Positions 1-64,000 are shown, numbered from the stretch's first letter. The stretch is 64,000 nucleotides of DNA from Desulfuromonadales bacterium (GCA_963665045.2 CAXXJQ010000002.1:22728-86727); one strand, 5' to 3'. Numbers and translations: made by a program. The notes: generated from the letters alone by a model not told the origin.

Positions 1-2807
1 CCGGAAGCCAGCTCGATGTTGATCTGGTCGAGAAGAACGATCTCGTTTTTGATTAGCATGCCCGAAAGACTCAAGAAACCCAGCATGGCCATGAAACCGA
101 AAGGCTTATCCGCCAGGAGCATGCCGCTGGCAACGCCGATGAGCGCCAGGGGCAAGCCAAGAAAGACGATTAAAGGGTGGCGCAGGGTGTTGAAAATAAG
201 AACGGAGATCAGGAACATGGCCGTGAAAGCAATGGGCACGTTGGACATAAGCTTGCCGTTGGCCTCGACCTGTTCTTCGTGTTCGCCACCCCACTCCAGG
301 GTATACCCGGGAGGCAGCTTAATGTCTTCGATGGGTGCCTTCAACTGGCGGAAAAGCCCATCCGTGGTGCCCTCTTTCTGCTTGCAGATCACCCGCAAAA
401 CGCGCATACGGTTGAGGCGATGGATAACCGGAGCCTCCCACTGGAGTTCCTGACCGTCGGTAACCTGACCGATGGGGACCCAATGCTGGCGGGATTCCGT
501 CCAGACATGAACATTGTTCACATATTCGATCCTGTTCCGTTGGCTTTGCGGCGGACGCAGCACAATGGGTAACAGGTCGTCGCCCTGGCGATAGACACCG
601 ACCTGGGCTCCCGAGAAATTCATGGCCAGGGACCGGGCCACTTCCTGACGGCTAACGCCGATTTCGCGTGAGCGCGCCTCGGCCAGATGAACGGACTGGA
701 CCTTGACCGGCCGGCCCCAATCGGTCCGGATGCTGCGGGTGTTGTCGTTGGCCCACATGACCGCCTTGACCTTGTCCGCCAGAGCCCGCAATTCGTCTGC
801 CTCCGGGCCGCTCAACCTGGCAACCACCGAGCCGCCGCCGGGTCCGAGCTTGAAAGCGTCAACACTGGTGACAGCGCCGGAATGTTGTTCGTCCAGATAG
901 TTGGTGAGATGGGCACGGATGGCCGGTATTATTTCGTAATCAGCCAGACTGACCAGCAGTTGGCCGTAGGCGCTGTTGGACATTTCCGGTTCGTAAGTTA
1001 GAAGAAAACGCAAGGGGCCACGTCCGACGAAACTGGCCACATCCGTCACGCCATCGAGGGTCCTGATATAGGCACCGATGGCGGCCACTTCGTCGACGGT
1101 CCGTTTGATATGAGTACCCTCAGGCATCCAGACGTCAACGGTGATCTGCGGCCGGTTCATGTCCGGCATAAAGTCCTGCCGGACGAATCCGAAGCCCACC
1201 ATGGCAACCATCAGCAAAACGGCCACCGCCCCCAGCGAAAGCCGGCGGTGATCGATGCAGACTCCGACAAAGCGCCGGTAGCAGCGGAAAAACAGATTGT
1301 CGTGCGGACGGTTGTCGCAACTCAGGCCAGACGGGAGCAGTGTAACGCACAGGTAGGGTGTCACGGTGATAGCCAGGACCCAGCTCAAACCCAGGGAAAG
1401 GCAGATGACCTGAAACAGGCTTTTCAGCCATTCGCCGGTCATGTCCTTGGACAGGGTAATGGCCGCAAAAGCCAGGATCGCAATCCCGGTGGCACCGAGC
1501 AATGGCCACTGTGTCTCGCGCACCGTCTCCTCGGCCGCCTGGGTGCGGTTCAGGCCCTCATGTGATTTGATGACAATGCCCTCGGCGACGACAATAGCAT
1601 TGTCCACCAGCATGCCCAAAGCGATGATCAGGGCGCCCAGGGATATGCGCTGCAGGGTGATATCAAAAGCATACATGCAAAGGAAAGTCGCCAGGATGGT
1701 TAGGAGGAGAACCGTGCCGATGATGAATCCCTCGCGCAGCCCCATAAACAGGACCAGTAGCAGCATGACGATGACCACGGCCGCGAAAAGATTGAAGACA
1801 AAGCCCCGTACGGCTTCCTTCACCGTTTCCGATTGATGGGCGATGACCTGGATCTCCATGCCGGCGGGAATGCGGCTTTGCAGCTCTTCAAGTTTTTGGT
1901 TGATGGCGTCGCCCATGGCAATAACGTCGCCACCGGAAACGGTCGAAATCCCCATCCCGACCGCAGGACTTCCGTTCCAGTTCAGGATTTCAGAGGGAGG
2001 ATCAAGGTAACCTTTTTTGACCCGGGCGATATCCCTCAGACGTATCATGCGGTTGTCCGCTCCGCCCTGGATAAGCTGTTCGCCCAGTTCGCCCACCTCG
2101 GCGTAGTCACCGCTAACCCGCAAGCGGACGTCTTCCGAGCCCGCCGCGACCTTGCCCCCTTCCGTGACCCGGTTCTGCTGGCGGATGGCGTCGAAGATGG
2201 CGCTGGGGGCTATACCCAGTTGCGACAATCTGCTGCGATCAATTTCGACGTAGACGGCCTCGTTTTGCAGGCCCCAGAAGTCGATACGTCCGACGTCCCG
2301 GCAGAGCAGAAGTTCCCGCCGCAGGTCTTCGGCGACCTCTTTCAGGTCGTGCTGCGAGTAACCATCTCCGGTGATGGCGAACAGCACCCCATAGACATCG
2401 CCGAAGTCATCGTTGACCTCGGGGCGGCCGCAACCCGGCGGCAGTTGCCGCCCCGCGCTGTTCACCTTGCGCCGCAGTTCATCCCAGACTTGGGGCAGAG
2501 TCTCCTTGTCGTAGGTTTCCTGGCTTTCAGCAAAGATGATCGACAGCCCCGAACGGGAAATGGAGCGGACTTCCTTTAACTGTTTGAGCTGCTGAATGGC
2601 TGTTTCCAGCGGCTCCGTCACTTCCACCTCGACCTGTTCCGCTGTCGCGCCGGGGTAGTGGGTATAGATCACCGCCTCTTTGATGGTGAACTCCGGGTCC
2701 TCCAGGCGGCCCAGGTTGCGGTAAGCGAAGACTCCTCCGGCGGCGATCAAAACAGTAAAAACAAGCATGATAGCCTTGTGTCGAATAGCGTACCCGGCAA
2801 GATTCAT
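1..2807 (-). CDS. RND (AcrB/HAE1-type) efflux transporter permease, first ~935 codons; 3' end lies beyond the window start
   Basis: Not in the ORF track because it runs off the edge. My reverse-strand translation from the ATG at ~2807 reads MNLAGYAIRHKAIMLVFTVLIAAGGVFAYRNLGRLEDPEFTIKEAVIYTHYPGATAEQVEVEVTEPLE, a classic AcrB-family N-terminus. The same frame at 62..3 reads GMLIKNEIVLLDQINIELAS. The start overlaps the adaptor stop (TGATG). The + strand ORFs 16..2579 are antisense shadows. Confidence 0.85.
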   Translation of the reverse strand, partial: MNLAGYAIRHKAIMLVFTVLIAAGGVFAYRNLGRLEDPEFTIKEAVIYTHYPGATAEQVEVEVTEPLETAIQQLKQLKEVRSISRSGLSIIFAESQETYDKETLPQVWDELRRKVNSAGRQLPPGCGRPEVNDDFGDVYGVLFAITGDGYSQHDLKEVAEDLRRELLLCRDVGRIDFWGLQNEAVYVEIDRSRLSQLGIAPSAIFDAIRQQNRVTEGGKVAAGSEDVRLRVSGDYAEVGELGEQLIQGGADNRMIRLRDIARVKKGYLDPPSEILNWNGSPAVGMGISTVSGGDVIAMGDAINQKLEELQSRIPAGMEIQVIAHQSETVKEAVRGFVFNLFAAVVIVMLLLVLFMGLREGFIIGTVLLLTILATFLCMYAFDITLQRISLGALIIALGMLVDNAIVVAEGIVIKSHEGLNRTQAAEETVRETQWPLLGATGIAILAFAAITLSKDMTGEWLKSLFQVICLSLGLSWVLAITVTPYLCVTLLPSGLSCDNRPHDNLFFRCYRRFVGVCIDHRRLSLGAVAVLLMVAMVGFGFVRQDFMPDMNRPQITVDVWMPEGTHIKRTVDEVAAIGAYIRTLDGVTDVASFVGRGPLRFLLTYEPEMSNSAYGQLLVSLADYEIIPAIRAHLTNYLDEQHSGAVTSVDAFKLGPGGGSVVARLSGPEADELRALADKVKAVMWANDNTRSIRTDWGRPVKVQSVHLAEARSREIGVSRQEVARSLAMNFSGAQVGVYRQGDDLLPIVLRPPQSQRNRIEYVNNVHVWTESRQHWVPIGQVTDGQELQWEAPVIHRLNRMRVLRVICKQKEGTTDGLFRQLKAPIEDIKLPPGYTLEWGGEHEEQVEANGKLMSNVPIAFTAMFLISVLIFNTLRHPLIVFLGLPLALIGVASGMLLADKPFGFMAMLGFLSLSGMLIKNEIVLLDQINIELAS

Positions 2808-3925
2808 CAGTCTAGCCCCTCCTTGCCGGCCAGCATGGGACGCACGCGGAGACTTTCCCGAAGCATATGCAGGCCCGCTATGGCGACCTGTTCTCCAGGC
2901 TTCAGTCCGGAGCGGATTTCAACCATGTTTCCCCAAATGGCGGCAACCTCGACCTGTTTTTTAGCGGGATGTCCACCGGCCGGGTCCACAATCCACACGT
3001 AGGATCTGCCGTCACTTCCGTGCCAGAGAGCTTCAACCGGAGCGCGCGTGGCATGTTCCGCGTCCCGGGACCGTCCGGACGAATTTTCCATGCGTGCCTC
3101 GACCCTGGCGGTCATACCGGGCAATACATGAAGCCCGGGCGGAGGAGGCAGGGCGATGATCACATCATAGGTACGGGTTATGCTGTCCGATTCGGCACTG
3201 AATTCCCGCACGGCCGCGGCAAACCAGCGTTCCGTGCCAGGGTCGGTTTCAAAACCGACCTGAAATTCAGCCATTTTCTGGATCTCGTTTTGACTGATCA
3301 GACGTTCCGGAACCTGAATGACCACCTCAAAAAGAGAAATATCCTGGAACGACAAAATTGCCTGCTTGGCCTGGACATGCTCGTGGTTTTCAACGTGGCG
3401 TCTGGCAATCACACCGTCAAACGGTGCAAGCAGCACGGTGTCCGCCAAGGCCTTTTCACGGATACGCCATTCAGCCAGGGCGACATCATAGGCGGTTTTG
3501 GTATTCTCGTACTGAACCTCAGTTACAACCTTCTGCTCGCGCAGAGCACAGAACCTGGTCAATTCACGCTTGGCGTGGAAACATTTTGCCTTGGCTGCGT
3601 CAAGAGCATGTTGATAGTCGCGTTGATCCAGCTTGGCCAGCACTGCGCCTTTTTTGATTTTCTGGCCTTCCTGGGCGTTGAGCTGCTCCAGCAGACCCGG
3701 GACTGAAAAAGCCAGCTCGACACGGCGGCTGGCACGTACCTTTCCCGGAAACCTGCGAACATAGGTCTTGGAAAGGGCTCGGACCATAGCCGTTGGAACC
3801 GGCCGAACGACCGGAGCTTTTGTCATATGTTTCGCCTCGGAGCGGTTTTTTCCAACCCATATCGTGACACAAATGGTCAGGCCGGTGACCAAAAGCCCAA
3901 TAAAAATAAGATGTTTTTTTGTCAT
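2807..3925 (-). CDS. RND efflux periplasmic adaptor (membrane fusion protein, HlyD-like)
   Basis: 372-aa ORF with an N-terminal anchor (LIFIGLLVTGLTICV) and coiled-coil/beta-barrel composition typical of MFPs. GGAG-type RBS. Directly coupled to the downstream RND permease. Confidence 0.85.
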   Translation of the reverse strand: MTKKHLIFIGLLVTGLTICVTIWVGKNRSEAKHMTKAPVVRPVPTAMVRALSKTYVRRFPGKVRASRRVELAFSVPGLLEQLNAQEGQKIKKGAVLAKLDQRDYQHALDAAKAKCFHAKRELTRFCALREQKVVTEVQYENTKTAYDVALAEWRIREKALADTVLLAPFDGVIARRHVENHEHVQAKQAILSFQDISLFEVVIQVPERLISQNEIQKMAEFQVGFETDPGTERWFAAAVREFSAESDSITRTYDVIIALPPPPGLHVLPGMTARVEARMENSSGRSRDAEHATRAPVEALWHGSDGRSYVWIVDPAGGHPAKKQVEVAAIWGNMVEIRSGLKPGEQVAIAGLHMLRESLRVRPMLAGKEGLD

Positions 3926-3952
3926 CTTTTTTCTCCTTGCTCAATAGGAAAT

Positions 3953-3987
3953 GCCCCAAATAGTTAAGGACCTTAACTATTTGGGGC
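3953..3987. promoter_or_regulatory. Perfect 17+1+17 palindrome between marR and the efflux operon (candidate MarR operator or attenuating hairpin)
   Basis: GCCCCAAATAGTTAAGG-A-CCTTAACTATTTGGGGC read directly. It sits 28 nt upstream of the adaptor ATG and 9 nt after the marR stop. Coordinates cross-checked against ORF 3600..3989. Confidence 0.5.
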
Positions 3988-3995
3988 AAAAAAAA

Positions 3996-4463
3996 TTAAA
4001 TGGCTTTCAGGCGTTCATCCATGATTTCGTCGATAGCCTCCAGTAAAACCAGCAGGATAGCAACCTGATTCAGAGGGTAGACGCTCAGACGCTCGATAAG
4101 TTCGGCAAGGTCATCCCCGTGAAAACGTTCATGGGCACGAAAGGCCTTCCAACCCAGATCGGTCAGTGACAGCTCAAGTTCCTTGTTGCTGTGAGGCGCG
4201 AACCCCTTCTCTATCAAGCCTTTTTTGGCAAGTTTTCCAATAAGTTGAGATGCTGCGCTCTTGGTTACACCGAAATGAGCTGCCAGTTCGGTGACATTCG
4301 TCTGCTTCTTTTCCCCAACGGCCTGGATGGTGTGAATTTCCTTGGTGCTGATCTCGATATCGTCATCAACCTGAATGGGAAGCGTCTCAATGCGCGAATA
4401 TTTATTGGTTATCTGGATAAGTCGCCGTATGGCAGCTTTTATAAGATCGTCTTTGTCACTCAT
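3996..4463 (-). CDS. MarR-family winged-helix transcriptional regulator
   Basis: 155 aa with a wHTH core (TNVTELAAHFGVTKSAASQLIGKLAKKGLIEK). Located upstream of the RND efflux pair, the usual MarR context. Confidence 0.8.
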   Translation of the reverse strand: MSDKDDLIKAAIRRLIQITNKYSRIETLPIQVDDDIEISTKEIHTIQAVGEKKQTNVTELAAHFGVTKSAASQLIGKLAKKGLIEKGFAPHSNKELELSLTDLGWKAFRAHERFHGDDLAELIERLSVYPLNQVAILLVLLEAIDEIMDERLKAI

Positions 4464-4470
4464 GTAAACA

Positions 4471-4499
4471 ATGGTAAAGTTGCTTAATTAAATTGTCAA
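4471..4499 (-). promoter_or_regulatory. Possible sigma70 promoter of marR (TTGACA-17-TACCAT), implying a near-leaderless mRNA
   Basis: The minus strand reads TTGACA (4499..4494), a 17-nt spacer, then TACCAT (4476..4471), 7 nt before the ATG at 4463. Confidence 0.3.
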
Positions 4500-4669
4500 G
4501 AATAATTTTCCCTTGGTAGTTGTTTGGACTGGGTTAACAGTCTTAGAAGTTGTATCGGATTATTTTGGGAGACTGAAATGAATTGAATAGCCAAATTATT
4601 ACAACCCCTGGCTTACGAGAATTTTGACCAAGTGATGACCAGACAATGGCTGCGATGGAGATTTTTCAA

Positions 4670-4696
4670 CAAAAAAACCCGGTTGGGGGACCGGGT
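4670..4696 (-). terminator. Rho-independent terminator downstream of the 4885..5646 gene
   Basis: ACCCGGT-TGGGGG-ACCGGGT hairpin followed on the minus strand by a run of 7 T. Confidence 0.55.
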
Positions 4697-4884
4697 CAAA
4701 AAGATGAGGAAGTTTCTAGATAAAGAAACCTTCCCTATGGATAACCTTTATCACAAACTCAGAGTTATTCAAACCATTGCCCAAATTTAAAGACTCAGGC
4801 TTCAAAGATGTTTTAAAACCCCTGCAATGAATTGACCTTACCCCCTGGGTCGGGCCATATCTGCGTCTAATTAATAATGGGGAA

Positions 4885-5646
4885 TCACGAAACAGAAGAG
4901 GCTTCTTCCAAGGTAAACTTCCAGGCGCAGTACCAGTTGTCCGGATGTTCGTCCGGCGGGCAGGCGATACATTCGGTCCTGATGCGCGCATCGATTGTTT
5001 CCGCGAAGGTAGGATACTCCGCCATACCTCCCGACTTGCACGGGTAATCGGCCATGTTTTTTCTTTTCCTGGCGGCCTGCACCCGGCATTCGCTCATCCG
5101 AAAAACAAAGCTGTTCGAGGTTTCTTCGACAACCTCCTGCTTGTTCACGGTCGCGTAAAGGCGAAACCCCAAGGCCTGCTTCAAGCCCGCCAGCCCGGGG
5201 TGCTCGGGCAAATCGAGAAATTTCTTAATCATTTGCGCTTCCAGCGGAGAAAAATTTGACCAGCAGGAATCATTGCAGCGCTTCGCATCGTGCATGCCGC
5301 GGTTTTTTTCCAAGGCCTGAAACCAGACGCCGTCATTAGCCAGCCAGTTGACAGCGACACTCTCCTTCAAAGCATTCAGCTCCGCTTCCGGCAGATCGCT
5401 GAAAGGGGTCGGGACACCATCATTTACCGCAAATCCGAGGGTCTTTCCCAGGCGCTGGAACAGAATCTGGCTGCTTCGTTCGGTCACCTCGGCCAGCACC
5501 TCGTAGGCCTGTTCTCTTCCCAACTGATGGGAAACTTCAGAAAACCAGAGCGCATGATGCATCATCGCCCGGTGAAGAAAATCGATTACCAATCTGGCGT
5601 TTTCTTGGTGACTAAGGTCTTGCTGGGTCATTACGGTTTTGGGCAT
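4885..5646 (-). CDS. Hypothetical Cys-rich cytoplasmic protein (resembles DUF6125 / ATC-hydrolase-like families; not verified)
   Basis: 253-aa ORF with a GGAGG RBS. The C-terminal half carries conserved-looking cysteines (SECRVQ, YPCKSGG, ECIACPPDEHP, YCAWKF). The family assignment is from memory only. Confidence 0.6.
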   Translation of the reverse strand: MPKTVMTQQDLSHQENARLVIDFLHRAMMHHALWFSEVSHQLGREQAYEVLAEVTERSSQILFQRLGKTLGFAVNDGVPTPFSDLPEAELNALKESVAVNWLANDGVWFQALEKNRGMHDAKRCNDSCWSNFSPLEAQMIKKFLDLPEHPGLAGLKQALGFRLYATVNKQEVVEETSNSFVFRMSECRVQAARKRKNMADYPCKSGGMAEYPTFAETIDARIRTECIACPPDEHPDNWYCAWKFTLEEASSVS

Positions 5647-5887
5647 CTTTTCCTCCGAACATTAAAGAGCAACCTGCATATTTCGTAACTATTCAGCATG
5701 GGGTACTAAAACCCAACTACGGCCACAAAGGTGCGCACCATTCATGACAAGGGCGTTCTGGCGCAGGGATGCGACAGCCGGGCCCCTGCTTGGGTTTATG
5801 CGTCCCTTGACATGGGTGGTACGAGCCCACCAAACAGACAGCTGAACAGTTACCATATTTCTATAGACAACAAGGGGCATGGGCATG

Positions 5888-6823
5888 TTAGCAAAGAGCT
5901 CTCCGCCACGCAAAGAAAACCAACCAGGCCGCTGCTGCGGCCAGCAGCGCGTTGAAGAGGCGTCCCGGGCGTCCTTTTGTTTTTATCCAGAAACCGGCTC
6001 CAGCACCAAAAATAACGCCTGAGGCAAAGCCCCACAAGTGAGCACTGACATCGACCCGGTCCCCGGTGGCGCCAAGCATGGCGAGCAGGGCCAGGGCCGC
6101 GGCCAGAGGCAAGGGCCATTTTTTCATCAGAATGGTGCGGTTGTGGACAAGATTGAAAGTCGCCAGCAGGCCGACAGCGCCGAACAGGGCGGTTGAGGCG
6201 CCGACGGCAAGGTGATCAGGGGGTTGCAGCCAGGCATTCCAGAAGTTGCCGATGACTCCCGTGAGAAGGATCAGGCTCCAGCCGAGCCCGCTGCCTAGTA
6301 CTCTGCAGAGCATGACAACAAAGATGCTTCCAATGGCGATGTTGCTGAACAGGTGGAGGAGATCCGTATGCAAGGTCAGTGCAGTGACGCTGCGCCACCA
6401 TTCTCCGGCCATGATCTTTCCGGCATCAGCACAGCCCCGCTCCAACCAGTCAACAGCGGGCAGTCCCCAGGATTCCAGGTTCAAAAGGGTCAAATTGTGA
6501 AAAATCGCGAGAAGACCAAGAATCGAAAGGGTTATCAGGGTATTGTCAGTCAACGGCACTGGTTTCTGTTCCGGAGGCCAGTTGCGGTTTTCCCTTTCGT
6601 AGAGGGTGATCTCCCGGATGGCCCTTTCCTGGAGTTCGGAAGGGACAAAAATCTGCCAACCCCCGCTGGACTGATGTACCTGGTAGGGAATATTTCGCGC
6701 CGCCAGTACCAGAACCCATCTTCTGAGGCACCGTGCTGTCAGAAATAAGGGCCAGTTGACCTGATCGGCGTCCTCAACCGGAGGCTTCAGTGGTACAAGG
6801 TCACCTTCTTCCCTATTACTCAT
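5888..6823 (-). CDS. Rhomboid-family intramembrane serine protease with an N-terminal cytoplasmic extension
   Basis: 311 aa and polytopic. Contains the catalytic-type GASTALFG (GxSxxxxG) motif and a downstream HLWGFASG histidine helix. Confidence 0.8.
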   Translation of the reverse strand: MSNREEGDLVPLKPPVEDADQVNWPLFLTARCLRRWVLVLAARNIPYQVHQSSGGWQIFVPSELQERAIREITLYERENRNWPPEQKPVPLTDNTLITLSILGLLAIFHNLTLLNLESWGLPAVDWLERGCADAGKIMAGEWWRSVTALTLHTDLLHLFSNIAIGSIFVVMLCRVLGSGLGWSLILLTGVIGNFWNAWLQPPDHLAVGASTALFGAVGLLATFNLVHNRTILMKKWPLPLAAALALLAMLGATGDRVDVSAHLWGFASGVIFGAGAGFWIKTKGRPGRLFNALLAAAAAWLVFFAWRRALC

Positions 6824-7163
6824 GGCAAAAATTCCTAATGACCCGGCTTATTCATGAGGGTTCGTCACGAAACCGGGTTAACCAGCAGTTCATCTAGTTA
6901 AGCAGAAATAATAAAGCGATGGATGAGCTGGTCATGCTTATTGTCCTGATCATTTTAACTTGGTCAATGATATGGATAACAAGCTGTTTTTTACAATCCC
7001 CGGGTTACAGGAAAGGGCCATCCGATCCGGTGATCAAAATGGCCCTTAAATTTTTTTCAAAATTTCGTTTTCGCTTAAACCCTAAAATTGGCGTCTGAAA
7101 AACCGGCTGTGGAAGAGGCCCCATGCCTTGAGGTCTTAAAACAGCAGGCCGGAAGGTTATCCT

Positions 7164-9416
7164 TCAGTTCCGTTCCTGGCAGGATGAGCCGGGGACGTCC
7201 TCACCACACGGCCGAATACGGCAGCGCAGATACTCCCCTTTCAACGGCCAACCGCCGGACAATGCATCACATTTGTCCGGTTCGTCGTCTGTGGTCACAT
7301 TGATGTTGGCTTCCCACAAGCCATGTAGACAGGGCGCTTCCCCGGGCTGCTCCGGGAACCACCAGCCGTGCTGGGTGACAATGTAGTGAGGATCGAAGGC
7401 CGTGCTGAGACGTGCCCGCTGCCGAACGCGGCCGACGGGGCTTTCGATCCAGACCCAGTCGCCGTCGTTGATGCCTTGCCGCCGCGCCACATCCACGTGA
7501 ATCTCGACGATGGGATCGCGCTGCTGCTTCCTGAACCCCTCCACATGACGAAACTCACTGTGGTGATAGGGCATGAACCTCACCCCGCTGATGTTCAGCA
7601 GGGGATAAGCCCGCCGGACCTCTTCGGGGATATCGGGTTCAGTGTAGTGAGGCAGGGGATCATAACCCAGTTTTTCCAGAATCGTACAACTCAGCTCCAC
7701 CTTGCCGGATGTCGTGGCCAGCCCCGGAGAACGGCAGCGTCCCGCCCGGGGCTTTTCCCCGACCCAGCGCTTTTCGTGCACAAACTCCTCCAGAGTCTCG
7801 CAGCCATGCTCCTCCATGATCTCGGAGATGCGGTACTCCCACAGGGCGGCGAACGTAGGCCACGGCCAATCATTTTCCTGCCCCAGGCGCAGCCCCAACT
7901 CGCGCCAAAAGGCGTAGTCATCGAGCCGCTCGTAGCGACCCGGCACCACCGGCGGGACTGCCGCTTCCCCGAGCTGAACCAGGGGATAGCCGCCCACCGA
8001 CGAGAAATTGCCCATGTCCGGGCGCTCCATCCAGCAGGCAGCCGGCAGGACGTAATCGGAAAGCCGCGCGGTCGGCGTCCAGGTTATGTCAAAGGTCACC
8101 GACAACTCCGTCGCCAACATGGCGTCATGGACGAGTTTGGTATTGGCATAGGAAAGGAGGGGGTTACTGCATGAGGAAATCAATGCTTTTACCGGGTACG
8201 GCTTTCCGGTCAGTATCGCCCGGAAGACGCTCGGGGCATGGGCGCAGGAATGTAAATTGACCGCTGCGGAATGCCGCTCTCCCCAGACGCGCCGCATCTG
8301 CTCCTCCATCAGCTCCCAGCCCGGGTAGCCGCTGAAGCGAAAGCGGTCGCTGCCCAGTTGTTTGGCGCGCTGTTCCGGCGCCAGACGCTCGTTCGCCTCC
8401 AGAACAACATCCGGCAAAAACCCCGGACATGGACCGGCGACCAGGTCACCTCCCGGCACATCGATGCTGCCCACGATGGCACGCAGCAGATTGATGGCAC
8501 GGATGCCCTGGATACTGTTGGGCGCGCTGTGTTCGACCGCGACCCCGATGGTCATGACGGAGGGCTGGTTGGCTGCATAAAAACGCGCTATCTCGCGAAT
8601 GCGTACAGGTGTCAACCCGACCTTTTCAGCCACCGTTTCCGGAGCGTATTGCGCCGCCCGGATCCGCAACTCGTCAAACCCGTGCGTGTACGACGCCACA
8701 AATTCGCGGTCGTAGAGCTCCTCCTCGATAATCACGTGAATCATCGCCATGGCCAGCAGGGTATCACTGCCCGGCCGGAGCTGAACCCAGCAATCGGCCT
8801 GACGGGACGGCTCCGTACAGCGGGGGTCGATGACCATGGTGCGCATGCCCTCGGCTTTGGCTTTCCGGAAGCTGTTCCAGGTCGAAGGTCCCCCTTCGTG
8901 GGCGTTGCGCCCCCACAACACCATCATGCGGGTCGTGCCCGGACGCCGGTCCGAGACCAGGTGCCCCCCGAAGGTGCTGAACCACACCAGGGCCCTGGGC
9001 GCGTAACAGATGGTAATGACGCCAAAGCGGTTGGGGCTGCCGAACAGGTTCATGAAACGCGTCTTGGCGAACTCCGCGCCGCCACGGCCGGTCCCGGAGC
9101 TGGTGGCCACGGCCTCCGCGCCATAGCGTTCCCGGATATCGGCCAGACGCTTCGCAATCTCGTCCAGCGCCTGCTCCCAGGATATCTGTTCCCAGCGGTT
9201 CTCCCCCCGTTTTCCCTTTCGCTTGAGCGGAAAGGAGAGGCGGAAGGGATGCTCCTGATACTCCTTGGCCAGGGTCGGGCGCACACAGAAACCTCCCGGA
9301 CCCACCGGCGCCGACGTATCCACGGTAACCCGCTGCACCTGCTGGTTCTCGACATACACCTTCATGGCGCAGCCCTTGCTGGTGCAGAAATAACAGCTGC
9401 TGAGTTTGACCTCCAC
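7164..9416 (-). CDS. Cytoplasmic molybdopterin (Mo/W-bisPGD, DMSO-reductase superfamily) oxidoreductase
   Basis: 750 aa. N-terminal 4Fe-4S motif C-x2-C-x4-C-x28-C (SCYFCTSKGC...FCVRP) with no twin-arginine signal. Typical MopB and C-terminal molydop-binding regions. Stop/start spacing to the upstream gene is 2 nt. Confidence 0.85.
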   Translation of the reverse strand: MEVKLSSCYFCTSKGCAMKVYVENQQVQRVTVDTSAPVGPGGFCVRPTLAKEYQEHPFRLSFPLKRKGKRGENRWEQISWEQALDEIAKRLADIRERYGAEAVATSSGTGRGGAEFAKTRFMNLFGSPNRFGVITICYAPRALVWFSTFGGHLVSDRRPGTTRMMVLWGRNAHEGGPSTWNSFRKAKAEGMRTMVIDPRCTEPSRQADCWVQLRPGSDTLLAMAMIHVIIEEELYDREFVASYTHGFDELRIRAAQYAPETVAEKVGLTPVRIREIARFYAANQPSVMTIGVAVEHSAPNSIQGIRAINLLRAIVGSIDVPGGDLVAGPCPGFLPDVVLEANERLAPEQRAKQLGSDRFRFSGYPGWELMEEQMRRVWGERHSAAVNLHSCAHAPSVFRAILTGKPYPVKALISSCSNPLLSYANTKLVHDAMLATELSVTFDITWTPTARLSDYVLPAACWMERPDMGNFSSVGGYPLVQLGEAAVPPVVPGRYERLDDYAFWRELGLRLGQENDWPWPTFAALWEYRISEIMEEHGCETLEEFVHEKRWVGEKPRAGRCRSPGLATTSGKVELSCTILEKLGYDPLPHYTEPDIPEEVRRAYPLLNISGVRFMPYHHSEFRHVEGFRKQQRDPIVEIHVDVARRQGINDGDWVWIESPVGRVRQRARLSTAFDPHYIVTQHGWWFPEQPGEAPCLHGLWEANINVTTDDEPDKCDALSGGWPLKGEYLRCRIRPCGEDVPGSSCQERN

Positions 9417-9418
9417 GA

Positions 9419-10546
9419 TCAGCCCTTCGCCAGGGCGGTCATCTTGTCAAGCCTTGGAACGCCGTCCCCGGGGTTTTCGTTTTGCCAGGTTACCCAGTCC
9501 CGCAGCTTCTCATAGGCCCTGCCTTCGGCCAGGGCCTGCTTGGCCATACTGAACCCTTCCTGCAGAGAATCCGCCTTCCCGGCCACGTACAGAAGCGGGG
9601 CCGTGTTGAGGCAGACGATGTCTCTGCGCGGACCCTGATCCAGGTTGAGAAGCACCCGAAGCAGGATCGTGGCATCGTGGGTAACATTCTTGGTGGACGC
9701 CACTTCTTCATAGGTGCAACGGCTCAGCCCGAAATCCTCCGGGGTCAGCGTGTAGGTCTTGATCTCCCCGTCACTGTCAAGCTCCGCTACCTGGGTCTCA
9801 CCAAGGAGCGAAAACTCATCCATGCCCTTGTCGCTGTGGTCGTCGAGTCCGTGCATGACCAGGGCCCGCTTGAAACCCAGTTCCCGCAGGGTCTTGATCT
9901 CGATGTCGATAAACGCGGGCGTCGGCACCCCCATGACCTTGAAGGTCGGCATGGTCGGATTCAGCAGCGGACCGACCAGATTGATGGCCGAACCGAAACG
10001 GATCTGCGACAGAACGCGAGCCAGGGTCTTCGGATGAACCGAGGGCAGAAAGGCATTCCAGGCACAGATGCCGGCATTCTCGATGCTCTTCTTGGGCAAC
10101 TCCGGGGCGGATTCGACATTGACGCCCAACGCCTCCACCACATCAATGGCCCCGCAGTTCGACGAGATGGCCCGGGCCGCATGGCGCACGACGTACAAAC
10201 CGAGAGACGATCCCACGATGGCTGCGCCGGTGCTGATATTGAAGGTTTTGAGCGTATCCGCCCCGGTTCCGCAGTTGTCAATCAACGGCTCGGGGGTGTT
10301 CACTTTCACCTTCACCGTGTCGTACTCATACAAGGCCTCGAAGGTGCCGGCTATTTCCTCCGGCGTCTCCGGCTTAGATTTCAGCGCCCCGATAAAACCG
10401 CCCTGCTGCAGATCGGACTGTTCCTCCTCACATATCTGGCGCCAGCACTCCCTGGCTTCCTCCCGCGTAATATTTTCACCACGCGTCAGTCGAGTTACAA
10501 TCGCTCCAAATTCCCGCCATCGCTTTTCCTGCTGATCCATGGTCAT
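9419..10546 (-). CDS. Anthranilate phosphoribosyltransferase-like protein (glycosyltransferase family 3), divergent active-site motifs
   Basis: 375 aa. CGTGADTLKTFNISTGAA matches the TrpD GTGGD..NIST motif. The canonical KHGNR..SSKSGSAD is replaced by RHAARAISSNCGAID. Confidence 0.7.
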   Translation of the reverse strand: MTMDQQEKRWREFGAIVTRLTRGENITREEARECWRQICEEEQSDLQQGGFIGALKSKPETPEEIAGTFEALYEYDTVKVKVNTPEPLIDNCGTGADTLKTFNISTGAAIVGSSLGLYVVRHAARAISSNCGAIDVVEALGVNVESAPELPKKSIENAGICAWNAFLPSVHPKTLARVLSQIRFGSAINLVGPLLNPTMPTFKVMGVPTPAFIDIEIKTLRELGFKRALVMHGLDDHSDKGMDEFSLLGETQVAELDSDGEIKTYTLTPEDFGLSRCTYEEVASTKNVTHDATILLRVLLNLDQGPRRDIVCLNTAPLLYVAGKADSLQEGFSMAKQALAEGRAYEKLRDWVTWQNENPGDGVPRLDKMTALAKG

Positions 10547-10593
10547 GGTCCTCGCCCTCTACTTTCTCGAATTTCCCCGCCGGCCCACGGCTC

Positions 10594-11271
10594 TCAGCCG
10601 CCCGGCTTGTAGGTCACATACAGATAGTCCCCCAAAACATCCACATGATCGAGGCGGAAGGTCGGCACCGTCCCCCCCGGCCAGAAAGCGGCGCGCTGCA
10701 CGGGAGTCACAGACTGCGATCCGCCGATTACAAACGGGCACACGATCAATTGGATCTCATCGTAAAGGCCCGCCGATATCATCGAACGGTGTACGGTCCC
10801 CCCGCCTTCCACCATCAGGCGCCGAATGCCGCACTCCTGGTACAGCTTGGCCATCAACTCGGGAAGGTCCACGAAGCGCCCCCGGCGTCCGGCCACCACG
10901 ATCCTGGCTCCTCGCGCCCTGATCTTTGCAACCCGTTCGGCAGGCGCCTCCGCCGTAACGGCCACAATGGTTTCGGCCTCCGGATTCAGAATGCGCGCCG
11001 TCGGCGCCATCTCCGCCAGGCCGTCAAGGACAATCCGTTTGGGATTCCTCCCTTGCTCTGAACGCAAGGTCAGGCGGGAGTCGTCAAGCTGAATGCTCTT
11101 CAACCCCACCATGATGCCGTCCACGGAAGCCCGTTGGGCGTTGTGCAGATCCATAATCTCCGGAGCGATCAACGAGGGGCCCACCGGATTAGCCTGCCCC
11201 GGTTTTCGACGCGGCGAAATCTTGCCGTCCAGGCTGACCGCCACCAGCATAAATGTGTAAGGGCGTTTCAT
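10594..11271 (-). CDS. RibD C-terminal-domain reductase (diaminohydroxyphosphoribosylaminopyrimidine reductase / DHFR-like family)
   Basis: 225 aa. Motifs FMLVAVSLDGKIS, ASVDGIMVGLKSIQLDDSRLTLR, RIVLDG and RLMVEGGGTVH are typical of PF01872-type reductases. Confidence 0.75.
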   Translation of the reverse strand: MKRPYTFMLVAVSLDGKISPRRKPGQANPVGPSLIAPEIMDLHNAQRASVDGIMVGLKSIQLDDSRLTLRSEQGRNPKRIVLDGLAEMAPTARILNPEAETIVAVTAEAPAERVAKIRARGARIVVAGRRGRFVDLPELMAKLYQECGIRRLMVEGGGTVHRSMISAGLYDEIQLIVCPFVIGGSQSVTPVQRAAFWPGGTVPTFRLDHVDVLGDYLYVTYKPGG

Positions 11272-11344
11272 GACTCCGAACAGCTCTCCCCTCCTGAAAA
11301 TAGCCTGTGGCTCATAAAAGCAGATATTAGCTCTTAAAAGCAGT

Positions 11345-11435
11345 TCGTAACTAAAAGATTGACACTTAAAACTGTTCTTACGGCCCTTGGAATGGGCGAT
11401 AGGAGATATTGTGCCGACAAGCTGAATAATTACAA
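11345..11435. repeat. Degenerate copy of the ~82-bp palindromic repeat family (right half well conserved)
   Basis: GGAATGGGCGAT...GCTGAATAATTACAA matches the right half of the full copy at 13516..13597. The left end TTCGTAACTA matches the copy at 5684. It ends at the trpF stop codon. Confidence 0.55.
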
Positions 11436-12113
11436 ACCTGCGTGCTTCACCGCCTTGACAAAGGTCCGCATGAGGGCCTCGTCCTTGACGCCGGAGGCAC
11501 GTTCCACCCCGCTGATCACATCCACACCGTAAGGGCGCACATAGCGAACGGCTTCAGCCACATTCCCGGAATTGAGCCCACCCGCCAGTATCAAGGGGAT
11601 CGAAACGGCATCCGCCAACCTGGCGATCACCCCCCAATCGAGAGCCACCCCGGTACCTGCCGGGCGTGAGCCTGTCTTGGAATCGACAATGAGGCCGACC
11701 AAACCGCTCGCGGACAGTATCCCGGCGGCGCGAACCGGATCGGACTCGGGAAACTGAGCCTCACCGCTGTCGACATCAATGCGCAGGGCCTTGAGAACCT
11801 TGACCCCCTCCGGCCGCAGAGCATCGACGACCGCCTCGATCTCAGCCAGCGTCTCGTCGCCGTGCAACTGAAGGAAGTTCGGGCGAACCTTCCTGGCGAT
11901 GGCGATCATATCCGCCACCTCGCCGCCAACCACGGCCACCGTCGTTACAAACGGGGGCGCGCGGCGAACCAGCTCCGCCGCCTGCTCCCGCGCCAGGTTC
12001 CAGGGAACGGGCACCGGATATTCGGTTACAAAGCCCAGGGCATCGGCCCCGGCCCGCACCGCCATCGCCACATCCTCATCACTCATCAGTCCGCAGAGCT
12101 TCACTCGGGTCAT
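11430..12113 (-). CDS. trpF: Phosphoribosylanthranilate isomerase
   Basis: 227 aa. Motifs KLCGL, GADALGFV, LQLHGDE, VDSKTGSRPAGTGVALDW, ILAGGLNSGNV and GVDVISGVE are the canonical PRAI pattern. There is a 4-nt ATGA overlap with trpC. Confidence 0.85.
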   Translation of the reverse strand: MTRVKLCGLMSDEDVAMAVRAGADALGFVTEYPVPVPWNLAREQAAELVRRAPPFVTTVAVVGGEVADMIAIARKVRPNFLQLHGDETLAEIEAVVDALRPEGVKVLKALRIDVDSGEAQFPESDPVRAAGILSASGLVGLIVDSKTGSRPAGTGVALDWGVIARLADAVSIPLILAGGLNSGNVAEAVRYVRPYGVDVISGVERASGVKDEALMRTFVKAVKHAGL

Positions 12114-12835
12114 GGGGAAAACTCCCCGGCCGATGCCCTGCGCACGGCAGAAAACAGCTCTCTGATATGGGCCGTCAGATCGTCCGCCTGCAAAATGGCG
12201 GTCCCGACCAGAACCGCATCCGCTCCCGCCGCCAGCGCCCGGGCAATGTCGCCGGCGCTCAACAGAGAACTCTCCGAAAGCGTCACGATCCCGTCCGGCA
12301 CCAGTGGCGCCAGAGTTTCGGTCACCCGCACATCGCCGGAGTCCTTCTCAAGCGTGAGCAGATCGCGGTTGTTAATACCCAGGATGGCTGGACACAGCGC
12401 GAGGGCACGTTTCAACTCTTCAGCCGTGTGGACTTCCACCACGGCCTCCACGCCTGTCTCCAACGTCCTTTGGTACAACTGTTCCAACCGCCCAGGGGGA
12501 ATGGTCGCCAAGGTCAGCAACACCGCCTGCCCCCCGTAAGCCGCCGTTTCATCCACCTGATCCGGGTGCTCCAGGAAGTCCTTGCGCAGGACCGGGAGAT
12601 CGACGGCCGACGCAACCTCACGCAGCATCGCCAGGCTGCCGCCAAAATTTCTGGATTCGGTAACCACCGACAGGGCACAGGCTCCCGCCCCGGCCAGGGC
12701 CCGGGCCAGCTCGCCCGGGGAACGGTGACGCAGCAGATCGCCATCACGGGGAGAGACCGGCTTGATATCCGCGATCAAAGGGTAGCGTCCAACCTCATCA
12801 CAGCGACGGATCGCACTGGAGAGAGCACCAGCCAT
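12110..12835 (-). CDS. trpC: Indole-3-glycerol-phosphate synthase (short N-terminus)
   Basis: Motifs IADIKPVSPRDG, LSVVTESRNFGGS, PVLRKDFL, VVEVHT and GINNRDLLTLE are present. Start taken at the internal Met (MAGALSS), 2 nt after the upstream stop; the track ORF extends to 12898. Confidence 0.8.
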   Translation of the reverse strand: MAGALSSAIRRCDEVGRYPLIADIKPVSPRDGDLLRHRSPGELARALAGAGACALSVVTESRNFGGSLAMLREVASAVDLPVLRKDFLEHPDQVDETAAYGGQAVLLTLATIPPGRLEQLYQRTLETGVEAVVEVHTAEELKRALALCPAILGINNRDLLTLEKDSGDVRVTETLAPLVPDGIVTLSESSLLSAGDIARALAAGADAVLVGTAILQADDLTAHIRELFSAVRRASAGEFSP

Positions 12836-12837
12836 CG

Positions 12838-13125
12838 CTATTCGCCGTCTCCAATGAACTCGCCCCACATCCGTTCCATGTTCTGCTTTGAGTAGCAACG
12901 GAATGCCATGTGGGTCTGGGTCTTGGTGATACCCTTGACCGAACCGACGCTGCCCGCGACAACCTCGGCCAGTTCATCGTATTCTTTCACCCGGATGATT
13001 GCCAGGAGGTCATACTCACCCGACACCGAGTAGACTTCCGCAACGCCGGGACAATCCACCAGCGCCTGCGCAACCTCGTGCACCTTGCCGACTTCACAGC
13101 TAACGGTCGTAATCGCCGTAATCAT
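12838..13125 (-). CDS. Stand-alone Lrp/AsnC ligand-binding (RAM) domain protein, 95 aa
   Basis: MITAITTVSCEVGKVHEVAQALVDCPGVAEVYSVSGEYDLLAIIRV... is a RAM/AsnC_trans_reg pattern without an HTH. GGAGGAAG RBS lies before the ATG at 13125. The track ORF to 13344 is an unlikely extension. Confidence 0.7.
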   Translation of the reverse strand: MITAITTVSCEVGKVHEVAQALVDCPGVAEVYSVSGEYDLLAIIRVKEYDELAEVVAGSVGSVKGITKTQTHMAFRCYSKQNMERMWGEFIGDGE

Positions 13126-13515
13126 AGTATCTTCCTCCACCTGAAATCGTCGGACATAACGTCCGACAGCATGTGACCTGACTCCAAAATACCGATTGCA
13201 CGCCGATGGAAAATCCGCCGCGCAGCCACTCGGCCATAGATCTTTATTGCGTGGGAAGGACCTTCTCCAGCCATGCCCGCCCCATTTCTCCGATAGCAAC
13301 CCAGATTTGTACAAACTTATAAGCCAGCTGAACTTCACTGTCAACCTAAAACCATGTTTTAAAAATCAAATTACCGTTTAATTTCGATCATTTTCACGTT
13401 TTTGTCACAAAAATAAAGGAACTTTAAACCACTTGATTAATGGCTTCTCCGATTGAAAAATGTTGGTTTAAAAAAACCGGAAAATCATCTGATTGATGTT
13501 CGATCCTTGAATATT

Positions 13516-13597
13516 TTGTTACTATTCAGCATTAGGACTCGTGTCGCCCATGGAATGGGCGATGCGAGTCCTAGTGCCAATAAGCTGATAATTACAA
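13516..13597. repeat. Full-length copy of an ~82-bp palindromic intergenic repeat (REP/MITE-like)
   Basis: TTGTTACTATTCAGC-ATT-AGGACTCG-TG-TCGCCCA-TGGAA-TGGGCGA-TG-CGAGTCCT-...-GCTGATAATTACAA. It has terminal inverted repeats plus a nested 8+7-bp stem. Partial copies lie at 5684, 11345, 36423 and 37537. Confidence 0.7.
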
Positions 13598-13649
13598 TAT
13601 CTTTCTGCTGAAAGTGTCTTGGGTCTGCAAGCCTGGTTCTTGCCAACCG

Positions 13650-13692
13650 TCCCAAAATAATAATGCCTGCCCCGGTTTTCGGGCAGGCATTA
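13650..13692 (-). terminator. Rho-independent terminator downstream of the RelE-like gene
   Basis: AATGCCTGCCC / GGGCAGGCATT 11-bp stem, followed on the minus strand by ATTATTTT. Confidence 0.6.
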
Positions 13693-13847
13693 TCCTCTCT
13701 GACGATGGGTTCTTTTTCCAGGACCCATGAACTTTTGAGTTGTTTGGAAAATCTGAGGCATACCCCCAAGTACGCCAGTGATATTTAAAAGGGTTTTACG
13801 ATTCACCGCTTTGAACTGTTGCCGTGGCATGACTCATGGACACAAGC

Positions 13848-14201
13848 TCAAGGGACAAGGTGGCGCAAGTGAGAAGCCTGCTCATTTTTATGAAAGAGGT
13901 CGAAAAAAATCACGCTCCGGTCATTGACGTCACCACAGGACCCGCAATGTTCCGCCAATTTTTTCGCTTCCTTCCGGCATTTTTCACACCATTGATAAAT
14001 CAGCCGGTAGTCTCTCCGGCCGACGTATTTTTTCAAGCGTCCATGGTGAAGGCCATGCATGCGGCCATCGGCATCGCCGGGCGTTTCGAGAAGACGGTTA
14101 ATAACCCGCAGAATTCGCTGGTAGCCTGATGGGTCACGTTTTTCAATCCTTTCGAGTTTTTCATCAAATTGCTCAGTGGAGTGAAAGTTGTAAGTGCTCA
14201 T
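13848..14201 (-). CDS. RelE/ParE-superfamily toxin-like protein with an inserted CxxC...CxxC zinc ribbon
   Basis: 117 aa. GRLKKYVGRRDYRLIYQW...VIFFDLFHKNEQ fits the RelE/ParE core. CEKCRKEAKKLAEHCGSCGD is inserted between the strands. Confidence 0.6.
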   Translation of the reverse strand: MSTYNFHSTEQFDEKLERIEKRDPSGYQRILRVINRLLETPGDADGRMHGLHHGRLKKYVGRRDYRLIYQWCEKCRKEAKKLAEHCGSCGDVNDRSVIFFDLFHKNEQASHLRHLVP

Positions 14202-14576
14202 AAGTTTTAACCGCTCTCATTCGAGGCAAAAAAACATTTTTGGAGTTGGAGCAGCCCCACATTCAGATGTTTTTCTGCCACAGGCAAACACCTAAATATC
14301 CTTCATATCATGGGCCGCTCAATTCTCTCAGGTTGCGGATCATTGTCAATGAAAACTTTTTTGCGTTAAACCCCTGACAATATTTTTCCCTTTTCCCAAA
14401 AATCTGAAGCAATTTCACCAATAAATTTTCGGTTGTCCTGAAAAAGCGCTTAACGTAAGCTAACAATCAATGCATTATTGATCTCTCAAACAGCCTTTGT
14501 CAAAATCCGCCCAAAGCCTGAACCCTCCTTATAAACGGCTTTGAAGCGGAAAGCATTTTCAACAGGAGCATTCCTC

Positions 14577-15503
14577 ATGTCCATGAAACAGGAAACCCGG
14601 CTTCTCATGGGGCTCTCTTCCATGGCAGGATTGATTTTCTGCCTGGCCAATGCCATGGGGGCCGATCTTCTCTGCATCACGGAAGGATGTAAAATTTATC
14701 AGGAATTCACCTTTTTCGGTATAAACTTCTATGTCCTCGGTGCTCTGGGTTTTTCTGCCATTTTACTCCTTCTTCTGCTTCCCCGTCGTGTCCCGGTGGG
14801 CATCCTGCTGCGTTTTGTCATTCCCATAGGGCTGCTGATTGAAATCCTCCTTCTCGGTTATATGTTTCTTTTCTGGTCCTGTTCAAGCTGCCTGGTTGCT
14901 GCATTTTTATTTGGGCTGGCCGTGTGTCTCGGCATTCTCACCTTCAGCGAGCTGCAGAACCGTCCAATCTATTTTTTGACCGCCGTGTGGTTCATTCTTT
15001 TCTTTGTCGGTTTTTTGGGTTCCACAAAAGAAGTATCTTTCAAGCCCTGGAGCATGTCCGGCGGAGACAGTTCCGTCCAAGTCTATTTCTCTCCCACCTG
15101 CCACCGGTGCGAAGAGGTGGTGACGGAAATCCTCGATTATTACGTAAATCCTGCCGGAGTGGCTTTTTACCCGGTTGCAAAAAATGAGGAAGATCTCCGG
15201 CGTCTGAAAGCCGCTCTCCCTCTTCTCAGAGATTCAGCCAAACCGGGAAAAGCCATCCGCGCCCTGTTCCAACCGGGGGATCCTGCCGTTAAAGTCCCCG
15301 ACCTCTCCTGGCGGGACCGCTTTCGACTCTTGTGCAACAAAATCCAGCTTGCCCGCATGGGCCTGTCGACAGTACCCCAGGTTATTTCTACAGCCCCCCT
15401 TAAAATGCGGGAAGCACCTCCTTTTGAAGGTGGTCCGACCCCGTTTTTTCCTGACCAGAAGGATGAAAGCTGTTCTCCCTTCAGTGAGGTGCCCTGCCCC
15501 TGA
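14577..15503 (+). CDS. VKOR-family membrane thiol oxidoreductase fused to a periplasmic thioredoxin-like domain
   Basis: Loop cysteines LCITEGCKIY, membrane CxxC (WSCSSCLVAA), 4-5 TM helices, then a Trx-like FSPTCHRCEE. AGGAG RBS lies 8 nt before the ATG at 14577; the track starts at a TTG at 14541. Confidence 0.7.
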   Translation: MSMKQETRLLMGLSSMAGLIFCLANAMGADLLCITEGCKIYQEFTFFGINFYVLGALGFSAILLLLLLPRRVPVGILLRFVIPIGLLIEILLLGYMFLFWSCSSCLVAAFLFGLAVCLGILTFSELQNRPIYFLTAVWFILFFVGFLGSTKEVSFKPWSMSGGDSSVQVYFSPTCHRCEEVVTEILDYYVNPAGVAFYPVAKNEEDLRRLKAALPLLRDSAKPGKAIRALFQPGDPAVKVPDLSWRDRFRLLCNKIQLARMGLSTVPQVISTAPLKMREAPPFEGGPTPFFPDQKDESCSPFSEVPCP

Positions 15504-15790
15504 GACGCTGTCGGCCCGGACTCCTTAAGACCCTCCAGCCAGTTCATCCCGCTTGATGCCCCTGACTCACCGGACGGCACCCTGCTGCAGCGGCGCATCG
15601 AGGCCATCGACGGGGAAATCGCCCGTCTGAAAACCCAGCAGAGAGTCCTCATCTCCCTGTTGCAAAAGGCCGGCAATGATACGCCTCCCGATATCGACAA
15701 AAAAGGCCTGGGTGGAAATATTCGAGGCGGCAGGCTCTTCAGAACAACATGGATAGTAAAATTGGAACAAGGGTTGCTGTCTGAGTAAGC
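15504..15790 (+). pseudogene. Remnant of a MerR-family regulator gene (C-terminal coiled-coil/effector part only, frameshifted)
   Basis: The frame reads ...DGTLLQRRIEAIDGEIARLKTQQRVLISLLQKAGNDTPPDIDKK with no start codon or HTH. Removing one A from the A6 run gives KKAWVEIFEAAGSSEQHG*, a typical MerR-family continuation. Confidence 0.35.
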
Positions 15791-15823
15791 AACGACTTTG
15801 TTCCAACCTGCTGGCATTTCCCC

Positions 15824-15852
15824 TTGCAAGTGCGAAAGCTTTGGCTTATATT
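15824..15852 (+). promoter_or_regulatory. Sigma70-type promoter of the ilv leader (TTGCAA-17-TATATT)
   Basis: TTGCAA at 15824..15829, a 17-nt spacer, then TATATT at 15847..15852, about 38 nt before the leader ATG. Coordinates cross-checked with antisense ORF 15167..15865. Confidence 0.55.
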
Positions 15853-15889
15853 TCATTAATTCCAAGGATCAGAGAGAAAAGAATCCCCT

Positions 15890-15994
15890 ATGCAGCGCAA
15901 TAACACCATCACCATTAATCCCGCTAATATTCTCCTCACCGTCGTCGGTGTGGTGCTTGTGGTGGTGTGCGTGATCAAGCGGTTCGTGCCTTAG
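15890..15994 (+). CDS. 34-aa branched-chain-amino-acid-rich leader peptide of the ilvBN operon
   Basis: MQRNNTITINPANILLTVVGVVLVVVCVIKRFVP has 17 of 34 residues Val/Ile/Leu plus 3 Thr. A strong terminator follows 27 nt later, then ilvB 50 nt after that with no room for its own promoter. Confidence 0.6.
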   Translation: MQRNNTITINPANILLTVVGVVLVVVCVIKRFVP

Positions 15995-16021
15995 CGGGAT
16001 TAATCAATAATTTTTCCATTA

Positions 16022-16063
16022 CCCCCCCGCCGGCGCGAACCGGCGGGGGGGTTTTTATTTTTT
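16022..16063 (+). terminator. Attenuator terminator between the leader peptide and ilvB
   Basis: CCCCCCCGCCGG-CGCGAA-CCGGCGGGGGGG followed by TTTTTATTTTTT. Coordinates cross-checked with antisense ORF 15975..16607. Confidence 0.8.
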
Positions 16064-16112
16064 CATCCCCCCCCTTTCGCGGCCTGCGGAAAAATGAAAG
16101 GAGAATTACACC

Positions 16113-17792
16113 ATGAAAATGAGCGGCGCCGATCTCATTATCCACCTCATCGAACGCCAGGGAATCAAAACCCTGGCCGGCATCCCCGGCGGCTCCAACC
16201 TCCCTCTTTACGACGCCCTGGCCCGCCACGGAAGCATCCGTCATGTCCTCGCCCGCCATGAACAGGGCGCCGGTTTCATCGCCCAGGGGATGGCCCGGGT
16301 AACGGGCAGGCCACAGGTCTGTTTCGCCACCTCCGGGCCGGGTGCCACCAACCTGCTCACCGCCATTGCCGACGCCCGTCTCGATTCCATTCCCCTGGTC
16401 TGCATCACAGGCCAGGTTCCCCGCGCCATGATAGGCACTGACGCCTTTCAGGAAGTGGATACCTACGGTATGAGCGTACCCATCACCAAGCACAACTTTC
16501 TCGTTCGCTCCGCGCAGGAACTTTTCCAGGTCATTCCGACGGCTTTCAGGATTGCCGCTTCGGGGCGCCCGGGCCCTGTCCTTATAGATGTTCCCAAAGA
16601 CGTTCAATGTGAGGAAATCGAATTTGCCGCCTGGCCGACCCCCGGTTTGCCAGCTTCTCCTCCGGCCCTCGACTTCAACAGCATCGCTGCTGCAGCCGCT
16701 CTCATCAATGACGCATCCCGGCCGGTATTTTTACTTGGGGGAGGCGTCACCGCCAGTGAGCGTCACGCTATCAGGGGCCGAATAGAACGCACCGCTATTC
16801 CTGCCGCTGCGACTCTTATGGGCCTTTCAGCCCTCCCTTCCGAACACTCCCTGGCCCTCGGCCTGCTCGGCATGCACGGTGCCGTTTCCACCAATCTCGC
16901 TTTTGAGGAATGCGACCTGGTCATCGCCGCGGGGGTACGCTTTAACGACCGGACAACCGGCCGCCTAAAACATTTCTGTTCTCAGGCCAAGATCATTCAC
17001 GTCGATATCGACCGCTGTGAGATCGGCAAGTTGTGCCAGACCTGCCTCGGCCTGGTTGGCGATGTCGGCCAGGTTCTCGAAGCCCTTCTGCCCCTGGTCA
17101 AGACGCGTGCCGCTTCTGCCTGGACGAAAAGGATCGCCAAACTCAAAGCCCTTCATCCTCTGCCGGCCTCAAATCCTGGAGATTTTCCTTCGCCGCGCAC
17201 CCTGATCCGACTGGTGGCTGAACATCTCGATGATCGGGCCATTATTGTGACAGATGTCGGTCAGCACCAGATGTGGACAGCCCAAACCTTCCCTTTTTGC
17301 GGCAGTCAACAGTGGCTGACCTCCGGCGGGCTCGGCACCATGGGTTTTGGAATTCCTGCCGCCATCGGCGCCGCTCTTGCGGCACCGGAACGAACCGTTG
17401 TCAGTTTCAGCGGCGACGGCAGCGCCATGATGAATCTTCAGGAACTGGCGACAGCTGTCGAAGAAAACGCCAATATAAAAATATTCCTCATGAACAACAA
17501 TAGCCTTGGTCTGGTCAGACAGCAGCAGTCCCTCTTTTTCGGTAACCGCCGCTTTGCCTCCGGCTTTTCCAGGCAGCCCGACTTCTGCGCGCTGGCTCGC
17601 AGCTTCGGAATGCCGGCCTGGGATCTAGGTGACGAAGACCCCCGGCTGAAAATCGCCGAAGCCCTGGGAACTCCCGGACCGGCCCTTATCCACGCCCCCA
17701 TACAGGAAGCCGATGTTTTCCCCATTGTTCCGCCCGGAGAGGCAAACCGCAATATGATTCAGGGAGGATGCCATGCCCACATCGCCATCTGA
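16113..17792 (+). CDS. ilvB: Acetolactate synthase (AHAS) large subunit
   Basis: 559 aa with ThDP-enzyme motifs (GIPGGSNLPLYDAL, GPGATNL, GLGTMGFGIPAAIGA, SGDGSAMMNLQEL). AGGAG RBS. Confidence 0.9.
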   Translation: MKMSGADLIIHLIERQGIKTLAGIPGGSNLPLYDALARHGSIRHVLARHEQGAGFIAQGMARVTGRPQVCFATSGPGATNLLTAIADARLDSIPLVCITGQVPRAMIGTDAFQEVDTYGMSVPITKHNFLVRSAQELFQVIPTAFRIAASGRPGPVLIDVPKDVQCEEIEFAAWPTPGLPASPPALDFNSIAAAAALINDASRPVFLLGGGVTASERHAIRGRIERTAIPAAATLMGLSALPSEHSLALGLLGMHGAVSTNLAFEECDLVIAAGVRFNDRTTGRLKHFCSQAKIIHVDIDRCEIGKLCQTCLGLVGDVGQVLEALLPLVKTRAASAWTKRIAKLKALHPLPASNPGDFPSPRTLIRLVAEHLDDRAIIVTDVGQHQMWTAQTFPFCGSQQWLTSGGLGTMGFGIPAAIGAALAAPERTVVSFSGDGSAMMNLQELATAVEENANIKIFLMNNNSLGLVRQQQSLFFGNRRFASGFSRQPDFCALARSFGMPAWDLGDEDPRLKIAEALGTPGPALIHAPIQEADVFPIVPPGEANRNMIQGGCHAHIAI

Positions 17793-18126
17793 TGTGTCAA
17801 ACGACGCAACGATCCACCAACCGTTCACGATCCTGGAACTGACGGTCGCCAACCATCCAGGCGTTCTCTCTCATATCTGCAACCTTTTTGCGCGCCGCGC
17901 ATTCAACCTTGAAGGCGTCCTCTGCATGCCGGTGGGGGACGGAGATGAAAGCCGCATTTGGCTGCGGGTCAGGGAGAACAGTCGCCTGGATCAGCTTCTT
18001 AACCAGATCGCCAAGCTCTGGGATGTTAGAAAGGTCCGCAGAGGCCGGACGGATAGCCGGCTGTTCAGGCAATTGGAGGATTTTTTCAGAACGGAATGTT
18101 CCGGCACAGATAACAACAGTATTTAG
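17773..18126 (+). CDS. ilvN: Acetolactate synthase small (regulatory, ACT-domain) subunit, short IlvN type
   Basis: 117 aa. LELTVANHPGVLSHICNLFARRAFNLEGV is an ACT-domain pattern. It overlaps the ilvB end by 20 nt. Confidence 0.8.
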   Translation: MPTSPSDVSNDATIHQPFTILELTVANHPGVLSHICNLFARRAFNLEGVLCMPVGDGDESRIWLRVRENSRLDQLLNQIAKLWDVRKVRRGRTDSRLFRQLEDFFRTECSGTDNNSI

Positions 18127-18180
18127 AAAGCGATCAGCACCTTGCCAATTGCCTTCAGATTGCGCTGCCCTATTGTCAAC

Positions 18181-18290
18181 ATAAAATATTTATTTTTATT
18201 CGTTCTTATCTATTTTTATCGATATTTATAATTATTAATTTTAATTGATTATTTTTTTTATTTCTTTATAATTGCTGATATATATGCTCG
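18181..18290. promoter_or_regulatory. AT-rich iteron-like region upstream of the parA-like gene (candidate partition site/promoter)
   Basis: About 110 nt of almost pure A/T with repeated TATTTTTAT(T/C) units and a TATCGATA palindrome (18217..18224). It lies immediately before the GGGAGG RBS of the ParA gene. Confidence 0.35.
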
Positions 18291-18300
18291 AGGGAGGAAT

Positions 18301-18945
18301 ATGGTTATAAGTGTCGCGAGTGAAAAAGGGGGCGCCGGGAAAACCACCATAGCCTTTCAGCTGGCGGTTCTTTTCGCCCAGCAAGGAAAAGAGGTTCTAA
18401 TGGTTGATGCCGACCCCCAAGGGTCGGCGGCAGAGGTGGCAGCGGTCCGAGCCGAGGAAAACCACCATCCGGAAATCACCTGCGTTGCCCTGACCGGCAA
18501 GGGACTGGCCAATGAGGTCCGCAAGCTGATCCCTAAATACGAGATAATCGTCATCGACGCCGGCGGCCGTGACAGCGCTGCCTTGCGCAGTGCCCTCCTG
18601 GTCACGGAAAAGGTGCTCGTTCCTGTGCTGCCCGGACAATTGGATGCCTGGACCCTGGAAACCATGGACGATCTCATCGATCAGGCTCTGGGCTTTAATC
18701 CACAATTGAAAGGCTGCCTAGTGCTCAACAAGGTGGACACCCATCCGGCCGTGCGTATGGCGGATGCCGTGGCCGAGTTCGCGGCCGATCTTCCCCACCT
18801 CAAGCTGCTGCGCAGCCGCCTCGGATACCGCATGGCCTTTCGCCGCTCCATTGCCGAGGGGTTGGCCGTCAATGAAGGGCGCCCCAGAGATTCCAAAGCC
18901 ATCGCCGAAGTTGAAAGTTTGTTTAGTGAGGTATGTAATGCCTAA
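18301..18945 (+). CDS. ParA/Soj-family partition ATPase, small plasmid-type (type Ib)
   Basis: 214 aa. Deviant Walker A SEKGGAGKTT, Walker A' VLMVDADPQG and Walker B IIVIDAGG. Confidence 0.85.
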   Translation: MVISVASEKGGAGKTTIAFQLAVLFAQQGKEVLMVDADPQGSAAEVAAVRAEENHHPEITCVALTGKGLANEVRKLIPKYEIIVIDAGGRDSAALRSALLVTEKVLVPVLPGQLDAWTLETMDDLIDQALGFNPQLKGCLVLNKVDTHPAVRMADAVAEFAADLPHLKLLRSRLGYRMAFRRSIAEGLAVNEGRPRDSKAIAEVESLFSEVCNA

Positions 18946-19207
18946 GGACACAATCCGCACCCGGCGTCACCGGGCGCGCACGGAAGATGAATTCATTGAA
19001 GGGGCTAAAGCTGATCGGGAGCCGGGCAAAAAGCCGGGAAAAGCCGGCCGCCCTGCCAAGCATACCGAAACAACCAAGCTGAAAGCTTTCAACCTGCCCT
19101 TGTCCATGATCAGCCAGATCGAGGAAGAGGCCGAAGAACTGACTGCCGGAAACGCTTCAGCCCTGATAATGCGCATTCTACAGGACTATTTCCGTAAGAA
19201 AAAATAA
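18938..19207 (+). CDS. ParG-like ribbon-helix-helix partner protein with a basic disordered N-terminus
   Basis: 89 aa from the internal ATG, overlapping the parA stop by 8 nt. The Arg/Lys-rich N-tail is followed by KAFNLPLSMISQIEEEAEELTAGNASALIMRILQDYF (RHH pattern). Confidence 0.6.
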   Translation: MPKDTIRTRRHRARTEDEFIEGAKADREPGKKPGKAGRPAKHTETTKLKAFNLPLSMISQIEEEAEELTAGNASALIMRILQDYFRKKK

Positions 19208-19258
19208 CTTTTCCGTACCGAAAGGGATTCAGCATTTATCTGCTGCTGCAGGCGTATG

Positions 19259-19915
19259 TCAATCCTCTGAATCAAAATCGATGTTGGGGTAATGAGCCTT
19301 TCGGCATTCCGGGCAGATACCGTGACTGAAGCGGGCATCGGAATAACGTTCGATATAATCCTCCAGGCGGTCCCAGGCTTCGTCGTCCTTGCGGATTTTA
19401 TGACAGTGCATGCAGATGGGGATAATTCCCTGCAGCATTTGTACATGAGCCAGGGCATGCTCCAGGTCTTCAATCTTTTCGGCGAGGTCGAGCTGAATAG
19501 TAACCATTCTCTCGGCGACACGAATACGTGCCTGCAGTTCTTGGGTGTCGAAAGGTTTGGCGATATAATCGTCAGCCCCGGCGTTGAACCCTTCAACGGT
19601 GTCTTCAGGGGTGTTGCGGCCGGTCAGCATAATCACATAAATCGGAGTTGAAGATCTGAGTTGCCTGACTCTGCGACAGACCTCAAGACCATCGAGCCCC
19701 GGCATTTCCCAATCCAGCAAGACCACCTTGGGAGCATCCTGCTGCTGTAAAGCATCCCAGGCTTCTATACCGTTACTGACACTGACGACAGAATAACCCC
19801 ACTTCACCAAAATTTTCTGATATATCAAACGGGTCGCGGCATCATCATCAGCAATTAAAATTTTTATTTTCCTGTCGTTAGAGTCAGCCTTCAAGTTCAT
19901 TTCCGGCAGCCCCAT
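19259..19915 (-). CDS. Response regulator: REC domain + coiled coil + C-terminal Cys4 (PICxxC...HGICPxC) module
   Basis: REC motifs are KILIADDD, VLLDWEMPGLDG and YIAKPF. The C-terminus reads IIPICMHCHKIRKDDEAWDRLEDYIERYSDARFSHGICPECRKA. Start at Met29 (GGGAG RBS); the track ORF extends to 19999. Confidence 0.8.
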   Translation of the reverse strand: MGLPEMNLKADSNDRKIKILIADDDAATRLIYQKILVKWGYSVVSVSNGIEAWDALQQQDAPKVVLLDWEMPGLDGLEVCRRVRQLRSSTPIYVIMLTGRNTPEDTVEGFNAGADDYIAKPFDTQELQARIRVAERMVTIQLDLAEKIEDLEHALAHVQMLQGIIPICMHCHKIRKDDEAWDRLEDYIERYSDARFSHGICPECRKAHYPNIDFDSED

Positions 19916-20356
19916 AGGCTGTGCTCCCTGTTGTCGTTCTTTTGCCAGGAAAAGAGGCCTTAAGCCATCCAAAGGTTTTTTCCTGAAACGAGAAATCATC
20001 CTGGCAATGCTAATAGTTTATCATAAAAAGCCTCTCAGTTATGGGCCCAGAGGAAAGCCTAATAGGAAACAGGGAGGTGCCGCGCCTTTTCCATGCCATC
20101 CTTTGACCTTTAACAACGACGGGTATGCTTGACGGAAAAAACGTCCCCTACCTTACAAAGAAAACAGTTCCATTGATTTTTTAAAAAAAGGATTTCTTCT
20201 TCTGGCATGACAGCCGTTCCTTCTCTCCCACAAAAAAATGTTTCCTGCTCATTTCAAAAATTTTGAAAAATTAGAGTATAATATTGATTAACTATAGAAA
20301 TGTTAATCATCAGCACCACCTCTATTTGTTTGAGAACGCATAATAAAGGAGGCGTG

Positions 20357-20644
20357 ATGTATTTTCAGGATTTCAATGCAGCTTTAGAAAAGCTTCGCCA
20401 GGAGGGCGGATTTATCAAACACCATTTCGCTGCCGGAAAATTCGAGATATTTTGGGAAGTATCCCACAACATCGGCTGCCAAAGTGAACTGGATAATTTC
20501 ATTACTACCTGTCATGCCTTGGCAAAAGGGGGACTGACGGAAAAAGACGTAAAAAAAGAGCTGAAAAAGCTCCATTTTAATATTCCCGGCTGGACCAGCG
20601 ACACCCTGCGGGAAAAATACATCCATATCGTCATGGAAGATTGA
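20357..20644 (+). CDS. Hypothetical protein, 95 aa
   Basis: AAAGGAGG RBS before the internal ATG (MYFQDFNAALEKL...). I recognise no family. The TATAAT at 20277..20282 is preceded by the TTTCAAAAATTTTGAAA palindrome. Confidence 0.45.
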   Translation: MYFQDFNAALEKLRQEGGFIKHHFAAGKFEIFWEVSHNIGCQSELDNFITTCHALAKGGLTEKDVKKELKKLHFNIPGWTSDTLREKYIHIVMED

Positions 20645-20708
20645 ACCTGCTGTGTCAGTAGTGAATCAAGCTTTGGATAGAATCTTGGGAAAGGCTGCTA
20701 ATAGTACG

Positions 20709-22295
20709 TTAAAGGCTGGCACGGCACCGGGTAAAATCCTGGAGCGGGAAAAAGCTAAAACGATTACGTCCCAGGCTTTTGGAATTGTAAACCGCTTTAT
20801 CGGCGACCTCGATCAGAATATCGTGATGATCAACAACCAATTCAGGCTCAAATGTGGTGCCCCCGACACTGACCGTAACCCGAAGGGAACGCTCGCCTGG
20901 ACCAATTTCCATATTTTCAATTCCCCTCCGAATCCGCTCCCCAAAAACCCTCAATCCGGCAGCATTCGTCTCAGGCAGAATAATAGCAAACTCTTCTCCT
21001 CCAAAACGCGCGAGGGCATCGGAGACCCGCGTCACCTTTCTCATCTGCTGGGCAATTCCTTTTAAGACCTGATCCCCGATAAGATGTCCGTATGTGTCGT
21101 TGACCCTTTTGAAATAATCGATGTCAAAGAAAAGAAGGGAGAGGTAATGCGAATAACGTTTGGAGCGCTCCAACTCCTGAGCAAGAATTTCGTGAAAATG
21201 GCGATGATTGTAAAGCCCCGTCAGTCCGTCTTCCAACGCCAGGGTGCGAAGCTTTTCGTTGGCCTTCATCAATTCCGACGCCAAATTTTCCGACTGTTTT
21301 TTTGCCCGCTGTAAATCCACAACGATCTGCTCATAAGAACAGTTCAGTTTACTTAACTCCTGATTGGCTTCCCGCAACATCTGGGAGAGAGGTCGTAAAT
21401 CTTTGGCTGCGACCTCGAAAGTTGAAAGAATCTCGACGGATTTCTCAGCGATTGAGTCGAGGAGTCCTTCTATTTCCTGGGGCGAAAGATGAATGTTTGC
21501 CTGCAGCCATTTTTGAATTTTCGGCAACCGTTCAGAAGTATCCAACCCCCAGTAAAGCGAGGATAAACGATTGGAAAGGTTAATCACGGAAATTCTGTCC
21601 TTCTCCTCCTCCGGACAGTCTTCAACATCATGGTGATACTGAATGGGCAAATAAATACACTCAGGCAATCCCCATTTTTTGAGTAATGCAGCCCCTAATT
21701 CCTGATGGTCGAAACCAAATATTTTTCGTTCCAGGGCCTGTACATCCTCCCCATCCATTTTTGAGGCTTCCATTACGCGGATAAAATCTTCAGGCCGTGT
21801 CAAAAACATGACCAAATACCCGATATCCTGAAGAAGGGCACTTACAAAGGTGTCATCATTTTTTTTCTTTAACTTGGTGGCAACCTCTTCAGCCGCCACC
21901 GCATTGATTACCGACTGGCGCCAAAATTCTTCAAAATCAAAAGCACCACCGGTGATATTTTTGAGTTCACTGGCTACTACAAAGGAAAGAGCTATATTTT
22001 TCAGGGCATTGGAGCCTAGGACAGTCATGGCCATTTCCAGGCTGTCAACCTTTCGGGACAGACCGTACATGGAAGAATTGGCAACCTGAAGAATTTTTGA
22101 AGTCAAGGCAGGGTCGTTGGAAACGATCCGGGCCAACTCACGAAGGGACCCCCGCTCCTTTTTTACCGAATCCAAGACCCGGACGGCGATGGCGGGTGGT
22201 GACGGCAAGATAATGGAGCTATTGAGAATTTTCTGAAGAGTATCTTTGCCGACATTTTTCTGGGGTTTTTCAATCGCTATGACTTTTCCGTTCAT
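20709..22295 (-). CDS. HDOD domain - coiled coil - GGDEF diguanylate cyclase
   Basis: 528 aa. N-terminal HDOD pattern (LPSPPAIAVRVLD...NDPALTSKILQVANSSMYG) and a C-terminal GGDEF domain with RFGGEEF. Confidence 0.85.
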   Translation of the reverse strand: MNGKVIAIEKPQKNVGKDTLQKILNSSIILPSPPAIAVRVLDSVKKERGSLRELARIVSNDPALTSKILQVANSSMYGLSRKVDSLEMAMTVLGSNALKNIALSFVVASELKNITGGAFDFEEFWRQSVINAVAAEEVATKLKKKNDDTFVSALLQDIGYLVMFLTRPEDFIRVMEASKMDGEDVQALERKIFGFDHQELGAALLKKWGLPECIYLPIQYHHDVEDCPEEEKDRISVINLSNRLSSLYWGLDTSERLPKIQKWLQANIHLSPQEIEGLLDSIAEKSVEILSTFEVAAKDLRPLSQMLREANQELSKLNCSYEQIVVDLQRAKKQSENLASELMKANEKLRTLALEDGLTGLYNHRHFHEILAQELERSKRYSHYLSLLFFDIDYFKRVNDTYGHLIGDQVLKGIAQQMRKVTRVSDALARFGGEEFAIILPETNAAGLRVFGERIRRGIENMEIGPGERSLRVTVSVGGTTFEPELVVDHHDILIEVADKAVYNSKSLGRNRFSFFPLQDFTRCRASL

Positions 22296-22748
22296 CTATC
22301 CCTCTAAAAATATTTCATTTTTATAAAAACAACTTTTGCAGACGACAATCGTTTTTCCATTGACCATGAAACGGTTTGGAGCAACCCAGAAGGGCCAATA
22401 ATCTCCGGACTTGACTAATTGGTCGCATGAAAGTTTCGTGCCGGTTTTTTATTGTATTTTTTCAGAATTTTTTTTTAGAGGAAAAGTTGTTATTATCTTG
22501 GTTCACAAGGCCAAAAAGCCCTATTCCAATGCTTAATAAGACCAACTCAACAATTGGAATAATTGTATAGCAACTGAATTGCCTGGGAAGTGATAATCAG
22601 CGAAGGAGACAAACAGGGTGATAATCCCCCTTTCAATTCGCTAAAAAACCTTGCAACTGGGTAAATTTTAGCCAGAAAGGGCTTAGCTGCGATCTTACAT
22701 TTGTAAAAACGTTGGACTGATTCAGTCCTATGACAGGCAAAGTCCCCA

Positions 22749-23852
22749 TTACAGCGCCGTTTCTGAAACATCTTTCTGAAACAAAAAGCGAAAAAACGTT
22801 TTTTCCGGCATTTGATGGACCATTTTCCCAAGCAAAAACACCACAGCCAGGGAAAAAACCAACCTGGCCCATAAAATACCGCTTAGATGCCCTCCTAAAA
22901 CCATCATGACCAGGGTATCCTCGACAATGCTGTGGCAAAGGCCCATTAAGGCAAGAGAAATAAAAACATCTTTACAGCCAAGCCGTCCGGATCGGGCTTC
23001 CTGAATAATAAGAGCACCGCCATAACTGAGACCGAGGCTCATACCGACAACCGTAATGGGTGCGGCCTTGGGACTCATCCCAAGGGCCCTGAGAAGAGGC
23101 TCCGTACTCCGGTTAATCATCTCCATGATGCCAAAGTGCTCAAGTATTCGCATGACCGCAAGTAAAAGCAGGATAATTAAAAAAATGTAGAACATATTGC
23201 GGATTTCCTCAGCCACCCAACCACCCCAGGAAGAATCACGGGAAGCCAGGGTGAAAAAAGTTTGATTGGCCTCCTGGAGCCAATTCCCCAACCCATAAAC
23301 GACATGCAGAGCCCAACCCAAAAAAAGGGCGGCGGCAATTCTAAGCAACACCATGACGAGGGCCTTTGAACCCGCTTTGTGGGCTATCTTAATTTCCACA
23401 GGTAAGGCATGCGCTATCAGCATCACCGTCGTTAGAATCGTTACCTGGGCAACAGTCAGCCCTGCTTCGGGAGCAACCGCTGCAAAAACAATCATTCCGG
23501 CATAGAGATTGGTCAGCATGGCTGTCCCCCAAACCAGTCCCATGCTGCCCGGCAGCCCGATCATTTCCATAACCGGACCGAGAAGCTCGCCGATAACCAC
23601 GGTAGCACCAAAATCATTTAACACTTTAGTCAGGATACTGATAGGAATGGTGATCCTGAATAAAACGAAGCTGGTGCGAAACGCATCGCAAAAAAGAGTT
23701 TTCAGTTTCGAGAAAAACAACTTCAATCCATGAGATAAATTTGGAGGTTGCTTTGCGCCATTTCTGCCAAGGGACAAGCCGATGATAGAAAACCATTCCC
23801 AATAAAGATACTGTTTTCTATTGTCAGAAAAGCCTCGCCACGGCCGGGGCAT
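22749..23852 (-). CDS. Nucleoside-recognition (Gate) domain membrane protein
   Basis: 367 aa and polytopic. LLGPVMEMIGLPGSMGLVWGTAMLTNLYAG resembles the FeoB-gate/nucleoside-recognition family. The start is uncertain. Confidence 0.55.
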   Translation of the reverse strand: MPRPWRGFSDNRKQYLYWEWFSIIGLSLGRNGAKQPPNLSHGLKLFFSKLKTLFCDAFRTSFVLFRITIPISILTKVLNDFGATVVIGELLGPVMEMIGLPGSMGLVWGTAMLTNLYAGMIVFAAVAPEAGLTVAQVTILTTVMLIAHALPVEIKIAHKAGSKALVMVLLRIAAALFLGWALHVVYGLGNWLQEANQTFFTLASRDSSWGGWVAEEIRNMFYIFLIILLLLAVMRILEHFGIMEMINRSTEPLLRALGMSPKAAPITVVGMSLGLSYGGALIIQEARSGRLGCKDVFISLALMGLCHSIVEDTLVMMVLGGHLSGILWARLVFSLAVVFLLGKMVHQMPEKTFFRFLFQKDVSETAL

Positions 23853-24247
23853 TCATAGCAAAAAGCCATTGGCGAGAATAATCACAAAATAATTTCAATA
23901 TGTCACCAAACTACCGGCCGGCAGCACCAGCCTAAGAATCCTTTTTTCTTTACCATCGGATCAACCGCCAAAATATTTTATAACGCAATAATATTCCATG
24001 CCTTTTTTAGATCAATTAACTTTTTGTTCATTTTTATATTTTGTTCACTAAAATGGAACTTTAAATTTTTTCAGTACAAATTTGAACAGACTCTTCTAAA
24101 CCCCCAATATTTCCCACCGAGGATTGCGTCACAGCAGGACAACGACTATATTGTTCAGGATGATTTTTGACCAAGGCGCCATTTTTTCAAAATCTGTGGC
24201 CCGGGGCAACAATCTGCAACCGGCCCTGAAAAAATTCCCGAGGAAAC

Positions 24248-24826
24248 ATGTCAACCTTTAAGCTCCTTGTCATTGCCGTGGCCCTGGCCATGGACGCATT
24301 TGCCATTTCAGTAGCTGTCGGCACCAGTCTGAAAAAAATTTCTTTTCGCCAGGTTTTCCGCCTTTCCTGGCATTTCGGGTTTTTCCAGGCCGCTATGCCG
24401 GTTCTCGGGTGGTGCGCCGGCCTGACGATCCGCGAGCAGATCGAACGCTACGATCACTGGATAGCCTTTGGCCTCCTCGCCTTTGTCGGCACCCATATGA
24501 TTCGCGAAGCCTTTTCAAAAGAGGAAAAAAGCAAACATGGAAGAAAAGATCCGACCAAGGGGGCGACCTTGATTATGCTCTCTCTGGCCACCAGTATCGA
24601 TGCCCTGGCTATCGGCCTGAGCCTTTCCCTGCTGAAAATCAGTATCTGGTACCCAGCCTTCTTTATTGGTATTGTCGCCGGCCTTTTCACCATGGCCGGG
24701 ATGCATATCGGCAGCCGGCTTGGCTCCCTGACCAGAATCAGCCATTTCGGCGAGGTAGCCGGTGGTATAGTTCTCTTTTTAATCGCTTTCAACATTCTCC
24801 ACGAACATGGGGCACTGCCCTTTTAA
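24248..24826 (+). CDS. mntP: Manganese efflux pump MntP
   Basis: 192 aa. LLVIAVALAMDAFAISVAVG and the second-half repeat SLATSIDALAIGLSL are the duplicated DUF204/MntP motifs. Confidence 0.85.
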   Translation: MSTFKLLVIAVALAMDAFAISVAVGTSLKKISFRQVFRLSWHFGFFQAAMPVLGWCAGLTIREQIERYDHWIAFGLLAFVGTHMIREAFSKEEKSKHGRKDPTKGATLIMLSLATSIDALAIGLSLSLLKISIWYPAFFIGIVAGLFTMAGMHIGSRLGSLTRISHFGEVAGGIVLFLIAFNILHEHGALPF

Positions 24827-24890
24827 CCCGGCTTTTTCATGATTGCTTAGTCATGGAAGCGTCAAGTGAACGCCATCTCAAACAACACCA

Positions 24891-24927
24891 ACAGGAAAAG
24901 GACCCAGTTTTCGGGTCCTTTTCCTGT
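24891..24927. terminator. Bidirectional terminator between mntP and the usp gene
   Basis: ACAGGAAAAGGACCC-AGTTTTC-GGGTCCTTTTCCTGT, a perfect 15-bp stem between convergent genes. Confidence 0.65.
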
Positions 24928-24956
24928 TAACAACCTGACTATTTAAGGCTTCAATA

Positions 24957-25412
24957 TTATTTTTTCTTTTCCACCGGCGTTCGGACAGTTAATACCGGGA
25001 CCGGAGATTTTCGAACCACTTTTTCAGCAGTGCTGCCAAACAGAACATGGTCGAGCCCGGTCCGCCCGTGGGTTCCGAGGACAATGAGGTCGGCCTGCAC
25101 TTCTTCGGCTTTTTTTATAATTCCCGCGAAAGGCAGCCCCCGTTCGATAGATGCTTCATGCTTGTCATAACTCTTAAGGTAGGTCTCGCAAAAACGATCC
25201 ATCATCTTCTGGGCTCCCTCCCGAACCTCCTCTTCAAGCTTTTCAAATGAGATATGGGGGACGTAAAACCCATTGAGATCAGTAGGCTCACTGATAACAT
25301 GAACAAGAACCAACAAGGCATCATACTTTTGGGCCAGATTCAGGGCATATTCAAAGGCATGATTGGAATTCTCCGAAAAATCGGTGGCAAAAACTATTTT
25401 TTTAAAATCCAT
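24957..25412 (-). CDS. Universal stress protein (UspA family)
   Basis: 151 aa. Motifs KIVFATDFS, LVLVHV, DLIVLGTHGRTGL and GSTAEKVVRKSPVPVL. Confidence 0.85.
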   Translation of the reverse strand: MDFKKIVFATDFSENSNHAFEYALNLAQKYDALLVLVHVISEPTDLNGFYVPHISFEKLEEEVREGAQKMMDRFCETYLKSYDKHEASIERGLPFAGIIKKAEEVQADLIVLGTHGRTGLDHVLFGSTAEKVVRKSPVPVLTVRTPVEKKK

Positions 25413-25840
25413 CAGCTTTCAACTCCTCCTGCAAAATCATTTTCATCGGGAAAACCGGGAACAATTTCTTCTTCCAGCCGGTCAATAACTTTCTTCAATT
25501 CATGAATTTTAAGAGGTTTTATGAGATATTCAAAAGCGCCCTTGTTCATGGCATCAATATAGGAATCGAGACCACCAAAAGCAGTCATGAGAATAACGTT
25601 GATTTGAGGATAATCCCTCTTGATCCGCCTGAGGAAGGAAAGTCCGTCCATTTCAGGCATGCGAATATCACTGATTACCAACTGGGGGCTGTTTTCCTGA
25701 AGATATTGCAATCCTTCTTGGCCGTTTGCCACACAATCGACATGGTAACCTTCCCGGCTGAGAAGAGCCTTTAGGCCGAAGCAGGAATTGCCCTCATCGT
25801 CAACGACAAGGATGGATTGAATTTTTTTCACCGTCTTCAC
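25412..25840 (-). CDS. Single-domain (CheY-like) response regulator
   Basis: 142 aa. Motifs ILVVDDE, LVISDIRMPEMDG and YLIKP, with no output domain. Confidence 0.8.
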   Translation of the reverse strand: MKTVKKIQSILVVDDEGNSCFGLKALLSREGYHVDCVANGQEGLQYLQENSPQLVISDIRMPEMDGLSFLRRIKRDYPQINVILMTAFGGLDSYIDAMNKGAFEYLIKPLKIHELKKVIDRLEEEIVPGFPDENDFAGGVES

Positions 25841-25895
25841 TCTCCATTTTTTCCAGAAAGTGTAGCATTCAGCTTGAAGGTGTCAAGAAGAGAGG

Positions 25896-26729
25896 CTAAT
25901 CCATCAGACCACACCATTGTCGAAGCAGACGGGTAACCAGGCACGAAAAATCATCCCGCTTGCGGCAGGCCTGTGCCAAAACTTCATCATGGTGTAGAGG
26001 GCCCTCCCCACGGCCCGCGGCTAAATTGGCAATAAAGGAAAAAGCCGCGACTTCGAAGCCAAGATATTTGGCCATGATAGCTTCGGGGACACCGGACATG
26101 CAGACCGCATCGGCACCCAGGGAGGCCAGCATCCTGATTTCGGCAGGGGTTTCGTAAGAAGGCCCGAGAACTGCGGCGAGAACACCCTCTCGCAAAGAGA
26201 TGCCATGACTTTCAGCGTAATGGCGAAGGGGCGGGAATAAGGTCCTGTCGTACAATCGGGCCAAATCGATAAAGACCCCGGGCCGGCCCCGGAGAGGGTT
26301 GTCGCCCATCAGGTTGAGGTGGTCGTTGACAAACATGAGATGGCCCGGCTTGAGGGTCGGGTTTATCCCTCCGGCTGCGTTGGTAATCAGCAGTCGCCGA
26401 CAGCCGAGAGCCCCGGCAAGACGAACATTAACCGTGGCCTCCCAGGCACTCAGACCTTCGTAGAGATGATGGCGCCCGTAAAACAGGAGCAAACGGCGCC
26501 CCCCCAGGCAACAGAGATCCAGGCGCCCCTCGTGCCCCTGGACGGTTGTTCTCGGCAAAACAGCCAGTTCATCATAAGCAAAACTATGAAAAGTCTCCAG
26601 CTCGCCCGCAGGGAATCCGAGGCCGGAACCGAAAATAACGGCTGTATCGAAAGGCTGGTTCTCCGTACAACGCAACAGTTTCTTGACAGCGGCACTGAAT
26701 TGTTTTTCGGAGTTCACCATATCAGCCAT
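25896..26729 (-). CDS. Purine nucleoside phosphorylase (trimeric PNP/MTAP family)
   Basis: 277 aa. Motifs VIFGSGLG, GRHHLYEG, ITNAAGG and VCMSGVPE. Confidence 0.8.
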   Translation of the reverse strand: MADMVNSEKQFSAAVKKLLRCTENQPFDTAVIFGSGLGFPAGELETFHSFAYDELAVLPRTTVQGHEGRLDLCCLGGRRLLLFYGRHHLYEGLSAWEATVNVRLAGALGCRRLLITNAAGGINPTLKPGHLMFVNDHLNLMGDNPLRGRPGVFIDLARLYDRTLFPPLRHYAESHGISLREGVLAAVLGPSYETPAEIRMLASLGADAVCMSGVPEAIMAKYLGFEVAAFSFIANLAAGRGEGPLHHDEVLAQACRKRDDFSCLVTRLLRQWCGLMD

Positions 26730-27304
26730 GTTTTAACAAACTGCTGCAAAATTTCGGGAGTAAAAGATTTTTTGATGAAATCATTGGCCCCGATCTTTTT
26801 GGCTTCGACGGCATCCTCTTCCTTATGATAGACCCCGCTCATGGCCAACAGACAGGTATTCTTGAGAGAAGGACTGGAACGGACCTCGCGGATAACGGCA
26901 AAACCGTTTTTTTGGGGGAGATGAAGGTCAAGCAGAACCACATCGGGCTCTTGGTTCTTAATGATTTCCAATGCCTCAATGCCATTGGAGGCAATCAGAA
27001 AGTCTGCCCGCAGAGGTTTGAGAATGTCCAGGATCATCTCCCGGAAAAAAAGGGAATCGTCCACCACCAGGATCTTTTTAGCCGGGAGATAATCTGCGGT
27101 GGTAATTTGGGGTCCCAAAAGCGGGGTTGAGGAGGAAGCCACCGGCTGCGGCTCTGTTTTCTTCATATCTATGGGTTTGCACCGCTTTGAAAGCTTTTCA
27201 AAAGGGCATGAACAAGCCGGACATTCAACTCGCAGCATTTTCTGCGAAAGTTTCCAGTCATCAACTTCGTACCGAGTACGACACTTAGGGCACTGAACCT
27301 CCAT
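26714..27304 (-). CDS. Response regulator with an N-terminal MJ0042-type zinc ribbon
   Basis: VQCPKCRTRYEV...VECPACSCPF, then a linker, then REC (ILVVDDS, VLLDLHLPQKNG, DFIKKSF). Confidence 0.75.
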   Translation of the reverse strand: MEVQCPKCRTRYEVDDWKLSQKMLRVECPACSCPFEKLSKRCKPIDMKKTEPQPVASSSTPLLGPQITTADYLPAKKILVVDDSLFFREMILDILKPLRADFLIASNGIEALEIIKNQEPDVVLLDLHLPQKNGFAVIREVRSSPSLKNTCLLAMSGVYHKEEDAVEAKKIGANDFIKKSFTPEILQQFVKTWLIW

Positions 27305-27389
27305 TCAAATCCCTCTCGAATTTTCAAAAAGGCTTATATGTCAATCGCCGATATCACAGGACAAGTCCCTATCGATTCAAAACCGTACA

Positions 27390-28157
27390 TCACTCATTTT
27401 CAGGAAGGACTTTCATAAGCTCGCCCGCCCGAACGGCTATTTCGCTTTCAGGGGTCAGTAGAATGACTTTTCTGAAAGATTCCCGCGCCTTGTTGAAATC
27501 CTTCGCTTTCATTTGTGTCAGGGCCAGTTGAAAATAGGCCGTTACATAGTTCGGGTTCAGGTCAATCGCTTTTTCGAAATTCTGCTGGGCGAGGGTCACT
27601 TTATCCTGGGCCAGAAACAACTCCCCCAGGCGGAAATAAGCGGGAGCAAAATTCCACTTTTTTTCAAGGGCTTTTTCATAATAAAGCTTGGCCTTCTGGT
27701 AATCCTGCTTTTTAAAGTGGGCAAAGCCGATACCAAGTAGAGCCTTTTCCGGCTGGTCGAAAAGGATGTTGTTGCTTGCCTCCTCGAAATATCTGATGGC
27801 TTTGTCCCATTCCCTCATATCCAGATAAAGCGTTGCCAGATTGCTGGCAATTCGAGGCTCTTTCGGATCGATTTTCAAAGCCTTCAAATAATATTTTTCT
27901 GCTTCCGGATAAGCCTGCTTCAGCTGATAGGCCAAAGCGATTCCTTCCTGAATATCCAGCCGCCGGGCATCGAATTCTTCTGCTGTAAGAAACTCTTTAA
28001 GAGCATGAGTAAAGTTCTGCTCTTTCAGGTAGGAAATACCCAGCATGTAATGGGCCTCAGCCTCCTTGGTCTTGTCAACCTGTTGGACTGGGGCACAGGA
28101 AACCGCCAAAAAGGAGAAAGTCAAAATCAAGGACACAAGCAAAGACAGCTTTTTCAT
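27390..28157 (-). CDS. TPR-repeat lipoprotein (PilW/PilF-like)
   Basis: Lipobox LAVSC after the signal peptide, followed by about 6 TPR units (AEAHYMLGISYL..., AYFRLGELFL...). Confidence 0.65.
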   Translation of the reverse strand: MKKLSLLVSLILTFSFLAVSCAPVQQVDKTKEAEAHYMLGISYLKEQNFTHALKEFLTAEEFDARRLDIQEGIALAYQLKQAYPEAEKYYLKALKIDPKEPRIASNLATLYLDMREWDKAIRYFEEASNNILFDQPEKALLGIGFAHFKKQDYQKAKLYYEKALEKKWNFAPAYFRLGELFLAQDKVTLAQQNFEKAIDLNPNYVTAYFQLALTQMKAKDFNKARESFRKVILLTPESEIAVRAGELMKVLPENE

Positions 28158-28175
28158 AAATCCCTTACAACCTTT

Positions 28176-28757
28176 CTAAAATGAAGCCAGAAGGCGGCCC
28201 ACTTTTTGGCAAAGTTTCAACCTTTGAGTCCGGCATTTTTCATAGGGAGTCAACTCCAGCACCTCGGAATCAGACACTCCGTCTTCCTCCTCTCCCGACA
28301 TTTTCTGTAAAACTTTCGGCGGTACGGAATCGGAACCACCCGATTTTTTCTTTTTCCGCGCTTCCTTTGGTCGTGGAACCAAGCCCTTTTTCAGAGGGAA
28401 GCTTTCCCATTGTGCCCGGCTATCTTCGACGCCGAAGCTGTGAAGTTCCAGGTCTCCCATCATAAAACCCATGGCTTCAAAAAAGCCTAATCCTTCCTCG
28501 ATGACGGGCCTGGCATCCTGAGGGGTAACACTCCCCTGATCCCAGGTATAAAACCCCAGGATATTTTCCTCTTGCAGATGAAAAGCCACGACAATTTCAC
28601 ATCGGTCCTCTACCTTGTAATAACAGAGAAAACCGGACGCCCGCTGGGATGTGTGACCGGGCAAAGCCACCTGCATATCGTTGGCGGACCGGTAAAGGGA
28701 GATGATGTCTTTGACTTCTATATCCAGCTTTTTAACTTCGGAATTGTAAAGAAACAT
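28176..28757 (-). CDS. Hypothetical protein, 193 aa
   Basis: Coding-like ORF in the operon between the PfkB kinase and the TPR lipoprotein. It has a Lys-rich linker (KEARKKKKSGG). No family recognised. Confidence 0.5.
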   Translation of the reverse strand: MFLYNSEVKKLDIEVKDIISLYRSANDMQVALPGHTSQRASGFLCYYKVEDRCEIVVAFHLQEENILGFYTWDQGSVTPQDARPVIEEGLGFFEAMGFMMGDLELHSFGVEDSRAQWESFPLKKGLVPRPKEARKKKKSGGSDSVPPKVLQKMSGEEEDGVSDSEVLELTPYEKCRTQRLKLCQKVGRLLASF

Positions 28758-28772
28758 CTTGTTTGCGCTCTC

Positions 28773-29678
28773 TCAATCCAGCCCCTGAAACTCCGTTAAC
28801 AGCTTAAACTTGCGAAAACGCTCCTTGATTTCAACGTATTCCAGCACTTTCATCCGTTCCAGGCTGAAGCGCTCCACCGTGAAAGATGCCATTACCGACC
28901 CGAAGATAATGGCCTGGCGGATGTTCTCAGGAGAAAGGTTCCGGGTCGCTGCGAGGTAGCCCATAAAACCGCCGGCAAAGGTGTCTCCAGCCCCGGTGGG
29001 ATCGAATACCTCTTCCAGAGGATAAGCCGGCGCAGCGAAAAGAGCATGCTCGGAAAACATCAGGGCACCATACTCCCCCCGCTTCACGACCAGGGTCTTG
29101 GGACCCATATCGAGAATGATACGCGCAGCCTTGACAAGATTGGCCTCGCCGCCCAGTTGGCGGACCTCGCTTTCATTGATGAGGAGAATATCAACCTTTT
29201 TGAGAAGCTCGACCAAGGCGGGGCGTTCCCGCTCGATCCAGAAGTTCATGGTGTCGCAGGCCACCACTTCAGGCTCGACGATACGGTCGAGAACTTCCAG
29301 CTGCAGATGGGGGTCGATGTTGGCGAGAAAAACGAATTTGGACTTTTCCCAGCCCACGGGAATTTCGGGCCGGAAATTTTCGAAAACATTGAGATGGGTT
29401 TCCAGGGTATGCGCATCGTTGAGATCGTAACCGTACTCACCTTTCCAACGAAAGGTTTGGCCGGGAACTTTGCGGAGACCACCGAGATCGACATTCCGCG
29501 AACGCAGAAAACTTAAATGCTCCTCGGGAAAATCCTCCCCAACGACGGCAACGAGATTAACGTCGGTGAAAAAGGATGCGGAGGTCGAAAAATAAGTGCC
29601 CGAACCACCCAGAACCTCTTCAACCTTGCCAAACGGGGTTTCAACCGAATCGAGAGCCACAGAACCGACAACCAGCAT
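28773..29678 (-). CDS. PfkB-family sugar/nucleoside kinase
   Basis: 301 aa. N-terminal VGSVALDSVETP...GGSG and C-terminal DPTGAGDTFAGGF (PfkB signature 2). Confidence 0.8.
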   Translation of the reverse strand: MLVVGSVALDSVETPFGKVEEVLGGSGTYFSTSASFFTDVNLVAVVGEDFPEEHLSFLRSRNVDLGGLRKVPGQTFRWKGEYGYDLNDAHTLETHLNVFENFRPEIPVGWEKSKFVFLANIDPHLQLEVLDRIVEPEVVACDTMNFWIERERPALVELLKKVDILLINESEVRQLGGEANLVKAARIILDMGPKTLVVKRGEYGALMFSEHALFAAPAYPLEEVFDPTGAGDTFAGGFMGYLAATRNLSPENIRQAIIFGSVMASFTVERFSLERMKVLEYVEIKERFRKFKLLTEFQGLD

Positions 29679-29750
29679 ATCAAACTTCTCCTTCCCTGGA
29701 GCTTAAAGATTCAGAACAGACGTCAATTCTGACCGTCCGGGTTAAAAACC

Positions 29751-30614
29751 TCAGAGGTATTTTCCAATCAAAAGATCGAGATCCGCGCGGGTTTTCCCGG
29801 GGATCAGTTCCGCAGGTGTCATAATCGCGTACTTCAATGCCTCCTTGCATGCACAGGAGCGGCCACTTGCGATTTTCGCAGCGGCAGCAGCAATAATGCG
29901 GCAGGCCATAGCGACATTCTTTTGCAGGGTAGCGATAATCGCTTCCACCGACACATCTTCATGCTCCGCATGCCAGCAGTCGTAGTCGGTTACCATGGCC
30001 AGGGTGGCATAACATATCTCCGCTTCCCTGGCGAGACGGGCTTCCGGCAAGTTGGTCATACCGATGATATCAACACCCCAGCTGCGAAAGATAGTGGATT
30101 CCGCGCGGGTCGAAAAGTTCGGTCCTTCAATGCAGAGGTAGGTCCCTCCCCGGTGGACCACGGCGCCCGCTTCCGATGCCGTCCCGGCCAGTAGTCCGGA
30201 AAGGTCGGAACAGACCGGATCGGCGAACTGGACGTGGCCGACAACCCCGTTGCCGAAAAATGTCGAGGCCCTCTTGCCCGTGGTACGGTCAAAAAATTGA
30301 TCCGGGACAACCATATGACCGGGAGCCAACGTCTCTTTCATGCTCCCCACGGCGGAAACAGAAATGATCCGCTCAACCCCGAGTTTTTTCATGGCATAAA
30401 TATTAGCCCGATAGGGAACCTCGGAAGGCAGCAGGCGATGCCCTCGGCCGTGGCGAGCCAGAAACACCATGCGGGTCTCCCCCAGCAGCCCGGTGTGAAA
30501 AACATCGGAGGGATCGCCAAAGGGGGTCTCGACCCGAAGCTCCTCAACCTGAGTAAGCCCCTCCATGTCGTAAAGACCGCTGCCGCCGATAATCCCCAAA
30601 ATCCGTTGACTCAT
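29751..30614 (-). CDS. mtnP: S-methyl-5'-thioadenosine phosphorylase
   Basis: 287 aa. Motifs GIIGGSGLY, FLARHGRGH, NIYAMKKLGVERIISVSAVGS and IGMTNLPEARLAREAEICYA. Confidence 0.85.
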   Translation of the reverse strand: MSQRILGIIGGSGLYDMEGLTQVEELRVETPFGDPSDVFHTGLLGETRMVFLARHGRGHRLLPSEVPYRANIYAMKKLGVERIISVSAVGSMKETLAPGHMVVPDQFFDRTTGKRASTFFGNGVVGHVQFADPVCSDLSGLLAGTASEAGAVVHRGGTYLCIEGPNFSTRAESTIFRSWGVDIIGMTNLPEARLAREAEICYATLAMVTDYDCWHAEHEDVSVEAIIATLQKNVAMACRIIAAAAAKIASGRSCACKEALKYAIMTPAELIPGKTRADLDLLIGKYL

Positions 30615-30640
30615 CAGTATTTATCTCCTTTTATACCATT

Positions 30641-31729
30641 TCAACTGCCATTGCAAAGCCCTGCCGCAAAGCGTTTTTCCTCCAAGTGCCCATTACCTTC
30701 CTCGCAGCAGCTTCCTTTCAACTGCCCGCAAGCCGCTGAAATATCCCGCCCCCGGCTGGCCCTTCGTACCGCCACCAGCCCATGATCAAGAAGATAAGTC
30801 TGAAAAGCCTCCATGCTTTTTTCACTGGAGGTGCGGAAAGATGTCCCGGGGTGCTCATTAAAAGGGATCAGGTTAACCTTCGCCTTGACCCCATGCAGGA
30901 GCCGCACCAGCCTTTTTGCGTCCGCCAGGGTATCGTTCAGATCTCCGATCAGAATGTACTCGAAAGTGATCCGCTGCCGGGGCTTGAGAGGATAGTCACG
31001 GCAGGCGGCCATGAGTTCCTCAAGAGGGTAGCGGCGGTTGACGGGCATAAGCTGATCGCGAAGTTCATTAGTTGTGGCGTTGAGGGAGATGGCCAGGGAA
31101 GCCGGATAATCATTTCCCATGCGCCGGATTTCGGGGACCAGGCCGCAGGTCGAAACCGTCATCCTTCGGGAGCTGAAATCGAAGCCCTCTTCCATGTGGA
31201 GGATTTGCAGAGCTTTTCCGACATTTTCGAAATTCTGCAGCGGTTCGCCCATGCCCATGAAGACGAGGTTGTTGACCGGATGATCTCTCATCACCTCGCA
31301 GACCTGATTGACGATCTCGGCGGGGGTCAGATTGCGTTTCAGCCCCATTGTCCCCGTCAGGCAGAAGCTGCAGCCCATGGCACAGCCGACCTGGGTCGAC
31401 ACGCACAGGGTGGCACGTTCCTTTTCCATGGGAATGCGCACGGTTTCCACGCTCTCCCCGTCATCCAATTGAAACAGGTACTTGCGGGTGCCGTCCCCGC
31501 TCTCCTCAACCTTCAAAGTAACTAGACGGGAAATCATGGCCGAACTTTCGAGTTCGGCCCGAAGCCCCTTGGAGAGGGTAGTCATGGCGCTGAAATCGGT
31601 GGCGCCATGGCGGTAGATCCACTGCATTATCTGACGGGCTCGAAACCGCTCCTTGCCCCGTCCGGCAAGGAAATCGGTCAGATCCTCAAGGGTCATGTTT
31701 TTGATATCGTGCTTAGCCAAGTTTGCCAC
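30641..31729 (-). CDS. rlmN: 23S rRNA/tRNA (adenine2503-C2)-methyltransferase RlmN (radical SAM)
   Basis: 362 aa. Motifs [38 protein letters not shown] and ISAACGQL. Confidence 0.9.
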
Positions 31730-31814
31730 CGGGACCGCTTAGCGGGAAGTCGTTGAATTAATCCTTATTCCGTGAGTTATGAGCGGGCAATAGCGCAAGT
31801 TATTGCATCTGCTT

Positions 31815-31872
31815 AAGTATTTCAAAAATCAGCGACAGACCTGAGGGTGCGCCTCAGATTTTTGAAATACTT
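31815..31872. other. 58-nt nested hairpin in the ndk-rlmN spacer
   Basis: AAGTATTTCAAAAATC...CTGAGG-GTGCG-CCTCAG-ATTTTTGAAATACTT: a 15-16-bp outer stem, a 10-nt internal loop and a 6-bp inner stem. Confidence 0.5.
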
Positions 31873-31930
31873 ATTCAGGCCAAGCACTTACACTCTTCTC
31901 CCGCCCCCAACTTTTGGATGCAGGTTAATT

Positions 31931-31961
31931 AAAAAGCCCTCCGAAATTATATCCGAAGGGC
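31931..31961 (-). terminator. Rho-independent terminator of ndk
   Basis: The minus strand reads GCCCTTCGG-ATATAATTT-CGGAGGGC followed by TTTTT. Confidence 0.6.
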
Positions 31962-32073
31962 CGATTTGGTTCAATTGAATAAAAAATAAGCCAAAACAAT
32001 GGAAAACATTGGCTTTTTTCCTGGGCACAGTGGTTTCCAAAAGCCAGGGGTTGTTGGCCTGTTAAGCTCTTCC

Positions 32074-32487
32074 TCAGAGGAGTTCCAGGCCGGAGAAGAA
32101 GTAGGAAATCTCAAAGGCCGCGGTTTCCGGCGCATCGGAACCATGGGTGGCGTTCTCGCCGATAAAGGTACCGAACTCCTTGCGCAGGGTCCCAGCCTCC
32201 GCTTCTTCCGGGTTGGTCGCGCCCATGACCTTGCGCCAGCGATTGATGGCATCTGCGGCCTCCAAAACCATGACGATGCAGGGACCGCGGCTCATGAATT
32301 CGGTTAATTCGCCGAAAAAGGGGCGTTCCCTATGGACATAGTAAAAACCTTCCGCTTCCTTCCTGCTGAGAAAAAGCTTCTTCATGCCGACAATCTTGAA
32401 GCCTTCCTCATAAATCCTGGCGATAATTTTTCCGGCGTTCCCGGCGGCAAAAGCGTCGGGCTTGATAATGGCAAAAGTCCTTTCCAT
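32074..32487 (-). CDS. ndk: Nucleoside diphosphate kinase
   Basis: 137 aa. [12 protein letters not shown]...NATHGSD is the canonical NDK pattern. Confidence 0.95.
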
Positions 32488-32676
32488 GACAACCTCTCTT
32501 TTATAGAAAATCCAGTTATTGAAAAAATCTGACTACGCGTCATCAATCGCCAGGAATCCACAGGCCTCCCCATGGGCTTGGGCCGCACATGGAACAGGCC
32601 TCTGACACCGGGACTGCGGTACAAGGGGTGTTGGACCTAACACTTAACACCCGGCACCTGAAACTGTCGTTATTTA

Positions 32677-33612
32677 TCACCTCGATTTTCCAAAGTCAAG
32701 GTTTTCGGCCGCCCCACTGCTGCCCGCCAAACCAAGCCTGCCGCTCAGATCATCGATGAATTGCCGGGCCGCACGGCCCGAGCGGCCTCCCTGGCGCAGA
32801 CTCCACTGCTCCGCTTCCATCTGTAGTTTCTGGGGAGTGATAAGAAGCCTTGCCTTTTCCGCCATGCGATAGACGATGGCCAGGTAGGTTTTCCGGTCCA
32901 TGGGGTAAAAGCCGAGGCGCATACCGAAGCGGTCGGAAAGAGACAGCTTTTCGGAAACCGCCTCATGAGGGTGAATTTCATTCCCTGAGATATTGTCGTC
33001 CAGGGACTCGGGCATAAGATGACGACGGTTGCTGGTGGCATAAATGAGGACGTTTTCCGGGCGCGCCTCGATCCCACCCTCGAGAACCGCCTTCAATTCG
33101 CGGTAGGAAACTTCCACCTCGTCAAAGGAAAGATCATCACAGAAAAGGACAAAACGGTAAGGAAGACCGCGCAAATGACGAGTGATTTCGTGCAGTTGCC
33201 AAAGATCCTCCTTGCGCACCTCGATGATGCGCAACCCCTGGCCGGGCAAATCCCTGAGCAGACCCTTGATCGCAGAGGATTTGCCACTCCCCCGCTCCCC
33301 CCACAAGAGCACGTTGTTGGCAGAGAAACCTTTGACAAACTGCAGGGTGTTGCGGTTGAGGAGCCCCAGGTTGCGGTCAATGCCAATCAGGTCACGATGA
33401 TCCACGACGTCCGGGTGTTCGACGGGATGAAAATAACCGCTTTGGCCGTTTTTCTGCCAGCGAAAGGCGATAACCTTGTCGATCAGATCGACAAGAGGCA
33501 CGGTCTTCACCATCTGGGAAGAATAAAGGGTTTCAGTCAAATCAAGGAAGCGGTCGAGACGCTTCAGCAGATCGGATGTTTTCAGATGGGAATTTTCTGA
33601 ACTCATAATCAC
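32677..33612 (-). CDS. DUF815-family AAA-type ATP-binding protein
   Basis: 311 aa. Walker A LLWGERGSGKSS, Walker B VLFCDDLSF and YATSNRRHL. Confidence 0.7.
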   Translation of the reverse strand: MIMSSENSHLKTSDLLKRLDRFLDLTETLYSSQMVKTVPLVDLIDKVIAFRWQKNGQSGYFHPVEHPDVVDHRDLIGIDRNLGLLNRNTLQFVKGFSANNVLLWGERGSGKSSAIKGLLRDLPGQGLRIIEVRKEDLWQLHEITRHLRGLPYRFVLFCDDLSFDEVEVSYRELKAVLEGGIEARPENVLIYATSNRRHLMPESLDDNISGNEIHPHEAVSEKLSLSDRFGMRLGFYPMDRKTYLAIVYRMAEKARLLITPQKLQMEAEQWSLRQGGRSGRAARQFIDDLSGRLGLAGSSGAAENLDFGKSR

Positions 33613-33779
33613 TCAAAAAAGGGCAAGGCGAAGCCATTCGGCAAAAAGATGCATAGTACAGGTGGATTAATCCTTAAAAACCGGTTAAATTTACCATGCC
33701 CAAAAGAACAGGAAAAGAGCAAATCGAACCCTCAACTTGAAAGTCGCCGTAACCGTTGAAACCGCGTCAGATTTTGGAC

Positions 33780-34868
33780 ATGTTCGCCGTCACCCAGCCC
33801 GGCCTCGAAAACATCTGCGCTCGGAATTTGGTTGAGTTAGGAATAGAAAACGTCAAACCGCTTGAAGGCGGGATTGAGTTCCAGGGTGGTTTACAGGAAC
33901 TCTATCAGGCCAATCTCTGGCTTCGTGCCGCCAGCCGGATTCTGGTTCGGGTCGGCACTTTTAAATGCCGCGATTTTCCGACCCTCTACAAAAAGGCACT
34001 GCAGATTCCCTGGGGCCGTTTCATTCGCCCCGGAACACGGTTCAGGGTCCAGGCCTCCAGCCATAGTTCACGACTGCTTCACAGCGACCGTATCAGCGAA
34101 ACCATCGAAGCGGCCATCAGCCACAGCCTGGGAATTTCCCAAACAACTTCAAACGGACCGCAACAGACCGTTCTCGCCCGTCTCGACCAAAATCATTGCC
34201 TTCTTTCCGTGGACAGCTCGGGTGATCTGCTCCACCGGCGCGGTTACCGGGAGAGCGCTGTTGCCGCCCCCCTGCGGGAAACCCTGGCCGCAGGCATATT
34301 AGGGATGCTCAATTGGCACGGCGAGATGCCGCTTCTGGACCCCATGTGCGGTTCCGGGACTTTCCCCATCGAGGCCGCCCTGCTGGCAACCAACCGGCCT
34401 CCGGGGGCTCGCCGCAGCTTTGCCTTCATGAACTGGCCCCATTACCGTCCGGGCCTCTGGAACAGCCTTCTGGAGGCGTCCACTCGTCAAATCCGGGGAC
34501 CCGCCAGCTCGATTTTCGCCTCGGACAGAGACCCACGGGCCGTGGAAGCAACCCGTCACAATGCCGGCAACACCCAGGTGGGGGAGGAGATCGATATCCG
34601 CCAAGCCAGCCTCTCTGAGCTGGAAGCACCTGCCGAAACGGGGCTGATCTTGTGCAATCCTCCTTACGGCAAACGCATTTACGAAGAAAATGATCCCATA
34701 ACCTTTTACCGCGAAATGGGGAAAATTTATCGTCGAAATTTTCGCGGCTGGATCCTGGGCCTGGTCTGTCCCCCAGAGCTAGCCAAAGCCACCGGCCTGC
34801 CTCTCGAAAAAATTGCCGGATTCCGCAACGGTGGAATAAAAATTCAGCTTTTCAGGGTGTTATTATGA
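33780..34868 (+). CDS. THUMP-domain class I SAM-dependent RNA methyltransferase (RlmL/UPF0020-like)
   Basis: MFAVTQPGLENI... N-terminus, DPMCGSGTFPIEAA SAM motif and LILCNPPYGKR catalytic motif. The track ORF begins at a TTG at 33756. Confidence 0.75.
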   Translation: MFAVTQPGLENICARNLVELGIENVKPLEGGIEFQGGLQELYQANLWLRAASRILVRVGTFKCRDFPTLYKKALQIPWGRFIRPGTRFRVQASSHSSRLLHSDRISETIEAAISHSLGISQTTSNGPQQTVLARLDQNHCLLSVDSSGDLLHRRGYRESAVAAPLRETLAAGILGMLNWHGEMPLLDPMCGSGTFPIEAALLATNRPPGARRSFAFMNWPHYRPGLWNSLLEASTRQIRGPASSIFASDRDPRAVEATRHNAGNTQVGEEIDIRQASLSELEAPAETGLILCNPPYGKRIYEENDPITFYREMGKIYRRNFRGWILGLVCPPELAKATGLPLEKIAGFRNGGIKIQLFRVLL

Positions 34869-34974
34869 ATTTATTGTTGTATTTTTTACTTATCTGCATT
34901 ATAAAATTAGATCTTTCCTGTTTGGTCAACAGGATTATCAAGTAAAATCGACCTGGAAATGGGGTGAGTTTTTT

Positions 34975-35169
34975 TTGGAAATACATGTCGTCGACAATAA
35001 TGTTGAAAAGGCCATTCGTGTCCTCAAACGTAAGCTTCAGCAGGAGGGGCTGTTTCGCGAGATGAAACAGCGCAAGTTCTACGAAAAACCGAGCGTCAAA
35101 AAGAAACGCAAGGAAAAGGAAGCACAAAGAAGACTGCGTAAAAAAATGCGCATGATGAGACAAGACTGA
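34975..35169 (+). CDS. rpsU: 30S ribosomal protein S21
   Basis: 64 aa from a TTG start. Reads VEKAIRVLKRKLQQEGLFREMKQRKFYEKPSVKKKRKEKEA. Confidence 0.9.
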   Translation: MEIHVVDNNVEKAIRVLKRKLQQEGLFREMKQRKFYEKPSVKKKRKEKEAQRRLRKKMRMMRQD

Positions 35170-35202
35170 TCAGGCCGACTTTACAAGGCCATTGATTTCA
35201 AA

Positions 35203-35231
35203 GGGCCGGTGTTTTCACCGGCCCTTTTTTA
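35203..35231 (+). terminator. Rho-independent terminator of rpsU
   Basis: GGGCCGGTG-TTTT-CACCGGCCC followed by TTTTTT. Confidence 0.75.
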
Positions 35232-35347
35232 TTGCCGCGCAATAACTCAGCTCAATGGATTTATGCCGTCCATTTGGCCCTTGGGCCGGGCGGAGCAAAG
35301 CCCTTCTCAACAGGCTGAAGAGCCACATCCTCGCTCCGGAATTGATT

Positions 35348-35803
35348 TCAAATCCCCAAAGGAAAAATCTCGCCGCGCACCTCCCCATCAACAAAGATCA
35401 GGCGCCCGACCGTCAGCGGACAACGAAAACGTTTGTGCCCGGCGCTGCCGGGGTTCAGGTAAAGCACTTCGTCCCTGGTTTCCACCTCCGGGTTATGAGA
35501 ATGTCCTGAAATGACAACGCTGATTCCAGCCGACCGTGGGTCAAGATCGAGCCAGGCCAAATCGTGCAAAAGGTAGATCAGGCGGCCCTCGATTTCAACG
35601 GCCTCGGTCCATGGCAGGTTCGCAGCCCAGGGCGCCCGGTCGGTATTGCCCCTGACCGCGACCACAGGGGCAATACTTTGTAGTTGGGAGAGAACTTCCT
35701 CACTGCCGATATCGCCGGCATGGAGAATCAGACGGCTGCCCTGCAAAGCATCCAGGGCCTCGGGCCGCATGAGACCGTGGGTGTCAGAAATAACGCCAAT
35801 CAC
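35348..35803 (-). CDS. YfcE/MJ0936-family metallophosphoesterase
   Basis: 151 aa. Motifs VISDTHG, LHAGDIG, VRGNTD and ISGHSH. Confidence 0.8.
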   Translation of the reverse strand: MIGVISDTHGLMRPEALDALQGSRLILHAGDIGSEEVLSQLQSIAPVVAVRGNTDRAPWAANLPWTEAVEIEGRLIYLLHDLAWLDLDPRSAGISVVISGHSHNPEVETRDEVLYLNPGSAGHKRFRCPLTVGRLIFVDGEVRGEIFPLGI

Positions 35804-36405
35804 GATCTGCCCCCGTCTCCCGTGACCGCCTCTGACTTCACAAATGATTCTCCGGCATAGCTGTTCCAGCGCACGATCTTCTCCATTGTTTTGCGTTGTT
35901 TGGGCTGATCCGCTGGGTCGGCGGCATAACCCAGGGTGATAATGAGGCCGACCCGGCTCTTTTGCGGGATGCCGAGCAAAGTGCGCGCCCCCTTTTCATT
36001 AAACCAGCCGAGCATACAGGTCCCCAAACCTTCAGCGGTCGCTTGCAGGCAAAAATGCTCGGCGGCAATACCGAGATCAATCCAGGGAAAATCCCGTTTT
36101 TTGACAACTGCGCCCAGGCTTGAAGTCCAGTTGGGTTTTTCAACCACGACCACCACATGCACCGGCGCCTGCCTGGCAAAACGATTGAGGGGCAGCCAGG
36201 AATCATTGGTCAAATCCGCCAGGGCGTTTTTCATGTGCGACTCGTCGACCACAATAAATGTCCACGGCTGGGCATTGCAGGCCGATGGGGCCAACCTGGC
36301 AGCCTCCAGACAACGTAAAATTTTCTTTTTTTCCACAGGGTCGGGTCGATAGGCCCTGACGCTGCGGCGCTTCCTGACCAGGGATAGGAACTCGTCGGCT
36401 CTCAT
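35800..36405 (-). CDS. Nitroreductase-family protein
   Basis: 201 aa. RRSVRAY, LEAARLAPSACNAQPW and a C-terminal glycine-rich segment. 4-nt overlap with the downstream gene. Confidence 0.8.
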   Translation of the reverse strand: MRADEFLSLVRKRRSVRAYRPDPVEKKKILRCLEAARLAPSACNAQPWTFIVVDESHMKNALADLTNDSWLPLNRFARQAPVHVVVVVEKPNWTSSLGAVVKKRDFPWIDLGIAAEHFCLQATAEGLGTCMLGWFNEKGARTLLGIPQKSRVGLIITLGYAADPADQPKQRKTMEKIVRWNSYAGESFVKSEAVTGDGGRS

Positions 36406-36799
36406 GAGATGTATCCTATAATGTTACTATTCACCCTGCAAGTTTATGACTTCACCGCACTTCACAAAACGCAGAAAACCATCCTGGGGCATGACCTGCA
36501 ACCGTCCCGACACCAAATGGCACCTAGGAGTCTGTCGAACTTAGGCATGAATCTACTGTGAAAAAGGTAAATTGGTCCATATTTCCGCAAATTTTCGACA
36601 AATAGTCCCGCTATTCGCTCTCAAATTTGCAAAAATCTGCTCTCAATTTCCCTTTTTCTCGTTAAGATCCCCCAAGTCCGACAAACTCCTAGGCACATCG
36701 TTGAATAAAGCACCCTACAGTATTAAAGGAGTTGGGCAAGAGAGGACCAAACGCCCAAAGATGGCAACAGTTCATCTACCGGAAAGGGTCGAAAGCTTT

Positions 36800-37471
36800 T
36801 TATTCTCCACAAGCCCGTTTAGAGGGGAAAGATTTTTTCCAGCGGAACAAGTGCATCGGCGGAACGTTGAAAAGCTCCATCTCGGTTTCCGGTATGCCGA
36901 ACGCTTTTTTACCGAGATCAGCCACCCGTTTGCGAAACTGGTAGGCAACAAAATAACCTCCCGGAGCCAGAGACGCCCAAATGGCCTCCAGAATCCGTCC
37001 CCCCCGGCCCGGTGGCATAGTGGAGAAAGGAATCCCCGAGACCACGGCATCGGGGCAGGAAACATCGTAATACCTAAGAACTTCCTGCAGTTTTTCAGCA
37101 CTTCCATGATGAACGATAAGACGGGGATCATCAACGCTTTTGAGGAGACTCACAAATTGAGGATCGATTTCAATGGCAAGAAGCCTGGCATCATGGGGCA
37201 GAGCATCAAGAATGGCACGGGTCGTCCCGCCTGTCCCCGGGCCTAGTTCAACCACCAGGCGAGCCTTCTCCACCAGGGCGGCAGATACGATCCGTTTTTC
37301 AAGATATCGGGAACTCGGAACGATGGAACCGACCAGTTCCGGATGACGGAGAAAACCTTTTAAAAAAGCCAGTCCAGATCTATTCCATCGCCCGTTCCCT
37401 CCTTTAATGCCATTTTTCATAAGTATCTTCGCCCTCCAATAAGCACGCATTTTTATTTTGAGGCCATTCAC
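36800..37471 (-). CDS. Class I SAM-dependent methyltransferase (rRNA adenine dimethylase-like / phospholipid N-methyltransferase-like)
   Basis: FLKGFLRHPELVGSIVPSSRYL and VVELGPGTGGTT motifs. The true start may be an internal Met. Confidence 0.65.
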   Translation of the reverse strand: MNGLKIKMRAYWRAKILMKNGIKGGNGRWNRSGLAFLKGFLRHPELVGSIVPSSRYLEKRIVSAALVEKARLVVELGPGTGGTTRAILDALPHDARLLAIEIDPQFVSLLKSVDDPRLIVHHGSAEKLQEVLRYYDVSCPDAVVSGIPFSTMPPGRGGRILEAIWASLAPGGYFVAYQFRKRVADLGKKAFGIPETEMELFNVPPMHLFRWKKSFPSKRACGE

Positions 37472-37536
37472 CCTGGTTTTTTTTCAAGCTTAACAGAAAT
37501 TTTGTTTCTTTCTTTTCCCGGAAAACTTCAATTTTT

Positions 37537-37580
37537 GAAACTATTCAGCGCAAGGACTCGTGTCGCCCATGGAAAGGGCA
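37537..37580. repeat. Left-half copy of the palindromic repeat family
   Basis: GAAACTATTCAGCGCAAGGACTCGTGTCGCCCATGGAAAGGGCA matches 13518..13560 nearly base for base, then diverges into a CCGGGG-TTCCGT-CCCCGG hairpin. Confidence 0.6.
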
Positions 37581-37817
37581 TCTGGCGCCGGGGTTCCGTC
37601 CCCGGACGACGCATTACTCTTTTAACTTAATACTATCAGTTTCACCGGACCGCGGTCTTCATGTTAGCCCTGATTATTCATAATTTATAACAAAAAATTT
37701 TGCAAATGCTGGACGGGACCTCGGCCAACTGGTAATATTGTTATTGGTTAATTAACTATTTGATTTTTCTTTGTTTTTCAGCACTATAACTGAATTCTTC
37801 TACTTGAGGACGGCATT

Positions 37818-38798
37818 ATGAGCGACAAGGTACATTACTCGGATCTGGGTCTCGAAAATACCAGGGCAATGTTTGCCAAGGCCGTTGATGGCGGCTACGC
37901 TATCCCTGCCTACAACTTCAACAACCTGGAACAGCTTCAGGCCATCATCATGGCCTGCGCGGAAACCTCCTCGCCGGTTATCGTCCAGGTCAGCAAGGGT
38001 GCCCGCAATTACGCCAACAGCACCATGTTGCGCTACATGGCCATGGGCGCCGTGAAAATGGTCAGGGAGATGGGCTCGCAGATACCCATCTGCCTCCACC
38101 TCGATCATGGCGACACCTTTGAACTGTGCAAGTCCTGCGTCGATTCCGGATTTTCTTCGGTAATGATCGACGGCTCCCACCTCCCCTACGATGAAAACGT
38201 CGCCCTGACCAGGCAGGTGGTCGAGTATGCCCATCAGCACGACGTCTGCGTCGAAGGGGAACTGGGCGTCCTGGCCGGCATCGAAGATGAAGTGCAGGCT
38301 GAAAAATCGACCTACACCCAACCTGAGGAAGTTGTCGACTTCGTCTCCAAAACCGGAGTCGACTCTCTGGCTATTTCCATCGGCACCAGCCACGGCGCCT
38401 ACAAATTCAAGATCAAGCCCGGCGAACCGCCCCCGACCCTGCGTTTCGACATCCTTAAACAAGTCGAAAAGGAACTTCCCGGCTTCCCCATCGTCCTTCA
38501 CGGCGCATCAAGCGTCGTCCAGGAATACGTCCAGCTCATTAACCGGTACGGCGGCAAAATGGAGGGGGCCATCGGCATCCCGGAAGACCAGTTGAGGAAA
38601 GCTGCGGCCAGCGCGGTGTGCAAAATCAACATCGACTCCGACGGCCGCCTCGCCGTCACCGCCAAGATCAGGGAGTACCTGACCAATAACCCGAGCGAGT
38701 TCGACCCGCGCAAATACCTGGGAGAAGCCCGCAAGGAACTGATCAAGCTGGTCAAACACAAAAACGAGACCGTTCTCGGCAGTGCCGGAAAAGCCTGA
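37818..38798 (+). CDS. fba: Class II fructose-1,6-bisphosphate aldolase
   Basis: 326 aa. Motifs YAIPAYNFNNLEQ, LHLDHG, VMIDGSHLP, EGELG, AISIGTSHGAYKF and LHGASS. Confidence 0.9.
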   Translation: MSDKVHYSDLGLENTRAMFAKAVDGGYAIPAYNFNNLEQLQAIIMACAETSSPVIVQVSKGARNYANSTMLRYMAMGAVKMVREMGSQIPICLHLDHGDTFELCKSCVDSGFSSVMIDGSHLPYDENVALTRQVVEYAHQHDVCVEGELGVLAGIEDEVQAEKSTYTQPEEVVDFVSKTGVDSLAISIGTSHGAYKFKIKPGEPPPTLRFDILKQVEKELPGFPIVLHGASSVVQEYVQLINRYGGKMEGAIGIPEDQLRKAAASAVCKINIDSDGRLAVTAKIREYLTNNPSEFDPRKYLGEARKELIKLVKHKNETVLGSAGKA

Positions 38799-38816
38799 AA
38801 ATATCACGAAGAGATT

Positions 38817-38849
38817 AAATGGCCCGATCCATTTTTGGACGGGCCATTT
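38817..38849 (+). terminator. Hairpin terminator after fba
   Basis: AAATGGCCCG-13 nt-CGGGCCATTT, 19 nt after the stop. The T tract is weak. Confidence 0.45.
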
Positions 38850-38889
38850 AAATGACTTTTATTTGGCGACTCGCAAGACACATTTTCCT

Positions 38890-38966
38890 AGAGTCAAACG
38901 GAGATTTAACCCCTCCGCCCGGATCCCCCAACTAACACCAAGAGTCAAACGGAGACTTGACCCCTC
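38890..38966 (+). repeat. Two 26-bp direct repeats spaced 51 bp apart
   Basis: AGAGTCAAACGGAGATTTAACCCCTC (38890..38915) and AGAGTCAAACGGAGACTTGACCCCTC (38941..38966) share 24 of 26 positions. Cross-checked against ORF 38782..39111, which reads PRVKRRFNPS/PRVKRRLDPS. Confidence 0.6.
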
Positions 38967-39262
38967 TGCAGACCCCTCGACCCATTGTCTTCCCGGTCAA
39001 TCGGATGGAACGGGAGGGCTGGTGCGGCAAAAACCGGGCAAAAAAACGAAAAGCGATAAGTCACGCTTTCCGACGGGGGTTTTTGTTGACAAAGGGGTGT
39101 GTGTGCATTAGAAATTTATTAAAACAGCTACTCGGTGGGGTCGATTTAACTCCGTAACGCCACTGGAGTAGCGACTCCGCAAAAAGCGATTTCTTTTCAA
39201 CAACGTTTTCTAACTCCATAACGGAACCGATCCTTTTCACTAAACGGGCAAGGAGGTCAACT

Positions 39263-40549
39263 ATGGCAGCTGTTTCTCAGAAAGATTTCACCGAGGCTCT
39301 CTCTACGGGTCGTCCTCCCAATATCGTAAAACTTTTTCCCAATTCAAAAGCACTTATCGTCAGCGGCAAGGCCATCGACAGAGCTCTCATGGCAAAGGGA
39401 AAAGCGATGACCATAGCCGCCAACGGACGCAACCTGCTTGTCGTTCGCGGAGCCCTTGCCGCCGCCCAGCGCGCCAACGCCGCCATCATCCTTGAAATCG
39501 CCAAATCTGAGGGGGGCGCCGGGGCCTATTGCGCCGTAAACTTCTGGAACCTGGCAAGGATTGTTGATTCTCTCGCCAACGAAATGGGGATCACGGTACC
39601 GGTAGCAATCCATGGGGATCATTACGGAATCAAGGGCGACTCCGACGTGGAAAAAGCCAAGATAGAAATTCCATCCCTTTTCGATGCGGGTTTAACCTCC
39701 ATCGCCATCGATGCCTCCCACCTCCCGGACGAAAAGAACCTCCAGGCAAGCATCGACCTGGCGGGTTACGTTCCAGCGTGGGCGGGCCTGGAAACGGAGG
39801 TCGGGGAGATCAAGGGCAAGGAGGGGTTATCCACCGTGGAAGAAGCCCTTTACCTGATCCAGGGGCTTAATGCCCATGACATCTTCCCCGACTGGATTGC
39901 CCTCAACAACGGGACGACGCACGGCATCGAGGAGAGCGAAGCGGGGATCCAGGTGGAACTCACGGCCAGTATTCATCAGGCCCTGAAACCGTACGGGGTC
40001 TCGGGCGCCCAGCATGGAACTTCTGGAAACAGCAGCGAGAGGCTGCGCAGGATCACCGCCGAGACCGCCACGACCAAAGCCAACGTGGCTACGGCCCTGC
40101 AGATGATCTCATGGGGAGTCAAGGTCAACGATTACGGAAACGCGCAGCTGGATAAAAACGGGGAGTTTCAACGCGCCCCCAAAGCCGGCGTCACGGACGA
40201 TATGTGGGACCAGATGGTCAAGTACGCCCAGGAGAAAGGATGGAAAAAGGGAGACTACAAGAAATTGAACCTTCCTTTCGAGAACAAACTTCTGGGTCAG
40301 TCGCGGGATATCCGGGAGCGGATGGCAAAGTCCGTGGAAGATTTTGTGTATACCTTGCTGACCTCTGTCTTCAACGCAGCCGATACGGCGCCCCTGGCGG
40401 TGGAAGCCATCCTGGCGGCCGGCTCCTACGACCTTGGGGCGAAGGTCGGGAGGATAGAGGATCCAGCACAGTGGGATGCTGAAGGGATAAAGGCAAAAGC
40501 GGCGGCTCTGGATGCGGATAAAGGCCCGCAGGGGGATTTCGCGGACTAA
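39263..40549 (+). CDS. Long-form class II aldolase-family protein (fructose/ketose-bisphosphate aldolase-like, 428 aa)
   Basis: Motifs IILEIAKSEGG, AIHGDHYG, SIAIDASHLP, ETEVGEIKG, LNNGTTHG and GAQHGTSG parallel the class II FBA metal/substrate motifs, with about 100 extra C-terminal residues. Confidence 0.7.
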   Translation: MAAVSQKDFTEALSTGRPPNIVKLFPNSKALIVSGKAIDRALMAKGKAMTIAANGRNLLVVRGALAAAQRANAAIILEIAKSEGGAGAYCAVNFWNLARIVDSLANEMGITVPVAIHGDHYGIKGDSDVEKAKIEIPSLFDAGLTSIAIDASHLPDEKNLQASIDLAGYVPAWAGLETEVGEIKGKEGLSTVEEALYLIQGLNAHDIFPDWIALNNGTTHGIEESEAGIQVELTASIHQALKPYGVSGAQHGTSGNSSERLRRITAETATTKANVATALQMISWGVKVNDYGNAQLDKNGEFQRAPKAGVTDDMWDQMVKYAQEKGWKKGDYKKLNLPFENKLLGQSRDIRERMAKSVEDFVYTLLTSVFNAADTAPLAVEAILAAGSYDLGAKVGRIEDPAQWDAEGIKAKAAALDADKGPQGDFAD

Positions 40550-40602
40550 AAAACGGTCCAATATTCAATATTTCATGGCAATAAAACGAAGGATGCCCGG
40601 TC

Positions 40603-41772
40603 TTGAAAAAAAATATTAAAAATTGGTCTGCATTACATTTTCTGGCATCTTTGGGCTCAGGGGGGATGGTGGTTACTTTTTTTATGTACCTGCTGTTTTG
40701 GGTGCCTCATCCCGGCAGGCCTATTCCGGTCTTTACTGACTGGTTTTCTCATATACAAACAGCCGGTACAAGCAGGCAGGGTATGATTCTGCTCGGGCTT
40801 GCCGGCATTTTAGCATTCGGCTGGCTTCATTTCAGATGGCTGATTTTAAATTTCAGTCAATACCGTAGTTTTAAAAAAAACGGAGGCATTGAGAAAATCA
40901 CCGGTACCAACGCCCACACGCAACTCATGGCGATACCCTTGACTTATGCTATGAGCATTAACGTGTGTTTTATAATTTCAGCCATTTTTATCCCCCATTT
41001 ATGGGGAATCGTTGAATGGCTTTTTCCCTTTTCCATACTTCTTTTTTTAATAGTTGGTATATGGGCCAGTCGGATTTACCTAGCTTTTTTCAGCCATGTC
41101 CTGCAACACGGAAGCTTTGATCATACGGCCAACAACTCACTCAGCCAACTTCTGCCCAGTTTTGCCTTTGCCATGATCGGTGTTGGTCTCGCCGCCCCAG
41201 CTGCAATGAGTCACAATAATATCGTAATCGGCATCAGCTACCTGTTATCGATTTTCTTTACCACAGGTGCTTTGTTCCTGGGCATGATCAAATTGGTTAT
41301 CGGTATGAATGACATGTTCAAACATGGTGTCTCTCGAGCCTCATTACCAACACTTTGGGTGGTTATCCCCATATTGACTACAGCAGGTATTGCAATGATG
41401 CGGTTAAGTCATGGTCTTCATACGTTGGAACTCGGCCATGGAGCATCAAACTTTATTCTACTGGCCATTATTTTTTCTATTCAGATAGTATTTTTTCTTT
41501 TGGGTTGGGCTGTCATGAAACGAATGAATTATTTCCAGACACTTCTCAATCACGAGGAAAATTCACCGGTTACGCTGGCTCTTATCTGCCCCGGAGTTGC
41601 TTTTGTTGTCATGGGCCATTTTGTGGTTAACAAGGTGATAGTGGCAAGCGGCATTATCAGTAAATTTGGGGCGGTTTACATTGGGCTTTCTTTTTTATTG
41701 ATAGTTCTGCAATTCATTACGGGGTGGTTATTAGTAAGGCTTGCAGGCGAACAGTTCAAATATTCAGAGTAG
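40603..41772 (+). CDS. Polytopic membrane protein of unknown function (~10 TM)
   Basis: 389-aa ORF (TTG start), strongly hydrophobic with regularly spaced helices. No motif I can assign. Lower GC than its neighbours. Confidence 0.55.
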   Translation: MKKNIKNWSALHFLASLGSGGMVVTFFMYLLFWVPHPGRPIPVFTDWFSHIQTAGTSRQGMILLGLAGILAFGWLHFRWLILNFSQYRSFKKNGGIEKITGTNAHTQLMAIPLTYAMSINVCFIISAIFIPHLWGIVEWLFPFSILLFLIVGIWASRIYLAFFSHVLQHGSFDHTANNSLSQLLPSFAFAMIGVGLAAPAAMSHNNIVIGISYLLSIFFTTGALFLGMIKLVIGMNDMFKHGVSRASLPTLWVVIPILTTAGIAMMRLSHGLHTLELGHGASNFILLAIIFSIQIVFFLLGWAVMKRMNYFQTLLNHEENSPVTLALICPGVAFVVMGHFVVNKVIVASGIISKFGAVYIGLSFLLIVLQFITGWLLVRLAGEQFKYSE

Positions 41773-41952
41773 AAAAAATTGGGCCATTATTCACCTTGTC
41801 GGCCGATGCCCTTGCCCCCACCCATGGCAAGGGCCGCATCAAGCCATGCATGGGACTCAACCGCCGCATTCATGGGCCAGCTTGCCTTTTCATGGGTGCC
41901 AAAAGTTCATTTAACTCTAATGTGCTGAACAGTTTCGGGGAATAATTTGCCC

Positions 41953-42783
41953 ATGGATGCCGAAATCGTTTTGTTTGCCTTTGGGCTGACTCTTCTGGCA
42001 GGTCTTGCCACCGGCATAGGCAGCGCCCTGGCCTTTTTTATGAAGACCACCAATACAAGGTTCTTGTCATTGGCCCTTGGTTTTTCAGCAGGAGTTATGA
42101 TCTATGTATCCTTTGTCGAGATTTTTTTTAAAGCCAAGGAGGAGTTAATCACGGTCTTGGGTGAGGGGCCGGGTACATGGGCGACGGTCGGGGCATTTTT
42201 CGGTGGGATCGCACTTATTGCTTTTATAGATTTACTTGTTCCAAACTATGAGAACCCCCACGAACTTCATTCCATTGAAGAGATGGAGCAGGGAATCGAA
42301 AAACTTCCTCAGAACCAGTCGCACGATTTTGCCAAACTTCACCGTATGGGGCTTTTTACTGCTTTGGCCATCGGCATTCACAATTTTCCTGAGGGGCTGG
42401 CGACATTTACCGCAGGCCTGACCGACCCTCAACTTGGAGTGGCCATTGCTGTAGCTATCGCCATCCATAATATTCCCGAGGGAATCGCCGTCTCTGTCCC
42501 CATTTATTATGCCACCGGCAGTCGGCGAAAGGCTTTCAGGCTTTCTTTTCTTTCAGGCCTTTCCGAACCAGTCGGAGCTCTGGTGGGATACCTTATCCTT
42601 CTGCCATTTTTCTCGCCGGCAGTTTTCGGAATACTCTTTGCCGGCGTAGCCGGAATTATGGTTTACATTTCATTGGATGAGTTATTACCGGCGGCGCAGG
42701 AATATGGTGAACATCATTTTTCTATTGTCGGACTTATCGGTGGCATGGCTGTCATGGCTTTGAGTCTTCTCATGTTCATCTGA
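41953..42783 (+). CDS. zupT: ZIP-family zinc transporter ZupT
   Basis: HNFPEGLA and [12 protein letters not shown] motifs with 8 TM helices. ATG at 41953; the track TTG is at 41947. Confidence 0.85.
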
Positions 42784-43201
42784 AAAAATGTTTTGGGGCT
42801 GGAAGGAAGAAAAAACCAAAGCTTTGGCTAAAGAAGGACGATTGGAATAAAATTGAATCCAAAAATTGTCCCCAAAAAGAATAAAAATGGTTTGTCCCAA
42901 AATTAATCGGGCCATTTTTTCTTTCGGTAGAATTTTTGGTACACATTAGCAATTTGCCAACCCCCTTTTTGTTATTGTTTGCGGTGACTTGATAATGGAG
43001 CCCTGCTTATTTTCCTTTTGGAACCAACGTTTTTTGGCGCTTTCCCTGCCCAAAAATAAAAAAAGTTTCCAGATAACCTGCCGAAGTTGCAACTTTTACC
43101 ACCTGTGATAACGTTCCTTAAAGATATTCTGAACAAGGTATGCAAACAAATATTTTCACCTGCAATTTTTACAGGCTAAAAAACCTGAAAGGAGGAAAGG
43201 A

Positions 43202-43921
43202 ATGGCGGAAAAACCCAAAGCTGGTTGCGCCCGGCCAACCGGGGGGCCGGTCGGCCAGAAAAAACCAGCACAAGCAGATGACAAAACTCAACCACAAGAG
43301 GAGGTAAAGAAAATGATCCAAGTTGGAAAGCCTGCGCCCGATTTTTCCGCTCCTGCTTATCACAAAGGTGATTTTACCTCTGTGCAACTATCGAAATTTC
43401 TTGGCAAATGGGTGGTGCTGTGTTTTTACCCGGGTGACTTCACCTTCGTTTGAGCAACCGAAATAGCGGCGGTCGCCGCTAACTGCGATAAGTTTCGGGA
43501 ACTCGATGTTGAGATATTGTCGATGAGTGTTGACAGTGTTTTTGTTCACAAAATGTGGAACGACAACGAACTGGTAAAAATGGTTAATGGGGGCGTGCCT
43601 TTTCCCATGCTTTCAGACGGCGGTGGGAAGGTCGGAGCCGCCTTTGGAGTATACGATGAAGACGCTGGAGTTGAAAACCGCGGCCGGTTTATTATCGACC
43701 CGGACGGGGTTATCCAGGCCTACGAGGTGCTAACTCCACCCGTGGGCAGGCATGTTGCCGAGACCCTGCGGCAGATCCAAGCCTTCCAACTGGTAAGGGC
43801 CACAGGAGGAGCCGAGGCTACTCCTTCGGGCTGGAAACCCGGGAAAATTACTCTCAAACCCGGCCCTGATCTTGTGGGCAAAGTATGGCAGGTATGGAAA
43901 AAAGACATGGAATCTGATTAG
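43202..43921 (+). CDS. Selenocysteine-containing peroxiredoxin (AhpC/Prx1 type); UGA at 43451..43453 decoded as Sec
   Basis: Track ORFs 43202..43453 and 43517..43921 are in the same frame. Read-through gives [24 protein letters not shown]..., with UGA exactly where FYPxDFTFVCPTE has the peroxidatic Cys. The canonical Prx N-terminus starts at Met38 (43313, GAGGAGG RBS); the ATG at 43202 also has an AGGAGG RBS. Confidence 0.8.
43465..43480 (+). promoter_or_regulatory. Candidate bacterial SECIS hairpin
   Basis: AGCGGC-GGTC-GCCGCT starts 11 nt after the UGA, with a G/U-containing apical loop. Confidence 0.5.
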
Positions 43922-44037
43922 CCCAAAAGGCCAATAGCCGGAAAATTTTGGTTTCTATTCGGATGTCAATCATGCTCTCTTAAATAGCCGTTCGGGGGCG
44001 TTTTCCAGGCCGTTACTGCACTTATCAAACGAAAAAA

Positions 44038-44068
44038 GGGATGGAAGCTTGCTTCCGTCCCTTTTTTT
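44038..44068. terminator. Bidirectional terminator between the prx and mop genes
   Basis: AAAAAA-GGGATGGAAGC-TT-GCTTCCGTCCC-TTTTTTT. Confidence 0.7.
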
Positions 44069-44144
44069 CTCCTGGCCCTGATACCCTATAAACGCTCCAG
44101 CACACCTTTCGCATCCGCAACCACGCGGGATGCACTATTGCGTT

Positions 44145-44360
44145 CTATTGATGATCCACCCCTATCATAATGTTGGAGGCCTTGATCACAGCATAAGCAT
44201 CCTTCCCCTCCTTGAGACCCAAATCCTTCACCGCTTCTTTTGTGATAATGGAAGTGAGGCAGTATCCCCCGGGAAGTTCAAGAATGATTTCCGAATTGAC
44301 TGCTCCTTCGATGACTTTTTTCACTTTCCCCTTGAGGCAATTGCGCGCGCTCAGTTTCAT
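44145..44360 (-). CDS. mop: Molybdate-binding TOBE-domain protein (Mop/molbindin)
   Basis: 71 aa. MKLSARNCLKGKVKKVIEGAVNSEIILEL...AVIKASNIMIG is the classic single TOBE domain. Confidence 0.85.
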   Translation of the reverse strand: MKLSARNCLKGKVKKVIEGAVNSEIILELPGGYCLTSIITKEAVKDLGLKEGKDAYAVIKASNIMIGVDHQ

Positions 44361-45149
44361 AGTGTTCCTCCTTTTGTTTTGCCCTGAATTTCCATTTAAC
44401 TAATTTTAACAAGGGAAAGGCATACTGCAAAAACCTTTTTCCCCGGCAGAAAAAATCAACAGGAGGTAGATTCAATACGCTGAATTCATTTTTCTTGAGT
44501 TTTTCCCGACACAGAACCCCCTCGCCTTTTCTCAAGCAAAAGTCGTTATCCGCTCAGAAACCAGTTTCAACAGCAGGTTCTTCTACCTCGCTGCCTGTCA
44601 ATGGCTTTCGCTCTGAATACAGGGTTATCGGCCTGGCCATAATTTGATCATATCAAATTTGTACATTTACAATTTTGATGAATTTTCATTGTCTTTTCCC
44701 GGAATCCAGTCCATTTTTTAAAAGCCTGAGCAACAATTTTTCCTTCGGCGCTTATGGCAGAAATTGACGGCAAAGAAGAGAACCATGCTTCTCATTCTTT
44801 AAGCCCTACAATTCCTCAACATAAGTATTGGAGGTGCTATCTGGCTGTAATCAAATGTTTTTTTTAAACAAAGCTATCGATTTTTTATATTTTTTATCGA
44901 TATTATTTGATATTTCGAGATATTTATTCTGATCATTTTAAAAGTGGGCCAATGCAGGTGGGGCGGGAGAATATAGCCGGGGGAAAAGAACACAAAAGGA
45001 TTTAACAGTTTTTCCTTTTCCTGAGCAAACAACCTCCCGTAAAGGGCATGGATTTTTTCCGACCAAAGGCTTAGATTTAAAGATAAGAGTTTAACCTTTC
45101 CGTTTTGATGTGCCCAATCCTTTACTGCCTGAAAAACAGCGTGCCGAAG

Positions 45150-46025
45150 ATGCGATACGAAGGTCCAATTTACAGGCCCCCCAGCGAAGCGGACTCCCTT
45201 TTGATACAGGCCACCGTCGGCTGTCCCAACAATTGCTGTACCTTCTGCATGGTCTATAAAGATGGAATCAAGTATAAGGTTCGAGCGGTAGAGGATATCA
45301 AGGAAGACATGCGGGAAGCGGCAGAAAGACAGGGCGAGTACGTACGAACGCTCTTCTTTCCTGCAGGCAATACCATCGCCATGAAGACTGAAGAGTTATG
45401 TGAAATTTGCCGGTATGCCAAAGACCTTTTTCCCCATCTCGAACGTATAACCGTCTACGGGTCTTCCCAATATATCGCCCCCAAAGGGCCAGAGGGCATG
45501 AAAAAGCTTGCAGAAGCGGGCCTCTCCCGGGTTCATGTTGGCCTCGAATCAGGCGACGACGAGGTCTTGAGACTCATTCAAAAAGGAACCGACAGTCAAA
45601 AACAAATTGCGGCCGGTAAATACGTCATGGAGGCCGGGATTGAACTTAGCCTTTATGTCATTCTCGGTATCGGCGGAAAAGAAAGGACCCACCAGCATGC
45701 GGTGGAAACCGCCAGTGTCCTCAATCAGATTTCCCCGGATTTCATCCGCTTGAGAACGTTTGTTCCCAAGATCAATACGCCTCTCTTAAAAGAGGTATTG
45801 GATGGGACTTTCGAAATGCTGGGTCCCCACGACGTTCTCCGGGAAACGGCCGAAATCATCAAACGTTTGAACCTAAACTCCTATCTGACCAGCGACCACT
45901 ATACCAATTACATCAATATCGAAGGTCAATTGCCGGCCGCCAAAGAACCAATGCTGCAGAGCATCAAAGCCGCCCTCCAGAAAAGCGAAGACCAGTTCCG
46001 GCCGTTCTTCGTCGGCGACCAATAA
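45150..46025 (+). CDS. Radical SAM protein (unassigned subfamily)
   Basis: MRYEGPIYRPPSEADSLLIQATVGCPNNCCTFC cluster motif and VHVGLESGDDEVL (Elp3/MiaB-like core). Start at the internal Met. Confidence 0.7.
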   Translation: MRYEGPIYRPPSEADSLLIQATVGCPNNCCTFCMVYKDGIKYKVRAVEDIKEDMREAAERQGEYVRTLFFPAGNTIAMKTEELCEICRYAKDLFPHLERITVYGSSQYIAPKGPEGMKKLAEAGLSRVHVGLESGDDEVLRLIQKGTDSQKQIAAGKYVMEAGIELSLYVILGIGGKERTHQHAVETASVLNQISPDFIRLRTFVPKINTPLLKEVLDGTFEMLGPHDVLRETAEIIKRLNLNSYLTSDHYTNYINIEGQLPAAKEPMLQSIKAALQKSEDQFRPFFVGDQ

Positions 46026-46100
46026 ATATGTATTAAATTTCGCCAGTTTTTTGCCCGAAGTGACAATCAGCGAGGGGTTAAAAGAATTTTAAAGAAGGAA

Positions 46101-46140
46101 AAGGATATCCCGCTTGCTGGGGATATCCTTTTCTCTTTCT
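46101..46140. terminator. Bidirectional terminator between the radical SAM and flavoprotein genes
   Basis: AAGGATATCCC-8 nt-GGGATATCCTT with T-rich flanks on both strands. Confidence 0.6.
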
Positions 46141-46226
46141 CTCTTATGGTGAGAAAGGCTCCTACCAGGTGCCTCGAGTACAGCTTCGAGGCAAAAGGCG
46201 AAGCAGGGCCGTTTCTTAAAGTCCTT

Positions 46227-47576
46227 TTAATTTCTTAACGTTTTTGCAACAATTTCTGCCGCTTTAACAAGAGGGAATCCTGCAGGAGAAGCTGTCAATA
46301 AGGGTTGTGTTCCGATTTGAGTCATAATTAAATCATGGACTGTCATGTGGTTTTGAATGGCAACACCGATGGTATTAGTCAATTGGCCGGCACATTTGCC
46401 TCCAAGTACTTCACCGCCAAGGATAACACCTGATTGTTTACATACAATAAGCTTGACTGTTTCTTTGTGGGCGTCTTCTAACTTCCCCGGATGGCGGTTG
46501 ACGCCTGTAAAAGAACCAGCAACAATTTTGAAACCTTCCTTAATTGCTGCTTTCTCTATTAGACCTGCTACGCCATATGCTGTTTCCCCAATACATGTTG
46601 AGTAAATACCAACGGTTCCTTTAAAAACACTGAAAGTATTAAGTTCATATAAATTCAATGCTGCTATACGGGCTTCCGTACAAGCAGTTGATGCAAGCAT
46701 AATCCCACTCAGTTTACCAGTTGCAAAGTCAACTTTTTCTGCGCAGTCACCAGCTGCGAAAACATCTTCAATAGATGTACGACGATATTGATCCGCTTTT
46801 ATAAATCCATATTCATTAAGGGCTAATCCCATATCTTCGGCTAAAGATGTATTTGGTTTATAACCCAATGACAATATTACGGCATCAGCTTCTATAGAAC
46901 TCCCGTCATTAAAAGTAACACCTTCTACTTTGCCATTTCCAGTAATCGATTTAATTCCACAATTAGTTTTAACATTTACTTTCCGATTAACTAATTTTTC
47001 TTGAGCATCCAAACAAAATTCATCGTCAAATGTTGCACCTAGAACAGTAGGTAAAATCTCTACCAATGTTATTTCTTTTCCAATTTTATTTAATTCATCG
47101 GATACTTCTACGCCAATAAAACCTGCGCCAACAACAACGATCTTTTTTAGCCCGGCAAGTTTTTCTTGTATATGATCAAGGTATATTTTATCTTTAGGAA
47201 TTGTATAAACGTTTTCTAACTCTGTTCCGTCTAGCCAACTTGGAATTGTCGGCGTTGAACCTGTTCCCACAATTAACTTTTCATAAACAAGTGTTTCCCC
47301 TGATTTGGTCTGACATGATTTTGCTTTTGCATCTACTTTCACAACTTCATCAACAAGAATATCTACACCCAATTTAATTAACCCATCATCCGGCAAGATA
47401 TTATTGTCGCTAGACCCTGTCGTTCCATAAATATATGGAATACCACAGGGAATCATAACCTTTCCTTCTTTTCTAACAACGGTTACTTTTTTGTCCGGAT
47501 AGTTTGACTTGGCTGTCATTGCTGCTACCAGTCCAGTTGCACTACCACCGATTACCAATACATCTGTCTTTTTCAT
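46227..47576 (-). CDS. FAD-dependent pyridine nucleotide-disulfide oxidoreductase (NADH oxidase / CoA-disulfide reductase family), low-GC gene
   Basis: MKKTDVLVIGGSATG FAD motif, single redox Cys in VMIPCGIPY, second Rossmann fold VVVGAGFIGVE, and FAAGDCA. GGAGG RBS before the Met at 47576; the track ORF extends to 47699. Confidence 0.8.
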   Translation of the reverse strand: MKKTDVLVIGGSATGLVAAMTAKSNYPDKKVTVVRKEGKVMIPCGIPYIYGTTGSSDNNILPDDGLIKLGVDILVDEVVKVDAKAKSCQTKSGETLVYEKLIVGTGSTPTIPSWLDGTELENVYTIPKDKIYLDHIQEKLAGLKKIVVVGAGFIGVEVSDELNKIGKEITLVEILPTVLGATFDDEFCLDAQEKLVNRKVNVKTNCGIKSITGNGKVEGVTFNDGSSIEADAVILSLGYKPNTSLAEDMGLALNEYGFIKADQYRRTSIEDVFAAGDCAEKVDFATGKLSGIMLASTACTEARIAALNLYELNTFSVFKGTVGIYSTCIGETAYGVAGLIEKAAIKEGFKIVAGSFTGVNRHPGKLEDAHKETVKLIVCKQSGVILGGEVLGGKCAGQLTNTIGVAIQNHMTVHDLIMTQIGTQPLLTASPAGFPLVKAAEIVAKTLRN

Positions 47577-48059
47577 TCTACGGCCTCCAAGTGATAAAAA
47601 ATTCTCGGCCCCGACAGCCTCCCAAAATGAATTAGTTAAATCCTCCACTTCAATAAAACCCCTGTCAACAAAAAAATCCCCCAAGCCCGTCAAATTCACC
47701 TTGGGCTAAACCGGGGGAGATAATACCTATTGGGATGATGAACGCTGAAATCCATATCCTGAAAAAATGGGGGGGGGCATCCCGAATGGCGCTAGTTTAA
47801 GGGGTTGTCGCACGATCTTCGTTCCGGTGTGGGCACTCTTTCATTTCACGTCGTGGAGAGGTGACCCTCTGGTAAATTTCGGGTCGTCGTTTGACACACC
47901 GGGGTTCCTTCTCCCCGGTCTTTGTCGTGCCGGAGTATTGTTTATGGCCTCATATAAGTCACTGATTAACCGAAAGCGTTCTTGGATACTGATTTTGGTC
48001 CGATAACGCATGGGCGGCGTGGGTAAGAAAAATGAAACCAATTTTTCGATAAACAGCGA

Positions 48060-48764
48060 TTATGTTTCCCTTTTCTGGCTTGTCTCACCCCCTTTTATCA
48101 GCTTCAACTCCCTTTCAAAGCATTGCGGACATATCCCGTGTGAGGCTTCGGCACCGGAAATGTCTCTGACATACTTCTCGACCGTGACCCACTCGCCCGT
48201 TTCCTCGCGAACCTTTTTGCAGTAACTGCAGATCGGATAAATTTTGCTTAAGCCATCGATAAAATGGTCCCGGCGATCTATCTCCTTCTTGTCTAATACA
48301 ATGCGAAGAGACAGTTCGATCATCCTCTTAATCTGATGAATCAGTCTGATATGAAGGTCATTATGAGCGTTCTCCTTGTTGTCCAAAAAACAAACAGTCC
48401 CGAACTGCTCTCCATCAGGGCGCTCAATGGGCATGCCTACGTATGAGACCATGTCCAGTTCGACGGCAGCGGCATTGTTTTTCCATTCAATATCTTGCCG
48501 TGCATTTGAAATCAGATTAAGCCCCCTGCTTTTTAGAGTGTGTTCACAGTACCAGCCAGAATCGGGATACCGTGACATGAGCTCTACCGAATAAGGATTA
48601 CCTGCTGTCTCACTGGAAAGAAAAATTTCAATTTCATCACCATCGACACGGGTGATCAACCCCGCAGGCACACCAAGAAGTTCAGCCGCCTCATCAAGCA
48701 GGTTCTGCCACTCTCCCATAAAGTCTTCGCTAATATTTTCTCTATTAAATGGATTTCGTCCCAT
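48060..48764 (-). CDS. GAF-like sensor domain protein with the C-terminal Cys4 (PICxxC...HGICPxC) module
   Basis: 234 aa. The N-terminal ~150 aa resemble GAF (LGVPAGLITRVDGDEIEIF...YCEHT...). The C-terminus reads IYPICSYCKKVREETGEWVTVEKYVRDISGAEASHGICPQCFE. Confidence 0.7.
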   Translation of the reverse strand: MGRNPFNRENISEDFMGEWQNLLDEAAELLGVPAGLITRVDGDEIEIFLSSETAGNPYSVELMSRYPDSGWYCEHTLKSRGLNLISNARQDIEWKNNAAAVELDMVSYVGMPIERPDGEQFGTVCFLDNKENAHNDLHIRLIHQIKRMIELSLRIVLDKKEIDRRDHFIDGLSKIYPICSYCKKVREETGEWVTVEKYVRDISGAEASHGICPQCFERELKLIKGGETSQKRET

Positions 48765-49132
48765 ACTTACATCGCCTGGCTCTATTTGTAATGGACTCTT
48801 TCTGCTTTACGTTTCTGTTAATGTTCCTCCTCTAAAACACATCAGGGCATTATTCATAGACGCAAGGTTCTTAAAAAAGTTTTCAAAAACTCTGCCTGAA
48901 AATATTCAGGGGAACCGAAGGGCCTAATACTACCTTGAGCCCATCCGGAGTTGCGCCACCGAACTTAATACTTTCCGAATGTACCCATTATATCAGGTAA
49001 AAAATTATGCTGAATGATTACACTTTGCTTAAAAAATCACAGACCCATTTTGGCTGCTTTTTAAAAAAAAGGGCTCCACTTCAATTTAATCAACTCTGTT
49101 GGACAGGAGGATCTGAGCGACGTTTTCCGTAA

Positions 49133-49164
49133 ATAAAAAAGCCGGCTCGCAAACGAGTCGGCTT
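49133..49164 (-). terminator. Rho-independent terminator of the cytochrome operon
   Basis: The minus strand reads AGCCGACTCG-TTTG-CGAGCCGGCT followed by TTTTTTATTT. Confidence 0.7.
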
Positions 49165-49186
49165 TTATGCTCAAATGGAAGAGATG

Positions 49187-51859
49187 CTAATTCTTCACCC
49201 TCATCAACTGCCGATTGCGGAACTTATGCAGCATATTGGGGTGATGAACGCTCATATCCATGTCTTTGGTGTGGCAGAGACGGCAGTTCATTTCGGAACC
49301 GATAGGAAGGTTGTTGGCCTGGTACTGCATAGGCGGAATATTGTCACGTTCCTGGCCGTACATGTTGGTGGCGGGGTAATTGGCGTGGGTGGAGCCGTGA
49401 CAGGATTCGCACATCAGGCCCATGTTGTCGGTACGCAGGCGGAAAAGTTCGCCCGGACCGGCTGTCCAGGTATTAAAGCCATTGACATCCTTTGAAGCCG
49501 GTTTCTGGAAATCAACATGGCAGTTGAGACAGTCGGGCTCATTGATCCAGGGAATCCTGCCTTTGACCTCTTCGACGGACGCCACAACCTTGGGTTCAAG
49601 ATGGCGCATCAGCCTGTCCACATCCTTGCCATGCTCCTTTTCATACTTCAAAAGGCTCAAAGCATGATCCGCCAGGGTGCCGTGACAACTGGTGCAATCG
49701 AGGTCCAAGCCGGCATGCACGCCGCGCAAACAGCCCGTGGGACCGGTGGCGGAGGCGGGATGGCACTTGAAACAGGCGTCGGTGCCACGATCGGTCAGGT
49801 AGTTGGCGTGCCAGCCGTGCATAGCGGCCGGGAAATTGGGGATTCCCGGCTGGCCCTTGGTGCCCAGAACCGGGTCGGCGTGGCAGCTTTGACAGAGCAG
49901 CGGCTTGCCGGCCCTGGCTTTTTTCAGTAGATCAGTGCCATTGATACGGTCGTGAACGCGAAGCACATCCGCCGAGGTTTCATCGGTAAAACCGGCCACA
50001 CCGGCTACCCGCCACTCGCCTCCATGGCAGTTTTTACAGCCCATCTCCGTGGAAGTCGGGGCAACGAAGCGGCCGGTCGCGAGGATCTTGCCGGTTTTCT
50101 TGTCGACGGCTTCCACCGTGTAGAGCGGATAGGGATTGAAGGAGCCGTCGTCCGGATAGGGAACCACCGGAACCAGCGTCGCTTCAAAAGCCTTGAGTTT
50201 TTCGTTCAACTCCATCTCGCCGTCGGTGACAGGATTGCCGGAAACACCGCTGTTAAGAGGCAATTTTTTGCCCAGCAGAGACTCGGCAAATTCCCAGAAG
50301 CGCACATGCTTCGAAGGATTCTCGAACCCTTTTTCCACCCGGTAATGCAGGGTCACCCCTTCGGTGACGATCTGCGGGCGTTCCCCCTTGCGCACCAGCT
50401 GAGCATAGAGATCATTGGCCGGAGGCAGAAGAATCCAGTAGGGATCGCTGTCCGAGATGCAGTGCATGCCCAGGTTGTTCCAGGCGAGCAGAACATACTC
50501 GTCGTCAGCTTTATGGGGTGGAATTTCATAGGCGGGCGCCTTCGGCTTGTAATCCACCCCTTGAGGAGCTTTTTGGCCATGCAGACCCTCGACGATATAG
50601 GCCGCCAGGGCCTCGCGTTCGGCGCGGATGCCCAAGAATTGGGGCATGTAATTGTTGATTTTGCCAAGCCCGTTAAGCATGGAATCCATACCGAAAACGC
50701 TGTTGAACTTGGCTGTGAGAGGCAGAATGTCGTTCATTACGCCGCCGATGGAATGGCAGGAGGAACACTCCAGCTGAAAAATATCCGTACCCGCCTCAAC
50801 CCTGTTCTCCGGGGTTATGGCTTCGAACCGGGTCCATTTGGCACTTTTGAGAACCCCTCGTTGATTGATGGAGACGGCATCAGCAACCCGGATGGAATTG
50901 GAATACATGTGACCGTGCACCAGGTACGGCCGCCGCGCGCCTTCGCGGGTGAATTCAAATGCCCCCATGTACAAAAGACCGAGAAACAAAAGAAACAGGG
51001 CGGCGGATTGCTGCAAACCACGGGGCAGACGGATGCTCATGGCCAGCACAGCCAGGAAGATGACCGGGGAAAGGGTGAGGAACCCGTTGATATAAGTACT
51101 CATTTCCGGAGAAACCTTCAGCATGAGGGTGCGGGTCTCGGCCGGAATTGCATACAGGTACCAGAATGCGGAAGCAAGCATGAGGATAAACGGCAAGGGC
51201 ATCAATTTTACGGCGTAGCGCACCATCTTCTGCCGGACTTCGTCGTCTTTCAGAAAAGCAGCGGTAACGATGGCGAACAGGGAAGCGAAGACCAAAGCGA
51301 TGAAGGTGCGGAAAAACACGGACGGCCAGAAAGTCGGGTTGAAAAATCCACTCCAGAAACTACCATTTTGCAGCCAGGCCCCGGGGGTCAGCATAAAATC
51401 GATAATCCCCGTAATGATGAACAGCGACATCCAGGCGCAGATGAAATATATCCAGCCGATAAGCAGGTGCTTTTGCCGCGCCATCTTGCCAAAGGTATAG
51501 AAATAAACGAAAAGGGCGACGATTTCACCCACGAAAAAGACCCATTCCGTGGCCCATCCGAAGACGAAATTGTGGATCAGAACCGACGTCGCCGCCGGCG
51601 ACAGAAGGGAGATGGTAAACCATATTCCAACCCCGGTGAGGCCGCCGAATACCATGGTCAGCAGAAGAAAAAACTTGGTGTGCTTGCGGGTGTAATCGAG
51701 GATCGGCTGTGAATTTTCCCGGTAGCCCTTCATTTCGCAAAGGACCAGGAAAAGGCCGCCGCCAACGGCAAAATGAGCGACATAGACATGCACGACGGCC
51801 ACCAGGGCGATCCAGAAACCGCCACCCAGGATCGTAAGTTCCCAGATTGGATAATTCAC
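49187..51859 (-). CDS. Fusion protein: CydA-like (cytochrome bd subunit I-like) membrane domain + octahaem c-type cytochrome domain
   Basis: 890 aa. The N-terminal ~330 aa are polytopic with CydA-like motifs (HVYVAHFAVGGG, GWATEWVFFVGE, DFMLTPGAW, NPTFWPSVFFRTF). Eight CxxCH motifs follow: CSSCH, CKNCH, CQSCH, CFKCH, CTSCH, CLNCH, CESCH, CRLCH. Confidence 0.75.
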   Translation of the reverse strand: MNYPIWELTILGGGFWIALVAVVHVYVAHFAVGGGLFLVLCEMKGYRENSQPILDYTRKHTKFFLLLTMVFGGLTGVGIWFTISLLSPAATSVLIHNFVFGWATEWVFFVGEIVALFVYFYTFGKMARQKHLLIGWIYFICAWMSLFIITGIIDFMLTPGAWLQNGSFWSGFFNPTFWPSVFFRTFIALVFASLFAIVTAAFLKDDEVRQKMVRYAVKLMPLPFILMLASAFWYLYAIPAETRTLMLKVSPEMSTYINGFLTLSPVIFLAVLAMSIRLPRGLQQSAALFLLFLGLLYMGAFEFTREGARRPYLVHGHMYSNSIRVADAVSINQRGVLKSAKWTRFEAITPENRVEAGTDIFQLECSSCHSIGGVMNDILPLTAKFNSVFGMDSMLNGLGKINNYMPQFLGIRAEREALAAYIVEGLHGQKAPQGVDYKPKAPAYEIPPHKADDEYVLLAWNNLGMHCISDSDPYWILLPPANDLYAQLVRKGERPQIVTEGVTLHYRVEKGFENPSKHVRFWEFAESLLGKKLPLNSGVSGNPVTDGEMELNEKLKAFEATLVPVVPYPDDGSFNPYPLYTVEAVDKKTGKILATGRFVAPTSTEMGCKNCHGGEWRVAGVAGFTDETSADVLRVHDRINGTDLLKKARAGKPLLCQSCHADPVLGTKGQPGIPNFPAAMHGWHANYLTDRGTDACFKCHPASATGPTGCLRGVHAGLDLDCTSCHGTLADHALSLLKYEKEHGKDVDRLMRHLEPKVVASVEEVKGRIPWINEPDCLNCHVDFQKPASKDVNGFNTWTAGPGELFRLRTDNMGLMCESCHGSTHANYPATNMYGQERDNIPPMQYQANNLPIGSEMNCRLCHTKDMDMSVHHPNMLHKFRNRQLMRVKN

Positions 51860-52920
51860 TTAGCCTCCTGTTTGCACTTAGCAGCCAGATTGAGCATGTA
51901 AGCCACCAGCCCCAGACCAAGGACAAGGGCAATGAGAAAGACAATCATGGGCGAGTACTGCGGCACCAGGGTCAAATCGGACAGCTGGAAATAGGGCTTC
52001 AGAAAAGCCGTCCGCACCAGGTCGCGGACAATGGCCATGAAAACAACCGTTACGAAGGTGGTTACTACTGCCGGCCAGACGCGGCGGGTGAAGCCGAAAA
52101 CCAGGGCCAGAACCGCCCCGGCCAGACCAAGGATAAAAATGGCGGTGTTGAGCCCTGCCCCACCCATGAAACTGAACATGATCTCCCTGGGCAGGGTGAT
52201 CAGAAACCAGAAGCCGATAATGATCTGCGCCACCGTGGCGTAAGAAAACCATTGCATGCCCTGAGAAATCCTTTTCTCCCGCTCCGGTATGGTTTTGCGC
52301 AGCTTGGCGAGAAGGGCCTGAAACAGGCCGCCGAGGGCCACGGATGCGACGACAAAATGCAGGTAGCGGGGCCAGAGAGTGGGATCGCCGAGATTCAGCA
52401 TAGTTCCGGAGCGGTCAGCAAAGTAGCCCTGCCAGCTTTCCGGCACCAGCATAAGGGTCATGTTGTTAGTAAACATGAAAGCGACGACCAAGCCGAGGAT
52501 AGCCGTCAAGCCGATAAAAAAGGTCCTCGCGCCAGGCATTTTGTCAAAGCGGAAGGCATAGCCATAGGCGCTGTAATAGAGCAGAATGAGCAGCCCGATG
52601 ACCGATAGCCAGTAAACGGCCATAAGAACCGAACTGACATAAATGAATTGTCCATAAAGAACCTGCAGGAAAAGAAAAGGAGCAACCCCAAGGTTGACAG
52701 TGAAGGCGATGGTATAAGGAAGCTTTTTTGAAATGTCCCTGCTCAGCCAGGCATCCGTTTTTCTCAGATCACCGACAAAAGCCATGATGGCCGACCCAAG
52801 CATGACATTCATGAAAAGCAGGTGCAGGACAAAGGTAAGAATCAGGAAAAAGTAGAGCCACCCCCACGAAACCGGAATTGCATCAGCCACCGGGATAAGG
52901 TTTTCCACGGTCATGGTCAC
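51856..52920 (-). CDS. Polytopic membrane partner, apparently paralogous to the CydA-like domain of the downstream gene
   Basis: 354 aa, ~9 TM. LHLLFMNVMLG, MTLMLVPESW and DPTLWPRYLHFVVASVALGGLF parallel motifs of the 890-aa protein. 4-nt overlap with the downstream start. Confidence 0.65.
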   Translation of the reverse strand: MTMTVENLIPVADAIPVSWGWLYFFLILTFVLHLLFMNVMLGSAIMAFVGDLRKTDAWLSRDISKKLPYTIAFTVNLGVAPFLFLQVLYGQFIYVSSVLMAVYWLSVIGLLILLYYSAYGYAFRFDKMPGARTFFIGLTAILGLVVAFMFTNNMTLMLVPESWQGYFADRSGTMLNLGDPTLWPRYLHFVVASVALGGLFQALLAKLRKTIPEREKRISQGMQWFSYATVAQIIIGFWFLITLPREIMFSFMGGAGLNTAIFILGLAGAVLALVFGFTRRVWPAVVTTFVTVVFMAIVRDLVRTAFLKPYFQLSDLTLVPQYSPMIVFLIALVLGLGLVAYMLNLAAKCKQEAK

Positions 52921-53411
52921 GTTCCTTTCAAGGGGAAGGGATTAACGCGGATTCACTTTCTAGAGACTCAGCCTTTTAGCTAACCGGCAACCGAAGAAAC
53001 GCCCCCAAAAAAAATCAATTCGACCCGGTGTTTGCCCCCAGAGTATTTTTTCGAAAGGCCAGTTTTTCAGACAAGTTTACATAAAATCTTTATAGCTTGA
53101 AGCAAATTTGTCAATTAAAAGATAAGAAACCTTTTACTTATTTTCTCCAATCTCAAAACCAGAAAACATATCGGTGGCAATTTCCAAAAAAACTGCCTCC
53201 CCTCATACTCCTTTGGAGATTACTTCTTCGGCAGGGTTGCAATTTTCCATCAGAAAATCAGTTTCGATTGACGTCTACCCGACCTTTATATTTTCCGTTC
53301 AATTTTTTATTGTATTATTTTATTGAACAAAAATTGCTAACTATCTATTTTAAAAGTTTTACTACAAATCAAAAAAATCCGGTTGAACTTCTCAAGGGGA
53401 AAAGTGAGCTT

Positions 53412-54344
53412 TTAGTGAATCCACCCCAGAAGGATGGCTTCCAAAGACATGCCGCCAACCAGAATCCAGAGGGTTATACCGAAAGCCAAGGGAGAAAATC
53501 CAACCTTTTTCAGCAGGGATTTACTCAAGCCAGCACCGATAAGAAAAAGGGTTACCACCAGACCTTGTTTGGCAATGCCGGACAACAGACTCCAGAGAGC
53601 CCCCAGTTGGGGAAAAAGGGTGTGAATCACGGCGGCTGCCACAAAGCCAATGATAAAGACCGGAATCTTGGCCCGCTTGTCCGATTTGAGACACAGCGCA
53701 GTTCCGAGGGCAACCGGGGCAATCCACATGGCCCGGGTCAACTTGACCGTGGTGCCGACAGCCAGGGCCTGGGGGCCATAAGCAGCAGCCGCGCCCACGA
53801 CACTGCTGGTATCATGGATGGCCAGGGCCGCCCACTCTCCGAACTGAACCTGGCTTAAATGAAGAAGATGTCCAATAAAAGGAAAAAGGAGCAAAGCTAC
53901 AGCATTCAGGGAGAAGACGGTAGCCAGGGCGACGGCCGTTTCGTCGTCTTCCGAATTCAGCACCGGGGCCATGGCGGCAATGGCACTGCCACCACAGATA
54001 GCCGTACCAAAGGCAATAAGGGCAGCTGTTTTTTGGCCGGTGGGAAAAATTTTTCGCAGTAGCGCTCCCAACGCCAGGGTAAACGTGATCCCGATAAGGG
54101 TATAAACGACGGAATCCTTCCCGACGGTCCAGACCTCCCCGATTCCCAATCCGAATCCGAGCCCCACAACCGAAAGCTGCAGCAGTCTTTTGCTCCAGAT
54201 AGAGGACTTCAGCGACAGCGGATTCCCCAGCAGCAAACTGAAAAGAATGCCAGCTGTCAAGGCCTCGGTAGTGGTGACAAACGGCAGTGCGCAACAACCC
54301 GCCAACAGTAAAAAAAGTGCTTTTTTGACTTGCTCTGTCGCCAT
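53412..54344 (-). CDS. YeiH/UPF0324-family membrane protein (putative sulfate exporter family)
   Basis: 310 aa and polytopic. Motifs FGTAICGGSAIAA and HDTSSVVGAA. It is divergent from a LysR gene, as in the E. coli yeiE-yeiH arrangement. Confidence 0.7.
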   Translation of the reverse strand: MATEQVKKALFLLLAGCCALPFVTTTEALTAGILFSLLLGNPLSLKSSIWSKRLLQLSVVGLGFGLGIGEVWTVGKDSVVYTLIGITFTLALGALLRKIFPTGQKTAALIAFGTAICGGSAIAAMAPVLNSEDDETAVALATVFSLNAVALLLFPFIGHLLHLSQVQFGEWAALAIHDTSSVVGAAAAYGPQALAVGTTVKLTRAMWIAPVALGTALCLKSDKRAKIPVFIIGFVAAAVIHTLFPQLGALWSLLSGIAKQGLVVTLFLIGAGLSKSLLKKVGFSPLAFGITLWILVGGMSLEAILLGWIH

Positions 54345-54369
54345 AAATTATTCCCTCCTTTCAAAACAG

Positions 54370-54386
54370 TTGTTGCAATATAACAA
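54370..54386. promoter_or_regulatory. LysR-type T-N11-A box in the divergent promoter
   Basis: TTGTT-GCAATAT-AACAA is a perfect inverted repeat, 55 nt upstream of the LysR ATG and 26 nt upstream of the yeiH-like ATG. Confidence 0.5.
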
Positions 54387-54440
54387 AGCATCTATATAAT
54401 AAAAATTAAATATTTTTTACGTTTTCCATAAGGTTTTTTT

Positions 54441-55337
54441 ATGTCAATTACCCTGCGAAAGCTTTCCGTCTTCGCCAAAGTCGCGGAAACAGGGAAAGTC
54501 ACACAAGCGAGTGAACTGTTGCTGGTGAGCCAACCTGCCGTCAGCATGGCTTTGGCGGAAATGGAACAAGAGGCCGGCGGGCCACTTTTTTCCCGCCAGG
54601 GGCGTCGGCTTCTCCTTAATGACCGGGGCCGTTTGCTGTTGGAACCTGCGCAGGAGATACTGCGCAAGGTTGCCGATTTTGGGAATCTGCTGGAGACATC
54701 AGACCAGGAGCCGAGAGGGCTTTTGAGGACGGGAGCGAGCACCACCATCGGCAATTATCTTCTGCCTTCACTGATGGCCCGTTTTTCCAAACTGTTTCCC
54801 AAAGCGCGAGCATCCCTTCAGGTTGGAAATACGCAGCAGATTGAACGGGCGCTCGAACAGGGAGAAATCGATTTGGGCCTGGTCGAAGGGCCTTCCCACT
54901 CCTCGCTTTTACAAACTATGCCCTGGCGGGATGACGAACTTGTGGTTATTGCCGGCATGGGACATCCCATGAGCAGGAAAAAACCTGTGACGGACGAAAT
55001 GCTTATTACTACCGACTGGATTATGCGTGAACCAGGATCAGGAACCCGGGAAGTTTTCGAAACGGCCCTGACAGAATGGGGGAAAAGTATTCAAATCAGT
55101 TTGGAACTGGGGCACACGGAAGCCATCAAGAAGGCTGTTGAGGCCGGTCTGGGGCTGAGCTGCCTGTCACGGCTCGCCGTCCAACGGGAGTTGGAGAACG
55201 GCTGGCTGGTGGAAATCGGCACACCCCTCAACCTTAAAAGGTCTTTGAAAGTCCTGCTGCGGAAAGATACTTCCCGGACCCGGTTGCTGCAATCTTTTCT
55301 GGATTTGCTGCAAACCGATGCGGCTGAGCAACTATAA
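54441..55337 (+). CDS. LysR-family transcriptional regulator
   Basis: 298 aa. N-terminal HTH (LRKLSVFAKVAETGKVTQASELLLVSQPAVSMALAEME) plus a LysR substrate-binding domain. Confidence 0.85.
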   Translation: MSITLRKLSVFAKVAETGKVTQASELLLVSQPAVSMALAEMEQEAGGPLFSRQGRRLLLNDRGRLLLEPAQEILRKVADFGNLLETSDQEPRGLLRTGASTTIGNYLLPSLMARFSKLFPKARASLQVGNTQQIERALEQGEIDLGLVEGPSHSSLLQTMPWRDDELVVIAGMGHPMSRKKPVTDEMLITTDWIMREPGSGTREVFETALTEWGKSIQISLELGHTEAIKKAVEAGLGLSCLSRLAVQRELENGWLVEIGTPLNLKRSLKVLLRKDTSRTRLLQSFLDLLQTDAAEQL

Positions 55338-55565
55338 ATTATTAAAAATTTTTATCGATAAAAATCAGTAATTTTTGATAATTTTTAGCTAAACATAAGA
55401 TTCAGAAATTACTCCTTTTAAACAATTTTCCCCTTGATTTTAATTATTCTGGAGGTTCCCCGAACACTCCCCCGAATTAAATCGGTTTTTTTATTACAGT
55501 TTGAGCGTTTCCCTCCGATATAAAGAGAGGGACAGATACCATCCAAAAACAATCCTTAACGAAAG

Positions 55566-55955
55566 ATGGACAAGATGGCCATTTCCGGAACAGAAACCGT
55601 GAGTACTACTTTTTCCGGCAAGGTCGCGGGAGAGACCCAAAGATATTCAAATAAAGCGGAGAAAGAAAACACATTCAAGGTCGTCTTTGAAGAAATAATG
55701 GAGAACGGCCTGCTCAAATATGCCGAGAAGAAAAGAAGAGAAAAAATGAGGGAGGAAATCCTCGGCAAAATGGGGTTGAGCGAAGAGGCCTTAAAAGAGC
55801 TGCCGCCGGAAAAAAGGATGAAAATCGAGGCAAGAATCAGCGAGGAAATCATGAAAAGACTTGCAGCTGAACATGAACTGAATAAAAAAGGGGATAATGC
55901 AGGAGAAAATCAACGGCAATCGCTCCTCTTTACCTCCGCCTTTCTGGACCGGTGA
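55566..55955 (+). CDS. Hypothetical Lys/Glu-rich protein, 129 aa
   Basis: ORF with charged helical composition (KYAEKKRREKMREEILGKMGLSEEALKELPPEKRMKIEARISEEI). No family recognised and the RBS is weak. Confidence 0.35.
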   Translation: MDKMAISGTETVSTTFSGKVAGETQRYSNKAEKENTFKVVFEEIMENGLLKYAEKKRREKMREEILGKMGLSEEALKELPPEKRMKIEARISEEIMKRLAAEHELNKKGDNAGENQRQSLLFTSAFLDR

Positions 55956-56132
55956 GGTATAAGGGTACGGACGATTCTAAAAAAGAAATAGATTTTTCCC
56001 CTTTTCCATAAAGTTATTCAACAATTAACCAACACCACCCTGCCACTCAAGAGTTAAGTACCCTGTTCCCGGAACTCCCAGAACTCCGATGCTGAGAAAA
56101 AACTATCAAATAACAAAAAAGATTATCAAAAA

Positions 56133-56182
56133 GGGTCCTGACTAGTTAAGCACTTCTAGAAGTGTTTAACTAGTCAGGACCC
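56133..56182. repeat. 50-nt near-perfect palindrome
   Basis: GGGTCCTGACTAGTTAA-GCACTTCTAGAAGTGT-TTAACTAGTCAGGACCC with 17-bp perfect outer arms. Coordinates cross-checked with ORF 56166..56411. Confidence 0.65.
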
Positions 56183-56219
56183 GAAAATTATATAGCCAAT
56201 CACCTTGCATAATAACCAC

Positions 56220-56256
56220 AAAAAAAGCCGGCTCAAAAACAAGCCGGCTTTTTTTC
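56220..56256. terminator. Bidirectional terminator downstream of thiC
   Basis: AAAAAA-AGCCGGCT-CAAAAACA-AGCCGGCT-TTTTTTT. Confidence 0.75.
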
Positions 56257-56274
56257 TCTAGCGATTCCAATAAA

Positions 56275-57579
56275 TTACAGATGCGACCATTTGCGCTTTT
56301 CGCGCTCATCCATAACCTTGTAGGCGCAGTATTCTCCGCACATGGTGCAGGCGCCGTGTTCTTCATTGACGCCGGAAGAGTCCCGCAGGCGCCGGGCTTT
56401 TTCCGGGTCAATGGCCATTTTGTACTGACCTTCCCAGTCGAGGGCCTTGCGATAGCGGCTCATGGCCAGGTCCTTCTCCAGGGCACCGGGAACCCCTTTG
56501 ACGATATCCGCCGCGTGGGCGGCAAGGCGGCTCGCCATAACCCCTTCGTGAACATCTTCGATACCGGGCAGGCAGAGATGCTCGGTAGGTGTCACATAGC
56601 AGAGGAAATCGGCACCGGCAGCGGCGGCAATGGCCCCGCCAATGGCGCAGGAAATGTGATCGTAGCCGGGCGCGATGTCGGTGACCAGAGGGCCGAGGAC
56701 ATAGAAAGGCGCCCCGTGGCAGAGCCGTTTCTGAAGCTGGATGTTGGTTTCGATCTGGTTCAGGGGAACATGGCCGGGGCCCTCGATCATGACCTGAATG
56801 CCGGCGTCCCAGGCACGCTGGGTCAGTTCACCGAGAAGGATCAGTTCGTGAATCTGGGCACGGTCGGTGGAATCGGCAATAGCACCGGGACGGAAACCAT
56901 CGCCCAGCGAGAGGGTGGCGTCGTAGGGGCGCACGACTTCCAAAAGACGGTCATAAAATTCATAGAGCGGGTTTTCGGCATCGTTGTGAGCCATCCAACC
57001 ACAAGTGAAAGAACCACCGCGGGAGACCACCTCCATGATGCGGCCTTCACGATCCATTCTCTCGACCGTACTGCGAGTCACGCCACAGTGGACAGTAATA
57101 AAATCAACGCCATCGTCGAGATGCTTGATAATGCCATCGAAGATTTCATCGACGGTCATATCAACGATCGCCTTTTTCTTGCGGGTAACCGTATCTACAG
57201 CTGCCTGATAAAGGGGCACACTGCCGATGCAGGCATCGGTTTCTTTTATGATGGCCTGGCGGATTTCATCAACCGGACCGCCGGTGGAAAGGTCCATGAT
57301 GGCATCAGCTCCGGCCGCTACGGCGACCCGGGCTTTTTCCAGCTCTTTGTCAATGCTGGTGTCGTCCTTGCTTGTCCCGATATTAGCGTTTACCTTGGTG
57401 CGAAGGCCCTTGCCAACCGCCAAAGGTTTGCCATGGGTATGCTTGATATTGTGACAGATGATAGCGGTTCCCTCGGCAATGCGCTGCCGCAGAATTTCAG
57501 GATCAACATTCTCTTCCGCCGCCGCAAACTTTACTTCCTCGGTGATTTTTCCCTGGCGGGCTAACTCCAACTGCGTCAT
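56275..57579 (-). CDS. thiC: Phosphomethylpyrimidine synthase
   Basis: 434 aa. Motifs NANIGTS, DLSTGG, TVHCGV, VSRGGS, GDGFRPG, IEGPGHVP and the C-terminal CTMCGEYC. Confidence 0.95.
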   Translation of the reverse strand: MTQLELARQGKITEEVKFAAAEENVDPEILRQRIAEGTAIICHNIKHTHGKPLAVGKGLRTKVNANIGTSKDDTSIDKELEKARVAVAAGADAIMDLSTGGPVDEIRQAIIKETDACIGSVPLYQAAVDTVTRKKKAIVDMTVDEIFDGIIKHLDDGVDFITVHCGVTRSTVERMDREGRIMEVVSRGGSFTCGWMAHNDAENPLYEFYDRLLEVVRPYDATLSLGDGFRPGAIADSTDRAQIHELILLGELTQRAWDAGIQVMIEGPGHVPLNQIETNIQLQKRLCHGAPFYVLGPLVTDIAPGYDHISCAIGGAIAAAAGADFLCYVTPTEHLCLPGIEDVHEGVMASRLAAHAADIVKGVPGALEKDLAMSRYRKALDWEGQYKMAIDPEKARRLRDSSGVNEEHGACTMCGEYCAYKVMDEREKRKWSHL

Positions 57580-57833
57580 AAAACTTGTCCTCCTCTGTTT
57601 TACGAAAATGCCTTTTCGTATTTTTCTTTTTAAAATTAGTGGCTTAAAAGCATTCCGAAAACAGAGATGCCCTGAAATGGAGCTATCCTAATTCAGGGCA
57701 CGCAAGTTTTTCTTTGATTTTCCAAAGAAAACCAATTAGTATTCGCAATGCCACACACCCAATGCCGGGGTCTTGGCCCCCAGCCAACCCCGGCGCCTCT
57801 ATATTAAAGCAAGACTTCTTTTTATCCTCTCTT

Positions 57834-59249
57834 TCAGATATCCAGTTTCAAAGAATGGAAAGCCGCCCGGAAATGATTGACCGGCCCATGGCCGGAACCA
57901 AAACCGGGAGCATGCCGAATAGCCTCGGTAATATATATCTTGCCTTTTTCCACTGCCCGCACCAGCGGTACCCCTTGGGCCAGGAAAGTGGCGATAGCTG
58001 CCGAATAGGTGCACCCCGTCCCGTGGGTATGGGGGGTATCGAAGCGTTGCTCCCGGAAACGGTAGACTTTGCCGTTGGCCAATAACAGATCGACGGAATC
58101 CCCTTCGAGGTGCCCCCCTTTAACAAGAATGTTGCGAGCCCCCATGGAATGAAGCTGGAAAGCGGCTTTTTCCATGTCAGCTTCTTTTTTGATGGTCATC
58201 CCGGTCAATACCTCGGCCTCGGGGAGATTGGGGGTGATGAGGTAAGCCAGGGGCAGAAGCTCATCGCGCAGGGCGGCTACGGCATCGTCCTGCAGCAGTG
58301 ATGCGCCTCCTTTGGCAATCATGACCGGATCGACAACTGCCGGCAGTGAATATTTACGGATATTTTCAGCAACGATACGGATAATTTCGGGCAAAAAGAG
58401 CATGCCGACCTTCAGGACATCAGCGCCGATATCTGAAAGAACGGCTTCGATCTGATCCTGAATGAACTCCGGAGGTGCCGGATGGATATTGCGCACACCC
58501 AGGGTGTTCTGAGCGGTCAGGGCGGTTATGGCGCTCATACCAAAACTGCCCAGCAGGGTCGAAACCTTGAGGTCGGCCTGAATCCCTGCCCCCCCTCCGG
58601 AATCGGACCCGGCAATGGTCAACATGCGGCCCCGCGGAAAGGGTTTAAGGCTGTTAAAGCTTAGTACGATCTCTCGGGCTGCCAGAGCCGGATCGGGATC
58701 GCCCATAACCGCCGAAACCACGGCCAGGACATCCGCCCCGGCGGCGAGAACGCTGCGGGCGTTTTCACTGCTGATCCCACCGATGGCGACGATGGGAATT
58801 TTTACCGCTTTGCGGATTTCAGCTAACCCTTCCGGACCGATCACAACCGCATTTTCCTTGGTCCCGGTGGGGAACATGGCGCCCACACCGATATAATCGG
58901 CTCCGTCCGTTTCCGCCTTGGCAGCCAGTTCAACAGTCCTTGCGGAAATGCCGATAATTTTGTCCTTGCCAAGGAGGCTGCGGGCCTCGCCGAGGCTCAT
59001 ATCTTTCTGGCCGAGATGCACACCGTCGGCGCCACAGGCCTGGGCCACCTCGGGGGTATCGTTAACGATAAAAAGGGCTTTGTGTTCCCGACATAAAGTG
59101 CACAGCTTTTTGGCTACGGCAATCCGCTCTTCGACAGACTTGTGCTTTTCACGATACTGGATCATGCGAGCGCCGCCGGCCAGAGCCGCAGCAACCTTGG
59201 CCTCCAGTTCGCCTTCACCACCAGTAATAACGTAAAGTCCTGTAATCAT
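57834..59249 (-). CDS. Bifunctional thiamine-phosphate synthase (ThiE, N-terminal) / hydroxymethylpyrimidine-phosphate kinase (ThiD, C-terminal)
   Basis: 471 aa. ThiE motifs: LYVIT, IQYREK, FIVND, GVHLGQKD, ADYIGVGAMFPTGTK, VAIGGI. ThiD motifs: LTIAGSDSGGGAGIQADLK, ALTAQNT, ILVKGGH, THGTGCT. Confidence 0.9.
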   Translation of the reverse strand: MITGLYVITGGEGELEAKVAAALAGGARMIQYREKHKSVEERIAVAKKLCTLCREHKALFIVNDTPEVAQACGADGVHLGQKDMSLGEARSLLGKDKIIGISARTVELAAKAETDGADYIGVGAMFPTGTKENAVVIGPEGLAEIRKAVKIPIVAIGGISSENARSVLAAGADVLAVVSAVMGDPDPALAAREIVLSFNSLKPFPRGRMLTIAGSDSGGGAGIQADLKVSTLLGSFGMSAITALTAQNTLGVRNIHPAPPEFIQDQIEAVLSDIGADVLKVGMLFLPEIIRIVAENIRKYSLPAVVDPVMIAKGGASLLQDDAVAALRDELLPLAYLITPNLPEAEVLTGMTIKKEADMEKAAFQLHSMGARNILVKGGHLEGDSVDLLLANGKVYRFREQRFDTPHTHGTGCTYSAAIATFLAQGVPLVRAVEKGKIYITEAIRHAPGFGSGHGPVNHFRAAFHSLKLDI

Positions 59250-59257
59250 AGCGATTT

Positions 59258-59428
59258 CCTTAATCCAAAAAAATAAAAATGCCGTGAACCTATTAGGTCC
59301 ACGGCATACAATGAGTATATTCCCTGTTGCGCCGCTTCCCTACGCCGGTATTATCCGGATCAGGTTCCAAGGGTCGTCTGCTTCTGGCAGAACTCTCAGT
59401 GTCCCATGTAGACACTCCCCGCTCGGGC
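59258..59428 (-). promoter_or_regulatory. TPP (THI-box) riboswitch with terminator expression platform
   Basis: The minus strand reads GGGGAGTGTC...GGGACACTGAGAGTTCTGCC...ACCCTTGGAACCTGATCCGGATAATACCGGCGTAGGGAAGC, the textbook THI element. It is followed by CCGTGGACC-TAAT-AGGTTCACGG-CATTTTTATTTTTTT just upstream of thiE/D. Confidence 0.9.
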
Positions 59429-59581
59429 TTTTGAGGTAAGCTACAGGAGTCGGTTGTTTTTGTCAATAAGTTTCAGTTAGATTGATTTATGGGCATTATA
59501 ATTACCTGGGGTTTTTTTTAGGATTTTGTTAATAATAAAAAAATTGATTTCAATCCTCCTTATAAAGAAAATTTGCGATCC

Positions 59582-60712
59582 ATGATGAATGCTTTCAGAC
59601 CGACATTTGCCGAAATCGACTTGGCGGCGCTCCACCATAATTTCGAACAGGCCAGAAAAGCCGCGGGCCAAAACAAAAAGATCATGACCGTGGTCAAAGC
59701 CGACGCCTACGGGCACGGCGCCGTGCCCCTGGCCATGGCGCTGGGCAAGTTTGGCGCCGACATTCTCGCCGTAGCCTTGACCGAAGAAGGCATGGAGCTT
59801 CGCCGGGCCGGTATCACACTGCCCATCCTGCTGTTCGGAGGCTTATTCCCCGGCCAGGAAGAAGCCATTGTCCGGCACCGGCTGACCCCCATCCTTTTCG
59901 ATCTTGAGACAGCCCACAACCTCAACCGGGCTGCGCAAAAGGCTGGACAGCCTCAGCCCTTTCATCTCAAAATCGACACCGGCATGTCGCGGGTCGGCTT
60001 TTCGTGGCAAGACCTCGACAAAGTATTGAATGCCTTCAAAGACCTCCCCTTTCTGCAAATGGAAGGCGTGATTTCCCACATGGCCCTCGCCGACGAGTTT
60101 GAAGAACCTTTCAACCAGGTACAGATCGAACGTTTCGGGAAGGCCTGCCATAAGATTCGCGAAGCCGGATTCGAGCCGCGCCTGCGCCACATCAGCAACA
60201 GCGCCACCCTGTATTCCTGGGATGTGCCGGAATGCAACCTGGTGCGGCCGGGCATCACCCTCTATGGTTCACAACCCTCGGCGGGGTTTTACAAAAAACT
60301 CGATCTCAAGCCGGTCATGAGCCTGCGCAGCCAAGTCGCCATGATCAAAGAGGTGCCGCCCGGCACCGGCGTCTCTTATGGGCACCGCTTCGTCACCGAC
60401 AAACCAACGGTTCTGGCGACCATCCCCATCGGCTACGCTGACGGCCTCAACCGCCGTCTCTCCAACTGCGGGGAGGTTATCATCCATGGCCAACGCGCCC
60501 CCATTGCCGGAACCATCTGCATGGACTGGACAATGATCGACGTCACCCACATTCCGAATGTCAAGGTCGGAGATGCGGTCACCCTCATGGGGCCGAGTGG
60601 GGACGAGTGTATTTCTGCCGAAGAATGGGCCGAAAAGGTCGGGACGATTTCCTACGAAATCTTCTGCCAGATCAGCAAACGGGTGCCCCGACATTACATA
60701 AACCAGCCTTGA
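59582..60712 (+). CDS. alr: Alanine racemase
   Basis: RPTFAEIDLAAL, VVKADAYGHGA (PLP lysine motif) and a C-terminal beta domain. ATG at 59582; the track TTG is at 59573. Confidence 0.9.
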   Translation: MMNAFRPTFAEIDLAALHHNFEQARKAAGQNKKIMTVVKADAYGHGAVPLAMALGKFGADILAVALTEEGMELRRAGITLPILLFGGLFPGQEEAIVRHRLTPILFDLETAHNLNRAAQKAGQPQPFHLKIDTGMSRVGFSWQDLDKVLNAFKDLPFLQMEGVISHMALADEFEEPFNQVQIERFGKACHKIREAGFEPRLRHISNSATLYSWDVPECNLVRPGITLYGSQPSAGFYKKLDLKPVMSLRSQVAMIKEVPPGTGVSYGHRFVTDKPTVLATIPIGYADGLNRRLSNCGEVIIHGQRAPIAGTICMDWTMIDVTHIPNVKVGDAVTLMGPSGDECISAEEWAEKVGTISYEIFCQISKRVPRHYINQP

Positions 60713-60726
60713 CGGCAAGAGATTTT

Positions 60727-60937
60727 CTGGTTTAACTCCCCCTTGCAACGTAGCCGGAGCGAAGGGGCTATTTTAAAATCAGACGGGCAGTTGAGCGGTT
60801 TTTGCGAATCCTGACCGTCTTTAAAATAGCCTTGTAGCGAAGGAAACCCGAAGGGCAAGTTGCGGGGTGTCCTTTTTCTGCTTACTCTTTTTAGACAAGT
60901 AAAAAGAGTAAGGCGCCGTCCGGGGGCGCAACCCCGG
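60727..60937. other. Highly structured ~210-nt intergenic region (candidate sRNA/REP-like element)
   Basis: Long imperfect hairpin (GGCTATTTTAAAATCAGACGG 60766..60786 with CCGTCTTTAAAATAGCC 60815..60831, closed by CCTTGCAAC/GTTGCGGGG). Then a perfect 12-bp hairpin (CTTACTCTTTTT...AAAAAGAGTAAG, 60881..60912). Then GC hairpins at 60913..60937. Confidence 0.4.
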
Positions 60938-60980
60938 TATCACCGAATGTACAAAAATAACAAGGCTCAAGACTAGCGAT

Positions 60981-62213
60981 ATGAACCACAAAACCACTTT
61001 TCTCGCCCTCGATCTCGGCACCACAACCCTGGCCGGCTATCTGCTAGACAGCGAAAATCGAATTCTGGCCAGAAAGTCCATTCAGAACCCCCAAAAGGCC
61101 CAGGGGCTTGACGTCATCAGCCGCCTTGAAGCAGCCTCCAAGGGCAACGGCAGGAAACTCCAAACTCTGCTCGCCGTTGGCATCAGGGACCTCGTAACCG
61201 CCCTTGCCCATGATGCAGACGTCAGGATTGATTCAATCCAGGCTGCAGCTGCAGCTGGGAATTCCGCCATTTCCGCCCTGCTGTGCGGCAGGGACGTCAC
61301 GCCCCTGCTCCTGCCCCCTCACCGCCTGCCGTCTGCCGAGGGAATACAAATCCGGCCCTCGGATCTCGATCTCGGACTGCCGGCACCGCTCTTTCTCTTC
61401 CCCCTGGCCGGCGGCTTCGTGGGCGGGGACCTCGTGGCTTTTCTCTATGCCCAGGCTCCGGAACAAACTCCGGCTATGTACCTCGACATCGGCACCAACG
61501 GCGAACTGGCCCTTTTTACCGGAGAAAAGTGGCTGGTCACCTCCGTCGCCGCCGGGCCTGCTTTTGAAGCGGCGGGCATCACCTGGGGCATGGCTGCTGC
61601 GAACGGCGCCATTGAAGGTGCTTATTTGGCCGACGACCGCCTGCGCATCACAACCATCGGCAAAAGCCCTCCTCGCGGCATCTGCGGCAGCGGCGTCGCG
61701 GAAATCATCGCCGCCGGTCTGAATAGTGGGCTTGTGGAGCCGACCGGCACTATCCGCCGGGCTGAGGAAATCGAGACCAACCTCGCCTACCACATCAGGG
61801 AAAGCCTGGAGGGGCGCTCTCTCAGCATCTTCCGGAACGCCGAAACGGATATTTATCTCTCCCAACAGGACATCCGCAGTTTTCAGCTGGCCAAGGGCGC
61901 TATCCGGGCGGGCATTGAATGCCTTTTGGCCAAAGCAACACTGCAACCGGCAGCTATCCGCCGCACCTACGTGACAGGCGCCTTCGGTCTTTCCATCCGC
62001 AAGGAGGTTCTGAAAACAGTTGCGATGCTTCCGCCAAAAATGTTAGATAATGTTGTTTTTGTCGCCGACGGCGTTCTGGAAGGTGTCCGCCACTTCCTCT
62101 TCGCCCCGGACGGCCATGCCGAGTTGCATAAACTGGCTAAAGCATTGGTCCCATTCCCCCTTTCGGGAACGCCTGCTTTTGAAAAGGCTTTTTTGCAGGC
62201 CCTCGACTTTTAG
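60981..62213 (+). CDS. ASKHA-fold ATPase, DUF4445 family (RACo C-terminal-like) without a ferredoxin domain
   Basis: 410 aa. Motifs FLALDLGTTTLAGY, YLDIGTNGELAL and GICGSG are typical of the corrinoid-activation-protein ATPase module. Confidence 0.65.
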   Translation: MNHKTTFLALDLGTTTLAGYLLDSENRILARKSIQNPQKAQGLDVISRLEAASKGNGRKLQTLLAVGIRDLVTALAHDADVRIDSIQAAAAAGNSAISALLCGRDVTPLLLPPHRLPSAEGIQIRPSDLDLGLPAPLFLFPLAGGFVGGDLVAFLYAQAPEQTPAMYLDIGTNGELALFTGEKWLVTSVAAGPAFEAAGITWGMAAANGAIEGAYLADDRLRITTIGKSPPRGICGSGVAEIIAAGLNSGLVEPTGTIRRAEEIETNLAYHIRESLEGRSLSIFRNAETDIYLSQQDIRSFQLAKGAIRAGIECLLAKATLQPAAIRRTYVTGAFGLSIRKEVLKTVAMLPPKMLDNVVFVADGVLEGVRHFLFAPDGHAELHKLAKALVPFPLSGTPAFEKAFLQALDF

Positions 62214-62399
62214 CACGGTTTTTTCATGATTATCATTGCTGATCCGGGCTAGCACCAGCGCAAATTTCGCCTTCCCGGCATGCCGTCCATGAAATTGCTA
62301 TCATAATGATTTTATTGACCATCATAGACGAGGGCAGCGGTTGAATAATAAACTTCCAGCCTTTCAACCTCATCCTCGATTGAGAAAGGAGTGTCATTG

Positions 62400-63962
62400 A
62401 TGCCTGGCATAAAAAGAGCTCTTTTGAGCGTTTCCGATAAAAACGGCATTGTTGATTTTGCCACCGGCCTGGCCGAGCTCGGCATAGAGCTTCTCTCCAC
62501 CGGCGGAACGGCCGCCCTGCTCCGCAAGGAAGGCCTCAAGGTCATGGATGTTGCCGAGTTTACCGGCTCTCCGGAAATCCTCGGCGGCCGGGTCAAAACC
62601 CTGCACCCCAAGGTTCACGGTGGTATTCTCGGCATGCGCGCCAACCCCGAACACCTTCGCCAGATGGAGGAAAACAACATTGAAACCATCGATATGGTGG
62701 TAGTCAATCTCTATCCTTTCGAAGCTACGGTAGCGAAGCCGGACTGCACTCTTGAAGACGCCGTGGAAAATATCGACATCGGCGGCCCCACCATGCTGCG
62801 CAGCGCGGCCAAAAATCACCGTGACGTTGCGGTTGTAGTCGATCCTGCCGATTACACCCCCATCCTCGAAGAAATTAAAAACCACGGCCAGGTCGGCGAC
62901 CAGACCCGCTTCAAGCTTGCCGTCAAGGTTTTCCAGCACACGGCCGCTTATGACGCCGCCATCTCCAACTATTTCGGCTGTCTTCTCGGCGAAGAAAAAG
63001 AAGAATACCCGGCGACCTATACCGTGCAGTTCAAAAAGGCCCAGAACCTTCGCTACGGGGAGAACCCCCACCAGAGCGCCGCTTTCTATGTTGAAGCCCA
63101 GGTCTCGGAACCGTCCATCGCCACCGCCCGTCAGATCCAGGGTAAGGAACTCTCCTACAACAACATCGGCGATACGGACGCCGCGCTCGAATGCATCAAA
63201 CAGTTCACCGAAGGACCGGCCTGCGTCATCGTCAAACACGCCAACCCCTGCGGAGTGGCTTATGGGGGGAACCTGCTCGATGCCTACAAGCGAGCCTTCT
63301 CCACCGATCCCGAATCGGCTTTTGGCGGCATCATCGCGTTCAACGGCGAACTGGATGCCGCCACGGCCAAGGCCATCGTTGACCAACAATTCGTCGAGGT
63401 AATCATCGCTCCCCAGGTCACCGCCGATGCGGCGGCTGTTGTCGCCGCCAAGAAAAACGTGCGGCTGCTGGAGTGCGGCCAGTGGAGCACATATCCCGCC
63501 AGGCGTCTCGATCTCAAGCGTGTCAACGGCGGCCTCCTGGTTCAGGATGCCGACCTGGAGCTGCTGTCCGAAACACGTGTTGTCAGCGAACGCCAGCCGA
63601 GCGCCAAGGAAATGGAGGATATCCTCTTCACCTGGCGGGTGGCCAAATTCGTCAAGAGCAACGCCATCGTCTACGGCAAGGACCGCATGACGATCGGTGT
63701 CGGCGCCGGCCAGATGAGCCGGGTCAACTCGGCGCGCATCGCTATCATCAAGGCGGAGCAGGCCGGGCTCGAGGTCAAGGGGGCGGTGATGGCGTCCGAC
63801 GCCTTCTTCCCGTTCCGCGACGGCATCGATGCCGCCGCCAAAGCCGGGATCACCGCCATCATCCAGCCGGGCGGCTCGATCCGGGACGAGGAAACCATTA
63901 AAGCCGCCAACGAGCACAACATTGCCATGGTCTTTACCGGCATGCGGCATTTCAGGCATTGA
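62400..63962 (+). CDS. purH: Bifunctional AICAR transformylase / IMP cyclohydrolase
   Basis: [21 protein letters not shown]..., [25 protein letters not shown] and a C-terminal AICARFT domain ending [19 protein letters not shown] before the ATG at 62400. Confidence 0.95.
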
Positions 63963-64000
63963 TAGAAGGTCATCAGACTGAAGACTGTTGGCTGTAAGAA

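Follow-up and report, generated by a model that had tools for sequence, protein, structure and literature searches.

A recurrent six-gene cassette of trp-like and partner enzymes that probably makes a ring compound other than tryptophan

RESULTS

Gene content and spacing of the locus

Six tightly packed genes lie on the minus strand between positions 7164 and 13125 of the window, the whole 64-kb stretch of DNA that was analyzed. Their coordinates and products are as follows.

7164..9416, minus strand: Mo/W enzyme, 750 amino acids (aa), GTG start (ORF call and Pfam)
9419..10546, minus strand: TrpD-like phosphoribosyltransferase, 375 aa (ORF call and Pfam)
10594..11271, minus strand: RibD_C-type NADPH reductase, 225 aa (ORF call and Pfam)
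11272..11429, no strand: AT-rich intergenic gap inside the cassette, 158 nt, 43% GC
11430..12113, minus strand: PRAI (TrpF)-like isomerase, 227 aa (ORF call and Pfam)
12110..12835, minus strand: IGPS (TrpC)-like (beta-alpha)8 enzyme, 241 aa, ATG at 12835
12838..13125, minus strand: stand-alone RAM-domain protein, first gene of the cassette, 95 aa, ATG at 13125

From the Mo/W gene to the RAM gene, the spacing is 2 nt, 47 nt, 158 nt, a 4-nt overlap between the IGPS-like stop and the PRAI-like start, and 2 nt, and the ORF calls and Pfam matches reproduced both the spacing and the domains given by the first-pass annotation. No promoter or terminator signals stood out around the block. The same annotation had reported trpE/G and trpA/B to be missing from the window; this held for trpE and trpB, the two genes used as queries, for which no homologue was detectable in the 64 kb. 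Its placement of a repeat element in the 158-nt gap did not hold, as the gap sequence is single copy in the window and contains short direct repeats only (two imperfect two-copy families), together with four CTTTTA-type motifs seen by eye. Across loci, the gap between the PRAI-like and RibD_C genes ranges from approximately 6 to 420 nt. It is enlarged to 420 nt in a close relative, L007, where it carries a multicopy element of approximately 210 nt, copies of which lie in the window at 60729-60936 and 37537-37628.

Conservation and distribution of the cassette

The gene order RAM, IGPS-like, PRAI-like, RibD_C, TrpD-like, and Mo/W recurs at approximately 25 loci. These represent eight or more bacterial lineages, lie without exception in metagenome-assembled genomes (MAGs) of uncultured bacteria, and have flanks that are unrelated from locus to locus. 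No seventh gene recurs among the neighbors of these loci. Six genes kept in one order at some 25 independent loci with different flanks are more than chance would provide; the RibD_C and Mo genes stay with the trp-like genes, in a fixed order, in unrelated lineages. The earlier description of the block as non-canonical is upheld. The RAM gene heads the cassette in most loci, and the Mo/W gene adjoins the TrpD-like gene in every sufficiently long locus except the alphaproteobacterial L030 and L031. In two Alphaproteobacteria, a HAD phosphatase gene is the sole partner of the TrpD-like gene, a pairing that would yield a riboside.

A pattern-based scan, which provides a lower bound, found the TrpD-like gene in 29 of 185,579 species-representative genomes, all 29 of which are MAGs. 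By their record labels, the carriers belong to Desulfuromonadales, Desulfobacterales, Syntrophus, Phycisphaerae, NC10, Brocadiia, Lentisphaerae, Chromatiaceae/Gammaproteobacteria, and, in two cases, Alphaproteobacteria, and a separate search for TrpD-like homologues added Gemmatimonadota. Most of these lineages are known as anaerobes. The TrpD-like proteins are 66 to 92% identical across genome loci (mean pairwise identity, 75%), and identity does not match taxonomy, with a Lentisphaerae copy 83% identical and another Desulfuromonadaceae copy 75% identical to that of the window. Homologues at 73 to 95% identity make up more than 100 metagenomic protein clusters. The GC content of the cassette is 61% (GC3, 72 to 76%) versus 51% in the remaining window, and L007, the nearest relative, has 87 to 90% nucleotide identity over the cassette but does not share its flanks. 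The cassette is most likely an accessory, horizontally spread unit. We found no published account of it in the literature searched.

Active-site residues of the TrpD-, PRAI-, and IGPS-like enzymes

The TrpD-like protein matches Pfam Glycos_trans_3N and Glycos_transf_3, retains the PRPP/Mg motifs GTGAD, NIST, SS, and GMDE, and passes TIGR01245 (trpD) with 288 bits versus a cut-off of 199; public annotations name it anthranilate phosphoribosyltransferase. The motif changes first noticed in the window sequence (GTGAD, RHAAR, and SSNCGAID) are real and are invariant in 15 homologues. In Mycobacterium tuberculosis (Mtb) TrpD, N138 and R193 contact the anthranilate carboxylate (review PMC9835598). 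Of 104 canonical representatives, 92 have N and R at these two positions, which are A124 and L179 in the TrpD-like protein. A neighbor-joining (NJ) tree placed the A124/L179 proteins, which have a conserved C-terminal extension, in a distinct clade apart from canonical TrpD. The earlier suggestion of a different amine substrate is strengthened by the loss of both carboxylate contacts. The PRAI-like and RibD_C proteins are correspondingly changed at aglycone-contacting positions.

The PRAI-like protein matches Pfam PRAI and falls under every NCBIfam cut-off (157 versus 231). Its Cys7 and the Asp of DSKT align with Cys7 and Asp126 of the Thermotoga maritima enzyme, and the canonical PKSKR36Y stretch is an invariant EYPxxVPWN, so that a different residue stands opposite T. 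maritima Arg36. The IGPS-like protein is likewise under every NCBIfam TrpC cut-off (207 versus 284). Pfam IGPS covers it over profile positions 45-254 only, its alignment with M. tuberculosis IGPS begins at residue 53 of the latter, and it lacks the N-terminal helix (alpha-0) of canonical IGPS. Among 19 family members, D23xK25, K84, E134, N154-N155-R156, and S187-E188-S189 show no variation, and the catalytic Lys, Glu, Asn, and Arg set is kept. The retained Arg is the one that binds the CdRP carboxylate in canonical IGPS, so a carboxylated substrate is possible. The earlier statement that trpF and trpC keep all the catalytic motifs that could be checked was correct for the catalytic residues; the substrate-binding residues differ in both proteins.

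The RibD_C reductase, Mo/W enzyme, and RAM protein

Pfam RibD_C matches the 225-aa reductase, whose identity and position among the trp-like genes are as originally described. It scores 158 bits versus a cut-off of 186 with TIGR01508, the archaeal diaminoribosylaminopyrimidinone-5'-phosphate reductase, and its closest structures are 6p8c and 2azn, at approximately 40% identity as estimated by eye. The catalytic Asp (LDDSRLT), Glu (VEGGGT), and GGG motif are retained. The residue that sets specificity in this family is Lys in bacteria, Asn in archaea, and Thr in yeast (PMC3631187); in the cassette proteins it is an invariant Leu9.

Pfam assigned Molybdop_Fe4S4, Molybdopterin, and Molydop_binding domains to the Mo/W enzyme. 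Its N-terminal [4Fe-4S] motif is C8xxC11xxxxC16...C44, and because the Fe-S cysteines begin at residue 8 there is no twin-arginine leader, in agreement with its first description as a TAT-less Mo/W-bisPGD enzyme with an N-terminal FeS motif. The closest structure is acetylene hydratase (2e7z; E value of 1.9e-116, 393 bits, nearly full length). The metal-ligand Cys is conserved (ITICYAP), and Thr12 stands where acetylene hydratase has Asp13. Asp13 is essential and subfamily-specific in that enzyme, for which small-pocket residues have also been described (PMC12096430). Ile113 and Trp179 in this pocket align with Gly in the cassette enzyme, implying a larger substrate. No gene for an electron-transfer partner subunit is present in the cassette. 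Judged by its sequence, this is a cytoplasmic enzyme of the stand-alone type from the acetylene hydratase clade, without the defining residue of acetylene hydratase itself.

For the RAM protein, Pfam detected AsnC_trans_reg only and no helix-turn-helix domain. Its closest structure is 2djw (92 aa; E value of 4e-17), which is annotated as an AsnC-family regulator and which we take to be a stand-alone RAM protein of Thermus thermophilus. Across 13 loci, 30 of its 95 positions are invariant. The physiological role played by stand-alone RAM proteins is itself unclear (PMC2995911).

DISCUSSION

A probable trp-like route on a different amine

As read from the alignments, all four enzymes retain their residues for catalysis and for phosphoribosyl binding, and the aglycone-binding residues are replaced in coordination. 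We consider it reasonably likely that the cassette is a horizontally spread, PRPP-coupled pathway that runs a trp-like route on an amine other than anthranilate, and its product is probably a ring compound other than tryptophan. We infer the chemical steps, their order, and the nature of substrate and product as follows. The substrate that the TrpD-like enzyme would join to PRPP is a primary amine, aromatic or heteroaromatic, in which the ortho-carboxylate of anthranilate is missing or differently presented. The N-(5-phosphoribosyl)amine so formed would undergo an Amadori rearrangement on the PRAI-like enzyme, and the IGPS-like enzyme would close a ring onto the C2' carbonyl. The RibD_C enzyme, with NADPH, might convert the ribosylamine to a ribitylamine or reduce the imine left by ring closure; it would compete with the PRAI-like enzyme for one ribosylamine, except in a branched pathway or if RibD_C worked at a later step. 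The stand-alone W/Mo enzyme may add or move an oxygen function by hydration or hydroxylation, on either substrate or product, and the RAM protein may sense a small ligand and modulate the system. Points against this explanation include the TIGR01245 score of the TrpD-like protein, above the trusted cut-off, the CdRP-carboxylate Arg kept in the IGPS-like protein, the competition for the ribosylamine, and the lack of prominent promoter or terminator signals around the block.

Alternative explanations

A more specific version of this explanation, in which the cassette serves cobamide (B12) lower-ligand or related tetrapyrrole-cofactor chemistry, seems unlikely, yet it is the alternative that fares best. 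A benzimidazole-like or other heterocyclic base would be built or modified, with PRPP and an aryl amine that is vicinal-diamino or carboxylate-free as the starting materials. What commends it is that the rest of the TrpD-like clade appears to act in a cobamide regulon. A sister branch forms one clade with the cassette TrpD-like proteins in the NJ tree and shares A/S124 and L179 with them, and in 68 of 83 loci its gene forms a pair with one for a Zn-dependent MDR dehydrogenase. Seven loci encode this dehydrogenase at approximately double length, and the single long form that was scanned is fused to bacterial CobT (DBI_PRT, 430 bits). A member of one ORF cluster lies nearby in eight sister loci, and the member scanned (L038) matches archaeal-type CobT (TIGR00303, 311 bits); in two loci the next genes encode CbiZ and a TonB receptor. 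Of 28 loci scanned, 15 have a cobalamin riboswitch directly upstream of the pair. To our knowledge, no function has been published for the MDR/TrpD-like pair. A gene whose product, by eye, resembles a NifH-type ATPase comes after that of an intermediate relative (52% identity). Against the cobamide proposal, no cobalamin riboswitch was found in the window, nor in any of 24 loci of the cassette clade (0 of 25 in all; the 24 comprise 22 with the cassette and 2 with TrpD-like plus HAD), neither CobT, CbiZ, nor any other cobamide gene is among the recurrent cassette neighbors, and the cassette partners are wholly different from the MDR partner.

It is quite improbable that the cassette instead uses PRPP to turn a 5,6-diaminopyrimidine into precursors of pterins, lumazines, or flavins. 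The TrpD-like enzyme would then remake 5-amino-6-(5-phosphoribosylamino)pyrimidine, normally derived from GTP, and the PRAI-like and IGPS-like enzymes would repeat the Amadori rearrangement and ring closure that GTP cyclohydrolase I performs, to yield a dihydropterin or dihydrolumazine whose side chain is a glycerol phosphate. RibD_C would either make the ribityl form or reduce the dihydro ring as dihydrofolate reductase does. Such a route would offer a chemically natural role for every enzyme, in view of how GTP cyclohydrolase I and RibD are known to work, and it would suit the near-equivalog score of the reductase against its archaeal counterpart (158 versus 186) and its approximate 40% identity to 6p8c and 2azn. 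However, the residue that reads the pyrimidine C2 is the invariant Leu, and the substitutions in the TrpD-like (Ala and Leu) and PRAI-like (Pro and Trp) proteins make the pocket more hydrophobic and thus a poor fit for a pyrimidinedione. No link to a rib or fol gene was seen at any locus.

We regard it as very improbable that the module serves to degrade or detoxify aromatic amines from the environment, with a biosynthetic origin of the enzymes being incidental; the amine would be activated by ribosylation and rearrangement, after which the W/Mo enzyme would attack the ring. Pyrogallol transhydroxylase and resorcinol hydroxylase are Mo/W-bisPGD enzymes of anaerobic aromatic degradation, the cassette carriers (all MAGs) are mostly of anaerobic lineages, and the TrpD-like/HAD pair of the two Alphaproteobacteria, with a riboside as its predicted product, would fit such a module. 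Conversely, genes for CoA ligases, ring reductases, transporters, and other catabolic functions do not recur beside the cassette, the expense in PRPP and NADPH would be high for catabolism, and a TrpD-like protein that is so very highly conserved points to a single endogenous substrate that stays the same.

Least probable of all is an ordinary split trp operon holding the genome's only trpD, trpF, and trpC with RibD_C, Mo/W, and RAM genes as passengers, a reading that accords with the TIGR01245 score, the public annotation, three enzymes with intact catalytic residues, and the window's lack of detectable trpE and trpB, but not with the co-conservation of six genes in one order among differing flanks, their sporadic distribution and taxonomically discordant identities, the foreign-looking base composition, the sub-cut-off PRAI-like and IGPS-like scores, or the changes in the TrpD contacts, TrpF Arg36, RibD_C Leu, and IGPS helix, which together argue against a housekeeping operon.

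Comparison with known systems

The cassette enzymes have the folds and Pfam families of canonical TrpD, TrpF, and TrpC, are approximately 35 to 40% identical to solved structures, and keep the PRPP/Mg motifs, the TrpF Cys and Asp, and the TrpC Lys, Glu, Asn, and Arg; phosphoribosyl transfer, Amadori rearrangement, and ring closure are likely shared chemistry. They differ in having Ala and Leu for the TrpD carboxylate contacts N138 and R193, in the residue aligned with TrpF Arg36, and in lacking TrpC helix alpha-0 and having Asp, not Glu, before the catalytic Lys. Their genes are found without trpE or trpB alongside (as searched in the window), are joined to RibD_C, acetylene-hydratase-clade Mo/W, and RAM genes, and are distributed sporadically and horizontally.

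With ArfC/Rib7 (2,5-diamino-6-ribosylamino-4(3H)-pyrimidinone 5'-phosphate reductase), the cassette reductase shares the RibD_C fold, the NADPH glycine motif, and the catalytic Asp and Glu. It falls below the TIGR01508 cut-off, has Leu in place of the Asn, Thr, or Lys that reads the pyrimidine C2, and is encoded among trp-like rather than rib genes. The closest solved relative of the Mo/W enzyme, acetylene hydratase of Pelobacter acetylenicus, is also a cytoplasmic, single-subunit enzyme with an N-terminal [4Fe-4S] cluster and a metal-ligand Cys; the cassette enzyme has Thr for Asp13, Gly for Ile113 and Trp179, and one additional residue in the Fe-S motif.

The MDR/TrpD-like pair has in common with the cassette the A/S124 and L179 signature, a C-terminal WVxxQN extension, and the coupling of a TrpD-like enzyme to a nicotinamide-dependent reductase or dehydrogenase. 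Its nearest full-length TrpD-like members are 42 to 44% identical to the cassette protein, and its MDR partner, its riboswitches, and its CobT, CbiZ, and TonB-receptor neighbors set it apart from the cassette, in which the partners are RibD_C, PRAI, IGPS, and acetylene-hydratase-like enzymes. Finally, the RAM protein resembles SraA of T. thermophilus and DM1 of Pyrococcus in consisting of a RAM domain only, at approximately 95 aa, and differs from these stand-alone proteins in that its gene has a set place as the opening gene of an enzyme cassette, with only 2 nt before its neighbor.

Organization of the cassette

Open reading frames were called across the cassette and the six predicted proteins were compared with Pfam and NCBIfam profiles. 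The calls reproduced the spacing described by the first-pass annotation exactly (in order of increasing coordinate, 2, 47, and 158 nt, a 4-nt overlap, and 2 nt), and the profile searches agreed with its domain calls for all six genes.

Genes of the cassette, with the mean pairwise protein identity among loci
7164-9416, minus strand: Mo/W enzyme, ORF of 750 aa; 70%
9419-10546, minus strand: TrpD-like, ORF of 375 aa; 75%
10594-11271, minus strand: RibD_C, ORF of 225 aa; 67%
11430-12113, minus strand: PRAI-like, ORF of 227 aa; 64%
12110-12835, minus strand: IGPS-like, ORF of 241 aa counted from the ATG at 12835; 59%
12838-13125, minus strand: RAM protein, ORF of 95 aa counted from the ATG at 13125; 66%

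The RAM protein consists of a RAM domain only, with no HTH, which fits the stand-alone class (~75 to 95 aa), and among solved structures it is closest to 2djw, itself a stand-alone RAM protein. What such proteins do physiologically is unclear (PMC2995911). No homologue of trpE or trpB was detectable across the 64-kb window.

The 158-nt gap between the PRAI-like and RibD_C genes had initially been thought to hold a repeat element. A multicopy element was rejected, since the gap sequence occurs only once in the window; within it are just a few short direct repeats, comprising two imperfect two-copy families and four CTTTTA-type motifs, the latter identified by eye. The corresponding trpF-ribD_C gap in L007, the closest related locus, from a Desulfuromonadales MAG, is 420 nt long and carries an element of ~210 nt (L007:8925-9249). 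Copies of this element with 73 to 85% identity occur in the window at 60729-60936 and 37537-37628, both intergenic, and the presence of these copies points to a mobile or repeated element of small size. Consensus scans for promoters and terminators inside the cassette returned nothing beyond shuffled expectation, and in 25 loci the sequence ahead of the cassette contained no riboswitch or other RNA element at Rfam gathering thresholds.

Other features recorded in the window
13848-14201, minus strand: 117-aa ORF ~0.7 kb upstream of the cassette, with no Pfam match and, by eye, a tentative likeness to RelE/ParE-type toxins
46227-47699, minus strand: pyridine-nucleotide-disulphide oxidoreductase gene, very low in GC (38.5%, GC3 26%), 33 kb from the cassette here and 87% identical in nucleotide sequence to a gene ~0.8 kb upstream of the L007 cassette
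49187-51859, minus strand: 890-aa protein with a cytochrome bd subunit-I-like region and multihaem cytochrome c domains
57834-59249, minus strand: fused ThiE-ThiD gene (TMP-TENI and Phos_pyr_kin)
59320-59431, minus strand: TPP riboswitch (64 bits), upstream of the ThiE-ThiD gene
60981-62213, plus strand: RACo-like gene (reductive activator of corrinoid proteins)

Distribution and horizontal movement

Context look-ups, a scan of species-representative genomes, and tblastn searches with all six proteins located the six genes, in one order, at ~25 loci. The flanks were unrelated between loci, no seventh gene recurred beside the cassette among these loci, and, apart from the PRAI-like and IGPS-like genes, no trp gene was recurrent in any of them. 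The pattern-based scan of 185,579 species-representative genomes identified at least 29 carrier species, all represented by MAGs. By record title, the carriers were Desulfuromonadales, Desulfobacterales, Syntrophus, Phycisphaerae, NC10, Brocadiia, Lentisphaerae, Chromatiaceae and other Gammaproteobacteria, and two Alphaproteobacteria. Homologues of the TrpD-like protein formed more than 100 protein clusters (73 to 95% identity) in public metagenomes, where the protein names added Gemmatimonadota.

Several results argue for horizontal movement of the cassette. The identity of the TrpD-like proteins did not follow taxonomy, with a copy from Lentisphaerae 83% identical to the window protein and another copy from Desulfuromonadaceae only 75% identical. 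The GC content of the cassette was 61% (GC3 72 to 76%), compared to 51% in the rest of the window. Finally, the L007 cassette shared 87 to 90% nucleotide identity with that of the window while the flanks were not shared. The cassette is a conserved, mobile, self-contained unit that has spread over unrelated lineages. A tRNA gene lies ~100 nt downstream of the L007 cassette (L007:13469-13542), and no tRNA gene is found there in the window; its position would fit an island-like insertion. No plasmid copy of the cassette type was found in PLSDB, where all 231 matches were below 60% identity and represented canonical trpD.

Partial versions were also found. Two alphaproteobacterial MAGs, Rhizobiaceae (L030:10001-11815) and Boseongicola (L031:4799-6643), carried only a cassette-type TrpD-like gene, 66 to 69% identical, followed by a gene for a HAD-family phosphatase; the pair in L030 adjoins ORFs that by eye appear to be IS3-like transposase genes. 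Another locus, L015, had only the TrpD-like and Mo/W genes, and the tail of its contig was noncoding. Upstream of this pair lie glyA, a dCMP-deaminase-like gene, and nrdR (identified by eye from their N termini), and a riboflavin-operon position was considered. Three loci encode a second Mo/W-bisPGD paralogue no more than a few kilobases from the cassette (L008:3162-5531, L017:1163-3403, and L024:13434-15485), with 36% identity to the cassette enzyme in L017 and 31% in L024.

The enzymes related to tryptophan and riboflavin synthesis

The TrpD-like protein passed the trusted cutoff of the NCBIfam TrpD model TIGR01245 (288 versus 199 bits), and public metagenomic records label it "anthranilate phosphoribosyltransferase" through automated annotation. 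Conversely, the other enzymes of this group scored below their curated NCBIfam models: the best score of the PRAI-like protein was 157 bits against a cutoff of 231, below the TrpF equivalog level; the IGPS-like protein scored 207 against 284, below the TrpC equivalog level; and RibD_C scored 158 against 186 for TIGR01508 and 141.5 against 150 for TIGR00227.

The TrpD-like protein has PRPP/Mg motifs (GTGAD, NIST, SS, and GMDE) that match those of canonical TrpD (GTGGD, NIST, SS, and DE), with GTGAD in place of GTGGD. In the Mycobacterium tuberculosis enzyme, the anthranilate carboxylate is contacted by N138, the Asn of KHGN, and by R193 (PMC9835598). The cassette protein has A124 and L179 at these positions, so that both contacts are lost, whereas among canonical cluster representatives the Asn was present in 92/106 and the Arg in 97/106, with both present in 92/104. 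Canonical TrpD functions in Trp synthesis and is associated in genomes with trpE, trpG, trpB, and trpA, and no such association was found for the cassette protein. Judged from its residues at the two contact positions, it is almost certain that the TrpD-like enzyme does not handle anthranilate as canonical TrpD does.

A similar pattern was seen in the PRAI-like protein, in which KLCG and VDSKT, aligned with the catalytic Cys7 and Asp126 of Thermotoga maritima TrpF, are invariant in the family. The T. maritima Arg36, a contact to the anthranilate carboxylate (1LBM complex), is aligned with Pro, and the stretch containing it is replaced by an invariant EYPxxVPWN. The IGPS-like protein has K25, K84, E134, N155, and R156 of the catalytic set, all invariant. 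It differs from canonical TrpC by a conservative change of the Glu before the first Lys (Asp23) and by the lack of the N-terminal helix alpha-0, with only ~18 residues ahead of the barrel and a Pfam IGPS match that begins at profile position 45. The retained Arg is the carboxylate binder of the canonical enzymes, and its presence would leave room for a carboxylated substrate.

RibD_C is ~40% identical to archaeal riboflavin-pathway reductases, as judged by eye from the alignment. Its NADPH glycine motif is present and its catalytic Asp and Glu are kept in the conserved motifs LDDSRLT and VEGGGT, the roles of these features being known from earlier work (PMC3631187). To discriminate the C2 substituent of the pyrimidine, riboflavin-pathway reductases of bacteria use a Lys, those of archaea an Asn, and that of yeast a Thr (PMC3631187); in the cassette protein this position is an invariant Leu9. 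Taken together, the aglycone-binding positions of these enzymes have changed in a coordinated way while their catalytic features have been kept, and all four enzymes look catalytically competent from their motifs. Since the changes in all four agree in direction, they suggest that phosphoribosyl chemistry has been retained and that the aromatic partner would differ from both anthranilate and the riboflavin pyrimidine. This partner is probably less polar at the changed contact positions.

The Mo/W enzyme

The Mo/W enzyme contains Molybdop_Fe4S4, Molybdopterin, and Molydop_binding domains. It had been described as TAT-less, and this held up, since its Fe-S cysteines begin at residue 8 and leave no room for a TAT signal. 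Acetylene hydratase (AH; 2e7z, E value of 1.9e-116, 393 bits, nearly full length) is by far the closest solved structure, followed by thiosulfate reductase (2vpw). Assignment as a formate dehydrogenase or nitrate reductase was rejected because the similarity was much weaker. The Cys of ITICYAP, aligned with the AH metal ligand Cys141, is conserved, and the N-terminal [4Fe-4S] motif comprises Cys 8, 11, 16, and 44, with a CxxCxxxxC spacing that is one residue longer than that of AH. Ile113 and Trp179, reportedly on the list of AH substrate-pocket residues drawn up by Seiffert et al. in 2007, line a small pocket in AH and are both aligned with Gly in the cassette enzyme, whose pocket is therefore probably larger than that of AH.

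Trp179 is also mentioned for AH in a 2025 review, in which Asp13 is described as specific to the AH subfamily and the D13A variant as inactive (PMC12096430). Asp13 adjoins the second cluster Cys in AH; its position is occupied by Thr12, after C11, in the cassette enzyme, and there is no Asp within its CxxCxxxxC stretch; with Asp13 absent, identification as an acetylene hydratase proper was rejected. No gene for an electron-transfer partner lies beside the cassette enzyme, as is also the case for AH, and this favors hydration or hydroxyl transfer, which appears somewhat more likely than a respiration-type redox reaction.

Relatives of the TrpD-like protein and the cobamide link

An exhaustive search with the TrpD-like protein separated the 50%-identity cluster representatives into three tiers: the cassette type, which collapses into one representative; graded relatives, at 52% and then 36 to 44% identity; and canonical TrpD, at ~35 to 40% identity and ~200 bits. 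In a neighbor-joining tree, the relatives and the cassette type formed one clade apart from canonical TrpD. The A/S124 and L179 signature was present in 100% of these sister relatives, which have a WVxxQN C-terminal extension in common. An intermediate TrpD-like protein, P0122 (52% identity, KHGAR), is encoded on a 1.7-kb contig (L037:204-1680), and the next gene appears by eye to encode a NifH/BchL-type ATPase.

The genomic context of the sister group was compiled from 83 loci, 80 of them from a metagenome scan with the sister group and three found earlier. In 68 of the 83, the TrpD-like gene had a Zn-dependent MDR dehydrogenase gene as its partner. In seven loci the dehydrogenase ORF was approximately twice the usual length, and the one that was scanned proved to be a fusion to bacterial CobT (DBI_PRT, 430 bits). 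Eight loci had a nearby ORF from a cluster whose scanned member, in L038, matches archaeal-type CobT (TIGR00303, 311 bits), and two loci encode CbiZ and a TonB-dependent receptor downstream. The pair was immediately preceded by a cobalamin riboswitch (RF00174) in 15 of the 28 sister loci scanned. The two-gene module is widespread; examples are L053:6643-9119 and L102:7531-11427, with others among L038-L120. We know of no published function for it. The association of the sister branch with CobT and cobalamin riboswitches suggests an unrecognized PRPP-dependent step in cobamide lower-ligand metabolism.

Conversely, the window and 24 other loci of the cassette clade have neither an adjacent MDR dehydrogenase gene nor a CobT linkage, and no cobalamin riboswitch was detected in any of them. 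The key enzyme of the cassette thus has its nearest relatives in the B12 regulon, while the cassette itself shows no sign of such control.

Discussion

We propose the following as the most probable reaction sequence of the cassette enzymes. The TrpD-like enzyme would couple PRPP to a primary amine other than anthranilate, the PRAI-like enzyme would carry out an Amadori rearrangement of the product, and the IGPS-like enzyme would close a ring on the C2' carbonyl. RibD_C could then reduce either a ribosylamine or an imine remaining from ring closure, the AH-clade enzyme could carry out a hydration or hydroxylation, and the RAM protein may sense a ligand. More speculatively, with a vicinal diamine as the substrate, every enzyme would have a natural role: after the Amadori step, attack of the nitrogen on C2' would give a dihydropyrazine ring that the DHFR-like RibD_C could reduce, a scheme that would mirror the chemistry of GTP cyclohydrolase I.

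Several alternative roles were weighed against this scheme. A role for the cassette in making a cobamide lower ligand is a lead that comes from the sister clade; the cassette itself has neither the riboswitch nor cob neighbors. A pterin or flavin precursor route starting from a diaminopyrimidine fits in part, in that it agrees with the ancestry of RibD_C, but it is at odds with the hydrophobic substitutions. The cassette could instead serve to break down or detoxify aromatic amines, although catabolic neighbors are not recurrent at the cassette loci. A split housekeeping trp operon is disfavored by the co-conservation of all six genes, their patchy distribution through horizontal spread, the loss of the anthranilate contacts, and HMM scores below threshold.

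Our fullest reading is that the cassette encodes a previously undescribed biosynthetic pathway. Trp enzymes that arose by duplication would act in it together with a riboflavin-type reductase and a W/Mo enzyme. Starting from PRPP plus an aryl amine that is carboxylate-free or vicinal-diamino, these enzymes would make either a new heterocyclic cofactor or a base of the cobamide lower-ligand type. The entire A124/L179 clade, including the riboswitch-controlled, CobT-fused pairs, would then constitute an unrecognized PRPP-dependent branch of cobamide or cofactor metabolism. We put this forward tentatively and consider it rather unlikely in this complete form. If it is right, the label "anthranilate phosphoribosyltransferase" carried by the TrpD-like proteins in databases would be misleading, and the family model also passes a protein of this kind. 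It would further reveal a compact, self-contained pathway in uncultured bacteria, mostly of anaerobic lineages by record title, and would provide a physiological context for a W/Mo enzyme of the AH clade, only one member of which has a known reaction. Such a pathway would bear on cobamide biology as well as on the Trp, riboflavin, and Mo/W enzyme families.

A full-text literature search found no description of the cassette. Compared to known systems, the enzyme families and the logic of PRPP transfer, Amadori rearrangement, and cyclization are familiar; the combination of these parts is undescribed, and its substrate is apparently new as well.

Follow-up and report, generated by a model that had tools for sequence, protein, structure and literature searches.

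A two-gene OR-C1-type pair of the cytochrome bd superfamily with a fused octahaem region in a Desulfuromonadales bacterium

Two neighbouring genes on the minus strand of a 64,000-nucleotide stretch of Desulfuromonadales DNA (the window), called B and A here, were assigned from their sequences to OR-C1b and OR-C1a of the cytochrome bd superfamily and represent no new kind of system. With a rough probability of 0.58, their products would form a self-contained two-subunit enzyme, linked to cytochrome c and not to quinol, that reduces O2 or a similar small oxidant. This reading builds on homology, fold, topology, conserved ligands, loss of the quinol site and gene pairing, which were observed or computed for the pair. 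OR-C1, comprising OR-C1a and OR-C1b, was defined by phylogenomics, and its eight-haem members in Desulfobacterota were already tabulated (Murali, Gennis and Hemp 2021, 10.1101/2021.01.16.426971; published in ISME J). The first-pass annotation of this DNA, which presented the pair as a previously undiscussed module, was therefore overstated, while its remark that surveys of the bd superfamily mention uncharacterised CydA-like clades with haem c was correct. A literature search found no biochemical study, solved structure, purification or deletion of any OR-C member.

Gene B (51856..52920, minus strand) encodes a 354-aa membrane protein with a CydA/CydB fold, and gene A (49187..51859, minus strand) encodes an 890-aa protein in which a CydA-like membrane domain is fused to a periplasmic octahaem region. 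The ORF call recovered both frames and the 4-nt overlap at the positions given earlier. In the overlap (51856..51859, minus strand; GTGA), the stop codon of B lies over the start codon of A, a layout that points to translational coupling and is also the commonest arrangement in related loci. By inspection of the sequence, the start codon of A is preceded by an AGGAGG ribosome-binding site. For B, the ATG at 52914 is the more probable start; it gives 352 aa, the length of its relatives. The pair has its own intrinsic terminator, as previously claimed: just 3' of A (about 49135..49166, minus strand), a GC-rich hairpin with one bulge is followed by a U-tract (-19.1 kcal/mol, z = -3.0), and 0 of 200 shuffled sequences folded as well. 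A simple terminator scan missed it because of the one-base bulge. The AT-rich intergenic region of ~490 bp on the 5' side of B (52921..53411, minus strand) is presumably where the operon has its promoter and regulatory sites. No consensus sigma-70 site was found on its minus strand, and no Rfam family matched it. Across 71 orthologous upstream regions there was no shared FNR, HcpR/Rex, sigma-54 or Fur motif, and no regulatory motif indicating an oxidative-stress regulon. In agreement with the earlier reading of the locus, the interval 44000-58000 showed no cydB, cydX or cydDC.

The membrane domain of A (residues 1-312; 50924..51859, minus strand) had been described as CydA-like, and this was borne out by profile, structure and helix predictions. 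It matched Pfam PF01654 (Cyt_bd_oxida_I) with 41.2 bits (cut-off 26.2), and the A-family profile aligned to the Geobacillus CydA structure 5doq_A in two stretches (E = 5e-13). The AlphaFold model (pLDDT 84.5) has eight helices in this domain, and in Foldseek its top 20 PDB hits (best E = 1.4e-7) were without exception CydA or CydB. H24 corresponds to His19 of the E. coli enzyme, E105 and E112 to the proton-channel glutamates Glu99 and Glu107, and E306, within the motif FEFTREGARRPY, to Glu445; S145 and H131 are also present. In alignments with two different solved oxidases, E306 fell on the Glu of the 'E-x-G-R-Q-P-W' motif of CydA. The His and Glu haem-ligand positions, on which the earlier CydA assignment had been made to depend, are occupied in A (H24, E306) and conserved family-wide. 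Among 104 diverse A-family sequences, with identity down to ~32%, H24 was found in 98, E105 in 102, E112 in 100, E306 in 93, R309 in 100 and P311 in 102. The position of His186 is taken by F183, next to R184, and none of the 104 sequences has a His there. No Met393 equivalent was found in profile alignments of A to solved oxidases, and the Q-loop is absent from the model, in which helices 6 and 7 (221-237 and 240-249) are directly consecutive with few linking residues. By these residues, A is best described as a CydA homologue that lacks the quinol site and keeps the catalytic di-haem ligands. A positive-inside count of 11 against 2 K/R places the N-terminus outside, and the haem domain is therefore predicted to be periplasmic, as had been supposed.

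Of the two membrane proteins, A was placed directly by its PF01654 match and B was not. B had no Pfam or NCBIfam hit, PF02322 (CydB) included, and was connected indirectly by hhalign to the OR-C1a membrane domains, to which that of A belongs (probability 97.3%, E = 1.7e-11, 270 columns; 92.6% in another run). The best Foldseek hits of the B model, which has nine predicted helices and a pLDDT of 85.1, were 9r2g_A (CydA) and 5doq_B (CydB). From sequence profile and model, B is judged to be a distant paralogue of the A membrane domain with a bd-oxidase fold, and the description of the pair as a CydA/CydA'-type pseudo-heterodimer was upheld. Across 61 orthologues, H33, R185, H188, M295, R299 and R303 of B show no or almost no variation. 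H33, the equivalent of His19, is the only residue of the active-site set His19/Glu99/Glu107/Glu445 that is kept, and the Glu positions are occupied by Y103, L110 and T304, i.e. B has no proton-channel glutamates. H188 stands at the position of His186, a ligand of haem b558, and is invariant across phyla. Because H33 and H188 are kept and invariant, B probably binds a cofactor of its own. The Q-loop is absent from the B model too, helices 214-242 and 245-254 being directly consecutive. Separately, the retained His186 equivalent leaves room in B for a b558-like haem and perhaps for a quinone site.

Eight CxxCH motifs are present in A (residues 365, 608, 656, 696, 722, 777, 817 and 859) and none in B. 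All eight are 100% conserved across 73 orthologues from many phyla, in line with the periplasmic octahaem domain fused to one partner that had been noted before. The first motif belongs to a class-I (cytochrome c6-like) monohaem domain (residues 345-428; 50576..50827, minus strand), which was identified by profile hits to cytochrome c6 (2v08_A, E = 1e-4) and a weak PF13442 match. By motif assignment, haem 1 is bound by C365/C368/H369, and M405, which aligned to the 'MP' methionine of c6, is probably its sixth ligand; these four residues are 100% conserved in 74 sequences. Haem 1 is the haem common to the mono-haem majority of the family and is regarded, from this distribution, as the ancestral one. 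Next comes a beta-strand-rich periplasmic domain without haem motifs (residues 450-600; 50060..50512, minus strand), defined by AlphaFold secondary structure with pLDDT mostly 85-96; it gave no Pfam hit and no PDB sequence hit, and matched no recognised family. The other seven motifs lie in residues 601-890 (49190..50059, minus strand), a region matched by PF14522 with 34.6 bits. Ligation and redox potentials were deduced by counting residues and classifying motifs and were not read from model coordinates. Eight invariant non-motif His (636, 681, 684, 715, 732, 825, 872 and 873) are available for these seven haemes, so that none has an evident open site, and the seven distal haemes are apparently bis-His.

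It is highly improbable that the octahaem region is itself catalytic, like the octahaem nitrite, tetrathionate and hydroxylamine oxidoreductases, with the bd-like pair as its anchor and electron sink or source. Although eight haemes occur together with a well-folded and conserved non-haem beta domain, and the Shewanella octahaem protein 1sp3_A was hit very weakly and without significance (E = 1.4), the invariant His and Met suffice to six-coordinate all eight haemes. Furthermore, no CxxCK or other atypical haem motif occurs in A, and in Pfam, NCBIfam and PDB profile searches no catalytic octahaem family was matched significantly. The last five haemes (4-8) are contained in a segment (residues 693-873) that matched the MtrC/MtrF domain II/IV pentahaem model PF22113 over its full length but marginally (31.5 bits against a cut-off of 30; profile positions 6-175 of 176), and a beta-rich domain ahead of the haem region is also found in MtrC. 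However, the decahaem cytochromes MtrC and OmcA are lipoproteins in which two pentahaem units alternate with two beta-barrel domains, whereas A has one unit, is anchored in the inner membrane by its bd-like eight-helix domain, and has neither a lipoprotein signal nor MtrAB-type partners. Membership of A in the MtrC/OmcA family was rejected (TIGR03507, 8.1 bits against a cut-off of 209).

The first-pass annotation had proposed an electron conduit, leading from quinol to the periplasm or back, on a bd-type haem-b scaffold. Such a quinol dehydrogenase, or quinone reductase in reverse, would exchange electrons between the menaquinone pool and periplasmic or extracellular cytochromes through the octahaem wire, as CymA, ImcH, CbcL and NrfH do. 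The retention of H33 and H188 in B across phyla is compatible with it, as are the resemblance of the distal five haemes to the MtrC pentahaem domain, the metal and sulfur reducers among the hosts, and the invariant polar residues Q86, Y94, N153, R185, R299 and R303 of B, which suggest a cofactor or substrate site. A quinone-binding CydA-like subunit was also proposed for an octahaem complex of Ferrigenium straubiae in a 2026 preprint (10.64898/2026.01.22.701106). In that complex, of putative function, a bd-like membrane protein is genetically linked to multihaem cytochromes with eight haemes in total, and the authors report that its three-haem ligand set and quinone site are kept; it is likened to the present pair by description only, and its haemes are on separate subunits, whereas those of A are fused. 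The conduit is not supported by A, which lacks the Q-loop and any counterpart of Met393 and has F183 in place of His186, and the Q-loop is missing from B as well. A pure conduit would not call for di-haem ligands and two proton-channel glutamates that are strictly conserved throughout the family, and the haem of A nearest to the membrane is of the His/Met class-I type. Such haemes usually have a high potential, at which electrons from menaquinol would become trapped. Moreover, most of the family, judged from the best 150 representatives, has only this haem, and aerobes are also among the hosts; this fits an oxidase and not an export wire. The conduit is thus considered distinctly unlikely.

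The assignment to OR-C1 rests on residues and architecture. A shares the OR-C1a reference residues at the same numbering (Supplementary Table 6: H24, E105, E112, S145, H131, F183, Y119, Y121, V77 and W80) and, like OR-C1a, combines eight helices with a periplasmic CxxCH extension at the C-terminus and lacks a quinol site. B is an adjoining paralogous b-type subunit without proton-channel glutamates, as in OR-C1b, and no difference in kind from OR-C1 was seen. In detail, the Glu445 position was scored absent in OR-C1a by Murali et al., whereas E306 of A aligns there and is conserved, and OR-C1b was given eight helices, compared with nine in the B model. Canonical CydAB oxidases (qOR1-3; 5doq, 6rko, 6rx4, 7oy2, 7nkz, 9r2g) resemble the pair in the fold of both subunits, in the two-gene operon with pseudo-symmetric subunits, and in His19, Glu99, Glu107 and Glu445, all of which have equivalents in A. 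However, they possess the Q-loop and the His186/Met393 haem b558 site, which A lacks; their CydA has nine helices, not eight; their subunit II is CydB (PF02322), not a CydA paralogue keeping two His; and they have no fusion like that of A, which carries eight covalently bound haemes c on subunit I. In addition, neither cydX nor cydDC lies near the pair. A canonical quinol-oxidising bd oxidase was rejected on the missing Q-loop, the absence of His186 and Met393 in A, and the lack of CydB. Membership in the NapC/NirT/CymA, NrfH, ImcH or CbcL families was rejected too, with sub-threshold, motif-level similarity only (e.g. NrfH, 9.7 against 134 bits; DmsE, 24.9 against 192 bits).

The archaeal CydAA' enzymes (qOR4a/qOR4b), e.g. 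that of Caldivirga maquilingensis, are similar in that their second subunit arose from a CydA duplication and lost the proton-channel residues, like B, and their a-type subunit has eight helices, like A. Unlike A, they keep the quinol site and haem b558 and have no haem c, and their duplication was an event independent of that of OR-C1 (Murali et al. 2021, 10.1101/2021.01.16.426971). The same design, a class-I cytochrome c fused to the oxidase and replacing the quinol site as electron entry, is found in subunit II of caa3 and CcoP of cbb3 oxidases, but these haem-copper oxidases belong to an unrelated catalytic superfamily, and A has no copper or haem-copper centre.

In 75 of the 77 testable loci, B is the gene immediately preceding A on the same strand, and no third gene was conserved beside the pair in the loci surveyed. 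Most family members carry the class-I haem only (among the best 150 representatives, 54 have one haem, 18 two and 17 eight), and the conserved function must therefore reside in the membrane domain, which speaks against a catalytic octahaem region. The octahaem form is found mainly in strict anaerobes (Desulfobacterota, anaerobic Bacteroidales and Ignavibacteriota), and its range goes beyond the phyla named by Murali et al. to Bacteroidota, Ignavibacteriota, Calditrichia, Gemmatimonadales and others. Metal and sulfur reducers are among the family's hosts, and so are aerobes such as Sphingobacterium and Chitinophaga. The host of the present pair itself resembles a relative of the Desulfuromonadaceae. 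Most of the hosts are strict anaerobes, and the physiological acceptor may therefore be something other than O2. With the same architecture and electron direction, the pair could be a reductase that detoxifies nitric oxide (NO), nitrite or hydrogen peroxide. NO is bound and released quickly by canonical bd oxidases, which also metabolise peroxide as a side activity, and this chemistry, the anaerobic hosts and the lack of an O2-related regulator site in the upstream regions agree with such an acceptor. However, nothing in the sequence separates it from O2 reduction, as the conserved residues are exactly the O2-reducing set, and neither an HcpR-type nitrosative-stress motif nor conserved nitrogen-oxide genes were found near the B-A loci. 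A non-O2 acceptor is accordingly regarded as unlikely.

The preferred reading remains a cytochrome-c-linked OR-C1 enzyme, for which the direction of electron flow, the acceptor, the haem ligation and any cofactor of B are deduced and not observed. A and B would form a pseudo-symmetric membrane dimer like that of CydA and CydA', in which B substitutes for CydB, probably with its own cofactor. The seven apparently bis-His haemes c of A, partly MtrC-like, would gather electrons from the periplasmic cytochrome pool and pass them to the His/Met class-I haem c, at the place of the canonical Q-loop and haem b558. From there they would reach the di-haem site within the membrane, with H24 and E306 as its ligands, where O2 or a chemically similar small oxidant would be reduced with protons drawn from the cytoplasm through the E105/E112 channel. 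Cytochrome c was proposed independently as the electron donor of OR-C1, whose oxygen reductase activity is likewise a proposal (Murali et al. 2021, 10.1101/2021.01.16.426971). For the pair described here, O2 reduction is extrapolated from what canonical bd oxidases do.

The present analysis adds to the description of OR-C1 the Glu445-equivalent Glu kept in A, the invariant H33 and H188 of B, the wider range of phyla and the lack of a conserved third gene. The di-haem ligands and proton-channel glutamates conserved in A are the residues used by bd oxidases for O2 reduction. OR-C1-type pairs are widespread in anaerobes, and with cytoplasmic protons and periplasmic electrons meeting at the di-haem site, such an enzyme would therefore generate a membrane potential while removing O2.

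The module consists of two genes on the reverse strand, A (49187..51859, an ORF of 890 aa), which encodes a CydA-like membrane domain followed by a multihaem region, and B (51856..52920, listed as an ORF of 354 aa), which lies directly upstream and encodes a membrane protein. The overlap of the two genes is 4 nt long (GTGA), and the GTG start of A is directly preceded by a ribosome-binding site, AGGAGG. Eight CxxCH motifs were found in A, at residues 365, 608, 656, 696, 722, 777, 817 and 859, and a motif scan of the B sequence found none. The A stop codon is directly followed by a GC-rich hairpin and a U-tract (-19.1 kcal/mol, z = -3.0, 0 of 200 shuffles as good). The layout described in the first-pass annotation (two ORFs, a 4-nt overlap, eight CxxCH motifs and a terminator of their own) was borne out by the ORFs, the motifs and the hairpin folding, and no cydB, cydX or cydDC was present among the neighbouring genes, as it had stated. 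The region 52914..52920 holds two candidate starts for B, the listed GTG and an ATG two codons downstream, at 52914, which would give 352 aa. This is also the length of P0121, a 98%-identical relative, and of most of the family. Since the closest relatives are 351-353 aa long and the ATG is better spaced from a purine-rich stretch, translation of B probably starts at 52914, and the listed GTG would be two codons too early.

The membrane domain of A belongs to the bd-oxidase superfamily. The proposed kinship with CydA was confirmed by the Pfam profile Cyt_bd_oxida_I, which matched residues 17-223 with 41.2 bits against a gathering threshold of 26.2. A profile built from 30 diverse relatives of this domain matched the CydA of Geobacillus thermodenitrificans (5doq_A, E = 5e-13) and that of Mycobacterium smegmatis bd-II (E = 3.6e-4), and the best 20 Foldseek matches of the AlphaFold model (pLDDT 84.5, pTM 0.82) in the PDB were all bd-oxidase subunits. 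In alignments to solved CydA structures (canonical residues in E. coli CydA numbering), H24 corresponds to His19, E105 and E112 correspond to Glu99 and Glu107 with a shorter spacing, as in Geobacillus, and E306, within FEFTREGARRPY, corresponds to Glu445 of the E-x-G-R-Q-P-W motif; the last alignment was obtained independently with two different oxidases. Among A and 103 family representatives (n = 104, down to ~32% identity), W80 was kept in all 104 sequences, E105, P311 and R184 in 102 each, E112 and R309 in 100 each, H24 in 98 and E306 in 93. Where canonical CydA has the haem b558 ligand His186, A has F183, and His was found at this position in 0/104 family sequences. The same alignments gave no equivalent of Met393, and helices 6 and 7 are joined in the model by a linker of a few residues, so that there is no Q-loop. 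Positively charged residues (K/R) in alternate loops numbered 11 vs 2 in A and 15 vs 3 in B, which places both N-termini outside. The CxxCH region after helix 8 of A is therefore periplasmic, as had been assumed and as haem-c attachment requires.

Pfam and NCBIfam searches of B returned no match, every database copy is named "hypothetical protein", and the B profile had no bd-oxidase match among PDB sequences. Its homology was therefore established via profile-profile comparison and fold. B aligned with the membrane domain of A over 270-279 columns with 92.6% probability, and with a diverse A-family profile with 97.3% probability (E = 1.7e-11). Its AlphaFold model (pLDDT 85.1) had CydA and CydB as best structural matches. 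The earlier reading of the pair as a CydA/CydA'-type pseudo-heterodimer is thus correct. Nine helices were predicted in B. The conserved residues of B complement those of A. All three glutamates are gone, with Y103, L110 and T304 at those positions. The histidines are retained across phyla, H33 (His19) in 61/61 and H188 (His186) in 61/62 orthologues, together with R185, M295 and R299 (62/62) and R303 (61/62). It is conceivable, though quite unlikely, that B is more than a passive stand-in for CydB and binds its own b-type haem or haems, with the invariant H33 and H188 and perhaps M295 as ligands, and also forms a quinone site, which would make the complex a three-way junction where the di-haem catalytic site meets the quinone pool and the multihaem network of the periplasm. 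Such a complex would be either a quinol- or cytochrome-driven oxidase or a reversible quinone-to-cytochrome conduit, a type of respiratory complex without characterised precedent.

The periplasmic part of A begins with a class-I cytochrome c domain (residues 353-424) closest to cytochrome c6 (E = 1e-4), in which M405 is aligned to the methionine that serves as axial ligand in the c6 "MP" motif. In a set of A and 73 orthologues from many phyla (n = 74), C365, C368, H369 and M405 were 100% conserved and all eight CxxCH motifs were invariant. A beta-rich domain follows (~450-600), which was confidently modelled and had no recognisable family in Pfam or in a PDB sequence search. After it come seven haemes. 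The segment with the last five (residues 693-873) is matched by the whole length of the MtrC/MtrF domain II/IV pentahaem model, barely over threshold (31.5 vs 30 bits). The C-terminal 461 residues alone gave nothing significant against PDB sequences. Eight histidines outside the motifs (636, 681, 684, 715, 732, 825, 872 and 873) were at least 95% conserved in the same set, and by residue count these would suffice for all seven distal haemes to be bis-His ligated. The region therefore looks like a wire, and it is highly improbable that it is a catalytic octahaem enzyme in its own right. A His/Cys-ligated or otherwise unusual haem, via C467 or C710, was also considered and was rejected because neither cysteine is conserved across phyla.

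Judged by its residues, A keeps exactly the canonical bd set for binding two high-spin haemes and for a cytoplasmic proton feed, and lacks exactly what canonical bd oxidases use for quinol oxidation. The haem nearest the membrane is of the His/Met class-I type. Haem c of this type usually has a high potential, and bis-His haem c usually has a low one. A low-potential distal and a high-potential membrane-proximal haem favour inward flow, from the periplasmic cytochrome pool to the di-haem site. Electrons would thus pass from this pool through the distal seven haemes and the class-I haem to the di-haem site, where their reaction with protons drawn from the cytoplasm would be electrogenic. On these grounds A/B may well be an electrogenic terminal reductase driven by cytochrome c(3), most likely reducing O2 (probability roughly 0.58). 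It is unlikely that the di-haem site would instead accept another small molecule (NO, H2O2 or nitrite). The first-pass annotation had proposed a conduit from quinol to the periplasm (or the reverse). Its architecture stands; the function is not supported and is probably reversed, given F183 in place of His186, the missing Met393 and Q-loop, and the inward haem gradient. What mainly speaks for a quinol conduit is that B retains two invariant histidines and numerous invariant polar residues, which could form a haem or quinone site. However, A lacks the quinol-site features, and the class-I haem next to the membrane would trap electrons leaving menaquinol, so we regard such a conduit as unlikely.

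The bd superfamily has been divided into qOR, OR-C and OR-N, where OR-C comprises those enzymes that lack the quinol site and whose subunit I carries haem-c motifs (Murali, Gennis and Hemp 2021). In its OR-C1a members eight helices are followed by a periplasmic haem-c region at the C-terminus, and a duplicated subunit, OR-C1b, is encoded alongside (Murali, Gennis and Hemp 2021). The ten residues listed for the OR-C1a reference from Desulfovibrio senegalensis (F183, H24, E105, E112, S145, H131, Y119, Y121, V77 and W80; Murali 2021, Supplementary Table 6) are identical in A, numbering included. Eight-haem OR-C1 members were already tabulated (Murali 2021, Supplementary Table 7), among them a Desulfobulbus mediterraneus protein that is also one of the loci compared here (L035). 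This residue-for-residue match and the tabulated eight-haem members identify the A/B pair, as judged from sequence, as a new member of the described and experimentally untouched OR-C1 family. The pair was thus correctly observed in the window, but the claim of a new kind of module does not hold, as the family was catalogued in 2021 and would be immediately familiar to a specialist who knows that classification. Cytochrome c was proposed there as the electron donor of OR-C (Murali, Gennis and Hemp 2021). Later papers merely cite the classification or apply its HMMs, and in a 2024 survey such proteins are listed as a Desulfovibrionaceae cluster of 65 members with function unassigned. No OR-C structure was among the PDB matches of the A sequence, profile or model. 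The statement that none has been characterised biochemically agrees with our literature search, which included Daes_0497, DesfrDRAFT_3502, G494DRAFT_01863 and WP_151150981 and found no functional study. The additions of the present analysis are the conserved Glu445 equivalent in A, the conserved His pair and nine helices in B, the MtrC-like pentahaem segment, a range that takes in more phyla, and the lack of a third partner.

The 890-aa architecture is a common one, with more than 120 full-length relatives at 55-79% identity among the matches listed, and a scan with one genome per species found relatives of octahaem A in at least 595 genomes. Among the host lineages are Desulfobacterota, Bacteroidota (e.g. 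Draconibacterium orientale), Ignavibacteriota, Calditrichia, Gemmatimonadales and Krumholzibacteriia, and the carriers include anaerobic Bacteroidota as well as reducers of sulfate, sulfur and metals. Draconibacterium orientale, Pseudodesulfovibrio aespoeensis (Daes_0497), Solidesulfovibrio fructosivorans and Malonomonas rubra are examples of carriers in culture. When the membrane domain was searched exhaustively, 882 clusters at 50% identity were obtained. Of the 150 best representatives, 54 had one CxxCH, 18 two and 17 eight; as the one- and two-motif forms are commoner, a class-I monohaem protein is the base state and the octahaem form a derived clade. In 75 of the 77 loci having upstream sequence, A is immediately preceded by B in the same orientation, in most cases with the 4-nt overlap seen here. 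B was not detected upstream of the full-length octahaem A in two loci: in L053 a 100-N scaffold gap lies there, and in L049 an unrelated 366-aa ORF and ~1.5 kb without any ORF of at least 80 aa. When all ORFs within ±8 kb were clustered for 80 related loci, A and B alone recurred, with no third conserved partner gene. Genes for purF-like and methyltransferase-like proteins, sensor kinases, sigma-54 activators, TolC/HlyD and dnaA occurred in at most 10 loci each and look incidental. Judged by the 90%-identity cluster members of ThiC and other housekeeping genes, the host is placed near Desulfuromonadaceae, probably as an uncultured relative. The closest matches of A among those listed (74-79%) are annotated as Desulfonatronovibrionaceae and Desulfosarcina, whereas its Desulfuromonadales homologues (Desulfuromusa, Malonomonas) are merely 57-59% identical; this discrepancy with the housekeeping genes hints at lateral transfer of the module.

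The flanking genes are unrelated to the pair. Downstream of the terminator are genes for a GAF-domain protein bearing a four-Cys cluster at its C-terminus (48060..48764, reverse strand) and a pyridine-nucleotide-disulfide oxidoreductase (46227..47699, reverse strand). This gene order downstream of A recurs in the close relative L081, a long-read ENA contig with 98% identity, which has a 334-aa gene and Pyr_redox genes there, and it was not kept in the 80 distant loci; a link of these neighbours to redox stress is possible. Gene A was called as three separate genes in L081 (5445..8123), of 273, 335 and 287 aa, most likely through frameshift errors in the assembly. Upstream of B, the window contains genes for a PF03601 membrane protein and a LysR regulator, followed by thiC (56275..57579) and a thiD/thiE-like ORF (57834..59249), with a TPP riboswitch (RF00059, 59320..59431, 64.3 bits) 5' of these thiamine genes, all three on the reverse strand. 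In L081 thiC adjoins B, and the PF03601/LysR pair is absent. The riboswitch was the sole match in an Rfam scan of the whole window, with no RNA family upstream of B. The AT-rich intergenic region there (52921..53411) is unusually long (~490 bp), and a sigma-70 scan found no site there on the coding strand. Across 71 such upstream regions no FNR/CRP, HcpR/Rex, sigma-54 or Fur pattern was shared, and de novo searches for gapped inverted repeats and 7-mers found nothing in common. Elsewhere in the window (7164..9416, reverse strand) is a 750-aa molybdopterin oxidoreductase, whose 90%-identity cluster members are named "anaerobic selenocysteine-containing dehydrogenase".

Being widespread and uncharacterised, the family is a worthwhile experimental target. 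If A/B is a cytochrome-c-driven O2 reductase, strict anaerobes would be able to pass electrons directly from the cytochrome c3 pool of the periplasm to O2 and conserve energy in doing so. The inference of oxygen tolerance from genomes would then change, because A is now annotated as a quinol oxidase and B as a hypothetical protein.
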